A DNA stretch of 49,739 nucleotides, taken from Desulfobacterales bacterium (GTDB lineage Bacteria > Desulfobacterota > Desulfobacteria > Desulfobacterales > SKZT01). Where the stretch lies: the NCBI GenBank assembly GCA_018399715.1, contig JAGYNR010000004.1, forward strand, positions 1-49,739, read 5' to 3'. The translations under genes and the position numbers were made by a program. The notes beneath the pieces were generated by a model, which saw nothing but the letters and a program-made list of their open reading frames with translations, was not told the DNA's origin and did no database searches. Shown in pieces: positions 1-49,739 of this stretch; within the stretch, counting starts at the first letter, position 1; each line of letters begins with the position of its first letter.

Positions 1-57
1 ACATTCTTAGTTTATTGATAGTATTAGGTGGGTAAAAAAATTACCCGACCAAAATAT

Positions 58-134
<77 letters not shown>

Positions 135-374
135 GCTTTCAGAAAATCTCCAGAACAGTATCCAAGAATCATCATGAAAAATGAGGAAAAAGCCATAAAT
201 TTCCAACTTTTACATGAAGGATTAAAATCAAGGATAAATCCGGAATCGCTTCGATATTATATTTTTTATTTCTCCATCTTTTCCCCCGGACAGTTAGATA
301 TCTACCTACACCACGCAGTGGCGGGTTAAGTACTGTGATGTACGGCTAAACAATCCATTGGCCAATCAATTTGA

Positions 375-1604
375 ATGAGATCATTTATAAAAATAATACG
401 CCCGACATCAGCCTTTTTATTACCAGTGATAATAGTCAGTGCGGCGTTTGCGGATAGCACCAAAGGTGTTAGCACTTCAGGCACAACAGATATGAATGAT
501 GATGTGGTAATACTGATAATCTACGTGTTGCTGGCATTAGGCTTTTCATTTCTTTGTTCCGTGGCAGAGGCGGTTATCTTGAGTATTACGCCTTCATATA
601 TTGAGGGCTTGAAAAAAAAGCGACCAGAGCACGCGGTAGCCTTGAAACGGCTGAAACAGGACAAAGTGGACCGGGCGCTTGCAGCTATCTTAACATTGAA
701 CACTATTGCGCATACAGTCGGGGCTATCGGGGCCGGTGCCAAAGCAACCATCATTTTTGGGAGTTCTTGGTTTGGTCTGTTTTCAGCGGGAATGACATTG
801 ATGATTCTTTTCTTTTCTGAAATTGTTCCTAAAACCATTGGTGCCATCTATTGGTCAAAACTTACCAGACCAATTGCCTTTTTTGTGAATATGCTGATCG
901 TCTTGCTATATCCGATAGTTTGGCTCTCGGAGAGAGTTACAAGGCTGATTGCACACGGAAAGAACTTGCCGGTATTTAGCCGGGATGAGTTCATTGCAAT
1001 GGCACGCTTTGGCGAATATACCGGGCATATCCAAAAGAAAGAGTCCCGGATTATTCGAAACCTCTTTCGGTTTGAGTCGTTGAAAGTAACAGATATTATG
1101 ACGCCACGCACTGTTATTTCAGCATTATCCGAAGAAATGTCAATTTTAAAGGCATTGAAGTGCGTCACTCAAGCACCATTCTCCCGCTTACCGCTCTACA
1201 AAAGAAACATAGACGACATAACCGGTTTTGTTCTGAAAGATGATGTTTTGATATTCAATGCACAGGGACGGGGGGATGAAAAGCTCAAGTCTTTGAAGCG
1301 TGACATACTAGCCATTCCGGAGACAATATCATTGTCGGTTTTATTGGAATATTTTCTCAAGAATCGTCAGCAGATCGCCATTGTTGTTGATGAACACGGC
1401 GGCACCAGAGGACTGGTGACTCTCGAAGATTTGATAGAAACATTAATGGGCATGGAAATCATGGATGAAACAGATAATGTCGAAGACATGCGGGTCTTGG
1501 CGCGAAAGCAATGGATAGAACGTGCCAGGGCGCTGGGGGCAGAAGTTGAAATAGCAGAGCAGTGCAATGCCGAACGCGACACTTCTCCGAATGCAGACAA
1601 GTAA
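375..1604 (+). CDS. CNNM/DUF21 + CBS-pair protein (hemolysin/CorC-like Mg2+/Co2+ transport family)
   Basis: SFLCSVAEA and ILFFSEIVPK DUF21 motifs, IMTPR, FSRLPLY, VVDEHGG..GLVTLEDLIE CBS motifs. Confidence 0.9.
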   Translation: MRSFIKIIRPTSAFLLPVIIVSAAFADSTKGVSTSGTTDMNDDVVILIIYVLLALGFSFLCSVAEAVILSITPSYIEGLKKKRPEHAVALKRLKQDKVDRALAAILTLNTIAHTVGAIGAGAKATIIFGSSWFGLFSAGMTLMILFFSEIVPKTIGAIYWSKLTRPIAFFVNMLIVLLYPIVWLSERVTRLIAHGKNLPVFSRDEFIAMARFGEYTGHIQKKESRIIRNLFRFESLKVTDIMTPRTVISALSEEMSILKALKCVTQAPFSRLPLYKRNIDDITGFVLKDDVLIFNAQGRGDEKLKSLKRDILAIPETISLSVLLEYFLKNRQQIAIVVDEHGGTRGLVTLEDLIETLMGMEIMDETDNVEDMRVLARKQWIERARALGAEVEIAEQCNAERDTSPNADK

Positions 1605-1772
1605 CCCCGGTGAACGTGAACGCCGAATTCATATACGAGTGTCTAAATCGGGTTGGTAAAGTAGCAAGGTCTCCACAGGAACCACCTGTAAGGATTTGGG
1701 AGAGCAAACAAAGGGCCCTAAAAACATAAGACCGGCAATCCGGTTACACGTGTTGCTAATCTGAGCGAGTGA

Positions 1773-2309
1773 CTATTTTTTTACCAGATCTACTCCCAGC
1801 TCAAGTGCCTGACGGTTAATAGCCAGAAATTCAGGCCGGATTCGGTTTTCAAGGACTTTCATGATAGATTCGGGATATACTAACTTTGTCAGCTCAATAA
1901 CAGCGCCGAGCATACAGATATTCAATACGATGGGTTTTCCGATTTTTTCCATTACAGTGCGGTATATGGGAAGTTCCCATTGGACAGCATCCACTTTTTT
2001 GTGGGTTTCCACATACCTGGTATCGGTAATTAAAATTCCGCCCGGCCGGATAATGCCATAAAATTTATTATAGGATTCCTGGGTCAGGCAGACCAGTATA
2101 TTCGGCTGGTTCACTTTCGGAAAGTGAATGTCTGTGTCACTGATGATCACTTCACTGCGTGTCGCTCCCCCTCTGGCTTCCGGTCCATAGGACTGCGATT
2201 GTACCGCGATCAGATTTTCATACATGACAGCGGCTTCCGCCAGAATGATAGCTGCGGTGATCACGCCTTGTCCCCCCGAGCCAGAAAAAACCAGTCTGCA
2301 TCTTTCCAT
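1773..2309 (-). CDS. korC: 2-oxoacid:ferredoxin oxidoreductase gamma subunit
   Basis: GSGGQG and QSYGPEARGG motifs; last gene of a delta-alpha-beta-gamma operon; substrate not determinable. Confidence 0.88.
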   Translation of the reverse strand: MERCRLVFSGSGGQGVITAAIILAEAAVMYENLIAVQSQSYGPEARGGATRSEVIISDTDIHFPKVNQPNILVCLTQESYNKFYGIIRPGGILITDTRYVETHKKVDAVQWELPIYRTVMEKIGKPIVLNICMLGAVIELTKLVYPESIMKVLENRIRPEFLAINRQALELGVDLVKK

Positions 2310-2314
2310 AACCG

Positions 2315-3121
2315 TTATCCCTTTTCCCCTTGTGCTGTTTCGATGATCTTTTCATATTCCCTGCAGTATTCCGGCAGATCTTTTCTTACAAATATACCCC
2401 GCTCAATCAGATTCGGATTTTCCTGTTTGGCCTTGGAGCCAATGGGTGTTGTGAAATCCCGAAAAAATTTGACCATTTCAACGGCAGAGCCCATTTTATT
2501 TTTTCTTCCGAAATGGGTCGGACACTGAGTTAAAACTTCAACGACCGAAAAGCCCTCATGAAAAATAGCCTCTTTGAAGATATTGGACATCTGCTTGACA
2601 TGATAAGTGGTGGTGCGGGCCACAAAAGTAGCTCCGGCGGATCTGGCCAACTTCACCACATCAAAGGCTTGGTCAATATTGCCAAACGGTGCGGTGGTGG
2701 CCAGCTTTGCATAGCCGGTGAGCGGGCTGTACTGTCCGCCGGTCATTCCGTAGATACGGTTATTCATCACAATGGCCGTGATGTCAATATTACGTCTGGC
2801 TGCATGGATAAAATGGTTTCCGCCGATGGCAAGGGCGTCGCCGTCACCCATGGGGACAATCAGTGTCAGCTCCGGGCGACTCATTTTAACCCCTGTGGCA
2901 AAAGCCAGAGCACGGCCATGAAGGGTATGAAGCGTGTGAACATCCACATAGCCGGATATCCGCGAAGAACAGCCAATACCTGAGACCATCACAATTTCAT
3001 TTTTACTGATGCTCAATGTATCGAAGGTCCGGAGCAACGCATTAAGAATCATACCGTGACCGCATCCGGGGCACCACATGTGTGGGAAAAACCGTTCCCT
3101 GATATAATCTTTAATCGCCAT
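2315..3121 (-). CDS. korB: 2-oxoacid:ferredoxin oxidoreductase beta subunit (TPP-binding)
   Basis: WCPGCG, SGIGCS, GDGD..N TPP motif, YGMTGGQYSP. Confidence 0.92.
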   Translation of the reverse strand: MAIKDYIRERFFPHMWCPGCGHGMILNALLRTFDTLSISKNEIVMVSGIGCSSRISGYVDVHTLHTLHGRALAFATGVKMSRPELTLIVPMGDGDALAIGGNHFIHAARRNIDITAIVMNNRIYGMTGGQYSPLTGYAKLATTAPFGNIDQAFDVVKLARSAGATFVARTTTYHVKQMSNIFKEAIFHEGFSVVEVLTQCPTHFGRKNKMGSAVEMVKFFRDFTTPIGSKAKQENPNLIERGIFVRKDLPEYCREYEKIIETAQGEKG

Positions 3122-3124
3122 AAA

Positions 3125-4273
3125 TTATACTCCTCTTCCCTGAATGAGACGAAGAATGTTTCTGATATCCGTTGGCGTGATAAAAATGCCGTCAACGCGA
3201 TTGGCCAGAAATACCCGGTCCGGGTGTTCAACCGCCAGTTTGACATGTTGAAAAATTTGTCCAAGATTCATCTCTACTACGACAATGTATTTTGCCTTCT
3301 GACATTTTTCACGGATAAGGTCGTAATTAAAAGGCCACAATGTCTGAAGCTCCAAAAGGCCGAGAGATTCACCCCGCCCTCGTCGGTTTATCACTACGTG
3401 AAGAGCGGATCTGGCGGAAGCGCCATAGGATATGAGCACTGTCTGAGCATCCTCCAGATAATATTCTTTATACCTGGAGATGACATGAACGTTGTTTTTG
3501 ATCTTGTCGGTAAGATGATGAATTAACCCGTGGACAACTCCGGGGTTATTCGATGGAAATCCCCACATATCGTGATAAAGACCGGTGACATTATAACGAT
3601 GAACCCCTCCGAAATCAGATATAGGCAACCGGCCGTCTTCTCTCGGAAGATACGGATGGAAATCGACGCCATCGGGTACGGAAGTTCTAAGCCGTTCCAC
3701 CAGGGGGATAGCTCCTTTTTCCGGTACGATCAGCCGTTCTCTCATGTGCCCGACCAGTTCATCGAATAACAAAATAACCGGAGTCCGGTAAGTTTCGGCA
3801 ATATTGAAAGCCTCCACCGTAATGTTGAATACTTCCTGATGATTGGACGCCGTCATTGCTACGATATCATGATCGCCATGAGTTCCCCATCGCGCCTGAC
3901 AAACATCTCCCTGAGACACTTTGGTCGGTAGGCCGGTAGACGGTCCCCCGCGTTGAACATTGACAATCACGCAGGGTATCTCTCCCATGACCGCATAGCC
4001 CAAAGCCTCCTGCATCAGAGAAAAGCCGGGACCGCTGGTGGCAGTCATGGCTTTAATCCCGGTCAGCGATGCACCGATGATCGCACATATGGAACTGATT
4101 TCATCTTCCATCTGAATAAATTTACCTTTATGCTTCGGCAATTCTGAAGAAAGCATTTCGGCAATCTCGGTGGAGGGCGTAATGGGATAACCAGCGAAAA
4201 ATTCTAGTCCGGCATATAACGCCCCTTCAACACAAGCCTCATTTCCCTGTACGAACTTTAACGTTCCTTCCAT
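3125..4273 (-). CDS. korA: 2-oxoacid:ferredoxin oxidoreductase alpha subunit
   Basis: GYPITPSTE, QMEDE, TATSGPG, QRGGPSTGLPT motifs. Confidence 0.92.
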   Translation of the reverse strand: MEGTLKFVQGNEACVEGALYAGLEFFAGYPITPSTEIAEMLSSELPKHKGKFIQMEDEISSICAIIGASLTGIKAMTATSGPGFSLMQEALGYAVMGEIPCVIVNVQRGGPSTGLPTKVSQGDVCQARWGTHGDHDIVAMTASNHQEVFNITVEAFNIAETYRTPVILLFDELVGHMRERLIVPEKGAIPLVERLRTSVPDGVDFHPYLPREDGRLPISDFGGVHRYNVTGLYHDMWGFPSNNPGVVHGLIHHLTDKIKNNVHVISRYKEYYLEDAQTVLISYGASARSALHVVINRRGRGESLGLLELQTLWPFNYDLIREKCQKAKYIVVVEMNLGQIFQHVKLAVEHPDRVFLANRVDGIFITPTDIRNILRLIQGRGV

Positions 4274-4311
4274 GTCTTCTCTTTGCCTTCTCCATTAAAT
4301 AATGACAAAAT

Positions 4312-4548
4312 TTAAGTAGATCCTGTTTGCTCTGTTTCAGTTTCCGGTTCCGTCTCGATTTCAATTGCCAGATCAGGGCATAACATCTCACAAAATCTGC
4401 ACGCAATACAGTCCTCCGGACGAACTGCTTGCGCCTTGTCCTTGTCATCTAACTCCAAAACGTTTTTGGGACAAAACGCAACACAAATTCCGCAACCCTT
4501 GCACCATTCCCGGTTAATATGGTGTTTTTTTAATTTTTCTTTTGCCAT
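4312..4548 (-). CDS. korD: 2x[4Fe-4S] ferredoxin, oxidoreductase delta subunit
   Basis: Two CxxCxxCxxxCP motifs; ATG at 4548 with GAGGA RBS. Confidence 0.88.
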   Translation of the reverse strand: MAKEKLKKHHINREWCKGCGICVAFCPKNVLELDDKDKAQAVRPEDCIACRFCEMLCPDLAIEIETEPETETEQTGST

Positions 4549-4590
4549 GAATTTTTCCTCAAGGTATTTTAACATCTGTTTTATAGGTGA

Positions 4591-4619
4591 TTCATAAGAA
4601 AGGAATACGGATTTGTCAA
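4591..4619 (-). promoter_or_regulatory. Putative sigma70 promoter of kor operon
   Basis: Minus strand TTGACA-N17-TATGAA upstream of korD; -10 imperfect. Confidence 0.4.
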
Positions 4620-4760
4620 GGAATTGTCTATGCAGATTCTATTCAAAACATCATATATTTATGATATACGGGCTAAAAAGAAAATCATTAATTTTTGGTC
4701 TTTGAACGGCCTGTAACTGAAACTGAGTTTAGGTGTAAATCTGCTACCACACATGGGAAA

Positions 4761-6815
4761 ATGATGGATCAAGGCAAACTGTTTGATAATAACGAATTGA
4801 AAAAAAACCTGGATGCAGCCATTGAAAATGCATGTCAATGGTTGAAAAAGCGACAAGCTCCGGAAGGATTTTGGATGGGCGTGCTTGAATCCAATTCATG
4901 TATGGAGGCTGAATGGCTGCTGGTTTTGTTTTTTTTGGGAGTCACCGATAATGTTAAAACAGAAGGATTAATGAAAGGAATCCTTAATAAACAGCGGCCG
5001 GATGGTTCTTGGGAGGTTTATTATGATGCGCCGCAAGGTGATATCAATACTACAGTGGAAGCCTATGCAGCACTGAAAGCCTGGGGAATGAAGGCGGAAG
5101 CAGCTCCTTTGAAAAAGGCGAGAAAGTGGATACTCGCCCATGGAGGCCTGTCAAAAATACGGGTTTTTACCCGCTATTGGCTGGCGCTGATCGGTGAATG
5201 GCCATGGGATAAAACACCGAATGTACCCCCTGAAATCATTTGGTTTCCGCTCTGGTTTCCCTTTAATATATATAATTTTGCCTGCTGGGCACGGACTACC
5301 ATGGTTCCGCTGAGTATTTTGTCGGCACGTCGGGCGGTTCGATCATTGCCGGCAGAGGCAAGACTAAACGAGCTCTTCCCGGAGGGGCGTTCGGCAATGG
5401 ATTACAACTTGCCCCAAAAAGGCGGCATAGTTTCCTGGGAGCGAGTTTTTTTAACAATTGACCGTTTTTTACATACCTTTCAAAAAAGGGCTTTGACACC
5501 GGGGCGGGAAACGGCCATTAAAGTTTGCCTGGAATGGATTATCCGGCATCAGGAGGCTGACGGCACGTGGGGAGGAATCCAGCCGCCCTGGGTCTATAGT
5601 CTGGTAGCGCTGAGCGTGGAAGGCTACCCGGTTTCTCATCCCATGATACATAAATCAATTTCAGCCATCGATACCCATTGGTCATACAGGCGTGACAATG
5701 CACTTTACATTCAGGCTTGTGAATCGCCGGTATGGGACACAATACTGGCATTGATGGCGATGGAAGATGCCGGATACGATTATTGTCAAATGCCGGCAAT
5801 GCAACAAGCAGCCAACTGGCTGTTAAAAAAACAGGTCATGGCTTCCGGTGACTGGCAGATAAAACTTAAAGACGTGGAGCCCGGAGGATGGTCCTTCGAG
5901 CATGAAAATTTGAAATATCCGGATGTAGATGATACCGCGGTAGCATTAATTGTTTTGAACCGGCTGTCTTCAGCAGCCAAAGAATCAAGTGAATTTTCTG
6001 TGGCTATCGATCGTGCAGTGAGGTGGATTATTGCCATGCAATGTCACAACGGTGGATGGGGTGCATTTGATATCAACAATGACAAGCGTTTAATCACCAA
6101 AATTCCATTTTTTGATTTTGGAGAGGCTCTGGATCCCCCTAGTGTAGATGTCACCGCACATGTTATTGAGGCACTGGGAAATTTGGGGATGACAATTGAT
6201 CATCCCGTTGTGAGCAGGGCCGTCAATTTTATTCATTCTGAACAGGAATTACAGGGAAGCTGGTTCGGTCGATGGGGTGTCAACCATCTTTACGGCACAG
6301 GTGCAGTTTTACCGGCATTAAAAGCTGTGGGCGAAGATATGTCTCGCCGTTACATTCAAAAAGCGGCAGATTGGATCGTTTCCTGCCAGAACCCGGACGG
6401 CGGATGGGGGGAGACCTGCGGGTCTTATATGGCAAATGAGCTACGGGGAAAAGGGGAGAGCACGGCCTCACAAAGTGCATGGGCATTGATGGGGCTATTG
6501 GCTGTCAGCGGTCGGCGGTACCGGCAAAGTATTGAAAGAGGCGTCGGTTATTTGATCAAAACGCAACGGCAGGGTACCTGGAATGAACCGCAGTATACCG
6601 GTACGGGTTTTCCGGGATATGCCGTAGGTGAGCGAATCGATCTGGCCAATAAACGTCTGTCTTTAAAATTGCAACAGGGAATTGAATTGGGCAAAGGGTT
6701 TATGATTAACTACAACTTGTACCGCCATTATTTTCCACTGATGGCCCTCGGACGGGCCCGCAGGTTTTTAAACCATGAACAGCTCAAATGGTCAGAAGTC
6801 AGAGATCAGAGGTAA
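4761..6815 (+). CDS. shc: Squalene-hopene cyclase
   Basis: DVDDTA catalytic motif, QW repeats (QRPDGSW, QEADGTW, QNPDGGW), GTGFP; ATG at 4761 preferred over upstream TTG. Confidence 0.96.
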   Translation: MMDQGKLFDNNELKKNLDAAIENACQWLKKRQAPEGFWMGVLESNSCMEAEWLLVLFFLGVTDNVKTEGLMKGILNKQRPDGSWEVYYDAPQGDINTTVEAYAALKAWGMKAEAAPLKKARKWILAHGGLSKIRVFTRYWLALIGEWPWDKTPNVPPEIIWFPLWFPFNIYNFACWARTTMVPLSILSARRAVRSLPAEARLNELFPEGRSAMDYNLPQKGGIVSWERVFLTIDRFLHTFQKRALTPGRETAIKVCLEWIIRHQEADGTWGGIQPPWVYSLVALSVEGYPVSHPMIHKSISAIDTHWSYRRDNALYIQACESPVWDTILALMAMEDAGYDYCQMPAMQQAANWLLKKQVMASGDWQIKLKDVEPGGWSFEHENLKYPDVDDTAVALIVLNRLSSAAKESSEFSVAIDRAVRWIIAMQCHNGGWGAFDINNDKRLITKIPFFDFGEALDPPSVDVTAHVIEALGNLGMTIDHPVVSRAVNFIHSEQELQGSWFGRWGVNHLYGTGAVLPALKAVGEDMSRRYIQKAADWIVSCQNPDGGWGETCGSYMANELRGKGESTASQSAWALMGLLAVSGRRYRQSIERGVGYLIKTQRQGTWNEPQYTGTGFPGYAVGERIDLANKRLSLKLQQGIELGKGFMINYNLYRHYFPLMALGRARRFLNHEQLKWSEVRDQR

Positions 6816-6846
6816 TTAGATCAACAATCAGCAATCAACAATCATT
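6791..6846. repeat. Two short heptamer tandem arrays
   Basis: GTCAGAA GTCAGAG ATCAGAG (6791-6811) and GATCAAC AATCAGC AATCAAC AATCATT (6819-6846). Confidence 0.6.
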
Positions 6847-6852
6847 ATTGTC

Positions 6853-7512
6853 ATGAACCTTTATTGCAGAAATACAATATTTCGTCGGTTTTTTGGGACC
6901 GCGGTCATCCGTATGATTTTAGCGGCGGTGATTATCGGTACAGCCGCCTTCCAAACCAGCTACGCAACGAAAACAGATGACCCGACAACGGTTATAGAAC
7001 AGTTTAATGCCAAATTGCTGGAGGCCATGAAGGGCGGCAAAGAAGCCGGATACACTGGTCGTTATCGGATCTTGGAACCGGTTATCCGTGAGGTATTCGC
7101 CTTCAACCTGATTGTTCGTATATCATCAGGTAACTATTGGCTATCTTTGAGCAATGAGCAACGCCAACGGTTGACTGGATTGTACCGGCAATGGTCAACC
7201 GCAGTTTATGCCCAGCGGTATGATTCCTTTAACGGACAGTATTTTAAGCTAATATCTCCTGCCCATCCCCTTGACAGCAAGGTTACCATTGATACACAAA
7301 TGATCAAAAAGAACGGAGATACGGTTTCATTTTGTTATAAACTGATCAACATTAAAGGGCAGTGGAAAATCGTTGATATTCATGTAAAAGGGATCAGTCA
7401 GCTCGCAACCACCCGGGCGCAATTTATCAGTGTGCTCAGACGTGACGGCTTTGACGGGTTGGAAAAGTTACTTCTGGAAAAAATAAAAACCTCGCAGGCT
7501 GTAAATCATTAA
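6853..7512 (+). CDS. hpnM: Hopanoid-associated MlaC/Ttg2D-family periplasmic lipid-binding protein
   Basis: Signal peptide, WKIVDIHVKGISQLATTRAQF MlaC-type motif; directly after shc. Confidence 0.82.
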   Translation: MNLYCRNTIFRRFFGTAVIRMILAAVIIGTAAFQTSYATKTDDPTTVIEQFNAKLLEAMKGGKEAGYTGRYRILEPVIREVFAFNLIVRISSGNYWLSLSNEQRQRLTGLYRQWSTAVYAQRYDSFNGQYFKLISPAHPLDSKVTIDTQMIKKNGDTVSFCYKLINIKGQWKIVDIHVKGISQLATTRAQFISVLRRDGFDGLEKLLLEKIKTSQAVNH

Positions 7513-7573
7513 ATATGATAGTCTTGATTTTGGGCAATGAATTGGGTTGTCTTTTGAAAAATCGGAATGATGG

Positions 7574-8602
7574 ATGATACGGCACTTGCAAAGCCCCCGT
7601 TTTTTTGTAATAGCGTTGGTTGCAGGACTGGCCATTGTTGTAATGTTGCTGCTAAAAGAAGGGATCAGGGAAGTTTGGACAGCCCTGATGATGGTCGGCT
7701 GGAATATTTTCTGGTTGCTGGCGTTTCGGTTTGTGCCCATGGCAATAGATGCGGCCGGGTGGCGATACCTGGTTGTATGCCCCGCTGTTCCGGGCTTTGC
7801 CGGTTTTTTGTTGTATCGATGGGCCGCCGAATCCTGTAATACGCTTTTGCCGGCTGCTCAGGTAGGCGGTCACCTGGTCCGGGCTCTGATGTTGGCCCGT
7901 CGGTTGCCCTCCCGGGCTATGGCCGGAGCTTCCGTTGTGGTTGACTTTACGGTGGGGGTTGGCACCCAGTTTCTGTTTATTATGGGCGGACTCTTGCTGT
8001 TACTGTTTGAGGTGCCCCCGGCTTCGAACATGGCTTTTGCCGTAATCGTGTCGGGTGGGCTCCTGGTGATGGGCGGCTTTATTTTTGTTCAGTATCGGGG
8101 CATATCCGGTGTTTTTAACCGAATTGCCTCGCGCTTTATGAATAACCGTCAGATGATGCAGGTTGCGGGTGGTTTGGAGGCACTTGAAAAAGAAGCGTAT
8201 CGTCTGTATTCGGATTATCATCGATGGATAATATGCGCCTTTGTGCGGTTTGCCGGCTGGATGATGAAAAGTGGTGAAACCTATCTGGTGCTTCTTTTTT
8301 TGGGGGCTTCCCCATCAATTACGGAAGCCGTGATTCTTGAAGCTGTTGGTATAGCTGCCAATAGTTTTGGTTTTCTGGTACCGGGGGCTGTTGGGGTGCG
8401 CGAGGGAGGCATTTTTGCCGTTGCCGCCTTACTGGGGATATCTCCGGAGACGGCTCTGGCGCTTGCACTGATCAAACGGGGCAGGGAACTGGCGGTGGGG
8501 CTTCCCGGTTTGGCGGCATTGCTCATCTTTGAAAAGGATATCCTGTTAAGTCCCCGCATGTATATTAGAAAAAAAGCCGGTAATACCAAAGAGACAAATT
8601 GA
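7574..8602 (+). CDS. hpnL: HpnL-like lysylphosphatidylglycerol synthase TM/flippase-like membrane protein
   Basis: Multi-TM; NTLLPAAQVGG and PGAVGVREGG motifs; hopanoid operon context. Confidence 0.72.
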   Translation: MIRHLQSPRFFVIALVAGLAIVVMLLLKEGIREVWTALMMVGWNIFWLLAFRFVPMAIDAAGWRYLVVCPAVPGFAGFLLYRWAAESCNTLLPAAQVGGHLVRALMLARRLPSRAMAGASVVVDFTVGVGTQFLFIMGGLLLLLFEVPPASNMAFAVIVSGGLLVMGGFIFVQYRGISGVFNRIASRFMNNRQMMQVAGGLEALEKEAYRLYSDYHRWIICAFVRFAGWMMKSGETYLVLLFLGASPSITEAVILEAVGIAANSFGFLVPGAVGVREGGIFAVAALLGISPETALALALIKRGRELAVGLPGLAALLIFEKDILLSPRMYIRKKAGNTKETN

Positions 8603-8603
8603 G

Positions 8604-11258
8604 ATGTTGCGCTGCCTTCGTGAACATACCCCTTGTCTTCCGGATTGGCTGCCCGGATTGATTGTTCGAAGGGCGCCATTGATTCTGATTTTTTCACTGG
8701 TGCTGACGGTTGGCCTGACCGTTTATACCGTTTTGACCTTTCAAATCGATACGGATTTTACCAAGATGGTATCCGACAGATTAGCGTTTCGCCGGGAACT
8801 CAACCGATTCAACCATGCTTTTCCTCAGTTTCATAATTCCCTCCTTTTGGTAATCAAGGCGACAACACCCGAAAAGGCCGCAATTGTACGCGATGTATGT
8901 GTCGAACATTTGCAGGGACAACCGGAGGTTTTTCGGTCTGTTTTTGCCCCGCGAGGAAATACCTTTCTCGCCGCAAATGCTCTTTTGTATCGAACTCCCG
9001 AGGAATTGGTGAAGATGGCTGACAATCTGGCAGTTATGCAGCCGTTTCTGGGATCGATGGCCCGGGAGATGAGCCTGGAAAATCTTTTTACAATGCTGGC
9101 CAGGATATTTAGTACTGATACCGACGGTTTGGATCAGGACCGGCTGAATCTTCTGCTGGCCGAATTGAATGAGACGGTTGTAAAAGTATCTTCAGGCAAA
9201 AGTAATTGGATTTCCTGGCAGAATTTAATGAGAGGACAGTCAGCAGATAAGATGTGTCGTGAATTTGTGATACTGGTTCCCTGCCTGGACTATTTCTCCT
9301 TAAATCCCATTAAAACTGCCATGAACCATATTGAGCGTGTCAGGACAGAAATTATCCGAAAAGACTTTGCAGATGTCTCGGTAAATGTCACCGGAAAACT
9401 GGCCTTAAATGTGGATAACCTGATCAGTGTGCGTAGGGGCATCTGCTTGGCAGGTGGTGTTTCGCTCGGGATGGTGCTGGTCATATTGATTTGGGGCTTA
9501 AAATCCGGCCGTATGGTTATTTTCAGCCTGATCACGCTCCTGACAGGACTTGGCTGGACATTTGGGTTTGCCATGCTGGCCATCGGCCGGCTTAACATTA
9601 TATCTATTACCTTTGTGGTTTTGTTTGTTGGTTTGGGCATTGATTACAGCATTCAATTTTGTTTGCGGTACAAAGAACTGATTGAAAACGGACAACATCA
9701 CATCGGTGCAATTCGGCAAACATTGCAGGATATCGGCAATACCCTGTTACTGTGTTCTTTGACAACAGCTACCGGATTTTACGCATTTGTTCCCACATCC
9801 TACAGCGGAGCCTCTGAACTGGGGCTGATTGCCGGAACCGGCATGTTTGTCAATTTGCTGGTCAATATCACCGTGTTGCCATCGCTGATTTACTTGTGGC
9901 CACCGCTGTTCGTAAAGCGTCTATCGTCTTCCCGAAAATTAAAAACCATTATTTTTGGCATTCCTGTTCGGTTTCCCAAAATCGTTTTGATTGTGTCGGC
10001 TGCTGTTTTTCTGGTTAGCCTTTTTTTGTTACCCAAGGTGCGGTTTGACTATAATCCCATCAACTTAAACGATCAGAAAGCACCGTCTGTAAGAACGGCC
10101 CGGGAATTGCTGAAACAATCAGATACCTCGATCTGGACGGCTTCTGTACTGTGTGATTCTGCCGAAGAAGCAAATCGGATGGCCCAGCGTCTGGAAACGC
10201 TGCCGGAGGTTGAACATACGATGATGCTTGATGATCTCGTACCCTCCGGTCAGGCGCAAAAAATTCGACTGATCGAAGAGATGGCCTGGTTTATGCCGGT
10301 TGTCGATGCCAATAGCCATATTGTCGAAAATTCGGTTGAAAATGTCATTGCGGCACTGAATCAATTCCGAAACGCTCTTTGCGGTTATCGGGACAACACC
10401 TCCGGAGGTTCAGACGAATCCAGGGGGATAATAGATGATATTGATCTTCTGATGAAACGGCTGGATAATTCGGACGAAGCAACCATCATTATCGATCAGT
10501 TGGAAACGGCTATGCTGGTTCCGTTGATGTATCTTCTGAAACAGCTTTCGGGATTAATGCAACCGCAAATCTTTACAGCCGAACAATTACCGGTGGAACT
10601 AAAATCCCGGTATATATCAGGTAGTATTTATCGGGTAGAAGTATTTCCCCGGAAAAATCTGAACAATTTGGAAGCACTTGAACAGTTTGTTACCGCGGTT
10701 AAAAAAACCGCACCACGGGCTACCGGCACGCCGGTCGGCATTGTCGGTGCAGGTCAGGCTATATCGAAAGCATTTATGCAAGCATTTATCATTGCGCTTT
10801 CAGCCGTTACAATCCTGTTGGTTTTTGCCACGCCAAGGTTTGGGGAGGTCTTACTGATTCTTGCACCCCTGATCATTTCTTTGGGGCTGACTGCCGGCGC
10901 TACCGTAATTTTTGAAATTCCCTTCAACTTTGCTAATATTATTGTGGTTCCCCTGTTGCTGGGTATCGGCTTGGATTATGGTATTCATCTGGTCCATCGA
11001 TTTCGTTTACAATCGGTTGATGATAAGACAATTCTTTCGACCAGCACGGCCAGGGGCGTTTTGTTCAGCGCCTTGAGTACGATTTTAAGTTTCAGCAGTC
11101 TTTCTGTTTCATCCCATCGGGGAACTGCCAGCATTGGTATCATGTTGAGCCTGAGTGTTACAATCATGATCGGATGCACACTGGTGGTGCTACCGGCCTT
11201 GTTGCAAATCTTTTCAGCACGGTTTTTATCCGGCGGCGCGAATGAAAGGAGCATTTAA
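8604..11258 (+). CDS. hpnN: Hopanoid transporter, MMPL/RND family
   Basis: Two MMPL repeats with GLGIDYSI / GIGLDYGI; FDYNPINL; context. Confidence 0.9.
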   Translation: MLRCLREHTPCLPDWLPGLIVRRAPLILIFSLVLTVGLTVYTVLTFQIDTDFTKMVSDRLAFRRELNRFNHAFPQFHNSLLLVIKATTPEKAAIVRDVCVEHLQGQPEVFRSVFAPRGNTFLAANALLYRTPEELVKMADNLAVMQPFLGSMAREMSLENLFTMLARIFSTDTDGLDQDRLNLLLAELNETVVKVSSGKSNWISWQNLMRGQSADKMCREFVILVPCLDYFSLNPIKTAMNHIERVRTEIIRKDFADVSVNVTGKLALNVDNLISVRRGICLAGGVSLGMVLVILIWGLKSGRMVIFSLITLLTGLGWTFGFAMLAIGRLNIISITFVVLFVGLGIDYSIQFCLRYKELIENGQHHIGAIRQTLQDIGNTLLLCSLTTATGFYAFVPTSYSGASELGLIAGTGMFVNLLVNITVLPSLIYLWPPLFVKRLSSSRKLKTIIFGIPVRFPKIVLIVSAAVFLVSLFLLPKVRFDYNPINLNDQKAPSVRTARELLKQSDTSIWTASVLCDSAEEANRMAQRLETLPEVEHTMMLDDLVPSGQAQKIRLIEEMAWFMPVVDANSHIVENSVENVIAALNQFRNALCGYRDNTSGGSDESRGIIDDIDLLMKRLDNSDEATIIIDQLETAMLVPLMYLLKQLSGLMQPQIFTAEQLPVELKSRYISGSIYRVEVFPRKNLNNLEALEQFVTAVKKTAPRATGTPVGIVGAGQAISKAFMQAFIIALSAVTILLVFATPRFGEVLLILAPLIISLGLTAGATVIFEIPFNFANIIVVPLLLGIGLDYGIHLVHRFRLQSVDDKTILSTSTARGVLFSALSTILSFSSLSVSSHRGTASIGIMLSLSVTIMIGCTLVVLPALLQIFSARFLSGGANERSI

Positions 11259-12250
11259 TGGAGTTAGTTATTGGCGGCAGCGGGTTTATCGGTTGTCGGT
11301 TGGTAGAAATTTTAAAACGAAACCGGCAGCGGGTAAGGGTTTTTGATATAAATCCCTATCCGGTTGACGAATCTGTTCAACCGGATGAAATGATGGTTGG
11401 TACGGTTTTAGATTTGAATGCGCTGATGGCTGCACTGAAAGACTGCCATAATGTGTATCATCTGGCGGCAAACCCCATGCTTTGGCATCCGCAATCCGGG
11501 ATCTTTGACCAGGTCAACCGGAAAGGAACCGAAAATGTTGTCACAGCAGTTAACAGGGCGGATGTCAGGCGACTGGTCTATACCAGTACCGAGTCCATAC
11601 TGGTCCCGCCCAACCACAAAGGTCCTGTTAATGAGGATGTTCGGACTTCCTTGGCTGATATGATCGGGCCATACTGCCGGTCAAAGTTTTTGGCGGAACG
11701 CTGTGTCTTAAAACTGGCAAAAAGCGGATTTCCGGCTGTGATTGTCAACCCAACCATGCCAATAGGTCCCTGCGACCGGAATCTGACTCCCCCGGGACAA
11801 ATGATTCGTAATTTTCTGTTGGGAAAAATCAAGGGATATATGGACGGTAGTCTCAATATCGTAGATGTTCGGGATGTCGCGGCCGGTCATTTTCTGGCGA
11901 TGCAAAAGGGCATTTCCGGCAGGCGATATATCCTGGGCGGTACCAATTTGTCAGTTAAAGATTTTTTTGATCGGCTGGCTGCCTTGTCAGGTTGTCCGGC
12001 ACCTCGTTTCAAAATACCATATTTTATGGCACTGGCCTTTGCATACATAGAGGAGGCATACGCCGGCCTGACAGGCCGGCGGCCTTTGAGCTCTGTTACC
12101 GGTATACGGCTGCTTCGAAGGTCACTGATCTTTGACAGTACCCGGACATGGCGTCAGTTGGATCATACCTGCTATTCTGTTGATGACACTTTAAAAAATT
12201 CGGTTTTCTGGCATCGTCAAAAGCTGATAGAAGAAGGTACAACAATATAA
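11258..12250 (+). CDS. hpnA: Hopanoid-associated NAD-dependent epimerase/dehydratase
   Basis: GGSGFIG Rossmann motif, YCRSK (YxxxK), VDVRDVA; overlaps hpnN stop. Confidence 0.82.
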   Translation: MELVIGGSGFIGCRLVEILKRNRQRVRVFDINPYPVDESVQPDEMMVGTVLDLNALMAALKDCHNVYHLAANPMLWHPQSGIFDQVNRKGTENVVTAVNRADVRRLVYTSTESILVPPNHKGPVNEDVRTSLADMIGPYCRSKFLAERCVLKLAKSGFPAVIVNPTMPIGPCDRNLTPPGQMIRNFLLGKIKGYMDGSLNIVDVRDVAAGHFLAMQKGISGRRYILGGTNLSVKDFFDRLAALSGCPAPRFKIPYFMALAFAYIEEAYAGLTGRRPLSSVTGIRLLRRSLIFDSTRTWRQLDHTCYSVDDTLKNSVFWHRQKLIEEGTTI

Positions 12251-12448
12251 TTACTCAAAAAAACATCGTTGATTTTTTGGGGAAACAAAAATATAGTTGA
12301 TGAGCTATATCGATTTGGTTTGCTTCAGTAGATGAAAATAAACACCAGAGAACATGACACGAATTTTTTTGTCATAATTTTAAAATCTAATGATTACGTT
12401 GATAATGGTCAGAATGAAATTTATCAAAAAGATAGCCTGGAGGTTTTT

Positions 12449-12817
12449 ATGAGAAAAATTTCAATGATAATTTTTGTATTAGTTGCATTTGGACTTTCTG
12501 GCTGTGCCACAAAGTATCCACCGCCCAGCTCACAACTTACCATCGCTACTTCTGCCATCAGTCAGGCAGAAAAAGCCGGCGCTTATGAATCAGCACCGGT
12601 TGAACTCAAGGCAGCACGGAAAAAATTGGAACAGGCTAAAGAATCTATGAAAAACCAAGATAACCTGACTGCTAAATGGCTTGCGGAACAAGCTACAGTA
12701 GATGCAAATCTTGCCGAAGCAAAAGCACGGTCAATAAAAAGTCAGAAAACGGTTCAAGAAATAAAAGAGAGTATTGAGACACTTAAAAAGGAAATCGAAA
12801 GAAAATCTGTTCGCTGA
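12449..12817 (+). CDS. DUF4398 lipoprotein
   Basis: Lipobox LSGC, APVELKAA, LAEQATVDANLAEAKA; GGAGG RBS; paired with OmpA gene. Confidence 0.82.
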   Translation: MRKISMIIFVLVAFGLSGCATKYPPPSSQLTIATSAISQAEKAGAYESAPVELKAARKKLEQAKESMKNQDNLTAKWLAEQATVDANLAEAKARSIKSQKTVQEIKESIETLKKEIERKSVR

Positions 12818-12854
12818 TTCAATACGATTTGAAATATTAGGAGACTAAAAAAAT

Positions 12855-13766
12855 ATGAAAATAAAAAAAATAGATAACGTTGTCATCCTTGTGTCTTTCT
12901 GTCTGGGGATGCTTTTTATGAGCGGCTGTGCTACTACTAAACAGGAAAATCCCTTACTTCTTAGTGCGCATAATGCTTTTACTCAAATACAAAATGATCC
13001 GAATATCAACAAGTACGCTCCTTTGGAGCTTCAGGAGGCAAAGATTGCAATTGAAGATGCCCAAAAAAGTTGGGAAGTTGGGGATGATTCGGCCAAAGTT
13101 GAACACCTTGCCTACATGGCAAAGCAGAAAGCTCTTATTGCCAGTGAAGTTTCCTCAATGAAAAAAGCTGACAAGGAGATAGAATCTGCCAGCACAGAAC
13201 GAAGTTTGGTCCTTTTGGAGGCCCGCACCAAAGAGGCGGAACAATCATTGAGTGAAGCTGAAAAAGCTCGTAGGGAAGCCGAAATTCAGCGCCTTACGGC
13301 TCAAGAGGAACGTCGTGCTGCAGATAAAGCACTCAGGGAGGCCAAGAGACTGGAAGCAAAAATTGCTGAGATGAATGCCAGACAAACCGAGCGTGGTCTT
13401 GTTTTGACACTGGGAGATGTTTTATTCGATACCGGGAAAAGTAGTCTCAAACCAGGCGCATTTTTAACCATTGATAAACTCGCTGAATTTCTTAAAGAAT
13501 ATCCCAATAGAAGAGTACAGATTGAGGGGTTTACAGATAGTGTCGGTTCTGAGGAATACAATCTTGACCTTTCTGTTCGTCGTGCTGAAGCAGTTCGAAA
13601 TGCATTAAACGGCCGTGGAATAGAACTGGATCGTATTCTTTATCGAGGATACGGCGAGATGTATCCGGTTGCAAACAATGACAATCCAGCAGGTCGCCAG
13701 CGTAACAGGCGGGTCGAAATAATCATTTCAGACAAAAATGGTATGATTCCAGAGCGCATGCGGTAA
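12855..13766 (+). CDS. OmpA-family lipoprotein with N-terminal DUF4398 domain
   Basis: MSGC lipobox, LGDVLFD, GFTDSVGS, LSVRRA, NRRVEI OmpA_C motifs. Confidence 0.9.
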   Translation: MKIKKIDNVVILVSFCLGMLFMSGCATTKQENPLLLSAHNAFTQIQNDPNINKYAPLELQEAKIAIEDAQKSWEVGDDSAKVEHLAYMAKQKALIASEVSSMKKADKEIESASTERSLVLLEARTKEAEQSLSEAEKARREAEIQRLTAQEERRAADKALREAKRLEAKIAEMNARQTERGLVLTLGDVLFDTGKSSLKPGAFLTIDKLAEFLKEYPNRRVQIEGFTDSVGSEEYNLDLSVRRAEAVRNALNGRGIELDRILYRGYGEMYPVANNDNPAGRQRNRRVEIIISDKNGMIPERMR

Positions 13767-13829
13767 TTATCTGAAAAAACTTTTTCGCCATCAGTTTTGA
13801 AGTATATCCCTTTTATTTAAAAATATTAT

Positions 13830-13976
13830 TACCCGATGTTCAGGTTTTTGTTAATTTGCCCGACTCCGGTATTGTAAAAAAAATTTGATTCCCGGAATAC
13901 TCAGTGTATGCAGGTGGTCAAAATTTTTTTCCGCCCTGGATTTGAACAAATTTTTTAAAAACTTGAATCTCGGGTA
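13830..13976. mobile_element. MITE-like dispersed repeat, copy 1
   Basis: TA-bounded; imperfect terminal IR ACCCGATGTTCAGGTTTTT / AAAAACTTGAATCTCGGGT (16 of 19 match); second copy at ~15976. Confidence 0.7.
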
Positions 13977-14080
13977 TCAGGATGATATAAAAGAATCTCT
14001 TTTTTGGTAACTCTTCGATAATTAAAGTAATTTTTTGCATGAAAATAAAATGTTAACAGAACCTATGTTGTTTTGATTTT

Positions 14081-15073
14081 TTATAAAACCTCGTTCATTT
14101 TTTTTAAATCTTCTTTTTTCCCCAAAACTACAATTACATCATTTTTATTAAGAATTTGATTGGGCAGGGGATTAAAAATCATATCGTCAGTTTTTTTACG
14201 TTTGATCGCCACAATGATCACGCCAAAGTCTTTTCTAAGATTGCTTTCAACCAGAGTTTTCCCGATTAAATGAGAATCAGGTCCCACCTTTGCCTCTTCG
14301 ATCCTTAATCCGAGTTTGCTACCCATCATAGCAATATCAATAAAATCCACAACGGTAGGTCTTTTAAGGATTTCAGCCATCCTTCTTCCACCGATCAGAT
14401 AGGGACATACAACCCGTGAGGCTCCCGCTCTTCTGAGTTTTTCTTCATTTTTCGGATCTGAACTCCGGGCTAAAACAAAAATGTCAGGACGAAGCCCTTT
14501 GGCCGTCAAGGTGATAAAAACATTGTTGGCATCGGAGCGGACAGCGGTGACAATTCCTTTTGCACTCTGGATTCCCGCTTTAATGAGCGTTTCTTCAGAT
14601 GTAGCATCCATGAAAAGGTTTAAAATACCTTCCTTTTCAGCCTGTTCGATAGCACTCGGCGATTTTTCAATGACAACAAGGTCAATATTATCGGCTTTGA
14701 GTTCTGTACAAACCAGACGTCCGATTCTGCCAAATCCGCAAACAATAAAGTGATCTTTTAATTTGGATATCTGTCTTTCCAATTTTCTTCTCCAATAACT
14801 TTTTCGAAGCTCTCCTTCTAAAATAATCCTGACAATCATACTGAGGGTATAGCCGCCGAGCGCCACACCGGTTAGGATAATAAACAGTGTTATAACCCGA
14901 CCATGAATGGTCAGGGGTTTGATTTCAGAAAAGCCGACGGTACTAATGGTTATCACCGTCATATAAAGGGCCTCGAAAAGCGTCATGTCTTCAAATATGA
15001 TATATCCACATGTGCCAAAACCCAGTGTCAACATTAACAGCGTGAACGAGATTTGCAACCTTTTGTAATTCAT
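14081..15073 (-). CDS. Potassium channel with RCK (TrkA-N/TrkA-C) domains
   Basis: Two TMs with TISTVGF pore signature, GFGRIG nucleotide-binding motif, TrkA-C tail. Confidence 0.9.
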   Translation of the reverse strand: MNYKRLQISFTLLMLTLGFGTCGYIIFEDMTLFEALYMTVITISTVGFSEIKPLTIHGRVITLFIILTGVALGGYTLSMIVRIILEGELRKSYWRRKLERQISKLKDHFIVCGFGRIGRLVCTELKADNIDLVVIEKSPSAIEQAEKEGILNLFMDATSEETLIKAGIQSAKGIVTAVRSDANNVFITLTAKGLRPDIFVLARSSDPKNEEKLRRAGASRVVCPYLIGGRRMAEILKRPTVVDFIDIAMMGSKLGLRIEEAKVGPDSHLIGKTLVESNLRKDFGVIIVAIKRKKTDDMIFNPLPNQILNKNDVIVVLGKKEDLKKMNEVL

Positions 15074-15111
15074 ATTTTATGTCATTGAATGTAGTTGTTT
15101 TTTGACCAGGC

Positions 15112-15939
15112 TTAGTTGGATGAGTAAATTGATTCGTAATAATACGGCATCACCTGAGGAATAAGCTCCCGGATGTTTTGAATCCGGTTTTGGTCTGAAG
15201 GATGGGTACTTAAAAATTCTGGAGGCGATGAGCTGCCTTCTTTTTCCTTTGTCATTCTTTCCCAGAAATTAACTGCATCGCGGGGATCATAACCTGCCAT
15301 GGCCATAAATATCAGACCGAGATGATCGGCCTCTCTTTCATGAAGCCGGCTGTAAGGAAGCATAAATCCTACCTGTGCACCCGTACCAAATGCTGTCATG
15401 AACAGTTCACGGGTTGCCTGTGGCTGAGAAGACAATGCTGCAGAGAGGGCGATTCCACCCATTTGAACCGCCAGTCCGTGACTCATCCGTTCGTTGCCGT
15501 GCCCTGCGACAATGTGGCCGATTTCATGTCCCATAATCACTGCCAAACCGGTTTCATCCTTTGCAATTGGTAAAATTCCTGAATAGACAACGACTTTACC
15601 TCCCGGCATGGCCCACGCATTAATTTCTTCGCTCTCGATTAAATTAAATTCCCACTTATAATTGTGTATTTCTTCAGCCATGTGGTTCTGGCGAAGATAC
15701 GCTTCTACAGCCTGAGATATCTTGGTGCCTACCGTTTTTACCATCCGGTTTGCAGATTGGTCATTGCTGAGCTGATGTTCGTTTAAAAATTTTTCATACT
15801 CCTGAAAACTCATTTCCAATAAGGATGAACTGGGAATGATGTTAAGTTGCTTTCTTCCTGTTATTGGGACAGTACTGCAGGCGACCGTAAATAAGAAAAG
15901 GCTAAACAAAATGACAATAAAAATTTTTAAAAATTTCAT
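15112..15939 (-). CDS. M48 family zinc metallopeptidase lipoprotein
   Basis: Lipobox VAC, INAWAMPGG, HEIGH, YSR..E.EAD, LSTHP. Confidence 0.93.
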   Translation of the reverse strand: MKFLKIFIVILFSLFLFTVACSTVPITGRKQLNIIPSSSLLEMSFQEYEKFLNEHQLSNDQSANRMVKTVGTKISQAVEAYLRQNHMAEEIHNYKWEFNLIESEEINAWAMPGGKVVVYSGILPIAKDETGLAVIMGHEIGHIVAGHGNERMSHGLAVQMGGIALSAALSSQPQATRELFMTAFGTGAQVGFMLPYSRLHEREADHLGLIFMAMAGYDPRDAVNFWERMTKEKEGSSSPPEFLSTHPSDQNRIQNIRELIPQVMPYYYESIYSSN

Positions 15940-15975
15940 TGGTTTCCTCTTTAGGAATATATGGCAAAAAGATAT

Positions 15976-16118
15976 AAATCCATGTTCAAGTTTTTGTTAA
16001 TTTATCCAACTTTTGCATTAAAAAAAAATTTGATCCAGGAATACTCAGTGTATGCTTGTGGTCATTTTTTTTCCGCCCTGGATTAGAGCAAATTTTTTGA
16101 AAATTTGAATATCAGATT
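15976..16118. mobile_element. MITE-like dispersed repeat, copy 2 (degenerate ends)
   Basis: Colinear with 13830-13976, shares GGAATACTCAGTGTATGC and TTTTTTTCCGCCCTGGATT; same orientation; boundaries approximate. Confidence 0.65.
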
Positions 16119-16211
16119 ATATTATAATAAAAAAACAATTAGTTTCCAAAGAATATTTCTTAAGTTAATCTGTATACAAAAACATCCTTGAAAGTGGTAG
16201 GAAATTTAGAG

Positions 16212-16733
16212 ATGAAACGTATTTTACCGGGTATCGTATTTTTGGTGCTGATTCTGATAGCAGAATCAGCAATTTCAGAAGATTATTTTTCCAAAATTTT
16301 CGGAGATATGGACATTAATCATAATAGTTATATTGAATATGAGGAATATCAATATTATATGACCTATCCTGAAAGAAAAGAATTTGAAGCCATGGATGTA
16401 AGTGAAGATGGGAAAGTGCAACTTTTTGAATGGGTCAATTTCCGACAGAAACTGGACCCGAAAGTTCAGAAATTCGAATATCGGTATGAAGATCGGTCAG
16501 GAAACCGGTTTTACCACAAAGACAAAAGTTGGTACCGGATATCAAAGGGAGATGTATATAAATTCGGAGGCACGGAATGGAAGAAACTGGAAAAAGCTCA
16601 TGCTGTTTATGTTTATCCCCTGTACAGATGGTGTGATCCATTCTGGGATTCTTATTATTACCCCCATGACCGTTTTCATTTTGGTTATCATCACAGATAT
16701 GGCTGTCGGCACGGATTTAGATATTGGGATTGA
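16212..16733 (+). CDS. Secreted EF-hand protein
   Basis: Signal peptide; EF loops DINHNSYIEYEE and DVSEDGKVQLFE; aromatic/His-rich tail. Confidence 0.65.
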   Translation: MKRILPGIVFLVLILIAESAISEDYFSKIFGDMDINHNSYIEYEEYQYYMTYPERKEFEAMDVSEDGKVQLFEWVNFRQKLDPKVQKFEYRYEDRSGNRFYHKDKSWYRISKGDVYKFGGTEWKKLEKAHAVYVYPLYRWCDPFWDSYYYPHDRFHFGYHHRYGCRHGFRYWD

Positions 16734-16749
16734 TCCTCTTTTTAAAAGG

Positions 16750-17580
16750 TTACATTCCAACCAAATGTTTGGCTTTGCTGAAAAAAGATTCAGTACCTTT
16801 TTCGATCCGAACGATTAAAACTGTGGTATTATCCGGACCGCCACGATTGTTAGCCATTTCCACAAGCTTTTTTGTTATCTGATTTGTTGCGGCACAAGCA
16901 GTTACTGTTTGCAAAATTTCATCATCGGTTACCACCTTGAAAAGACCGTCGGAACATAACAGAATATATTGATGCTTTTTCAAACAGATTTCTTTCTGAA
17001 AGAAGTCAATATCCACAGAATCTTTCAGTCCGACAGCCCGTGTGATAATGTTATCAGCGGGATGTCTCCGTGCCTCCTTTGCGGAAATAGCTCCGGATTT
17101 AAGGAGACTCGCAACATAGGAATGATCTTCTGTAAACTGGGTAATGCTGTTTTTTTTGATAATATAACCGCGGCTATCACCTACGTGGGCATAATACAAG
17201 CGAGATCCTTTTAGTACGATAGCAGTCAGAGTGGTCCCCATATGGCCGAAGTTTTTATCATCCTGAGCCAACGTATATACGGCTTCGTTCGCCTTTTTGA
17301 AGGCATTGAACAGTGCTCCGGGAATATCAAAGGGTTTTATTTTATAGTATTCGGTCATGAGCATGCTCAAAGCGAGCTGAGATGCAGTTCCGCCACCACT
17401 GTATCCCCCCATGCCGTCTGCGATAGCCATTAAATATCCCTTACCTGAATCATTTTGGCCAATGGTAGGAGAAAGAAGAAAAGCGTCCTGGTTTTCTTTT
17501 CTCTTCATGCCAATATGGGTTAAGACGCTGTACGAAAATTCTTTTGTCCAGCCGTTTTGAAAGTGTAATTTATCTTGCAT
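16750..17580 (-). CDS. PP2C-family Ser/Thr phosphatase (Stp1/PrpC-like)
   Basis: R..NQD, IADGMGG, MGTT, HVGDSR, LCSDG, GGPDN motifs. Confidence 0.93.
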   Translation of the reverse strand: MQDKLHFQNGWTKEFSYSVLTHIGMKRKENQDAFLLSPTIGQNDSGKGYLMAIADGMGGYSGGGTASQLALSMLMTEYYKIKPFDIPGALFNAFKKANEAVYTLAQDDKNFGHMGTTLTAIVLKGSRLYYAHVGDSRGYIIKKNSITQFTEDHSYVASLLKSGAISAKEARRHPADNIITRAVGLKDSVDIDFFQKEICLKKHQYILLCSDGLFKVVTDDEILQTVTACAATNQITKKLVEMANNRGGPDNTTVLIVRIEKGTESFFSKAKHLVGM

Positions 17581-17820
17581 GTTTTAACGGCCCGATCTGT
17601 TCGAATCACGTTTCTGCAAAAAATGTTCCTTCGCCCAAATCTTTTAAATTGACCACAATTTTTAGAATATCCTAACGCGACTAATCTATAAACAATCTTA
17701 ATAATGGGTATAAAGTGTTATAAAAATACTGTCAAGCATCATTCGTACTATTAAATATGGTCTGATCGATAAATAGTGCCCGAATGAAAGCTATCTTTTT
17801 CGTTTAGGCACTAAATAAAA

Positions 17821-18231
17821 TTATGATAACATATCTTTAAGATGCTTTACCATTGCCTGATAATCATCTTCATATATATCAACAAATTTACCGCCGACTT
17901 CATAGTTGTTTGTATTCGGTATAAGATGGCATCTGACGACTTTTGCAATGGCGGTTAAAGGAGCTACCGCAACGTGATCATCAATAATCCGGGTATAGCT
18001 TTTTTTATGTCGTTGCCATCCGGCCAGGTGAATTTTAAGCTGCAGTAATGTTCCGGGTTCATAGGGAATCGGTGACTTAAAACTTAATCCGCCTTCTGCA
18101 ACATCTTTTAACATACCTTGTTCTCCAGATCCTTCTTTAAAGGGATAGGAAATAATGTTTACATCCACAACTACTTCCTCGGAAATTCTTGGAGATGATC
18201 TCTTGTCTGGACGGTCTTTATTTTCGTTCAT
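17821..18231 (-). CDS. PilZ domain protein
   Basis: RSSPR (RxxxR) and DVAEGG (variant D/NxSxGG); ATG start at 18231. Confidence 0.75.
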   Translation of the reverse strand: MNENKDRPDKRSSPRISEEVVVDVNIISYPFKEGSGEQGMLKDVAEGGLSFKSPIPYEPGTLLQLKIHLAGWQRHKKSYTRIIDDHVAVAPLTAIAKVVRCHLIPNTNNYEVGGKFVDIYEDDYQAMVKHLKDMLS

Positions 18232-18361
18232 TAAAATATAAGCTCCTTTTGCTTGGTGTCTCAAATGTATATATTCTCAGATTAGTTTGATTATATTTAT
18301 ATGATGTTTTATATTATTAATATTAAATATATATATTTATAGAAAGGAGAGAAAAAATTCA

Positions 18362-18739
18362 ATGATAGATGAAAAAAACTTGGAAACCGAGATTACCGTT
18401 GACCTGAAAAATCTTTACCGTGATGAAACTTTTACAGATATGAATATTGCTACGGTAAGACGATTAAAGCCGATCAAGCCAGATGGCACTTTTGATAAAA
18501 GCCGGAGGACACTATATATCGGACAGGCATCCATAATGTCTGACTCTGGTCCTCTTCCGATCTCGGCGGTTATTTCTGCCAACAATTTGAAACAGGCATT
18601 TAAGCGATTTCCAGAGACATTAACAGCAGAAATAGAAAAAATTAAAGGTGAATTGAAAAAATACCAAAAAGAACAAGAATCATCGATTGTTACCCCTGGA
18701 AGCAGGGAAGAATCGGGGATAATTATTCCCGGGCGTTAA
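18362..18739 (+). CDS. Hypothetical cytoplasmic protein
   Basis: 125-aa ORF with AAGGAG RBS; NLYRDETFTD and IIIPG ends; no function assignable. Confidence 0.75.
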   Translation: MIDEKNLETEITVDLKNLYRDETFTDMNIATVRRLKPIKPDGTFDKSRRTLYIGQASIMSDSGPLPISAVISANNLKQAFKRFPETLTAEIEKIKGELKKYQKEQESSIVTPGSREESGIIIPGR

Positions 18740-18768
18740 TCCTAAACGACGATCAATATTTAAAAAAT

Positions 18769-19617
18769 TTAAGCGAGGAAGCGAACAATAAGAGTGGAAA
18801 AAACCGCCCACAAAAGTACTAAGATAGTCATAGCTGTACACAGATTTCCTATAATTTTGTGAATCAATCTTTCTGGAGTTTTTTCTTCATAGCTCAGCAT
18901 CATGCCCAAAAATGCACCGGCTATCAATCCTCCCCCATGGCCCCAATTATTAATGCCGGGAACTAATAAGCCAAAAATAAAAAGAGCGATTACCCAACCC
19001 CCCACCTGACGAAAGAGGGCGTGTCCATATATGCCCCCCCGGCTTCTGGCAAAATAAAGCGTTGCACCGATCAGGCTGCAGACCGCTGCTGATGCACCAA
19101 TTGTAAATGCTACACCGGCAACATAAGAGATTACAAAGCCATTAATGCCACCTAACGTGTAGATTGTTATCATTCTATTTAAACCAAATTCCCGTAACAC
19201 CAAAGGCGCAATTTGTTTAAATGCAAGCAGGTTAAAAAAAATATGCAGTATGCTTCCGTGAAGATAATTTGCTGACAACAGACTCCACCATCTTCCCATA
19301 CGATCAATGGGAAATGTTCCGGTTGCTCCCAAGAGCATGAGACTGTCATTTGATGGAGAAAGGAAAGATAACGGGTTCATGGGCATACCCATACGACGTG
19401 GATACAGAAGAAGAGAAAACACATATATGCCAATGTTTATCCCGATGATGAGGTTGATAAATAAATCAGGATTTTTGATGAAAGCGGTTAATGGGCCGTT
19501 TTTCCATTTGGAAGTAGGGTTTTTAAGACCACAGTGAGGACATTCGGTTTCGGACCGGCTGATTAGTTTTCCACAATTAGGACACAGCATAGCCCCTTTG
19601 CTTTGTTTCGTCATCAA
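18769..19617 (-). CDS. Rhomboid intramembrane serine protease with N-terminal zinc ribbon
   Basis: CPNC/CPHC; H..HIFFN, GASA catalytic Ser, GHGGG catalytic His. Confidence 0.9.
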   Translation of the reverse strand: MMTKQSKGAMLCPNCGKLISRSETECPHCGLKNPTSKWKNGPLTAFIKNPDLFINLIIGINIGIYVFSLLLYPRRMGMPMNPLSFLSPSNDSLMLLGATGTFPIDRMGRWWSLLSANYLHGSILHIFFNLLAFKQIAPLVLREFGLNRMITIYTLGGINGFVISYVAGVAFTIGASAAVCSLIGATLYFARSRGGIYGHALFRQVGGWVIALFIFGLLVPGINNWGHGGGLIAGAFLGMMLSYEEKTPERLIHKIIGNLCTAMTILVLLWAVFSTLIVRFLA

Positions 19618-19653
19618 GTGATTGAATATCCTTTTTTTGTGATCAATGATGAA

Positions 19654-20061
19654 TTATTTGATTAAAAGAGCAGCTTTTGCTTTTTGGAGCCGTTTTTGAA
19701 CATGTTCGGGGTCCCGAATATTGATAAGGTTCATCATTTGCCGGGCTGTTTCCGATGGCGATTCCCGCCGGCTTTTTAGTTTGATTTTGTACCATAGGGG
19801 AATTTTTTCGTTAAAACTTTGAACAAGATCGCTGAGACTTTTACGTGTGTTTTTAAATCTTTTTTGACTTATTTTGTTTGGATCCCATTTGTTGTTTTGT
19901 ATAGTTTTCTCGTAGCTCAAAATATCTTTGCAAATGTTTGACTTAAGACGTCGATAGTGACGAATAGGAAAAATCCAGTATTTTATCATAATAAATCCTA
20001 TTCCACCGGTCACAAATCCAAACAAGGCACCTGCAATGATAAGCTTCACGTTGGCTTCCAT
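19654..20061 (-). CDS. Hypothetical membrane-anchored protein
   Basis: 135-aa ORF with one N-terminal TM. Confidence 0.6.
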   Translation of the reverse strand: MEANVKLIIAGALFGFVTGGIGFIMIKYWIFPIRHYRRLKSNICKDILSYEKTIQNNKWDPNKISQKRFKNTRKSLSDLVQSFNEKIPLWYKIKLKSRRESPSETARQMMNLINIRDPEHVQKRLQKAKAALLIK

Positions 20062-20136
20062 ATTACCATAAATTAATTATAATCTTAATCTTGTTCAGTA
20101 TCAGGTGCCTGAATCCTAAACGGATCTTTAATGTTG

Positions 20137-20179
20137 AAAAAAAGCGGCCGATTCCAATCAATAAAAGGCATCGGCTCGC
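20137..20179 (-). terminator. Putative intrinsic terminator
   Basis: Minus strand GCGAGCCGAT...ATCGGCCGC stem followed by T7, downstream of 20226-20687. Confidence 0.45.
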
Positions 20180-20225
20180 ATAACAAAAACCAACCAGTTG
20201 TTTTTTCAGTCTGCGTTAGTTTGAT

Positions 20226-20687
20226 TTAGGAAACCAGTCCAAAAGGGTTACCACAGACTTTCCACTTGCCATCTTCTTTAATCAGTTCCAATTCTTCATG
20301 TACCTCATAGGTTTCACCTGTGAAAAAAGACCGGATTGGAAATTTTCGGGTAGCTTTTAGTTCTGCTGTGGCGCTATTGTTATCCTTTTGTTCAATATTG
20401 ACGACTACATGAGCCAGTTTGCTTTTCAAATAGCCCAAATTAAATCCCCGGAGACGGGCTTCCTCTTTCTTGCTCCATACATAATCTTCTACTGGATTGA
20501 TGTGATTTGATTCCATAATTTCATTGCACAATCGATTGCTCATGGCCGGGTCGATTTTAAAGTAGGCGGTTGAAAATTCTGCTACTGCTTTATAAGGGCT
20601 GTCCTGAGTGTCAGCGATTACTAATGCGATTTGCACAACAACACCCAGAAAAACAACTGCTGCTAGGGTTGCAACTCTTTTCATCAT
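20226..20687 (-). CDS. Hypothetical exported protein (possible NTF2-like fold)
   Basis: N-terminal signal/TM, LIKEDGKWKV ending; GGAGG RBS. Confidence 0.65.
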   Translation of the reverse strand: MMKRVATLAAVVFLGVVVQIALVIADTQDSPYKAVAEFSTAYFKIDPAMSNRLCNEIMESNHINPVEDYVWSKKEEARLRGFNLGYLKSKLAHVVVNIEQKDNNSATAELKATRKFPIRSFFTGETYEVHEELELIKEDGKWKVCGNPFGLVS

Positions 20688-20888
20688 GAATCCATCCTCC
20701 TTATGGTCAAATTTTTTCTTTTTTTTGTTTAGATAACATGGAATATTTATGATGACAAGAAAATTTCATAGATAGGAACAAAATTGAATTAAATTTTTAA
20801 TTTATGATAAAAGATTCTTGATATTGTCCGACAGCAGAAAAACCTTTACAATCAAAAGACGTATCGTTATAGGAGTTGACTTGAACAT

Positions 20889-22211
20889 ATGGATACAACA
20901 GAGCTTAAGTTAAACACGGAGGAGAAAACAGGCATGAACGATTCTGGTTCCTGGGACTGGAAAGTTGATAAACGCCTTGTAGCGAACATCAGTCACTGGA
21001 AAGAGCAGTTCGGATACATGGAGGAGTTGTATGTCAGCCCCAACGGCGAACGGATCGCTGCAGTAGTGAAATCCGATGATATGAAGTTTTCGGTTTGTGA
21101 AAACGGAAAGGTCTGGGACAAAACCTTCGATAAGGTTTGGTATTTGCAGTTTGGTCCTGATAACAGGCTGACCTGTTTGGTTTCAGACATGGGAGCCTGG
21201 ACCATTGCTATCGATGGTGAGCCATGGGAAAAGCGTTTTGATTTTATATGGAACACCCAATTTTCTGAAAATGGTAAAGACATTGCGGTTTCAGCTCAGA
21301 CTGAAATGGAATATTTTGCGGTACTCAACGGGATCGAGTGGGAAAAGAAGTATTCTGTAATGACCAATATGGTGATGAGTCAGGATGGAGCTCATACAGC
21401 AGCGGTGGTACAGACAATTCCGGTAGGGGCGGCAGATATTTTTAAATTTCGTGAAGGATGTTTCAGTGTTGCTGTTGACGGCAATCCCTGGGATATTAAT
21501 TTTGTTAATGTCTGGGAAATCAATTTTAGCAAAGATGGTGCCCATGCTGTGGCTGAAGTCCGGACGACCATATATGATTATACGGTGGCTGTCGATGGCC
21601 GGTTGTGGAATCAGACATTTCCGGCGGTTTGGAAGCCGAGATTTTCTCCGGTGAACAACTCAGTGACGGCTCCGGTAAGAAAGGGCGACTCCTGGATGCT
21701 TTTCAAGGATGGACGACAATTTTGGGATCAACATTTTTCTCAGCTTTGGGATCATCTTTATAGTAATGATGGAAACCATATTGCAGCTATTGTTGCTCCT
21801 AAATTCGGGCGCTGGACAATTGCTGTTGATGGCAGGCCATGGTCTCTGACCTTTGGAGATTTGGTCACTGATATGGTGATCAGCCCTGATGGCAAAAAAG
21901 TAGCTTGTGTAGGTAAGGAGAAGGATTTTTGGTCCGTTGTTGTAGACGGCCGTGCATGGTCTGAGGCATATGATATGGTCTGGAAGCCGGTTTTCAGTCC
22001 TGATAGTCAGCATATCGCTGTAAAGGTAGAAAAAAGGGGTTACTTTTATTTGTTAGTTGACGGCAAGACTATGGAAGGTGAGTTTAAGGTTTTGTTTAAC
22101 CCTGTTTTCAGTCCGGACAGCCAAAAAATACTGGTCAAGGGAATAACTGGTAACCCGGATGAAGAAAACTATTACCGGCAAGTTATTCGGCTATCCGATA
22201 TTCCGGGCTGA
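20889..22211 (+). CDS. tmcD: Tmc complex subunit TmcD (Trp-rich repeat protein)
   Basis: Repeated W..AVDG..W..FD.VW.P.FSPD units; first gene of tmcDCBA. Confidence 0.85.
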   Translation: MDTTELKLNTEEKTGMNDSGSWDWKVDKRLVANISHWKEQFGYMEELYVSPNGERIAAVVKSDDMKFSVCENGKVWDKTFDKVWYLQFGPDNRLTCLVSDMGAWTIAIDGEPWEKRFDFIWNTQFSENGKDIAVSAQTEMEYFAVLNGIEWEKKYSVMTNMVMSQDGAHTAAVVQTIPVGAADIFKFREGCFSVAVDGNPWDINFVNVWEINFSKDGAHAVAEVRTTIYDYTVAVDGRLWNQTFPAVWKPRFSPVNNSVTAPVRKGDSWMLFKDGRQFWDQHFSQLWDHLYSNDGNHIAAIVAPKFGRWTIAVDGRPWSLTFGDLVTDMVISPDGKKVACVGKEKDFWSVVVDGRAWSEAYDMVWKPVFSPDSQHIAVKVEKRGYFYLLVDGKTMEGEFKVLFNPVFSPDSQKILVKGITGNPDEENYYRQVIRLSDIPG

Positions 22212-22224
22212 AAGGAAAAAAACC

Positions 22225-22884
22225 ATGCATGAAATCTATAAATTCGTTAGCGGCCCGTTGGTATGGCTGGCGTTTATTATATTTGTGGGGGGGAGTCTAT
22301 ACCGTCTTATCTCCATGGCAATCTTAGCTAAGAAAAAAGATGGTCTAGTATATGAATATTTTAGTTTGAAGTATGCCTTCAGGTCAATTTATCACTGGCT
22401 TATTCCGTTTTGTTCCCGGAATTCACAGCAGCATCCATGGTTGACCCTTGTCACTTTTGCGTTTCACGTTTCTCTCATTTTTACGCCCCTTTTTCTCTTA
22501 GCACATATTATATTGATTAAAGAATCCTGGGATATCAGTTGGTGGTTTTTACCCGAAGGCATGGCGGATTTTTTGACAATAGTTGTCATCGCGGGATGTG
22601 TTTTTTTGGGCATACGACGGATCGTTCGACCAGAGGTAAGATACTTGACGAATACTTCGGATTTTATAATTCTGGCGTTGGTGGGGCTTCCTTTTATTAC
22701 AGGGTTTTGGTCTTTTCATCAATGGCCGGGATCTACATTTATGGGGATCCTTCACATATTCTCCGGAGAGGTCTTGCTGGTGATGATACCTTTTACGAGG
22801 TTAAGCCATATGATTTTTTTCCCTTTTACCCGGGGATATATAGGCTCAGAATTCGGTGCCGTAAGAAATGTAAAGGACTGGTAA
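22225..22884 (+). CDS. tmcC: Tmc complex membrane cytochrome b subunit
   Basis: NarI-like multi-TM protein, FAFH, HIFSGE, IPFTRLSH; ATG 22225 after AAGGA. Confidence 0.88.
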   Translation: MHEIYKFVSGPLVWLAFIIFVGGSLYRLISMAILAKKKDGLVYEYFSLKYAFRSIYHWLIPFCSRNSQQHPWLTLVTFAFHVSLIFTPLFLLAHIILIKESWDISWWFLPEGMADFLTIVVIAGCVFLGIRRIVRPEVRYLTNTSDFIILALVGLPFITGFWSFHQWPGSTFMGILHIFSGEVLLVMIPFTRLSHMIFFPFTRGYIGSEFGAVRNVKDW

Positions 22885-22949
22885 ATAAAAAAACAGTTTT
22901 GCTAAATGAAAAAGATTCCAATGGCTGTTAACGGAAGGAAAAAATATAT

Positions 22950-24299
22950 ATGGCTGAATCTGCCGAAAAAATGAAAACAAGTAAAATAATCGACAAAGGA
23001 ATAGAAGAAGGAGCCGCTAACCTGAGCTCAAAGAAAATTGAAAAGGTAATTCATGATGTTCTCCAAAATGAGACAGGTGCCCGCCTTAAAACTTATGTGG
23101 AAACTTGTATTCATTGCGGACTTTGTAGTGATGCCTGTCATTTTTATTTGTCTCATGATAAAGATCCCCGCTATTCACCGGCTGGAAAAGTTAAGCAAAC
23201 GATCTGGAAAATATTGAAAGCAAAGGGCAAGGTCGATGCTGATTTTATCAAAAAAGCCTGCGAGATTGCATTTACAGAATGCAACTTGTGTCGTCGTTGT
23301 GCCATGTATTGTCCGTTCGGAATTGATGTTTCTTATTTAATCAGTATCGTGCGGCGAATTTGTTTTAAGCTGGGAGTCGTTCCGCAGTATATTGCCGACA
23401 CGGCTCACAGCCATGCATCGACCTTAAATCAGATGTGGGTGAAAGATGATGAATGGATCGACACGCTTTTCTGGCAGGAGGAAGAGGCTGCCGATGAAAT
23501 ACCCAACCTACGTATACCGGTCGAAAAACAGGGTGCAGATATCTTTTATTCCGTTATCGGACCGGAGCCAAAATTTCGGAGCCAGCTTATCTATCAGGCG
23601 GCTGTGATTATGAACACCGCGGGTGTTAACTGGACCATGCCGGCAACACCCGGTTGGGATAACAGCGATATGTGCATGTATATCGGTGAAAATGAAATGA
23701 TGGGCCGTTTAAAAAAAGCTTATTTTGATACGGCCATGCGTCTGAAAGTAAAAAGAATTGTGATGGGTGAGTGCGGACATGCCTTCAGAAGCATTTATGA
23801 TCAGGGTAACCGTTGGCTGGGCTGGAAAATGCCACCGATTCCGGTGATTCATGCGATTGAATTTTACTATGAATTATTAAAAGAGGGAAAGATCAGGGTG
23901 GCCAAAAAATATGAAAAGGGGGTGACCTTTCATGATCCCTGCAATATCGTACGTGGAAGGGGATTGCATGAAATGGCGCGGTATGTAACCAAGGCCTTTA
24001 CCAGAGAGTTTATTGAGATGCATCCCAACCGGGAACATAATTATTGCTGTTGTGCAGGCGGCGGTGTGATCAATTGCGGGCCTCCGTTTAAGAAAAAAAG
24101 AGTGGAAGGAGACCGTATAAAAGCCGAACAGCTTTTTGCGGCCAAGTCCCGTGGTGCGGAAACGATTATTGCCCCTTGTCATAATTGTCATGGCGGATTG
24201 GAGGATATTGTGCATCATTATGGATTAGGTATGGAGATCAAATTTTTGGGTGATATTATCTATGAATGCATGGAAAAGCCGGAGTCGATGGGGGAATAA
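22950..24299 (+). CDS. tmcB: Tmc complex Fe-S/CCG-domain subunit
   Basis: CIHCGLCSDAC, CNLCRRCAMYCP, ECGH, FHDPC, YCCCAGGG, PCHNC. Confidence 0.9.
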   Translation: MAESAEKMKTSKIIDKGIEEGAANLSSKKIEKVIHDVLQNETGARLKTYVETCIHCGLCSDACHFYLSHDKDPRYSPAGKVKQTIWKILKAKGKVDADFIKKACEIAFTECNLCRRCAMYCPFGIDVSYLISIVRRICFKLGVVPQYIADTAHSHASTLNQMWVKDDEWIDTLFWQEEEAADEIPNLRIPVEKQGADIFYSVIGPEPKFRSQLIYQAAVIMNTAGVNWTMPATPGWDNSDMCMYIGENEMMGRLKKAYFDTAMRLKVKRIVMGECGHAFRSIYDQGNRWLGWKMPPIPVIHAIEFYYELLKEGKIRVAKKYEKGVTFHDPCNIVRGRGLHEMARYVTKAFTREFIEMHPNREHNYCCCAGGGVINCGPPFKKKRVEGDRIKAEQLFAAKSRGAETIIAPCHNCHGGLEDIVHHYGLGMEIKFLGDIIYECMEKPESMGE

Positions 24300-24369
24300 A
24301 AATTGCGAAATCAAGAGAGTATTTTGTTTTCGATAGCTGAATAGTTTCATTCTGTGGAGAAAGATCCCG

Positions 24370-24765
24370 ATGAAGAAAAGACCTGTAAAATTAAGTGCCC
24401 CCATTATTTTTGGGCTTGTATTATGTTTGGTCATGACCGTTTTTGCTCAGGAAGATATTGTCGAGGTAGCCGATAGCATTTTCTCCGGCAAAAAGATACG
24501 ACCACCGGTACCCTTTCATCATGAAGCGCATAACGAAAAAGCAAAAATTTACGAATGTAATGTGTGTCATCATGTTTGGGAAGGCGGGAAAAAGCTTGAA
24601 TACGAAACCTCGGAAGAAATGGAGTGTTCCGAATGTCATTACGACACAACCGCTGCCGGATATCCTTTCGATGTAATTAAGGCTTACCATGATAACTGCA
24701 AGGGATGTCATCTTCAAAAAAAGGCCGGACCAATTCTGTGCAGTGAATGTCATGTAAAACAATAA
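24370..24765 (+). CDS. tmcA: Acidic tetraheme cytochrome c3
   Basis: Signal peptide, four CxxCH motifs (CNVCH, CSECH, CKGCH, CSECH). Confidence 0.9.
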   Translation: MKKRPVKLSAPIIFGLVLCLVMTVFAQEDIVEVADSIFSGKKIRPPVPFHHEAHNEKAKIYECNVCHHVWEGGKKLEYETSEEMECSECHYDTTAAGYPFDVIKAYHDNCKGCHLQKKAGPILCSECHVKQ

Positions 24766-24833
24766 TTTCAGCAGTATGCCGTACTGTTTTTTTTAAGTTT
24801 TTTGATACTTGCGATGGTGAAAAGAGGCCTCTT

Positions 24834-25184
24834 ATGGCAAAAAAGATATTGGTCATTGACGATGATCCTGTTATTGTCAAATATATAAAAAACATATTGG
24901 AAAATAATGGTTATGAAACCTGTTCTGCCGGCAACACTCATGAAGCGTTCGAACAAATTCAAAAAGAGAAACCTGATCTGATCACGCTTGATTTGGAAAT
25001 GCCGGAAGAATGGGGTCCCAGATTTTACAGAAAGATATCAAAAACGCCGGATTTGAAGGACATTCCCGTAATTGTCATCAGCGGTATGTCCGGAAAACAT
25101 GCCATCAAAAAGGCTGTGGCATATCTGGCGAAACCATTCGATCCGGATCAACTTCTTGCTACAGTTACAAAAACGATTGGGTGA
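24834..25184 (+). CDS. Single-domain response regulator (DVU0259-like)
   Basis: IDDD, TLDLEMPEEWGPRFYRK, KPF; adjacent to tmc as in other sulfate reducers. Confidence 0.85.
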   Translation: MAKKILVIDDDPVIVKYIKNILENNGYETCSAGNTHEAFEQIQKEKPDLITLDLEMPEEWGPRFYRKISKTPDLKDIPVIVISGMSGKHAIKKAVAYLAKPFDPDQLLATVTKTIG

Positions 25185-25239
25185 TATGGCAATAGCGACA
25201 GGAATCCATAACTTAATTGTATAGGGAGTACCGGCAGAT

Positions 25240-26304
25240 ATGGTTAACCGGAGATGGATGATTTATGGTGCTTACGGCTATACGGGGCAATTGGTTGCCC
25301 AAGAGGCTGTTTTGCGTGGCTTAAATCCGATTTTGGCCGGGAGAAATCATGAGAAATTAATAGCTTTGGCGAGCCGTCTTGGGTTATCCTGCCGATGTTT
25401 TGACTTGGAAGATATCGAAAACATAGCGTTAAATCTCGATGGGGTTTCTGTTCTGTTAAGCTGTGCCGGTCCATTTTGCTCAACTTGTGTTCCTTTGGTC
25501 AACGCCTGCCTGAAAAGCAGAGTTGATTACCTTGATATTACGGTAGAAATAGAAGTTTTCGAATATATGGCCAGCCTTGCGCCCAAAGCTGGAAAGTCCC
25601 GAGTTGTGGTATGTCCTGGCGTCGGTTTCGGCGTAATCCCTACCGATTGCCTGGCAGCTATTCTTAAAGAGGAACTGCCCAATGCTCAGCGTCTGGCATT
25701 AGCTTTTTCTTCCAACAGAGCAATAAGCCATGGCACTGCGAAAACGATCGTAGAATCCTTGAAGTACAAAGGACGAATTCGAAAAAACGGGTTGATTTCT
25801 ACATCGGCTATAGCCTCTAAAATAAGAAAAATCGATTTCGGCAATGAGGTCATTAACTCAGTCTCAATACCATGGGGTGATGTATCGACTGCGTTTTACA
25901 CAACTAACATTCCAGATATTGTTGTTTATTATCCTGTTCACAAGGGGATGCTTCTTTTGCTGAAACTTCTTAGAATCTTACGGTTTATTCTGGCATTGGA
26001 GATGGTTCAGATATTTTTAAAAAAGCAAATTCATAAACGCATTAAATGCCCAACATATGAAGAATTAAGAGCCAGCCGCACCCGTCTGTGGGGAGAAGTC
26101 TCGGATGAAAATGGAAATATGGTACAAGGCCGTTTTACGTGTTGTCATCCTTATTTATTTACTGCCAGAGCCTCTGTGGGAGTAGTGGAAAAACTTTTGA
26201 ATGTTGATATTATCCCCGGTTTTTATACGCCATCAAAACTAATGGGACCTCATTATGCAACAACAATTCCAGGAGTTACCAGGATTCGACTTCGCAGGTC
26301 ATGA
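25240..26304 (+). CDS. Saccharopine dehydrogenase-like NAD(P)-binding oxidoreductase
   Basis: YGAYGYTG, LAGRN, CAGPF, IPWGD motifs. Confidence 0.85.
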   Translation: MVNRRWMIYGAYGYTGQLVAQEAVLRGLNPILAGRNHEKLIALASRLGLSCRCFDLEDIENIALNLDGVSVLLSCAGPFCSTCVPLVNACLKSRVDYLDITVEIEVFEYMASLAPKAGKSRVVVCPGVGFGVIPTDCLAAILKEELPNAQRLALAFSSNRAISHGTAKTIVESLKYKGRIRKNGLISTSAIASKIRKIDFGNEVINSVSIPWGDVSTAFYTTNIPDIVVYYPVHKGMLLLLKLLRILRFILALEMVQIFLKKQIHKRIKCPTYEELRASRTRLWGEVSDENGNMVQGRFTCCHPYLFTARASVGVVEKLLNVDIIPGFYTPSKLMGPHYATTIPGVTRIRLRRS

Positions 26305-26336
26305 ACAGAATTGAAAAACCAACAGGATGACTAACC

Positions 26337-27491
26337 GTGACGATTTTTAGATCTGTATTCGAAAATCTGCCTTTTGCAGGGATAATATTTAATGACCGCG
26401 GTGTAATTATTGAAGCCAATTCAAAATTCTGCCGACTTTCTGGTTATGTAAAGCCCCGGGTTGTCGGAGCTGATTTGAAAGACTTTTTTCACCCGGATGA
26501 TTTTTCCGCCTACTTGAATCATTTGGAACTTCTTCGTAAAGGTGAGACCGAAAAGTATCGGACCCAAAGGTATCTTTTGTCCCAAAAGGGACAAAGCATT
26601 CGCGTCCTTGAATCAACGACTGTAATCAATAAAAATCAGATCGAAGGTTCCAATTTCGTTTCTATATTGGAAGAAAGCTCAGGTGCGGATTCAACCAAAA
26701 ATGTTTTTCCAGATAACTTCAACGAATCCATATGCTTTCAATTACAAAAATTGGAAACAGCCGGAAGTTTTGCCAGAGTCGTGACACATGATCTTAAAAA
26801 TCTCATGACGGTTGTAATCAGTTTTTCAGACATTCTGCTGACAGGTTTGGATGAAAAAGATTCCATGCGGGCTGATTTGATCAATATCAAAAAAGCAGGG
26901 AAACGGGCGGCCGACTTAACGAAAATGCTGTCAGTATTTGGTCAGAATCAGATTATAAAAATTTTAATTATTGACTTAAACAGTTTGATTCGTTGTAACG
27001 AAGAATTTATTCAAAAACTCATGGGCGAACGAGTGACAACGACCCTTTGCCTCAATCCGGATCTGTGGAGAATCAAAGCTGATTTTAGTCAAATGGAACT
27101 GGTATTGTTTAATTTGGTGATCAACGCCAAGGATGCCATGCCCGGAGGAGGAAAGCTTGAAATCAAAACTGAAAACATCACGAATAACGCCGATTCCAAG
27201 GGACATCCTGTAAAGCCCGGGGAGTATGTTAAATGGACCATCTCGGATACGGGGCACGGAATGGATCCAGATACCCTCTCCCAAATTTTCGAACCATTCT
27301 TTACAACGAAAATTGGCGGAAAAGGGACCGGTCTGGGTCTGACTATAACTTATAGCATTATCTCAAAAAACAAAGGATCGGTATCTGTCCAAAGTGAACC
27401 GGGTCGGGGTTCAATTTTTACCTTATTTCTTCCCCGCTCTTCAGGCATAGAAAGCGGCCAAAATAAACCTATAAATTTTATATCCGAGTAA
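26337..27491 (+). CDS. PAS sensor histidine kinase (no receiver)
   Basis: PAS (HPDD), H-box [35 protein letters not shown]. Confidence 0.85.
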
Positions 27492-27549
27492 TTGCCAAGT
27501 CATCTTTCCATACAATCAAAATTTGTCAATTATGTATAGACACGGCAAA

Positions 27550-27565
27550 TGGCATTGTATTTGCT
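27550..27565 (+). promoter_or_regulatory. Sigma54 (-24/-12) promoter of gas vesicle regulatory block
   Basis: TGGCATTGTATTTGCT, GG-N10-GC spacing, intergenic. Confidence 0.7.
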
Positions 27566-27660
27566 TTCGAATTATAGAAAAAAACAATGGGAGAAGATGA
27601 AAATGAAATTTGCTGGATATGTTGAATTAAAAATTAAAAAATCGATAAGGATAAAAAAAT

Positions 27661-27690
27661 ATGGAATCTATTCTATGGAAAAAATTCCAT
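27661..27690. promoter_or_regulatory. Tandem palindromic operator/enhancer boxes
   Basis: ATGGAATCTATTCTAT and ATGGAAAAAATTCCAT overlapping by AT; same motif at 36102-36152. Confidence 0.6.
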
Positions 27691-27719
27691 GTTTTTTCCA
27701 TAATTGAAAGAAAACATCT

Positions 27720-28352
27720 ATGACACAACATTCTTTCCATAAACACAAAAGAAGTCTTATTTATTTTCCCATCATCCATTCCTCCGAGGACCTTGGATTC
27801 CTGAAGGAAACCGTCAGAGAAGCCACGTTGAAACGAGGAGGACTTCAATCTCTGAAAAGAAAAGCCATGTTTATCGATCGTCTATGGACAGAGATTGAAC
27901 AAATCATTGAGAATATGAATTTGGATTTCAAAAATACAGTGATTTTTCAGGACGGTCTGCCGATTTGCGGCAACGAAGATAAAATAGTTGAGGATCTGGC
28001 TGGCGGCGGAAGCCGCAACCACAAGCTATTGCTGAAATTGAGACAAAAAGGAGCCATGTTAGCAGGTACTGAGTCGCCGGAGCTTTTGCTGGAAGAATAC
28101 GAGGCCATTAAAAAACATTTAAAACGAGATAACGCCATCGAGGATGTTTTCCAAAAAGACTGCAATTTTGCAGCCAATCTTCTTGAGCGGCGGGATCGTT
28201 TTATTGCCAAAAGAATTAACAGCCTACTGAAAAAAGTAAATAAAGGTCTTCTTTTTATGGGAATTTTTCACAATGTCGAAATGTATTTGCCTGAAGATAT
28301 CGAAACGGCGTATCCTTTTTTTCGTCCGATTTTAAAGTCCCCAACGAAATGA
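27720..28352 (+). CDS. Hypothetical protein of gas vesicle locus (position of Serratia GvpY)
   Basis: 210-aa ORF, PIIH, FQDGLPICG, GTESPELL, RDRFIAKRI, FMGIFH; GvpY equivalence by position only. Confidence 0.7.
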   Translation: MTQHSFHKHKRSLIYFPIIHSSEDLGFLKETVREATLKRGGLQSLKRKAMFIDRLWTEIEQIIENMNLDFKNTVIFQDGLPICGNEDKIVEDLAGGGSRNHKLLLKLRQKGAMLAGTESPELLLEEYEAIKKHLKRDNAIEDVFQKDCNFAANLLERRDRFIAKRINSLLKKVNKGLLFMGIFHNVEMYLPEDIETAYPFFRPILKSPTK

Positions 28353-28426
28353 ACTGCTAATGGTGAAATCTTTTTGTTAGGAACTCTTAGAAACGGATAA
28401 ACAGAGGAACAAACCATAAAAGAAAA

Positions 28427-29869
28427 ATGGAAAAAACAAAGATTCCGGAAGAAAACGACGCGGCCAAAATTTTAATTGTCGACGATGAACCGTTAATATG
28501 TAATGCTTTGTCCCGCCTGATGAAAAGAAATGGTTTCGTTCCCTTGGTGGCCTATGAAGAGCATTCGGCTCTGGAGATGCTGCGCATCGAAATACCGGAC
28601 GTTGTGCTGTTGGATTTTCGAATGCCCAGCATGAACGGAATGGAGCTGATGAAAAAAGCCAAACAGCTGGATCCGGATCTTCCGGTAGTGATGATAACTG
28701 CGTATGCCGATGTTCATGGTGCCGTAGATGCCATGCGGGCCGGTGCGCATGACTATCTCGCCAAGCCGTTTGACCATAACGAAGTGATTCGGATCGTTCA
28801 CAGGGCCGTTTCAGAAAGAAAGCTGAAGATTAAGTTGAAAAACCTCTCCGCCCAATTGGGGGATCGATTGGTTCTTCGCAAACTGATGGGGCATAGTGAG
28901 GCGGTAGGCAAAATTATCATGGACATCAACAAAGTTGCGGCCTCCGACTTTTCAGTTATCATACTCGGAGAAACAGGATCAGGAAAGGAACTGGTCGCAA
29001 AGGCTATTCACCAGGCCAGTTCCAGGCGAGACGGTCCTTTTGTGGCCATCGATTGCGGTGCCATTCCGGAAACGCTGTTGGAAAGCGAGCTTTTCGGCTA
29101 TGAAAAAGGGGCTTTTACAGGCGCCGTAAAACGAAAACCGGGCAAATTTGAAATTTGCCAAAATGGAACCTTATTGTTGGACGAAATGTTCAACATGTCC
29201 ATGGCGGCTCAGGCCAAGCTTCTAAGAGTTCTTCAGGAAAGAAAATTCAATCGCATAGGCGGTACGCAACCAGTAAGCATGGATGTAAGGCTTCTGGTAG
29301 CGACCAACCGGGATCTGGAGGAAAGCTCCTTTGCCAATTTCCGAAAGGATCTGTTTTTTCGTCTAAATGAATTTACCATCAGAATTCCGCCGTTGAGAAA
29401 TCGAAAGGAAGACATTCCGTATCTGGCCAATCGTTTTCTAAAGTCGACGAACCTGGAATTGCAGAAGAATGTAAGGGGATTTAGCGAAGGAGCAATCGAC
29501 ATGCTGCTATCGTATGACTGGCCGGGAAACGTTCGTGAGCTTCGGTCGCTGATTCGAAGGGCAGTGCTGATAGCTGATGATCTGATCCTTGAAAAACATT
29601 TAGAAATCAAACGATCTTCACGAATAGAGAACGCTTCAGAGAACAAAAAAGGTGTTATCGAGTGGAAGGAATGTTCATTGAAGGAAATTGTGCGCAACAA
29701 GACCTTAGCAGTGGAACGGGAAGTGCTGACGGAGGTGCTCGATTACACGGATGGAAACAAGGCTAAAGCTGCGCGTCTTTTAAAAATCGATTACAAGACA
29801 ATCCATAATAAACTGAAAAGCTTTGGCATTACACCCAAAGGAGGAAAAAATGGCGGATCGACGGAATAA
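28427..29869 (+). CDS. Sigma54-dependent NtrC-type response regulator (GvrA-like)
   Basis: Receiver, GETGSGKE, ESELFG, GAFTGA, WPGNVREL, C-terminal Fis HTH. Confidence 0.93.
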   Translation: MEKTKIPEENDAAKILIVDDEPLICNALSRLMKRNGFVPLVAYEEHSALEMLRIEIPDVVLLDFRMPSMNGMELMKKAKQLDPDLPVVMITAYADVHGAVDAMRAGAHDYLAKPFDHNEVIRIVHRAVSERKLKIKLKNLSAQLGDRLVLRKLMGHSEAVGKIIMDINKVAASDFSVIILGETGSGKELVAKAIHQASSRRDGPFVAIDCGAIPETLLESELFGYEKGAFTGAVKRKPGKFEICQNGTLLLDEMFNMSMAAQAKLLRVLQERKFNRIGGTQPVSMDVRLLVATNRDLEESSFANFRKDLFFRLNEFTIRIPPLRNRKEDIPYLANRFLKSTNLELQKNVRGFSEGAIDMLLSYDWPGNVRELRSLIRRAVLIADDLILEKHLEIKRSSRIENASENKKGVIEWKECSLKEIVRNKTLAVEREVLTEVLDYTDGNKAKAARLLKIDYKTIHNKLKSFGITPKGGKNGGSTE

Positions 29870-30344
29870 AAAAGAAACGGGTTCCGTGTTTGACGGTATA
29901 CTCGATTTTTTGGAAAAAGTAGGGGACTTGGCCGAAAAGGGCGAACAACTGAGCAAGACGGTACAGGTGGAGGGAAAAGATAAAAGTGTAAAAGGGGTCT
30001 ACGGATTTTCCATGAAGTTCGGACTTGGAGGAGAAAAGCCCGAGGTTCAACCCTTTGGAAATATCCGGCCCGACGAAAGATCGGGCGAATCGTTTGTCCA
30101 AGAAGTTCGGGAACCGCTGGTGGATATTTTTGAGGAAAAGGACCATACGCTAATCGTAGCTGAAATGCCTGGTGTCAGCGAAAATGACATCAAGATTGAA
30201 GTCAACGACGACCTTCTCGAAATTAAGGCCGAGAAGGGAGAAAAGAAATATCGTAAGGAAATTCTTCTGCCCCGGGCGTATCCAAAGGAAAAAATGACGA
30301 CATCTTGTAACAACGGCATCTTGGAGATCAAATGCGAAATGTAA
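29850..30344 (+). CDS. gvpH: Hsp20/alpha-crystallin protein, GvpH-like/archaeal type
   Basis: GVYGFS..PFGNI..REPLVDIFEE..AEMPGV..NNGILEI; AGGAGG RBS, overlaps upstream gene. Confidence 0.8.
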   Translation: MADRRNKKETGSVFDGILDFLEKVGDLAEKGEQLSKTVQVEGKDKSVKGVYGFSMKFGLGGEKPEVQPFGNIRPDERSGESFVQEVREPLVDIFEEKDHTLIVAEMPGVSENDIKIEVNDDLLEIKAEKGEKKYRKEILLPRAYPKEKMTTSCNNGILEIKCEM

Positions 30345-30400
30345 ATTTGTTTATGTTTGAAATCCCTTTGGACAAAAACGGAAAGGAAGCTCGAGAAGAA

Positions 30401-32542
30401 ATGAATAAAACAAATCCAGAGCAATTAAAACTCAAGGTTGCCGAAGCCCTTAAAAAGGACGTTGGAAGATCTTACGCCAGGATGGACCCGGAGGACATCA
30501 AAAAAATCGGGGGCTCAATCGGTGATATTGTCGAAATAACGGGCAAAAAAACTGCTGTTTGCAAAGTCATGCCCGCCTATATGGAACAACGGCGGCGTTC
30601 GAGCGTCCAATTGGACGGCATCAGCCGAGAAAACGCAGGTTGTGGCATCGATGAGACCGTTTTGGTTCATAAGACTCCCTGTCTTGGGGCAGATACCGTA
30701 ACCCTTGTACCGATAAACATCACGCCGGCCAAAAGAGACTTAAACTATATTGGAAGTCTTCTGGATGGGCTTCCAGTTATAGCGGGGGATCGTATTCAAG
30801 CGACATTGTTTGGCAGCCGATCAGCTTATTTCAAAGTGGAGAACACGGTTCCCAAGGGGCCGGTCCTGATCAATCCAACTACCCGGTTGATGATCGGAAA
30901 ATCACAGGCCCCGGCAAAAGAAACCAAAAGCCATATCCGTTACGAGGATATCGGCGGATTGAGACATCAGGTGCAAAGAATTCGCGAAATGATCGAACTC
31001 CCATTGAGATTTCCGGAGGTCTTTGAGCGTCTGGGGATAGATGCTCCCAATGGAGTTTTGCTCTATGGTCCGCCGGGTTGCGGTAAAACATTGATTGCCA
31101 GAGCCATTGCACATGAGACCGAGGCTAATTTTTTTTCGGTCAGCGGCCCCGAAGTGGTTCATAAGTTTTATGGTGAAAGTGAAGCTCATCTGCGCAAGAT
31201 TTTCGATGAAGCCAGCCGGAGTGGACCGAGCATTGTCTTTCTGGATGAAATTGACGCCATTGCGCCCCAACGGGAAAAGGTGGTAGGAGATGTTGAAAAA
31301 CGTGTAGTAGCCCAGCTTTTAGCACTGATGGACGGTTTAACGCGTCGGCACAACTTGATTGTAATTGCCGCAACAAACATTCCCAATGCCCTGGATCCAG
31401 CGCTTAGAAGACCGGGTCGTTTTGATCGCGAAATCGGAATTCCCATCCCGGATAAGCACGGCCGGATGGAAATCCTTGACATTCACAGTAGAGGTATGCC
31501 ACTGGCTAAGAATGTTGATATGAAACACTTGGCGGAAATCACACACGGCTTTGTGGGGGCTGACCTCGAAGCCCTGTGCCGTGAGGCTGCAATGATATGT
31601 CTCCGGAGATTTCTTCCGGATATCGACTTCAACATGACTCAAATTCCTTACGATCAGCTCAAAAGTCTTGAGATTTACATGGATGATTTCCGATTGGCGC
31701 TTAAGGAAGTGGAGCCGTCTGCGATTCGAGAGGTTTTCGTAGAAGTCCCCAATGTGAAGTGGAAAGATATCGGGGGAAACGAAGAAATTAAAAAAAGCTT
31801 GGTAGAGGCGGTGGAGTGGCCGATTAATTATCCCCGGCTATTTGAAAAGGCAGGTGTTCGGCCTCCCAAAGGCATACTGCTTTCGGGGCCTCCCGGTTGC
31901 GGAAAGACCCTGTTGGCAAAGGCAATTGCCAATGAGAGCAACGTCAATTTTATTTCGGTCAAAGGACCCGAACTGATATCAAAGTATGTAGGAGAATCGG
32001 AAAAAGGTGTGCGGGAGATTTTCCGTAAAGCCCGACAGGCATCTCCCTGTATTGTGTTCTTTGATGAAATCGACGCCATGGTGGTTTCAAGAGGATCGTC
32101 TGGCTCGGATTCAAGCGTGGCCGAACGAGTGTTGAGCCAGTTTTTATCAGAATTCGATGGAATTGACGAGTTAAAGGGAGTTCTGATACTGGGAGCGACC
32201 AACCGATTGGATATGTTGGATGCTGCGGTTTTAAGACCTGGACGATTCGATGAGATTGTGGAAATTCCACTTCCTGCCGAAAAGGATCGGATGCAAATAT
32301 TTGGGGTGCATTTGAGAAAAAAACCTATAGTCGATGAAATAGATCCCGCGGAGCTTGCAAAGCTTACCGAAGGTTTAAGCGGAGCGGAAATAGAGGCGAT
32401 TTGCAACCGCGCCGCTCTCATGGCCGTCCGAAGGGCTATCAATGATGCTGAAGGCGAACCCAATTCAAACACAGGTGTCAAAATCCAAGCCGCAGACATG
32501 AAAACGGCTATGGAAGCGATGATGACGAAAGGCAGGTTTTAG
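30401..32542 (+). CDS. cdc48: Cdc48/p97/VAT-family double AAA+ ATPase (GvpZ-like)
   Basis: CDC48-like N domain, two GPPGCGKT Walker A, DEID Walker B, KFYGESE/KYVGESE pore loops, RPGRFD twice. Confidence 0.93.
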
Positions 32543-32558
32543 AAGAAAAATAACGGTG

Positions 32559-33371
32559 ATGGAAAAGATCGAATCTGGAATTTATTTGTATTGCATAGCA
32601 GCTTCTGACCGGCTGATGAGCCTTAGTTGCCGGGGAATTGAGGAGAACACTGATGTTTGCTCTAAACGTTTTGATGATTTGTGCTTTGTATACAGCCATG
32701 TCAAACTTCATAATTTTACCGGGGCTTCCGGCGACGACAACATGAGGAACATAGAGTGGGTCAGCCCGAGAGCGGTTGCCCACGAAAAAGTTGTCCGACA
32801 CGTTATGAAAATGTCGCCGGTCTATCCAATCAGATTTGCAACCATTTTTTCCTCCATGGAAAGCCTGGAAAAACAATTGGAACCATATTTTTCCAATATC
32901 TCTATTTTTTTACACGAAACCAATGGAAAAGGCGAATATTCGCTAAAAGGCTTTCTGATTCGCAAAAAGATGATCGATTTTTTGTCGAAAAAATTTTTTG
33001 CTTTCGAAATCAAAGCACTTGACGAAATGTTGCCTGGGAAACGGTATTTTGAGAAGCAAAAGCTGATCCGGAGAATCGAGTCAGGTGTTGACACTTTGGC
33101 GAAAGAGGCATTGGAAAATTTTTTGAACTCTTTAATTTCAAGGTTTAAGAAATATAAAAAACGTAAACCGTTGTCGGGCGATTTATGCGGAGATGGTTCC
33201 GAAATGGTTTTCAACCTGGCGTTTTTGATCAAAGACACTGAGCAGGAAATATTCAGAAATCAAATCGCTCAAAGTAAAGCCGACCTGGAGGATAAAGGGC
33301 TTGTCATCCGCTTAACCGGACCCTGGCCTCCCTATAGTTTCTGCAAAAATATCGAGGCGAGGCAATCATGA
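32559..33371 (+). CDS. gvpL: Gas vesicle protein GvpL/GvpF family
   Basis: YLYCI, HEKVV, PIRFATIF, GPWPPYSF. Confidence 0.85.
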   Translation: MEKIESGIYLYCIAASDRLMSLSCRGIEENTDVCSKRFDDLCFVYSHVKLHNFTGASGDDNMRNIEWVSPRAVAHEKVVRHVMKMSPVYPIRFATIFSSMESLEKQLEPYFSNISIFLHETNGKGEYSLKGFLIRKKMIDFLSKKFFAFEIKALDEMLPGKRYFEKQKLIRRIESGVDTLAKEALENFLNSLISRFKKYKKRKPLSGDLCGDGSEMVFNLAFLIKDTEQEIFRNQIAQSKADLEDKGLVIRLTGPWPPYSFCKNIEARQS

Positions 33372-34111
33372 GTGTCTATTGTTTATATTGCATCTTTTCA
33401 GAAAGCAAAGCCTGCCTTCCGGATTCGCATATTCGGGGGGTGAGAGGTCGTCTGGTATATAATTTGTTCAAGAATGGCTTAGGAGCAGCCGTTTCGAAAC
33501 TTGAAACGCCCCCTTCAACAAAGACACAAAATTTGAAAGTTTTTTCAGACGTTATAGCAGAGTATCACAATCATCAAACTGTGATTCCTCTTCGTTTCGG
33601 ATGGATAACCCGGGACGAAGACCAGATTCGATCTGCTCTTCACAACAACGGGAAAATGCTTTGCAACCGGTTGAAATCCTTGAGCGGATGCTCGGAAATG
33701 GGTATCAGAATTTTGGGACAGGTTCCGCCGACAGCGTCAAAGGCAATTTTTGAGAAAAAACGGACAAAAACAGGAAAAGATTTTCTGATGGCCAGAAAAG
33801 CGTTTTATGACCTGACCAAACACGTTCCAATTGAAATCGAAAATAAAATCGAGATGTTAAAGAAAGAATTGTCCGAAACTTATACGGAGTACCGTTTCGA
33901 GAACAACGGAATTCAAATGTCCGGTCCGAATCGTGGATCTGAAAACCGTCTTCTTGTTTCTCTCTTTTTTCTGGTTCCAAATACTTTTACTGAAAAATTT
34001 TGCTCCATTTACAGACAGTTTTTATTTGAAGAAAATATTAGGGCACTATTGAGCGGTCCATGGCCCGTATTTAATTTTGTATCTGATATCGGCGATCTTT
34101 GCAAGCTGTAA
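33368..34111 (+). CDS. gvpF: Gas vesicle protein GvpL/GvpF family
   Basis: LYCI, VIPLRFG, GPWPVFNFV; ATGA overlap with previous gene. Confidence 0.82.
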   Translation: MSVYCLYCIFSESKACLPDSHIRGVRGRLVYNLFKNGLGAAVSKLETPPSTKTQNLKVFSDVIAEYHNHQTVIPLRFGWITRDEDQIRSALHNNGKMLCNRLKSLSGCSEMGIRILGQVPPTASKAIFEKKRTKTGKDFLMARKAFYDLTKHVPIEIENKIEMLKKELSETYTEYRFENNGIQMSGPNRGSENRLLVSLFFLVPNTFTEKFCSIYRQFLFEENIRALLSGPWPVFNFVSDIGDLCKL

Positions 34112-34158
34112 CAAAAAATTTGCCTGTTTGATTGACTCCCAGAAATATTGTGAACACC

Positions 34159-35646
34159 ATGAACACCATGAATGCATACAATTCAAAAAACTATTCAGTT
34201 GAACGTTGTGAGCGCTACAAAAAGCTTTATACCATGCTGTTGGATGCAATTCCAAGTTCAGTCCTGATGTTGGACCGGGACTTGAAAATCATTTCAGCCA
34301 ACAGAAACTTTTTGAGAAAAAGTCAACGTACGTCCATAAATACCGTGGGGAGAAGACTTTCGGAGATATTCCCGGCAGTGATTCTCAACCGCATGAAGAT
34401 TCCCGAACAAATCGACAGGGTGTTTGAATCCAACACCGCTACGTCGGGTCATCGCATGTACTATAGAGCGCCCGGCATGCCCATGCGGATCTATTATTAT
34501 CGAATCTTTCCATTTGCCTGGCAGGAGGTTGTGGAAAATATCATGTTTCTTATGGATGACGTCACTGAACAGGTCCGTTTGAGTGAGGAAGTTCAAAGGA
34601 TTGAAAGACACCTGGCTAGCGTCATCGACAGCGCCAGCGATATCATCCTTTCAACAGATACCGACAGTAAAATTTTGTCCTGGAACCCGGCAGCGGAAAA
34701 GATATCAGAATACCTGTTCATGGAGGTCAAAGGAAGAGTCCTATCCGATTTCATCGATTCCAACAAGCTTACCGAAATGCAAGAGGTTTATTCTGCTATG
34801 GTGAACGGCAGGGAATCACAGATGGCTGAATGGGATCTGATAAATAAACGCGGTGTTGGAATACGAGTTTTCTGGGTGTTTTCTCCTATGAGGAACGAAC
34901 ATCAAGCGACTACGGGTATCGTTGCAGTCGGAAGAGATTTGACGGAAAGAAAAAAACTCGAAGCTCACCTGTTAAAAAGCCAAAAGTTCGCCGCACTCGG
35001 CGTAATGGCTGGTGGAATCGCCCATGAAATCAGAAACCCGCTTGCAATTTGTTCATCATCGGCCCAATTTCTGATGGATGACAATATAGAAGATAATTTT
35101 CGGAAAGAATGCGCTGAAAAAATCTGTACAGGGATTCAAAGGGCCTCTATTATCATCGAAAATCTCCTGAGATTTGCCCGCCCTTCAGCTACGTCTCATA
35201 TGGAGACTGTAGATCTCAATGCTTTGGTCGAGGAAACTATCCCGCTTATCTATAACCAAGCAAAAATACAAAAAATCATTATAAAAACGGTCTTTCCGGA
35301 AAAACCGGTTTTTATCGTTGGAAACAACAGTCTTCTTCAACAAGTGTTGATTAACCTGTTTTTAAATGCAATCCAGGTTATGCCCGACGGCGGTGCAATT
35401 CGTTTGATGATCATGCAGATTGAAGATGAGGCGCTGATTCAAATAACAGATTCGGGACATGGTATTTCGAAACAAGACATAGACAAAATTTTCGATCCGT
35501 TTTACACTACTTCTCCGGTAGGCCGGGGATCCGGCTTGGGCCTTTCCATTTCGTATTCGATCGTTAAACAACATAATGGGGTTATTGAAGTGGAAAGTAA
35601 AGAAGGCAATGGGTGTACGTTTACGGTCCGATTTCCTGTGAGCTGA
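34159..35646 (+). CDS. Cytoplasmic PAS-PAS histidine kinase (GvrB-like)
   Basis: Two PAS domains, AHEIRNPL, NLFLNA, DSGHG, GSGLGL; no TM; start uncertain. Confidence 0.9.
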   Translation: MNTMNAYNSKNYSVERCERYKKLYTMLLDAIPSSVLMLDRDLKIISANRNFLRKSQRTSINTVGRRLSEIFPAVILNRMKIPEQIDRVFESNTATSGHRMYYRAPGMPMRIYYYRIFPFAWQEVVENIMFLMDDVTEQVRLSEEVQRIERHLASVIDSASDIILSTDTDSKILSWNPAAEKISEYLFMEVKGRVLSDFIDSNKLTEMQEVYSAMVNGRESQMAEWDLINKRGVGIRVFWVFSPMRNEHQATTGIVAVGRDLTERKKLEAHLLKSQKFAALGVMAGGIAHEIRNPLAICSSSAQFLMDDNIEDNFRKECAEKICTGIQRASIIIENLLRFARPSATSHMETVDLNALVEETIPLIYNQAKIQKIIIKTVFPEKPVFIVGNNSLLQQVLINLFLNAIQVMPDGGAIRLMIMQIEDEALIQITDSGHGISKQDIDKIFDPFYTTSPVGRGSGLGLSISYSIVKQHNGVIEVESKEGNGCTFTVRFPVS

Positions 35647-35702
35647 ATCCGGTCGATCGACGAACCAGTGTTTCGATTAATTCAATGGAAGATATAATTG
35701 TT

Positions 35703-36086
35703 ATGAATGAACGCGAAAAACTCTGCCTGATTATTGAGGACGAATCGGATATGTGCTGGGTCATGGAAACCCTTTTACTGGCCAATGGCATACGTTCCAA
35801 AAAGGCATTGGACGGACGCAGTGCCATCGATCTGATTGGACGGTATCAATTTGAATTGATTTTTTTGGATGCGAAACTTCCGGACATAGACGGCCTCGAT
35901 CTGGCTAAAAAAATTTGCTCTCTGGACGCAAAAATACCTATTATTTTAGTATCCGGATATTTTTACAATGACGACACTGCTATAAGAACAGCTTTTGACA
36001 AAGGCATCATTAGCAGTTTCATTTCCAAACCGTTTCAAAATGAGGAAATTTTGAAAGCCATCGAGGTCGCTATCCAAAAAAGATGA
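35703..36086 (+). CDS. Single-domain response regulator (GvrC-like)
   Basis: IIEDE, FLDAKLPD, SG, KPF; start may be 35685. Confidence 0.88.
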   Translation: MNEREKLCLIIEDESDMCWVMETLLLANGIRSKKALDGRSAIDLIGRYQFELIFLDAKLPDIDGLDLAKKICSLDAKIPIILVSGYFYNDDTAIRTAFDKGIISSFISKPFQNEEILKAIEVAIQKR

Positions 36087-36101
36087 TAAAAATCAAATGT
36101 T

Positions 36102-36152
36102 GTGGCAACAATTCCATAGAGTATGGAATTGTTGCCATAGAAGAAAATCCAT
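36102..36152. promoter_or_regulatory. Three palindromic boxes, putative enhancer for gvpA promoter
   Basis: GTGGCAACAATTCCAT, ATGGAATTGTTGCCAT, ATAGAAGAAAATCCAT; consensus ATGGAA-N4-TTCCAT. Confidence 0.6.
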
Positions 36153-36155
36153 ATA

Positions 36156-36210
36156 GCAGGGTGCGGTTTACGCACCAAAAGCCGTTTGTGGTGCATAAAA
36201 TGCACCCTAC
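36156..36210. repeat. GTAG-type REP inverted doublet
   Basis: GCAGGGTGCGGTTTACGCACC and inverted GGTGCATAAAATGCACCCTAC, each an internal hairpin. Confidence 0.7.
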
Positions 36211-36317
36211 CTTGCCCCCTTGTATCGTTTCATGACAAAAACCTACCCTTGTAAACCCTCAAGAGGAAATATAGCCTCATCCAAAGATTCCATCCGCACA
36301 GGTTGAAAAATATCAAC

Positions 36318-36347
36318 CCTGCCTGTGTATGTCCGCACACAGAAAGG
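36318..36347. repeat. Short palindromic element
   Basis: CCTGCCTGTGT...ACACAGAAAGG imperfect hairpin. Confidence 0.45.
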
Positions 36348-36473
36348 CTGTGAAGATTGGATCGTTGTATAAGTCATAATCCCCCTTGAGTTGACTTATA
36401 AATTAATTCCCCCAATTGCAACAAGTTATACTCAACATCGGCACAAACTGCGCTTTTGCTAATTCCTCCCTTA

Positions 36474-36510
36474 CTCCCCTCGCCTTGTAGGAGAGGGGTT
36501 GGGGGTGAGG
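36474..36510. repeat. CCCCTC/GAGGGG palindromic REP-like element
   Basis: CTCCCCTCGCC-TTGTA-GGAGAGGGG-TTGGGGGTGAGG. Confidence 0.6.
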
Positions 36511-36523
36511 TCATAAAAATCTT

Positions 36524-36608
36524 CGTCATTCCGGGCGTAGCGGAGCGGGGACTCGGAATCCAGGAAGCCAGCAAAAACTTCTGGATTCCGGCTTTCTCCA
36601 GAATGACG
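36524..36608. repeat. CGTC-type REP inverted doublet
   Basis: CGTCATTCC...GGAATCCAG / CTGGATTCC...GAATGACG. Confidence 0.7.
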
Positions 36609-36664
36609 GGTAAAAAACTTGAAGATCGGATATTAATTTTATTTTTTTGGACATTTTCTCTTAG

Positions 36665-36681
36665 CTGGCCCTTCTTTTGCA
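36665..36681 (+). promoter_or_regulatory. Sigma54 (-24/-12) promoter of gvpA operon
   Basis: CTGGCCCTTCTTTTGCA, GG-N10-GC, about 80 bp upstream of gvpA. Confidence 0.7.
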
Positions 36682-36758
36682 TATTCCTTTTTAAAACCAT
36701 AAGGGTAGAGGTCCAAAAAGACCTCAAATTCAAACATCTTACATTAAGGAGGCTAATG

Positions 36759-36977
36759 ATGGCAAAAGTACAAAAAAACACTGATTCTTCAAGTTTAGCG
36801 GAAGTTGTGGACCGTATCTTGGATAAAGGTATCGTAATTGATGCATGGGCCAAGGTATCCCTGGTCGGAATCGAACTTCTCTCGGTAGAAGCAAGAGTGG
36901 TAATCGCTTCTGTTGAAACTTATCTGAAGTATGCCGAAGCAATTGGTCTGACAGCTACTGCAGCTGCACCGGCCTGA
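36759..36977 (+). CDS. gvpA: Major gas vesicle structural protein
   Basis: [21 protein letters not shown]...[16 protein letters not shown]; AAGGAGG RBS; the 36456 extension is spurious. Confidence 0.98.
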
Positions 36978-37001
36978 TTTTCCACGGTGTAAAATGCCTA
37001 T

Positions 37002-37062
37002 GAGGAGAGCCTTTCCAACTGGTTTTTTCGACAATCTCTTCATCTGGAAAGGTTCTTCTTTT
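37002..37062 (+). terminator. Stem-loop after gvpA (partial terminator or mRNA stabiliser)
   Basis: 16-bp stem 37002-37017/37045-37060, only non-Watson-Crick pairs are three G-U; short T run. Confidence 0.6.
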
Positions 37063-37111
37063 CAAAACTTCGAATACATAAGGAAGTAATTACAAAAAAG
37101 GAGATGACACC

Positions 37112-38329
37112 ATGGGCAGTTTTGCGGACGAAATGATACGGCTGAAGTCGGAAATCGATAACCTTTCCGAGAGTCGAATGTCATTTATCAATGATTTGAA
37201 ACAAAACGTCGCCGATAAAAAATTGGACACAGTTAAAATGATGGCTGATTTTCGGAAAGAATATGAAGAAATGGCGAACAACGATAGAAAATCACGCGAT
37301 GACTTTTTGAATCATCTGAACACGTATGTAGCCGATATGCGGGATAATTTCAAAAAAGAACGAGCCAATAGTTCCAGGCGGATGCATGAGGAACTGAATC
37401 AATTTATGACGAATATAAGGAGTTTTGTAACCGATCTTGCTCAGGATGTGGCGCGAATGCAGGAAGGTTTTTGTCAGGAAAGGGGTAACATGGCCGGGGA
37501 GCTCCGTGCGGAACTGAAAGAAGCTATTAATGGCATCAACGCTACGGTGTCGGAATTGAAAAACAAGACGACGGAAATGCAACAAAACTTTCGGAAAACT
37601 TTTGCTGAAACATCCGGAGCAGACCGCAAGGCTAGAACGGACTTTATTTCGGGGTTGAAGTCTGAGGTGGACTCATTGCAAAAATCTTTCTGCAACGCCC
37701 GTTTTGAAACGGCAACAAAAATGAAAGCGGATTTCGCGGAAACCATGAGAGGCTTGAAGGAATTCATGGGAGAATTAAGTGGTTCCGTTGCTCAGATGCA
37801 AGCGGATTTTCTGGATTCAAGACTGGAAACCGCCAGGAAAGGCATTGCGGAAAGGCAGGAATTCATATCGGATTTGGTTCGATCGGTAATGGATATTCGG
37901 AATAAGACCGAGCAGTTTCGAAAGAAATTCGCCGATGATTTGGCCCAGGGTCGTGCGGTATGGTCGTCGGACTCGGCACAGGAGGTTCCAATCGTCTCTG
38001 AAGAAGTAGCAGTTGAAAGTGAGGAAAGTGAGGAAAGTGAGGAAACAGTCGAAACAACAGTCGAAGAAAGCGAGAACGTCAAACCAACGGAGATGATAAA
38101 AACAGATCAAGCACCTGAAGAACAAAAGGAAGAAGATATAGGAAAGGATGATTTGACTTATATTGATGGGATCGGTTCCGGAAGACATAAGCAACTGAAC
38201 GCGGCTGGAATTTATACGTTCAAACAATTGGCTGAAAGCACCGATGACGAAATTCGGGCAGCTCTGGGAGAATCTTCGAGGCATGTTGATGTTGATAAAT
38301 GGATTCAACGCGCGAAAGAATTTGTCTAG
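37112..38329 (+). CDS. gvpC: GvpC-like helical repeat protein with acidic linker and C-terminal helix-hairpin-helix domain
   Basis: Between gvpA and gvpN; repeating F..L...V..M...F...R helices; DDLTYIDGIG HhH motif. Confidence 0.7.
   Translation: MGSFADEMIRLKSEIDNLSESRMSFINDLKQNVADKKLDTVKMMADFRKEYEEMANNDRKSRDDFLNHLNTYVADMRDNFKKERANSSRRMHEELNQFMTNIRSFVTDLAQDVARMQEGFCQERGNMAGELRAELKEAINGINATVSELKNKTTEMQQNFRKTFAETSGADRKARTDFISGLKSEVDSLQKSFCNARFETATKMKADFAETMRGLKEFMGELSGSVAQMQADFLDSRLETARKGIAERQEFISDLVRSVMDIRNKTEQFRKKFADDLAQGRAVWSSDSAQEVPIVSEEVAVESEESEESEETVETTVEESENVKPTEMIKTDQAPEEQKEEDIGKDDLTYIDGIGSGRHKQLNAAGIYTFKQLAESTDDEIRAALGESSRHVDVDKWIQRAKEFV
38015..38041 (+). repeat. In-frame 9-bp tandem repeat (GAAAGTGAG)x3
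   Basis: Encodes ESE x3 in the acidic linker. Confidence 0.85.
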
Positions 38330-38380
38330 AAAAACGTCATCATCGGATGTCATTTTAGCGCTGTTGGAAAGGAAAAAAAT

Positions 38381-39331
38381 ATGACCAATAATGTTGCCTT
38401 TTTAAAGGAAACCATGATCAGGGCTCCGGTGCCTCAAAATGACGCTGTAGCACCGGAACCCGGCGATGGATTCGTTAACACACCATATGTTCAGGACATT
38501 ACCGAGCGAGCTTTGGCATATCTTCAGGTAGGATACCCGGTTCATTTTGCCGGCCCCGCAGGGACCGGCAAAACTACGCTGGCTTTTCATGTAGCGGCCC
38601 AGCTGAAACGAAGTGTCATGTTGATCCACGGAGATGACGAGTTCGGAAGTTCTGACCTCGTCGGAAAGGATTCAGGATACCGTAAGTCGAGGGTTATCGA
38701 TAACTATATCCACTCGGTAGTAAAGACCGAGGAACAAATGAATACTGTATGGGCGGACAATCGGCTGACGGTTGCCTGCCAAAAAGGGTTTACCCTCATA
38801 TACGACGAGTTTACCAGATCCCGGCCGGAGGCGAATAACGCCTTTTTGAGCGTGCTTGAAGAAAAGATTTTAAATCTTCCCAGACTGAGGAATTTTGGGC
38901 AGGGATACCTTCAGGTCCATCCGGATTTCCGTGCTATCTTTACAAGCAATCCGGAAGAGTACGCCGGGACCCATAAAACCCAGGACGCCATTATGGACCG
39001 CTTAATCACGATTACGCTCAATCACTTCGACTTCGACACCGAAGTGCAGGTAACCATGGCTAAATCGGGGTTGGGAAAACAGGACGCCGAGGTAGTCGTA
39101 ACAATTGTGAGGAAAATGCGGAGTATCGGCGTCAACAACCATCGTCCTACCATCAGGGCATGTATAGCCATTGGAAAAATTCTATCGTACATGGGAGGCC
39201 CCGCTTCAAAAGACAATCCGAATTTTCGGAAAATTTGTCGGGATGTTCTCAATGTGGATACGGCCAAGGTTACTCGCGCCGGAGAACCTTTAATTCAGCG
39301 AAAAATCGATGCTACCATCGATGATCTATAA
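38381..39331 (+). CDS. gvpN: Gas vesicle AAA+ ATPase
   Basis: GPAGTGKT, IDNYIHSV, YDEFTRSRPEANN, TSNPEEYAG. Confidence 0.96.
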   Translation: MTNNVAFLKETMIRAPVPQNDAVAPEPGDGFVNTPYVQDITERALAYLQVGYPVHFAGPAGTGKTTLAFHVAAQLKRSVMLIHGDDEFGSSDLVGKDSGYRKSRVIDNYIHSVVKTEEQMNTVWADNRLTVACQKGFTLIYDEFTRSRPEANNAFLSVLEEKILNLPRLRNFGQGYLQVHPDFRAIFTSNPEEYAGTHKTQDAIMDRLITITLNHFDFDTEVQVTMAKSGLGKQDAEVVVTIVRKMRSIGVNNHRPTIRACIAIGKILSYMGGPASKDNPNFRKICRDVLNVDTAKVTRAGEPLIQRKIDATIDDL

Positions 39332-39376
39332 ACGCTTTTTTTATCGTACCGGTCTCGCGAAAGGAAACAAAAAGCC

Positions 39377-39697
39377 ATGAACAATACCAACAGAAAGCCC
39401 ATCAGAGGATTACAGGACATCAGAACCAATTCGGGTAAGATAGATCATCTTTCTCATCCGCATATGGCGTATATGAGAATAAGCTGCCTGGAAATGGAAA
39501 AAGCGAGAAAAATCAAGGAAAAGGATAGCGCACTTCGCAGGATCGCAATAATAGATGATCGTATCCGGGAAATAGAAGAGGAAAAGAGAGACATTCAAAG
39601 GGTTATGGCAGAGCAGGAAGCCACTCAAAAACAACCATGTGGCTGCCAAAACAACCGGGCTCCTTGCGAAAATGATATTTTCAAAATTCGATACTGA
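39377..39697 (+). CDS. Small coiled-coil gas vesicle protein, GvpV-like
   Basis: After gvpN; YMRISCLEMEKAR coiled coil; assignment mostly positional. Confidence 0.6.
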   Translation: MNNTNRKPIRGLQDIRTNSGKIDHLSHPHMAYMRISCLEMEKARKIKEKDSALRRIAIIDDRIREIEEEKRDIQRVMAEQEATQKQPCGCQNNRAPCENDIFKIRY

Positions 39698-39765
39698 CGC
39701 AATGCGGAAGATCCTGTCTGTAAAAAAGGTATTTCATTATTAATAAGAAAGGTTATATTGTAGCT

Positions 39766-40524
39766 ATGACAAAAGAACCCTCGCACAATACCGGCCGGTA
39801 TCTATACGCTGTTGTCGACAGGACGGATAATCTTGACTATGGTCCTATCGGAATCGAGGAATCTGCTGTATATACAATTTCCGACGGGATCATATCCGCT
39901 GTTGTCAGCAATATTTCGAACAAAAAACTACGACCGCAACGAAAAAACCTGGCGGCTCATCAAAATGTCCTTAAAAAAATTATGGAACATACCACTCCCC
40001 TTCCGATGGCATTCGGGATCATTGCAAACGGAGAAAAAGCCATCAGGAAAATTCTCACGGACAATAAAGAGATTTTCACCGAAAAGTTAAATCTTACGGC
40101 AGGGAAAGTGGAGATGGGAATGAGGGTTTCGTATGATGTTCCCAACATTTTCGAATATTTTATATCAATATATCCGGACCTCAGGGCAGCTAGAGACCGG
40201 TTTTTCGGAGGATACCGTGAACCCAGCCAAGAGGCTAAACTGGAATTGGGACGTATGTTTGACAGGTTGTTGAACGAAGACAGGGAAAAACACGTCAGCA
40301 AAGTCGAACATGTACTGACCTCATATTGTCATGAAATCTTAAGAGGCCGGTTCAGAAACGAGCAGGAAGTGATGAACCTTGCCTGTCTTATCGGAAGAAA
40401 TGAGCAGGAACATTTTGAAGAGGGCGTTTTCAAGGCAGCGGGATTGTTCAACAATAATTTTTCGTTCGAGTACAACGGTCCGTGGGCGCCTCATAATTTT
40501 GTGAATATTAATCTAAAACTCTGA
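39766..40524 (+). CDS. gvpF: Gas vesicle protein GvpF/GvpL family
   Basis: YLYAV, AHQNVL, LPMAFG, GPWAPHNFV. Confidence 0.92.
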   Translation: MTKEPSHNTGRYLYAVVDRTDNLDYGPIGIEESAVYTISDGIISAVVSNISNKKLRPQRKNLAAHQNVLKKIMEHTTPLPMAFGIIANGEKAIRKILTDNKEIFTEKLNLTAGKVEMGMRVSYDVPNIFEYFISIYPDLRAARDRFFGGYREPSQEAKLELGRMFDRLLNEDREKHVSKVEHVLTSYCHEILRGRFRNEQEVMNLACLIGRNEQEHFEEGVFKAAGLFNNNFSFEYNGPWAPHNFVNINLKL

Positions 40525-40544
40525 TTTTAAGGCTATGAATTGAA

Positions 40545-40775
40545 ATGTTGCTTGTAGACGACGTTTTATTTTCGCCCATAAAAAGCATTTTCTGGATATT
40601 TCGGGAGATTCACAACGCTGCTCATCAGGAAAAGGCCAACGAAGCCGAATCTTTGACTGCGGAGTTGAGCGAGCTTTACATGATGCTCGAAACGGGAAGA
40701 ATAACAGAGGAACAATTCGACGAAAGAGAAGGGCAAATCCTGGACAGGCTGGATGAAATCCAGAGCAAAGAATAA
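40545..40775 (+). CDS. gvpG: Gas vesicle protein GvpG
   Basis: P......WI..I, LETGRITEEQFDERE..LDRL. Confidence 0.92.
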   Translation: MLLVDDVLFSPIKSIFWIFREIHNAAHQEKANEAESLTAELSELYMMLETGRITEEQFDEREGQILDRLDEIQSKE

Positions 40776-40812
40776 ACCAAACCTGCATATAATCATCATA
40801 ACGCAATAATCG

Positions 40813-42756
40813 ATGGCTTCGGTAAGGAAAAAAATGAATCCAAAATCTTTATTCAACGGAAAAAATTTTCAACTGATTTTTTTCGGCGGTAAAGGCGGTG
40901 TTGGAAAAACGTCTTGCGCTGTTGCATATAGCCTGACACTAGCATCCAGTAGACCCGGTTCTGAATTTTTACTGGTTTCCACAGATCCTGCTCATTCCAT
41001 TGACGACAGCCTCGATAGTTTTCAACCTCCCCCCAATCTGACGATTCGATGTATAGAAGCTACCGAATGCCTGGAAAAATTCAAAAACAAAAATCAAGGA
41101 AATCTGAAAGAAATCGCTCTGAGAGGAACTTTTTTCGACGAGATCGATATTGAGAACATCTTGGATCTCTCTTTTCCGGGTCTTGACGAACTGATGGGAT
41201 TTTTAGAGATTGCAGAATCGGCAGCTTCGGAAAAATATGAATCCATCATTGTCGATACTGCACCCACCGGCCATACGCTTCGTCTTTTGGAAATGCCGAA
41301 GCTGGTAGGAACATGGCTTGATGCCATAGATGCTCTTCTCGCCAAATATCGATACATGAAAAAGCTTTACAGGGGAACTTATCAAAAGGAAAATATTGAT
41401 GCTTTCCTGTTAAATCTTTCCGAATCCGTAAAACAAATGGAAGCCTTGTTCACGAGCAAGAAAAAATGCCGGTTTGTTCCGGTACTAATCCCTGAACCGT
41501 TGATCCTTTTCGAAACCGAAAATTTGATCAGCAGTTTGCGCTTGGCGCGATTTCCTGTATCTGATATTATTATAAACCGAATTTGCCCGCCAACCAACTG
41601 TCCCGTTTGTTCAGATATGCGCCGAAGACAGTTGGTCTGTCTTTCCGATTTTTCAAAAATGCTTTCGGGTTATCGATTATGGGGAGTTCCTCTGTATGCT
41701 GAAGAAGTCGGAGGCAATTTGTTGACCGATATCTTCTGGCAAAGTGCCAATGAAGTTGATATCGAACAAGAAATTGACGTTGACCGGCCTGGAAAATCCC
41801 TATTCAACGCAACCGTCGAAAATCCTGCGCCTTTTCCTGACAAGAATTTAAAGTTTATCATTTTTGCCGGGAAAGGGGGTGTCGGCAAAACCACATTGGC
41901 GTGTTCAACGGCCTGCGGCCTGGCCCAAAAGTACAAAGACAGGGAAATATTTTTGTTTTCTACGGATCCGGCGCACTCACTTTCCAGGTGTTTGAAAAAA
42001 ACGATCGGATCAAGTCCTGTAAGAATTTCACCAAGACTTACCGCAATGGAAATCAACGCTCCGGAAAGTTACAGGGAATTGAAACAAACGTATGCCGATG
42101 AATTGGAAAAATTTTTGCAGCGGTTCTCTGCCAACATGAATTTAACCTTTGACCAGGAGGCAATGAAACATCTGATGGACTTAGCACCACCGGGGATAGA
42201 CGAGGTGATGGCACTGAATCTGGCCATGGAGTATATGGCCGGAGGACAATACGACTTGTTCGTTTTGGACTCCGCTCCAACAGGACACTTGCTTCGGCTG
42301 CTTGAAACACCGGAACTCATGGACAGATGGCTGAAAACCATTTTCGGTATCTTTTTGAAATATAAAAACATATTTCGCCTGCCCGGTCTGTCGCAAAAAC
42401 TGGTGGGAATTTCCAAGCACCTAAAAATATTGCGAAAAACATTATCCGATAAAAGAAGGTCGGCTATTTTCGCTGTTTCTATCCTGACACGCATGGCGTT
42501 GGAGGAAACCGTTGATCTGGTATCCTCCTGTAATTCGATCGGTGTCAATACACCGGTCCTTTTCCTGAACATGGCCATTCCAAACAGTTCCTGTCAATTA
42601 TGCGCCTCTATTTACAACAGAGAACAATCGGTCCGAAAAAAATTCAAGGCATTCTTTCCGAAACAATTTCAAACTATTATCTATCGTCATCCAGACCCCA
42701 CCGGCATTGAGGAACTTGAAAACCTGGCATCATTAATCTACAAAGGGTTGGGATAA
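40813..42756 (+). CDS. Tandem ArsA/Get3(TRC40)-family P-loop ATPase
   Basis: Two halves each with GKGGVGKT, STDPAHS, D(T/S)APTGH and CxxC (CPVC, CQLC). Confidence 0.92.
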   Translation: MASVRKKMNPKSLFNGKNFQLIFFGGKGGVGKTSCAVAYSLTLASSRPGSEFLLVSTDPAHSIDDSLDSFQPPPNLTIRCIEATECLEKFKNKNQGNLKEIALRGTFFDEIDIENILDLSFPGLDELMGFLEIAESAASEKYESIIVDTAPTGHTLRLLEMPKLVGTWLDAIDALLAKYRYMKKLYRGTYQKENIDAFLLNLSESVKQMEALFTSKKKCRFVPVLIPEPLILFETENLISSLRLARFPVSDIIINRICPPTNCPVCSDMRRRQLVCLSDFSKMLSGYRLWGVPLYAEEVGGNLLTDIFWQSANEVDIEQEIDVDRPGKSLFNATVENPAPFPDKNLKFIIFAGKGGVGKTTLACSTACGLAQKYKDREIFLFSTDPAHSLSRCLKKTIGSSPVRISPRLTAMEINAPESYRELKQTYADELEKFLQRFSANMNLTFDQEAMKHLMDLAPPGIDEVMALNLAMEYMAGGQYDLFVLDSAPTGHLLRLLETPELMDRWLKTIFGIFLKYKNIFRLPGLSQKLVGISKHLKILRKTLSDKRRSAIFAVSILTRMALEETVDLVSSCNSIGVNTPVLFLNMAIPNSSCQLCASIYNREQSVRKKFKAFFPKQFQTIIYRHPDPTGIEELENLASLIYKGLG

Positions 42757-42786
42757 AAACATCATAAGATGTAATGAATTAAACCA

Positions 42787-43020
42787 ATGTCTGAAATAAT
42801 CATAGGAGAAAAAAACCAACAGGTTTCGCTTTGTGAAGCTTTGGACAGGGTCTTAAACAAGGGTGCGGTCATCGTTGGAGAGGTAACCATTTCCGTAGCG
42901 GATATTGATCTTGTCTACCTGGGGCTTCAGGCGGTATTGACATCGGTCGAAACTGCAAAAAAAATGACGCAAACGCAACTAGAGGATCATTTGAGGGAAC
43001 CGCAAAATGAACATGACTGA
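42787..43020 (+). CDS. GvpA/J-family minor gas vesicle protein (GvpS/GvpA2-like)
   Basis: LDRVLNKGAVI.G...ISVADIDL. Confidence 0.88.
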   Translation: MSEIIIGEKNQQVSLCEALDRVLNKGAVIVGEVTISVADIDLVYLGLQAVLTSVETAKKMTQTQLEDHLREPQNEHD

Positions 43021-43369
43021 AAAAATACAGGTCGAGTCCCAAACCGCGAAAGATTTCGTAAGGCTGATGACCAATAATCATCTCTCCCGCAGCCCAAAAA
43101 ATTCGGCGGAGCATTTGAACATAAACGAGGAAAACGTCAAAAACGGACTTGCGCAGCTTGTCTTAACCTTGATTAAGCTTCTTCATGAACTACTTGAAAA
43201 ACAGGCGATCCGACGTATTGATTCTGAATCTTTGACCGATGAACAAATCGAGCGTCTCGGATTGACCCTTATGAAACAGTCCGAGGAAATCGAAAGGCTA
43301 CGCCTGGCGTTCAATATTGAAGAAAATGATTTGAACCTCAATTTGGGCCCTTTAGGAAAGCTTCTTTAA
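43007..43369 (+). CDS. gvpK: Gas vesicle protein GvpK
   Basis: GLAQLVLTL..LLEKQAIRR..ERLG..DLNLNLGPLG. Confidence 0.95.
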   Translation: MNMTEKIQVESQTAKDFVRLMTNNHLSRSPKNSAEHLNINEENVKNGLAQLVLTLIKLLHELLEKQAIRRIDSESLTDEQIERLGLTLMKQSEEIERLRLAFNIEENDLNLNLGPLGKLL

Positions 43370-43384
43370 AAAGGAAAAAACACC

Positions 43385-43678
43385 ATGTCCATTCAACGCT
43401 CAGCTCAGCATTCTGTAGAAAGCACCAACATCGCAGACCTTTTGGAACGGATCTTAGACAAAGGAATTGTCATTGCTGGTGATATCAAAATCAGCCTGGT
43501 GGATATTGAACTGTTATCGATACAGTTAAGACTTGTGGTTTGCTCCGTGGAAAAGGCCAAGGAAATGGGGATGGACTGGTGGGTGAACAATCCGGTTTTC
43601 ACCCATAACAACGATCCAGTCGTTAAGGCACTGTCTAAAATCGAAAACCGACTAGAAAAACTGGAAGCCTCCGGATAG
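43385..43678 (+). CDS. gvpJ: Gas vesicle protein GvpJ family
   Basis: [18 protein letters not shown]...SVEKAKEMGMDWW. Confidence 0.9.
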   Translation: MSIQRSAQHSVESTNIADLLERILDKGIVIAGDIKISLVDIELLSIQLRLVVCSVEKAKEMGMDWWVNNPVFTHNNDPVVKALSKIENRLEKLEASG

Positions 43679-43792
43679 GACAATGTACGTAGAAATTTGC
43701 AAATGGCAAAGTCTCTACAACGCGGCCTGTTCTTCTGTGCTCCATTTGTAAACAGCGATTCTAATACATTGTTTTAAAAAAAGGATATAATT

Positions 43793-44224
43793 ATGAAAAA
43801 TATTCTGATTATTGATGATCAAAAAGAAGTGCTGAATTTGCTCCGATTAGCTTTAAGCACCTATGGATTTCTTGTTGAAATAGCACAGGGTAGCCTTGAA
43901 GGTGTTAAAAAATTTGATTGCGGGAATTTTGATATGGTGATAACAGCCATTAATATGTCGAAACACAGTGGAAATGAAGTTTGTGAATATGTGAGAAAGT
44001 CGAACACCCCCAATATCAAGGTGATCGGAATGTCGGAAGATTTACCGGCATTATCAGACAATCAGTTTGATAAAATTATTCAAAGGCCCTTTCCATTAAA
44101 GAAATTTCTTGAACAGGTTCAGGACATTTTTCGGGAAAATGATAAACGAAAGGGTATCAAAATTAAACCCCATAAAACTAGTTTGGTATCCACCGTTTAC
44201 ATCAGTGCCTCTTCAATTTTATAA
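43793..44224 (+). CDS. Atypical (pseudo-)receiver domain protein
   Basis: IIDD intact but VITAINM (acceptor Asp to Ala) and QRPF (Lys to Arg). Confidence 0.75.
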   Translation: MKNILIIDDQKEVLNLLRLALSTYGFLVEIAQGSLEGVKKFDCGNFDMVITAINMSKHSGNEVCEYVRKSNTPNIKVIGMSEDLPALSDNQFDKIIQRPFPLKKFLEQVQDIFRENDKRKGIKIKPHKTSLVSTVYISASSIL

Positions 44225-44265
44225 CTGTATTGAAATATGAGTTTGGAGGAAAAAATAAATACAAT

Positions 44266-45279
44266 ATGGATACAATTCAAAAGGATTCTCACCGAATAAT
44301 GGTTGTAGACGATGAAATGATGGTCCGGGAATTAATCTCTCAATGGATAGATGAGTGGGGATATGATTGCTTTGTTGCTTCTAGCGGCGTTGAGGCGCTC
44401 CGCATGATAAGTGAAAACTCTATTGATGTGGTTCTTGCAGATATTATGATGCCCGACATGAGCGGCATTGAACTAACCCAAAAAATAAAAGATCAATATG
44501 ATGCTGATGTTATTATTATGACAGCTTTTACCCAAGATTATGATTATGGAATTGCTATCAGAGAAGGTGCAAGCGATTTTATAGAAAAGCCGATTTCGAT
44601 GTCGGAATTGAATTTGAGACTTTGTCGGGTGTTAAGGGAGCGAAGAGAGTGTGTTGAAAGAAAAGAATTTTTTGAAAAGAATAGACAAAACGTCAAACAA
44701 CTTTACAAAACCATTTATGGCGTTATTCGTGCAATGACAACAATTGTCGAAATACGTGATACTTATGCGGTGGGGCATCAAAAAAGAGTTGCAGATCTTG
44801 CAAGAACGATTGCAATACATTTAAAATTACCGAAAAATGAAATTAATGGGGTATACTTAGCTGCGCTTATACATGATATCGGAAAAATATCAATTCCTTT
44901 TGAAATATTGTCGAAGCCCCGAAAGTTAACCAAAATAGAATACGAATTTTTTAAGATGCATCCCAAAACTGCCTATAGAATTTTGAGAGATATAGATTTT
45001 CCGTGGCCCATTGCTGATATTATTCTTCAACATCATGAGCGTCTGGATGGATCTGGTTATCCTTATGGATTGAAAGGTGATGAAATCATGACGGAGGCTA
45101 AAATCCTGGGAGTAGCCGATGTGATTGAAGCAATGGTTACACCTCGGATTTATCGGTCTTCTTACTTAAGCATCGAAGATGCACTTAATGAAATTCAGAA
45201 TCAAAAGGGAATACTCTATGATTCGGATGTCGTAGATGCTTGTGAATACATTTTGACGGAAAATGTATGGCATTTCTAA
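44266..45279 (+). CDS. Response regulator with HD-GYP phosphodiesterase domain
   Basis: Receiver (ADIMMP), HDIGK, HHERLDGSGYP. Confidence 0.92.
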   Translation: MDTIQKDSHRIMVVDDEMMVRELISQWIDEWGYDCFVASSGVEALRMISENSIDVVLADIMMPDMSGIELTQKIKDQYDADVIIMTAFTQDYDYGIAIREGASDFIEKPISMSELNLRLCRVLRERRECVERKEFFEKNRQNVKQLYKTIYGVIRAMTTIVEIRDTYAVGHQKRVADLARTIAIHLKLPKNEINGVYLAALIHDIGKISIPFEILSKPRKLTKIEYEFFKMHPKTAYRILRDIDFPWPIADIILQHHERLDGSGYPYGLKGDEIMTEAKILGVADVIEAMVTPRIYRSSYLSIEDALNEIQNQKGILYDSDVVDACEYILTENVWHF

Positions 45280-45382
45280 GTGCCCTGACCGCTATCAGGG
45301 TCATTACTTTACGCATCAATCCAATTTTCGATGAAGAAAAGGTTTTGGCTGCGAAAGACCTTATGGAACAGGAGATGCGGTA

Positions 45383-47548
45383 ATGAACAGAGATCATCCC
45401 AGGTACGACAAACTGAAAAAATGGTTCACTACACTTATTCGCCGGAAAAGCGAGCTCTTCGCGTTGCTCGAAATCAGCACCAGGCTAACTGGCTCCTACA
45501 ACTTTCAGGTACTGTTGCAGACGATAACGGATAGCGCTGCAAAAATTCTTCCCCATGGGGCGTCGGTCATTTATCTCTTGAAGGACACAACCTTTCATGT
45601 TGCGGCTGCCACCTCCGAGCTTTCTCCGAACCTTCCCGAAAAATTCCGCACACTGTCGTTGTCCGATCATCCCCATATCTGTCGGGCTATGGATACGGAT
45701 TCACCCGTCATCCTAGCTAATATCCGTAAAGCAGAACTGACAGCAGCCGAAAAATGGGTAAGCGACTTGCTTGGGCTCTCTTCCCTGATTTATTTGCCCC
45801 TGATTTACAAGGAAAAACCGATCGGTGTCCTCCTAGTAGGCAATGTAGAAAAGCCCTATCGATTTGTCGATGAAGACGTCGACTTTTTGAAAACCATGGC
45901 CAATCATATCTCCCTGGAGATCGAGGATGCACGTCTTTTTGAGGAAAATCAACGTCACATTGCTGAACTTGAGTGTGTGATGAAAAAGCAGCAGCAAACT
46001 CAAAAAGCTCTGCAGGAAAGCGAATCGTTGTTTCGCAACTCGTTTCAGAAACATGCTGCAGTGAAACTAATAATCGATCCCGATGATGGCCGAATCGTGG
46101 ATGCCAATGAAGCGGCCGCAAAATTCTATGGCTGGTCACAGAAAGAACTGCGCCGGATGAACATATCAGATATCAATCAGCTTTCATCTTCTCAGATAAA
46201 AGCTGAAATAGATAAGGTACGGAACGATAAACGGGTCTATTTCGAATTTCAGCACCGTCGGGCAGATGGGTCCATCAGAGATGTGGCGGTCTACAGTTCC
46301 GAAATCGAATCCGGGGGGAAAACCCTGTTGCACTCGATCATCCACGACATTACCGAGCGCAAGCGGACCGAAAAAGAACGCAACAGTCTTCAAAAACAAT
46401 TGATGCAAGCCCAGAAACTGGAATCCATAGGCAGGCTGGCAGGCGGGGTGGCTCATGATTTTAACAACATGCTCAACGTTATTATCGGTTACGGGGAGCT
46501 TATTCTTGATAAACTCCAACCGGGTAACCCCATGCAGGTGTATGTCGAGGAAATCGTGAAAGCCGGTTATCGGTCAGCGTTTTTGACCCGCCAGCTACTG
46601 GCTTTCAGCCGCAAACAGACCCTGCAGCCAAAAGAGTTCGATCTAAACGATTTGGTTCGCAACATTGAAAAAATGATACGTCGGTTGATCGGTGAAGATA
46701 TCGAGCTGAAAATTGTCCTCGCACAAGATATCGGCCGGGTATTGGTTGATCCGGGACAAATTGATCAGGTGATCATGAACCTGGTAGTGAATGCCCGTGA
46801 TGCCATGCCTAAAGGCGGAAAGCTGTTCATCGAAACCGCAGTGGTTGATCTCGACAAGACTTCTGCAGAGAAACGTTCCCTGGTTAAACCTGGAAAATAT
46901 GTGCTGCTCGCCGTGACGGACACGGGATGCGGAATGAACAAGGAAATTTTAAATCTAATATTCGATCCATTTTTTACCACCAAGAAAAAAGGACAGGGAA
47001 CCGGTCTGGGGCTTTCCACAGTGTATGGTATCGTCAAACAATCTCATGGCAACATTTGGGTCTATTCCGAGCCGGGGCAAGGTACGACGTTCAAAATCTA
47101 CCTTCCGCAAATCGAGATGATACAAGAGGTGGTGGCCGAAAAACGTGAAGAGGTCGATCTATCTGGAGGCGATGATAAACATATCTTGGTAGTGGAAGAT
47201 GAGGAGAGTCTGCGAAAACTGATTAACAGCATCCTTTTGCGGTTGGGCTACACTGTAACTCTGGCTGCCGATGGGAATGAAGCCCTTCTGCTGGTGGAGG
47301 AGAAAGGCTTGAAGCCCGATCTGATTCTGACCGATATGGTGATGCCAAACATGAGCGGAAAGGAACTGGTGGATTGCCTCCGGAAGAACTGCCCCGATCT
47401 CAAAGTGCTTTACATGTCCGGATATACAGCCAATGCCATCGTGCATGAAGAGGTTATAGATCACGGTTCATCCTTTATCCGGAAACCCTTCACCATCGGA
47501 AATATTAAGGCCAAAATCCGAAATGTTCTCAACAGCGACGACCAATGA
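45383..47548 (+). CDS. GAF-PAS hybrid histidine kinase/receiver
   Basis: GAF, PAS, AHDFNN, NLVVNARDAM, GTGLGL, C-terminal receiver TDMVMP. Confidence 0.92.
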   Translation: MNRDHPRYDKLKKWFTTLIRRKSELFALLEISTRLTGSYNFQVLLQTITDSAAKILPHGASVIYLLKDTTFHVAAATSELSPNLPEKFRTLSLSDHPHICRAMDTDSPVILANIRKAELTAAEKWVSDLLGLSSLIYLPLIYKEKPIGVLLVGNVEKPYRFVDEDVDFLKTMANHISLEIEDARLFEENQRHIAELECVMKKQQQTQKALQESESLFRNSFQKHAAVKLIIDPDDGRIVDANEAAAKFYGWSQKELRRMNISDINQLSSSQIKAEIDKVRNDKRVYFEFQHRRADGSIRDVAVYSSEIESGGKTLLHSIIHDITERKRTEKERNSLQKQLMQAQKLESIGRLAGGVAHDFNNMLNVIIGYGELILDKLQPGNPMQVYVEEIVKAGYRSAFLTRQLLAFSRKQTLQPKEFDLNDLVRNIEKMIRRLIGEDIELKIVLAQDIGRVLVDPGQIDQVIMNLVVNARDAMPKGGKLFIETAVVDLDKTSAEKRSLVKPGKYVLLAVTDTGCGMNKEILNLIFDPFFTTKKKGQGTGLGLSTVYGIVKQSHGNIWVYSEPGQGTTFKIYLPQIEMIQEVVAEKREEVDLSGGDDKHILVVEDEESLRKLINSILLRLGYTVTLAADGNEALLLVEEKGLKPDLILTDMVMPNMSGKELVDCLRKNCPDLKVLYMSGYTANAIVHEEVIDHGSSFIRKPFTIGNIKAKIRNVLNSDDQ

Positions 47549-47654
47549 CCTGAATTTCCTGGTAAATAATCGACTACCAAGACCTTCCCTTGACCCTTTT
47601 GGCAGATTGCTGTAAAATTTATTTTGTGTCCTCAACTAAATAGAAGGTATCTTC

Positions 47655-47903
47655 CATGCCTATCCGGTTGACACATGTCAGTCTGATCCAGCAGGATTCT
47701 TGAGTACCAGGCTGTCTCCTAAACGTCACTGTATCTCTGGACCCGATATAGTCTATGTGGCCGTGTGCACTTCAGATGCGGGTTCGCAGGCCGTTCATTT
47801 AGGGAATATGCTCAAAACAAGACTGAGTAAAAGGGTAATGTCGCCAGTTGGTAGGCATAGCCGAAAGCGACAAGCTGAAACCTGTGTCAACCGGATAGGC
47901 ATG
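47655..47903. mobile_element. Non-autonomous element (MITE) with IS4-like CAT ends
   Basis: Perfect 21-bp terminal IR CATGCCTATCCGGTTGACACA; 249 bp; no transposase. Confidence 0.8.
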
Positions 47904-47907
47904 CAAT

Positions 47908-49369
47908 ATGCAACACCGTAAGCTGACGGTTTGTTTTTATGAATCGAATTGTCAACAAGAGACAATCAGCAATACCAACAAAATACTCTTGCAAGAGATT
48001 GATCATCGACATCACGCAGAACATTGTTTTGCTAGGAAAAAAGAACGTCTAAATCTGGTGACCCATGCTACGAATATCGGTGTCTGGGAATGGAATTTGT
48101 TCACCGGGGAGACGGTTGTTAATGAACGGTGGGCCGACATACTGGGATATACACTGGCGGAACTTTCGCCAGTCAGTATCGAGACCTGGATTAAATCTTG
48201 CCATCCGGATGATCTGAAACGTTCAAATGCGTTTCTTGAGAAACATTTTTCAGGAGAATTGAATTATTATGATTGTAAATGTCGCATGCGCCACAGAAAA
48301 GGCTATTGGGTGTGGGTGCAGGTCCGATGCAAGGACGGTACTGTCCTTGACGGATTGTTTTCCGGGGAGGTAATCAGCTGTCAGGGAAAGCTTCATCTTC
48401 TAACTGTCACGATCGATATTACCGGTCGAAAACAGGCGAAGGCCCACCTGCGCCGTGCCTATGACACGATGGAACAGCAGGTTCGTGATCGGACCCGGGA
48501 AATCGAGCGGATCCACAGCCAGATGCTGATGCATGAAAAAATGGCATCTATAGGACAGTTGGCCGCTGGCATTGCCCATAAACTGAATAATCCGATTAAT
48601 TTTGTGCTGATTAATTTTGTCACCCTTAGCGAATATTTCACAGATTTAGTCGAGATTCTCACTTGTTACCGCGAATTTACACGAGATTGCGAGATAAAAT
48701 ACGGGTTGCCCCCGGCCTTTAATAGTCTTCGCATTTTGTAAAAAACGCTTCAGGTAGACTATCTCCTGGAAGACATTCCTGACCTTTTTAATGAATCTCA
48801 ACGGGGATTTGAGCGGATCACCCGGATTATCAAGAGCGTGCGAGACTTTTCACACTTGAACCGCACTGGAAATCTGACTTATTTCAATATTAACCAAGGG
48901 ATTGAAGATACATTGATGACCTCTAAAAATGAATAATATAAATATTATGCCCAAATTCATAAAAAATCTAGGTGAACTGCCGGAAATTCAATGTTTTCCC
49001 GAGCAGCTCAATCAGGTATTTTTAAACCTGATTGTTAACAGTTCCCAAGCGATTTCGGAAAATCGGCAGGATAACGATGGAGTCATCGTTATTCGTACAT
49101 GGCGGGATACCTATCATGTTTGTTGCGAAATAGCAGAAAACGGTCCCGGTATACCAAAAGCAATCCGATCCAGGATTTTTGAGCCGTTTTTTACCACCAA
49201 GGCTCACGGCAAGGGAACCGGACTGGGACTGAGTATCTCCTATGATATTATTGTCAACAGGCATTACAGAGAATTATTTGTTGAATGCCCACCTTCAGGC
49301 GGGAGCGTCTTTACAATATGGATACCAATGAACCTAACGAATGATAAGGATCAAAATCAGCCCCCTTGA
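47908..49369 (+). pseudogene. Decayed PAS histidine kinase
   Basis: Kinase homology continues through TAA 48739 and TAA 48934, then frameshifts into the HATPase ORF (48929-49369); H-box AHKLNNP. Confidence 0.85.
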
Positions 49370-49498
49370 TCTAAACGTCCCGAAATTAGAATTGCCCGCT
49401 GAAAGAAATGTTGATTTTTACAAAAGAAAGGATTATATGGTTTTGTTTTTTAAAATAAAATTTATGAGATAAGTCTAAAATTGTAAAAGTAAGAGGTA

Positions 49499-49739
49499 AT
49501 GATGAAAGTCGTTTTTCATGAAGATTTTTATAAAACATATACGTCAGATCCTGCGGCTGCAAGAGGACGTATAGAATCTATTGTAAAGGCAATTGAAGAT
49601 AAGGTCGAATTTGTCGAGCCTAAGCCGGCAACCGAAGAAGACATTGCCCTTGTTCATACAGTCATTCATATAGATTCTATAAAAAAACAAGGGTTATATG
49701 ATATAGCTGCTCTGGCTGCGCCCCTGGCGTTCGCTGGCG
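49499..49739 (+). CDS. Histone deacetylase/AcuC-family protein, partial (runs off window)
   Basis: MMKVVFHEDFY..Y.SDPAA..GR, PATEEDIALVHT, AALAA; GAGG RBS. Confidence 0.75.
   Translation, partial: MMKVVFHEDFYKTYTSDPAAARGRIESIVKAIEDKVEFVEPKPATEEDIALVHTVIHIDSIKKQGLYDIAALAAPLAFAG

Follow-up and report, generated by a model that had tools for sequence, protein, structure and literature searches.

Two-domain homologues of the ArsA ATPase that are encoded among gas-vesicle (gvp) genes have been known in print since 2010. In the passages of PMC2963123 that deal with these proteins, Castillo and Saier described them in the gvp clusters of four phyla, found that the cysteines C113, C172 and C422 are lost, and proposed that the homologues energise a step of vesicle biogenesis. 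The same passages place the genes among gvpF/G/J/K/L/N, often with hsp20, and clusters 4 and 6 of that work include those of Geobacter uraniireducens Rf4, Nostoc PCC 7120, Pelodictyon luteolum and an acidobacterium. Passages of a 2017 co-evolution study (PMC5464585) report that a cyanobacterial ArsA co-evolves with eight Gvp proteins. It has yet to be explained how the hydrophobic GvpA-family subunits stay soluble and enter a gas vesicle as it grows. According to parts of PMC11445434, GvpA and GvpJ require chaperoning and GvpF/GvpG are proposed as chaperones, and proteotoxic stress hampers heterologous vesicle expression of the kind used for acoustic reporter genes (abstract of PMC12848028; passages of PMC11445434). 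Literature searches found no experiments on gvp-associated ArsA homologues, no work linking gas vesicles to Get3 or gvp to "anion-transporting ATPase", and nothing relevant for gas vacuole together with ArsA. In the sole paper with both gas vesicle and tail-anchored, the two occurrences listed belong to the title of a cited reference about Msp1, and, judged by titles and abstracts, none of the papers retrieved for gas vesicle and Cdc48 is apparently about bacterial gvp clusters.

The ATPase gene described here, termed ArsA2, is located in a gas-vesicle cluster of a Desulfobacterales bacterium (assembly GCA_018399715.1, contig JAGYNR010000004.1, positions 1 to 49,739 of the forward strand; this whole stretch of 49,739 nucleotides is referred to as the window). 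We infer, with a probability of about 0.9, that ArsA2 has a role in gas-vesicle formation. The Pfam assignments of the neighbouring genes (Table 1) agree with the original prediction, which had the gene packed between gvpG and gvpJ-like/gvpK/gvpJ; the intergenic gaps are 37 nt upstream, counted from the start at 40813, and 30 nt downstream. Translation probably begins at the ATG at 40834, giving a protein of 640 aa, because an AGGA lies 7 nt upstream of this ATG, the database copy of the protein (P0001) has 640 aa, and the first residue of the aligned homologues matches this codon. A promoter and terminator scan of positions 33000-45500 gave counts of 31 versus 24.6 ± 5.2 in shuffles and 15 versus 13.0 ± 4.0, which is no excess, and it did not distinguish ArsA2 from the rest of the operon. 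A search of sequencing runs listed 19 with DNA and none with RNA.

Table 1. Coordinates of the gas-vesicle cluster and of the ArsA2 motifs, in positions of the window; residue numbers are in brackets.
Feature	Position	Strand	Basis or remark
Hsp20, head of cluster	29823..30344	+	PF00011; NF041800 141.2 vs 140 cut-off
CDC48-family double AAA+ ATPase, head of cluster	30332..32542	+	CDC48_N and two AAA; TIGR01243 884 vs 802.65
Two GvpL/F genes	32556-33371 and 33368-34111	+	PF06386
gvpA, major shell protein, 72 aa	36759..36977	+	PF00741
405-aa helical protein after gvpA, no assigned family	37112..38329	+	position conserved in related clusters
gvpN (AAA+)	38381..39331	+	TIGR02640 346 bits vs 266.8 cut-off
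106-aa protein without known family	39377..39697	+	conserved between gvpN and gvpF
gvpF	39766..40524	+	PF06386, 2.4e-57
gvpG	40545..40775	+	PF05120, 2.2e-15
ArsA2, two-domain ArsA/Get3-family ATPase	40813..42756	+	647 aa ORF; two PF02374 stretches
N-half deviant Walker A GKGGVGKT (26-33)	40888..40911	+	read from DNA; invariant in alignment A2
N-half switch I STDPAHS (56-62)	40978..40998	+	read from DNA; invariant in A2
N-half switch II / DTAP motif DTAPTGH (148-154)	41254..41274	+	read from DNA; invariant in A2
N-half CxxC CPVC (263-266)	41599..41610	+	read from DNA; aligns with CxxC of Giardia Get3 7spz
C-half Walker A GKGGVGKT (353-360)	41869..41892	+	read from DNA; invariant in A2
C-half switch I STDPAHS (383-389)	41959..41979	+	read from DNA; invariant in A2
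C-half switch II DSAPTGH (486-492)	42268..42288	+	read from DNA; invariant in A2
C-half CxxC CQLC (594-597)	42592..42603	+	read from DNA; aligns with CxxC of archaeal Get3 3zq6
GvpA-family minor protein, GvpJ/M/S-like, 77 aa	42787..43020	+	PF00741; best NCBIfam GvpM, under cut-off
gvpK	43007..43369	+	PF05121, 2.3e-31
GvpA-family minor protein, GvpJ-like, 97 aa	43385..43678	+	PF00741

ArsA2 belongs to a distinct, widespread and gvp-dedicated branch of the ArsA/Get3 (SIMIBI) ATPases. Both P-loops, the switch motifs and the late CxxC of each half, which had been noted for this pseudo-dimeric ATPase, were all read from the DNA, and the P-loop and switch residues of both halves show no variation in the 36-sequence alignment A2 or in alignment A1. 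The Pfam model ArsA_ATPase (PF02374) matches two stretches of the protein at 1.1e-107 (360.3 bits, cut-off 24.3), and the TRC40/GET3/ArsA superfamily model TIGR00345 scores 349.2 bits against a cut-off of 135. The top solved relative by sequence is the tandem chloroplast tail-anchor factor ArsA1 (5zme, 7.8e-54), archaeal and eukaryotic Get3 are also among the best, and E. coli ArsA is a weaker match at only 1e-29. The AF2 model of ArsA2 (pLDDT 84.3, pTM 0.83) superposes as a whole on the closed ArsA from L. ferriphilum (9nbw) with a Z of 32.1 and an rmsd of 3.2 Å over 531 residues. Its C half matches Get3 structures with Z values of 25-27, including closed yeast Get3-ADP-AlF4 (Z 27.3, rmsd 2.6 Å over 273 residues), and Get3 structures with a bound tail-anchor helix are also among the matches. 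The four helices of the helical subdomain, by a crude measure, total 100-103 residues that are 49% hydrophobic in the gvp halves and 101 residues at 44% in archaeal Get3-like proteins, compared with 88 and 79 residues at 41% and 39% in the two halves of true ArsAs.

Weak Pfam and NCBIfam matches to the CbiA, ParA and MinD models place ArsA2 in the same superfamily as MinD and ParA, and raise an unlikely but live alternative, that the protein is a nucleotide-dependent switch or scaffold in which ATP closure recruits, spaces or positions assembly complexes or finished vesicles, or times their nucleation, with no holding of unfolded subunits. The slot beside gvpF/gvpG/gvpL, whose products are proposed as nucleation or chaperone factors in passages of PMC11445434, is conserved across phyla, which would suit such a role. 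The sequence and fold of ArsA2 are, however, nearest to Get3 and ArsA1 rather than MinD or ParA, and each half retains a helical subdomain of full size and hydrophobic character. To our knowledge, MinD and ParA have no helical subdomain of the ArsA2/Get3 kind. Furthermore, ArsA2 is a fused pseudo-dimer, and monomer-dimer cycling is therefore impossible.

Close homologues are publicly annotated as "arsenite-transporting ATPase" or "ArsA family ATPase" and the overall fold matches ArsA, so that ArsA2 could in principle be a genuine arsenite/antimonite pump ATPase that merely happens to lie inside the operon; this has next to no chance of being correct. The ArsA equivalog model TIGR04291 gives 168.3 bits, under its cut-off of 650, while all 30 true ArsAs of the comparison set score 684-940. 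The metalloid ligands of E. coli ArsA are C113, C172 and C422 (numbering of section 3.12 of PMC2963123), and the three corresponding alignment columns are Cys in 12/12 true ArsAs. ArsA2 has Gly at two of them (G123 and G461), as do 27/27 gvp-clade halves, and it has no Cys at the third. The comparison with true ArsAs by phylogeny, which had been suggested as a check, places both ArsA2 halves in a separate gvp clade (support 99 in one tree and 94/99 in the second) that takes in gvp-linked proteins of Acidobacteriota and Chlorobiaceae and one cyanobacterial two-domain protein, and the halves of true ArsAs group in a clade apart (SH-aLRT 98 in one tree, 100/98 in the second). Family searches confirmed the absence of arsB, acr3, arsC, arsR and arsD that had been noted for the window, since no ars genes are found on its contig (C178). 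In the whole assembly (76.7% complete), the same searches did not find ArsB, ArsD or ArsC (PF03960); Acr3 fragments and HTH domains of the ArsR type do occur, but elsewhere, on contigs C27, C236, C242 and C113. None of the true ArsAs is gvp-linked (0/30). The equivalog score, the ligand cysteines, the clade and the lack of ars neighbours contradict the pump identity, and the label "arsenite-transporting ATPase" is wrong for ArsA2-type genes and is corrected here.

Both maximum-likelihood trees favour a tandem duplication of ArsA2 independent of that of ArsA, yet in an AU test one ancestral duplication shared with ArsA was not rejected (lnL difference 36.3, p 0.135), and a separate duplication is therefore not claimed.

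A survey of gene neighbourhoods, which the original prediction had proposed, reveals that the branch follows gas-vesicle genes closely. In the phylum sample, the close homologues (>=45% identity) are gvp-linked in 9/9 other genomes, with the gene order gvpF-gvpG-X-gvpJ-gvpK-gvpJ (X being the ArsA2 homologue) in all nine, and PF00741 is present in 14/15 genomes with any ArsA2-like match versus 21/386 without one. Of 74 metagenomic homologues, found via a back-translated clade motif inside the ArsA2 gene, 72 lie within 2 kb of a gvp gene; a metagenome scan with the single ArsA2 protein as query found no relative. Of 13 more distant two-domain relatives that are not ArsA, 12 are linked to gvp genes; these relatives come from Acidobacteriota, Rokubacteria, Planctomycetota, Myxococcota, Gemmatimonadota and Chloroflexota. 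Two single-domain gvp-linked forms occur in Chlorobiaceae. At E <= 1e-80, the ArsA2 branch has at least 150 representatives (50%-identity clusters). The three patterns that had been named as evidence against the prediction and that computation can address, namely clustering with ArsA, retained metalloid ligands and homologues away from gvp genes, were thus not seen.

ArsA2 is nevertheless accessory to gas-vesicle clusters and dispensable in evolution. At E <= 1e-60, an ArsA2-like match is found in 14 of the 35 PF00741-positive genomes of the phylum sample and in none of the other 21. Six of these 21 ArsA2-lacking clusters were examined, and all are gene-for-gene syntenic, with gvpG directly before the gvpJ-like gene; one syntenic cluster keeps an 81-residue relic. 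The gene is also interrupted in 2/9 close homologues (G229 and G384). Such frequent loss fits a modulator, as a positioning or timing switch would be, and weighs against the chaperone role set out below.

The two CxxC motifs of ArsA2 align onto the CxxC of Get3 (3zq6, 7spz), which bears out the claim that they occupy the comparable position. In the alignment, the CxxC columns are Cys in 4/4 archaeal Get3-like proteins versus 0/12 true ArsAs. Among 27 gvp-clade N halves, the two columns are Cys in 25 and 24, and the CxxC-column Cys are present in 24/27 C halves. Oxidised Get3 is a holdase. The paired motifs, together with C219, C364, C393 and C573, which are invariant in the close clade, suggest a possible redox or metal sensor, in which the CxxC pairs would bind zinc or a soft metal or form disulfides and link vesicle formation to the redox state or to sulfide. 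This role is improbable, and the redox coupling that had been put forward for the gene is weakened, as the CxxC is missing from both halves of two gvp-linked proteins (L015 and L018, from a Phycisphaerales and a Gemmatimonadaceae genome) and from one half of L113, and only an incomplete motif occurs in L016 and in the single-domain form of Chlorobiaceae. The additional cysteines, moreover, are conserved only in the close clade. As not all gvp-linked relatives carry a complete CxxC, a zinc/redox hinge cannot be central to the shared function.

The branch is gvp-dedicated and widespread and has Get3-like features, and ArsA2 is therefore a concrete candidate chaperone. More tentatively, at a little under even odds, it would be an ATP-driven chaperone or hand-over clamp for hydrophobic GvpA-family subunits. 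The fused halves would form a pseudo-dimer, which in most members would be hinged at a site of four cysteines (CxxC + CxxC) resembling the zinc site of Get3. The clamp would close when both P-loops bind ATP, and its two helical subdomains, each the size of that of Get3, would then make a hydrophobic surface that captures the hydrophobic core of newly made small GvpA-family proteins (GvpA and the GvpJ/M/S-like proteins). A point against this is that the hydrophobic stretches of GvpA-family proteins are only moderately so, with a best 19-residue Kyte-Doolittle mean of 1.66-1.69. ATP hydrolysis would release the subunits to the GvpF/G/L/K assembly machinery. ArsA2 may work alongside the Hsp20 and the CDC48-like unfoldase of the same cluster, and it would raise the efficiency or fidelity of assembly without being essential.

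The genes for Hsp20 and the CDC48-family ATPase are co-located with the ArsA2-like gene in gvp clusters of Planctomycetota, Chlorobiaceae and Anaerolineales, and the CDC48-family gene is syntenic in related clusters. The trio is directly adjacent in Chlorobiaceae, in the order Hsp20-ArsA-CDC48. One Lyngbya genome has an ArsA2-like gene that adjoins a CDC48-like gene, and gvp genes are absent within 10 kb. This association across several phyla could point to quality control or recycling, in which ArsA2, with the unfoldase and Hsp20, would take part in the extraction, holding, re-delivery or disposal of misassembled or collapsed shell protein. Such a role is quite unlikely, given that the ArsA2 loci of four phyla (Acidobacterial, Rokubacteria, Myxococcota and Gemmatimonadota) have no CDC48-like or Hsp20 match within 10 kb, and that the CDC48-like gene is retained in 6/6 examined clusters that lost ArsA2; the two are therefore not obligate partners. 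It is likewise doubtful, though conceivable, that many bacterial gvp clusters encode a three-part triage in which a clamp resembling Get3, an unfoldase resembling Cdc48 and Hsp20 as holdase deal with small, very hydrophobic shell proteins. If this were true, it would parallel the targeting and extraction of tail-anchored proteins in eukaryotes, for a lipid-free, protein-walled organelle, and post-translational capture and hand-over of a hydrophobic segment, of the Get3 type, would have come to serve outside membrane biology, either by recruitment or by arising there.

[quoted passage not shown] Vesicles have been made in E. coli from these three clusters, a point against the clamp, and from the Desulfobacterium vacuolatum cluster at 30 °C (passages of PMC10344784). 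A 55%-identical homologue of ArsA2 is annotated in Desulfocicer (formerly Desulfobacterium) vacuolatum DSM 3385; as for the D. vacuolatum construct, neither "arsA" nor "arsenite" occurs in the main-text passages of PMC10344784 or in 12 of its 20 supplementary files.

Among described proteins, the gvp-cluster ArsA homologues of Castillo and Saier are the same in every essential respect. Like them, ArsA2 has about 640 aa and two ArsA domains and lies among gvp genes without ars genes, and it is a further member of this group from a different lineage. It had been put forward as an undescribed component, a claim that is superseded by the accounts already in print (passages of PMC2963123 and PMC5464585). 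Four points go beyond those passages of PMC2963123: the CxxC of the Get3 type, helical subdomains as large as those of Get3, the presence of a CDC48-like partner gene, and the polymorphic loss of the ATPase gene.

ArsA2 and Get3/TRC40 (yeast 2woj/4xtr; archaeal 3zq6, 3ug6) have the same fold and a deviant Walker A; both also have switch I and II and an equally large helical subdomain, and their CxxC motifs occupy homologous positions. Get3, however, is a homodimer of single-domain subunits, whereas ArsA2 is a tandem fused in one polypeptide, is bacterial, and lies in an operon whose product is a lipid-free organelle with a protein shell; moreover, the CxxC is not universal among its gvp-linked relatives. 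ArsA1 from Chlamydomonas reinhardtii (5zme/5zmf) is likewise built as a tandem pseudo-dimer and is no arsenite pump either, but it is eukaryotic, serves membrane targeting, and has no Cys opposite the CPVC of ArsA2 in the N-half alignment. The whole model superposes poorly on ArsA1 (rmsd about 16 Å), which a difference in conformation probably explains. The ArsA pump ATPases (E. coli R773 1f48; L. ferriphilum 9nbw) have the same tandem architecture and overall fold; the helical subdomains of ArsA2 are longer and more hydrophobic, and the three ligand cysteines are absent. GvpF/GvpG and GvpN, which according to parts of PMC11445434 are thought to keep shell subunits assembly-competent or to supply energy, are cluster-encoded like ArsA2. 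Their folds are unrelated to that of ArsA2, and they are core genes that are also present in the window, whereas ArsA2 is an extra that is absent from many clusters.

The two-domain ATPase gene inside the gas vesicle (gvp) cluster, ArsA2, is a genuine open reading frame with P-loops, switch motifs and a CxxC in both halves, as the original prediction had it. The protein features two ArsA_ATPase stretches (Pfam), and GKGGVGKT, STDPAHS and D(T/S)APTGH are present in both halves, each of which ends in a CxxC motif (CPVC 263–266 and CQLC 594–597). The nucleotide-site residues do not vary across 36 aligned relatives. Translation probably starts at the second ATG (40834), because AGGA lies 7 nt upstream of it, the database copy of the protein (P0001) has 640 aa, and the homologues begin at this residue in the alignment. 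A gap of 37 nt separates gvpG from ArsA2, which is followed after 30 nt by a GvpA-family gene, then gvpK and a second GvpA-family gene. In a scan of 33000–45500, promoter-like and terminator-like sites were not above their frequency in shuffled sequence.

Features of the gvp cluster and its surroundings
Feature	Coordinates	Strand	Setting	Remarks
Hsp20 and CDC48-family double AAA+ ATPase	29823-32542		head of gvp cluster	ATPase: TIGR01243 884 bits, cut-off 802.65
Signalling genes	28427-29869, 34132-36086, 43793-47548		in and around cluster	
Mostly helical protein, 405 aa	37112-38329		directly after gvpA	weak DUF4332-like C-terminus
Protein of no known family, 106 aa	39377-39697		between gvpN and gvpF	37-61% identity in related clusters
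ArsA2 open reading frame	40813-42756	+		647 aa

ArsA2 scores 349 bits against the superfamily model TIGR00345 (cut-off 135) and 168 bits against the ArsA equivalog (cut-off 650). Among 51 distinct ArsA-family proteins scored from related loci, 49 of them from 80 genome loci matching a P-loop pattern, 30 are true ArsAs above the equivalog cut-off (684–940 bits), and all 30 lack gvp genes within 10 kb. Halves were split apart and aligned once partial proteins and spurious ORFs that overlap others had been removed and the true ArsA set had been reduced from 30 to 12. All 12 have Cys at three columns, given by Castillo and Saier as C113, C172 and C422 of E. coli ArsA; at two of them ArsA2 has Gly (G123 and G461), as do 27/27 halves of its own clade, and at the third it has no Cys. 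The loss of these cysteines in gvp-associated homologues was already noted in section 3.12 of Castillo and Saier (PMC2963123). Searched for across the whole assembly, which is 76.7% complete, ArsB, ArsD and ArsC gave no match. The contig of the window carries no ars gene (the original prediction had noted their absence from the window), and the Acr3 fragments and ArsR-type domains of the assembly are on other contigs. The likely ars locus is on contig C27, which has an ArsR-type HTH at 3710–3850 and ends in an Acr3 fragment, and the genome carries a separate single-domain ArsA-family gene on contig C45.

In a tree of halves (122 rows, SH-aLRT), the N and C halves of true ArsA and a split Sulfobacillus pair form one clade (98), and all gvp-linked N and C halves together with a single-domain Chlorobiaceae form make up the other (99). 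The halves of ArsA2 thus fall outside the true ArsA clade. Taken together with the equivalog score, the Gly residues in place of ligand Cys and the lack of gvp linkage among true ArsAs, this rejects an arsenite-pump identity. Inside the gvp clade the N halves stand apart from the C halves (96 and 93), and a 78-row bootstrapped tree is concordant (gvp clade 94/99, ArsA 100/98). At face value, the trees suggest that the tandem fusion of the gvp clade is separate in origin from that of ArsA; one shared duplication is not rejected by the AU test (lnL difference 36.3, p 0.135). A second, longer ArsA2-like type, with open frames of 617–809 aa and 37–41% identity over residues ~72–406, also lies within the gvp clade (loci L102-L106, L118 and L119 in five genomes, G140, G212, G182, G078 and G298). 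A GvpA-family gene directly follows it in G212, and gvp genes are ~6 kb away in G078.

In a sample of 401 genomes from the phylum of the window, ArsA2-like genes (E ≤ 1e-60) occur in 15 genomes, GvpA-family genes in 35 and both in 14; the lone ArsA2-like genome with no gvp match is 82% complete. Genes for gvp are found in 21 of the 386 genomes with no ArsA2-like match. The order gvpF-gvpG-X-gvpJ-gvpK-gvpJ is kept in every other genome with an ArsA2 homologue of at least 45% identity. Scanning metagenomes for a motif from within the gene gave 80 loci, 74 with a homologue (longest tblastn match 43–57% identity in 73, 31% in one); where no gvp gene lies in the 2-kb flanks (two loci), the flanking sequence is very short or partial. 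Among the 80 P-loop-pattern loci, the two-domain proteins below the ArsA equivalog cut-off are gvp-linked with one exception, the linked ones coming from Acidobacteriota, Rokubacteria, Planctomycetota, Myxococcota, Gemmatimonadota and Chloroflexota, and so are two single-domain Chlorobiaceae proteins. The unlinked protein, from Lyngbya (locus L012, 8146-14653), belongs to the same clade and has no gvp gene within 10 kb. Homologues are therefore near-exclusively gvp-linked, whether close (9/9), metagenomic (72/74) or distant (12/13). The Lyngbya protein lacks both CxxC motifs and adjoins fraC, DUF5357, ABC-2 genes and a CDC48-like gene 50% identical to that of the window. In two genomes of one genus (L114 in G229, L115 in G384), both among the nine with a close homologue, the ArsA2-type gene is interrupted by one TAA or split into ORFs, and gvpF is split too; these clusters may be decaying, or the breaks may be assembly errors.

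Six of the 21 gvp-positive genomes with no ArsA2-like match were picked for having gvp and CDC48-like matches on one contig. Their clusters have the gene content of the window's cluster, and in four the order is identical throughout: sigma-54 regulator, Hsp20, CDC48-like gene, two gvpL/F, kinase, regulator, gvpA, the 405-aa protein, gvpN, the 106-aa protein, gvpF, gvpG, gvpJ-like, gvpK and gvpJ. The remaining two have either the kinase/regulator pair or the Hsp20-CDC48-gvpL/F block at another place in the cluster. The gvpJ-like gene comes directly after gvpG in all six. Genome G067 has a relic of 81 residues in this slot (L243 2463-2705, minus strand, contig C150), which matches ArsA2 residues 25–105 (46% identity, E 5e-15), and the rest of its cluster has the same genes in the same order. 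The relic points to loss by deletion. Because syntenic clusters lack the gene and a relic occupies its exact slot, ArsA2 has been lost secondarily from clusters otherwise kept; it is an accessory gene, dispensable in evolution.

CDC48-like homologues of at least 58% identity occur in 24/401 phylum-sample genomes, all among the 35 gvp-positive ones and mostly on contigs with gvp genes; lower-identity copies are mostly in gvp-negative genomes. Hsp20 and the CDC48-like gene co-occur with an ArsA2-like gene in one Phycisphaerales, one Anaerolineales and two Chlorobiaceae loci, the Chlorobiaceae loci having Hsp20, the single-domain ArsA form and CDC48 side by side. Beyond the window, Hsp20 and the CDC48-like ATPase were recorded with gvp clusters at L015, L020-L022, L108, L109, L112 and L240-L245. 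One Chlorobiaceae protein (L021 13110-14129) is a GvpL/F fused to a DnaJ J-domain (PF06386 1.5e-45, PF00226 1.3e-10), which suggests Hsp70 recruitment to vesicle assembly. With Hsp20, CDC48-like and J-domain genes in gvp clusters, several clusters therefore encode general proteostasis parts. The 405-aa protein features an acidic 9-nt repeat (GAAAGTGAG, 38015-38045), keeps its position in all related clusters at 24–31% identity, and is possibly an outer protein resembling GvpC. The signalling genes encode a sigma-54-dependent response regulator and, inside the cluster, a PAS histidine kinase with a receiver; genes for a receiver, a receiver-HD-GYP protein and a GAF-PAS hybrid kinase lie downstream; the in-cluster kinase and regulator are kept in related clusters.

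The gene was originally put forward as the best candidate for an undescribed component, which does not stand, as its gvp association is already published. In gvp clusters from four phyla, Castillo and Saier (2010, PMC2963123) found ArsA homologues with two domains and proposed that they energise a biogenesis step. In a 2017 study (PMC5464585), a cyanobacterial ArsA and eight Gvp proteins belong to one co-evolving cluster, and in Nodularia nsp15480, the next gene number after the gvp run nsp15380-15470, is given as ArsA (PMC3610870). ArsA2 thus belongs to a known but uncharacterised group. Literature searches found no experimental study of gvp-associated ArsA homologues and no paper linking gas vesicles with Get3, and none of the papers listed for gas vesicles and Cdc48 seemed, by title or abstract, to deal with bacterial gvp clusters. 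As far as these searches show, four points are new: the CxxC and subdomain size of Get3 type, the wide and nearly exclusive linkage of the homologues to gvp genes, the polymorphism between clusters with the gene and clusters that lost it cleanly or kept a relic, and the repeated company of Hsp20 and CDC48-like genes.

Superfamily membership, intact catalytic motifs in both halves, the lack of arsenite-pump features and near-exclusive gvp linkage are established, and we put the probability that ArsA2 acts in vesicle formation or upkeep at roughly 90%. That it works like Get3, by analogy, is a tentative reading at somewhat less than even odds. ATP would close the pseudo-dimer, the two helical subdomains would shield the hydrophobic core of small GvpA-family proteins post-translationally, and hydrolysis would pass these proteins to the GvpF/G/L/K machinery. 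This reading fits the need of GvpA and GvpJ for chaperoning stated in PMC11445434; the dispensability of the gene and the loss of CxxC in some gvp-linked relatives speak against it.

By sequence, the closest solved relatives of ArsA2 are Chlamydomonas ArsA1, a tandem tail-anchor factor of the chloroplast (7.8e-54), archaeal Get3 (2.8e-37), and Giardia and fungal Get3; E. coli ArsA scores 1e-29. CQLC of the C half aligns with the CxxC of archaeal Get3 3zq6 and CPVC of the N half with that of Giardia Get3 7spz, and these columns are Cys in 4/4 archaeal Get3-like proteins but in 0/12 true ArsAs. The original proposal that ArsA2 couples vesicle assembly to redox state builds on the CxxC motifs. 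Two gvp-linked proteins, however, have no CxxC in either half and others have an incomplete one, which counts above all against a redox or Zn switch being central to the function. The AlphaFold2 model (36 sequences, pLDDT 84.3, pTM 0.83) is a closed pseudo-dimer that matches closed L. ferriphilum ArsA (Z 32.1, rmsd 3.2 Å, 531 residues). The modelled C half matches closed yeast Get3 (Z 27.3, rmsd 2.6 Å, 273 residues), with similar scores for Get3 bound to tail-anchor helices. By a crude measure, the gvp-linked halves have 100–103 residues in the four helices of the helical subdomain, 49% of them hydrophobic, close to the archaeal Get3-like subdomain (101 residues, 44%), whereas the true ArsA halves have 88 and 79 residues with 41% and 39%.
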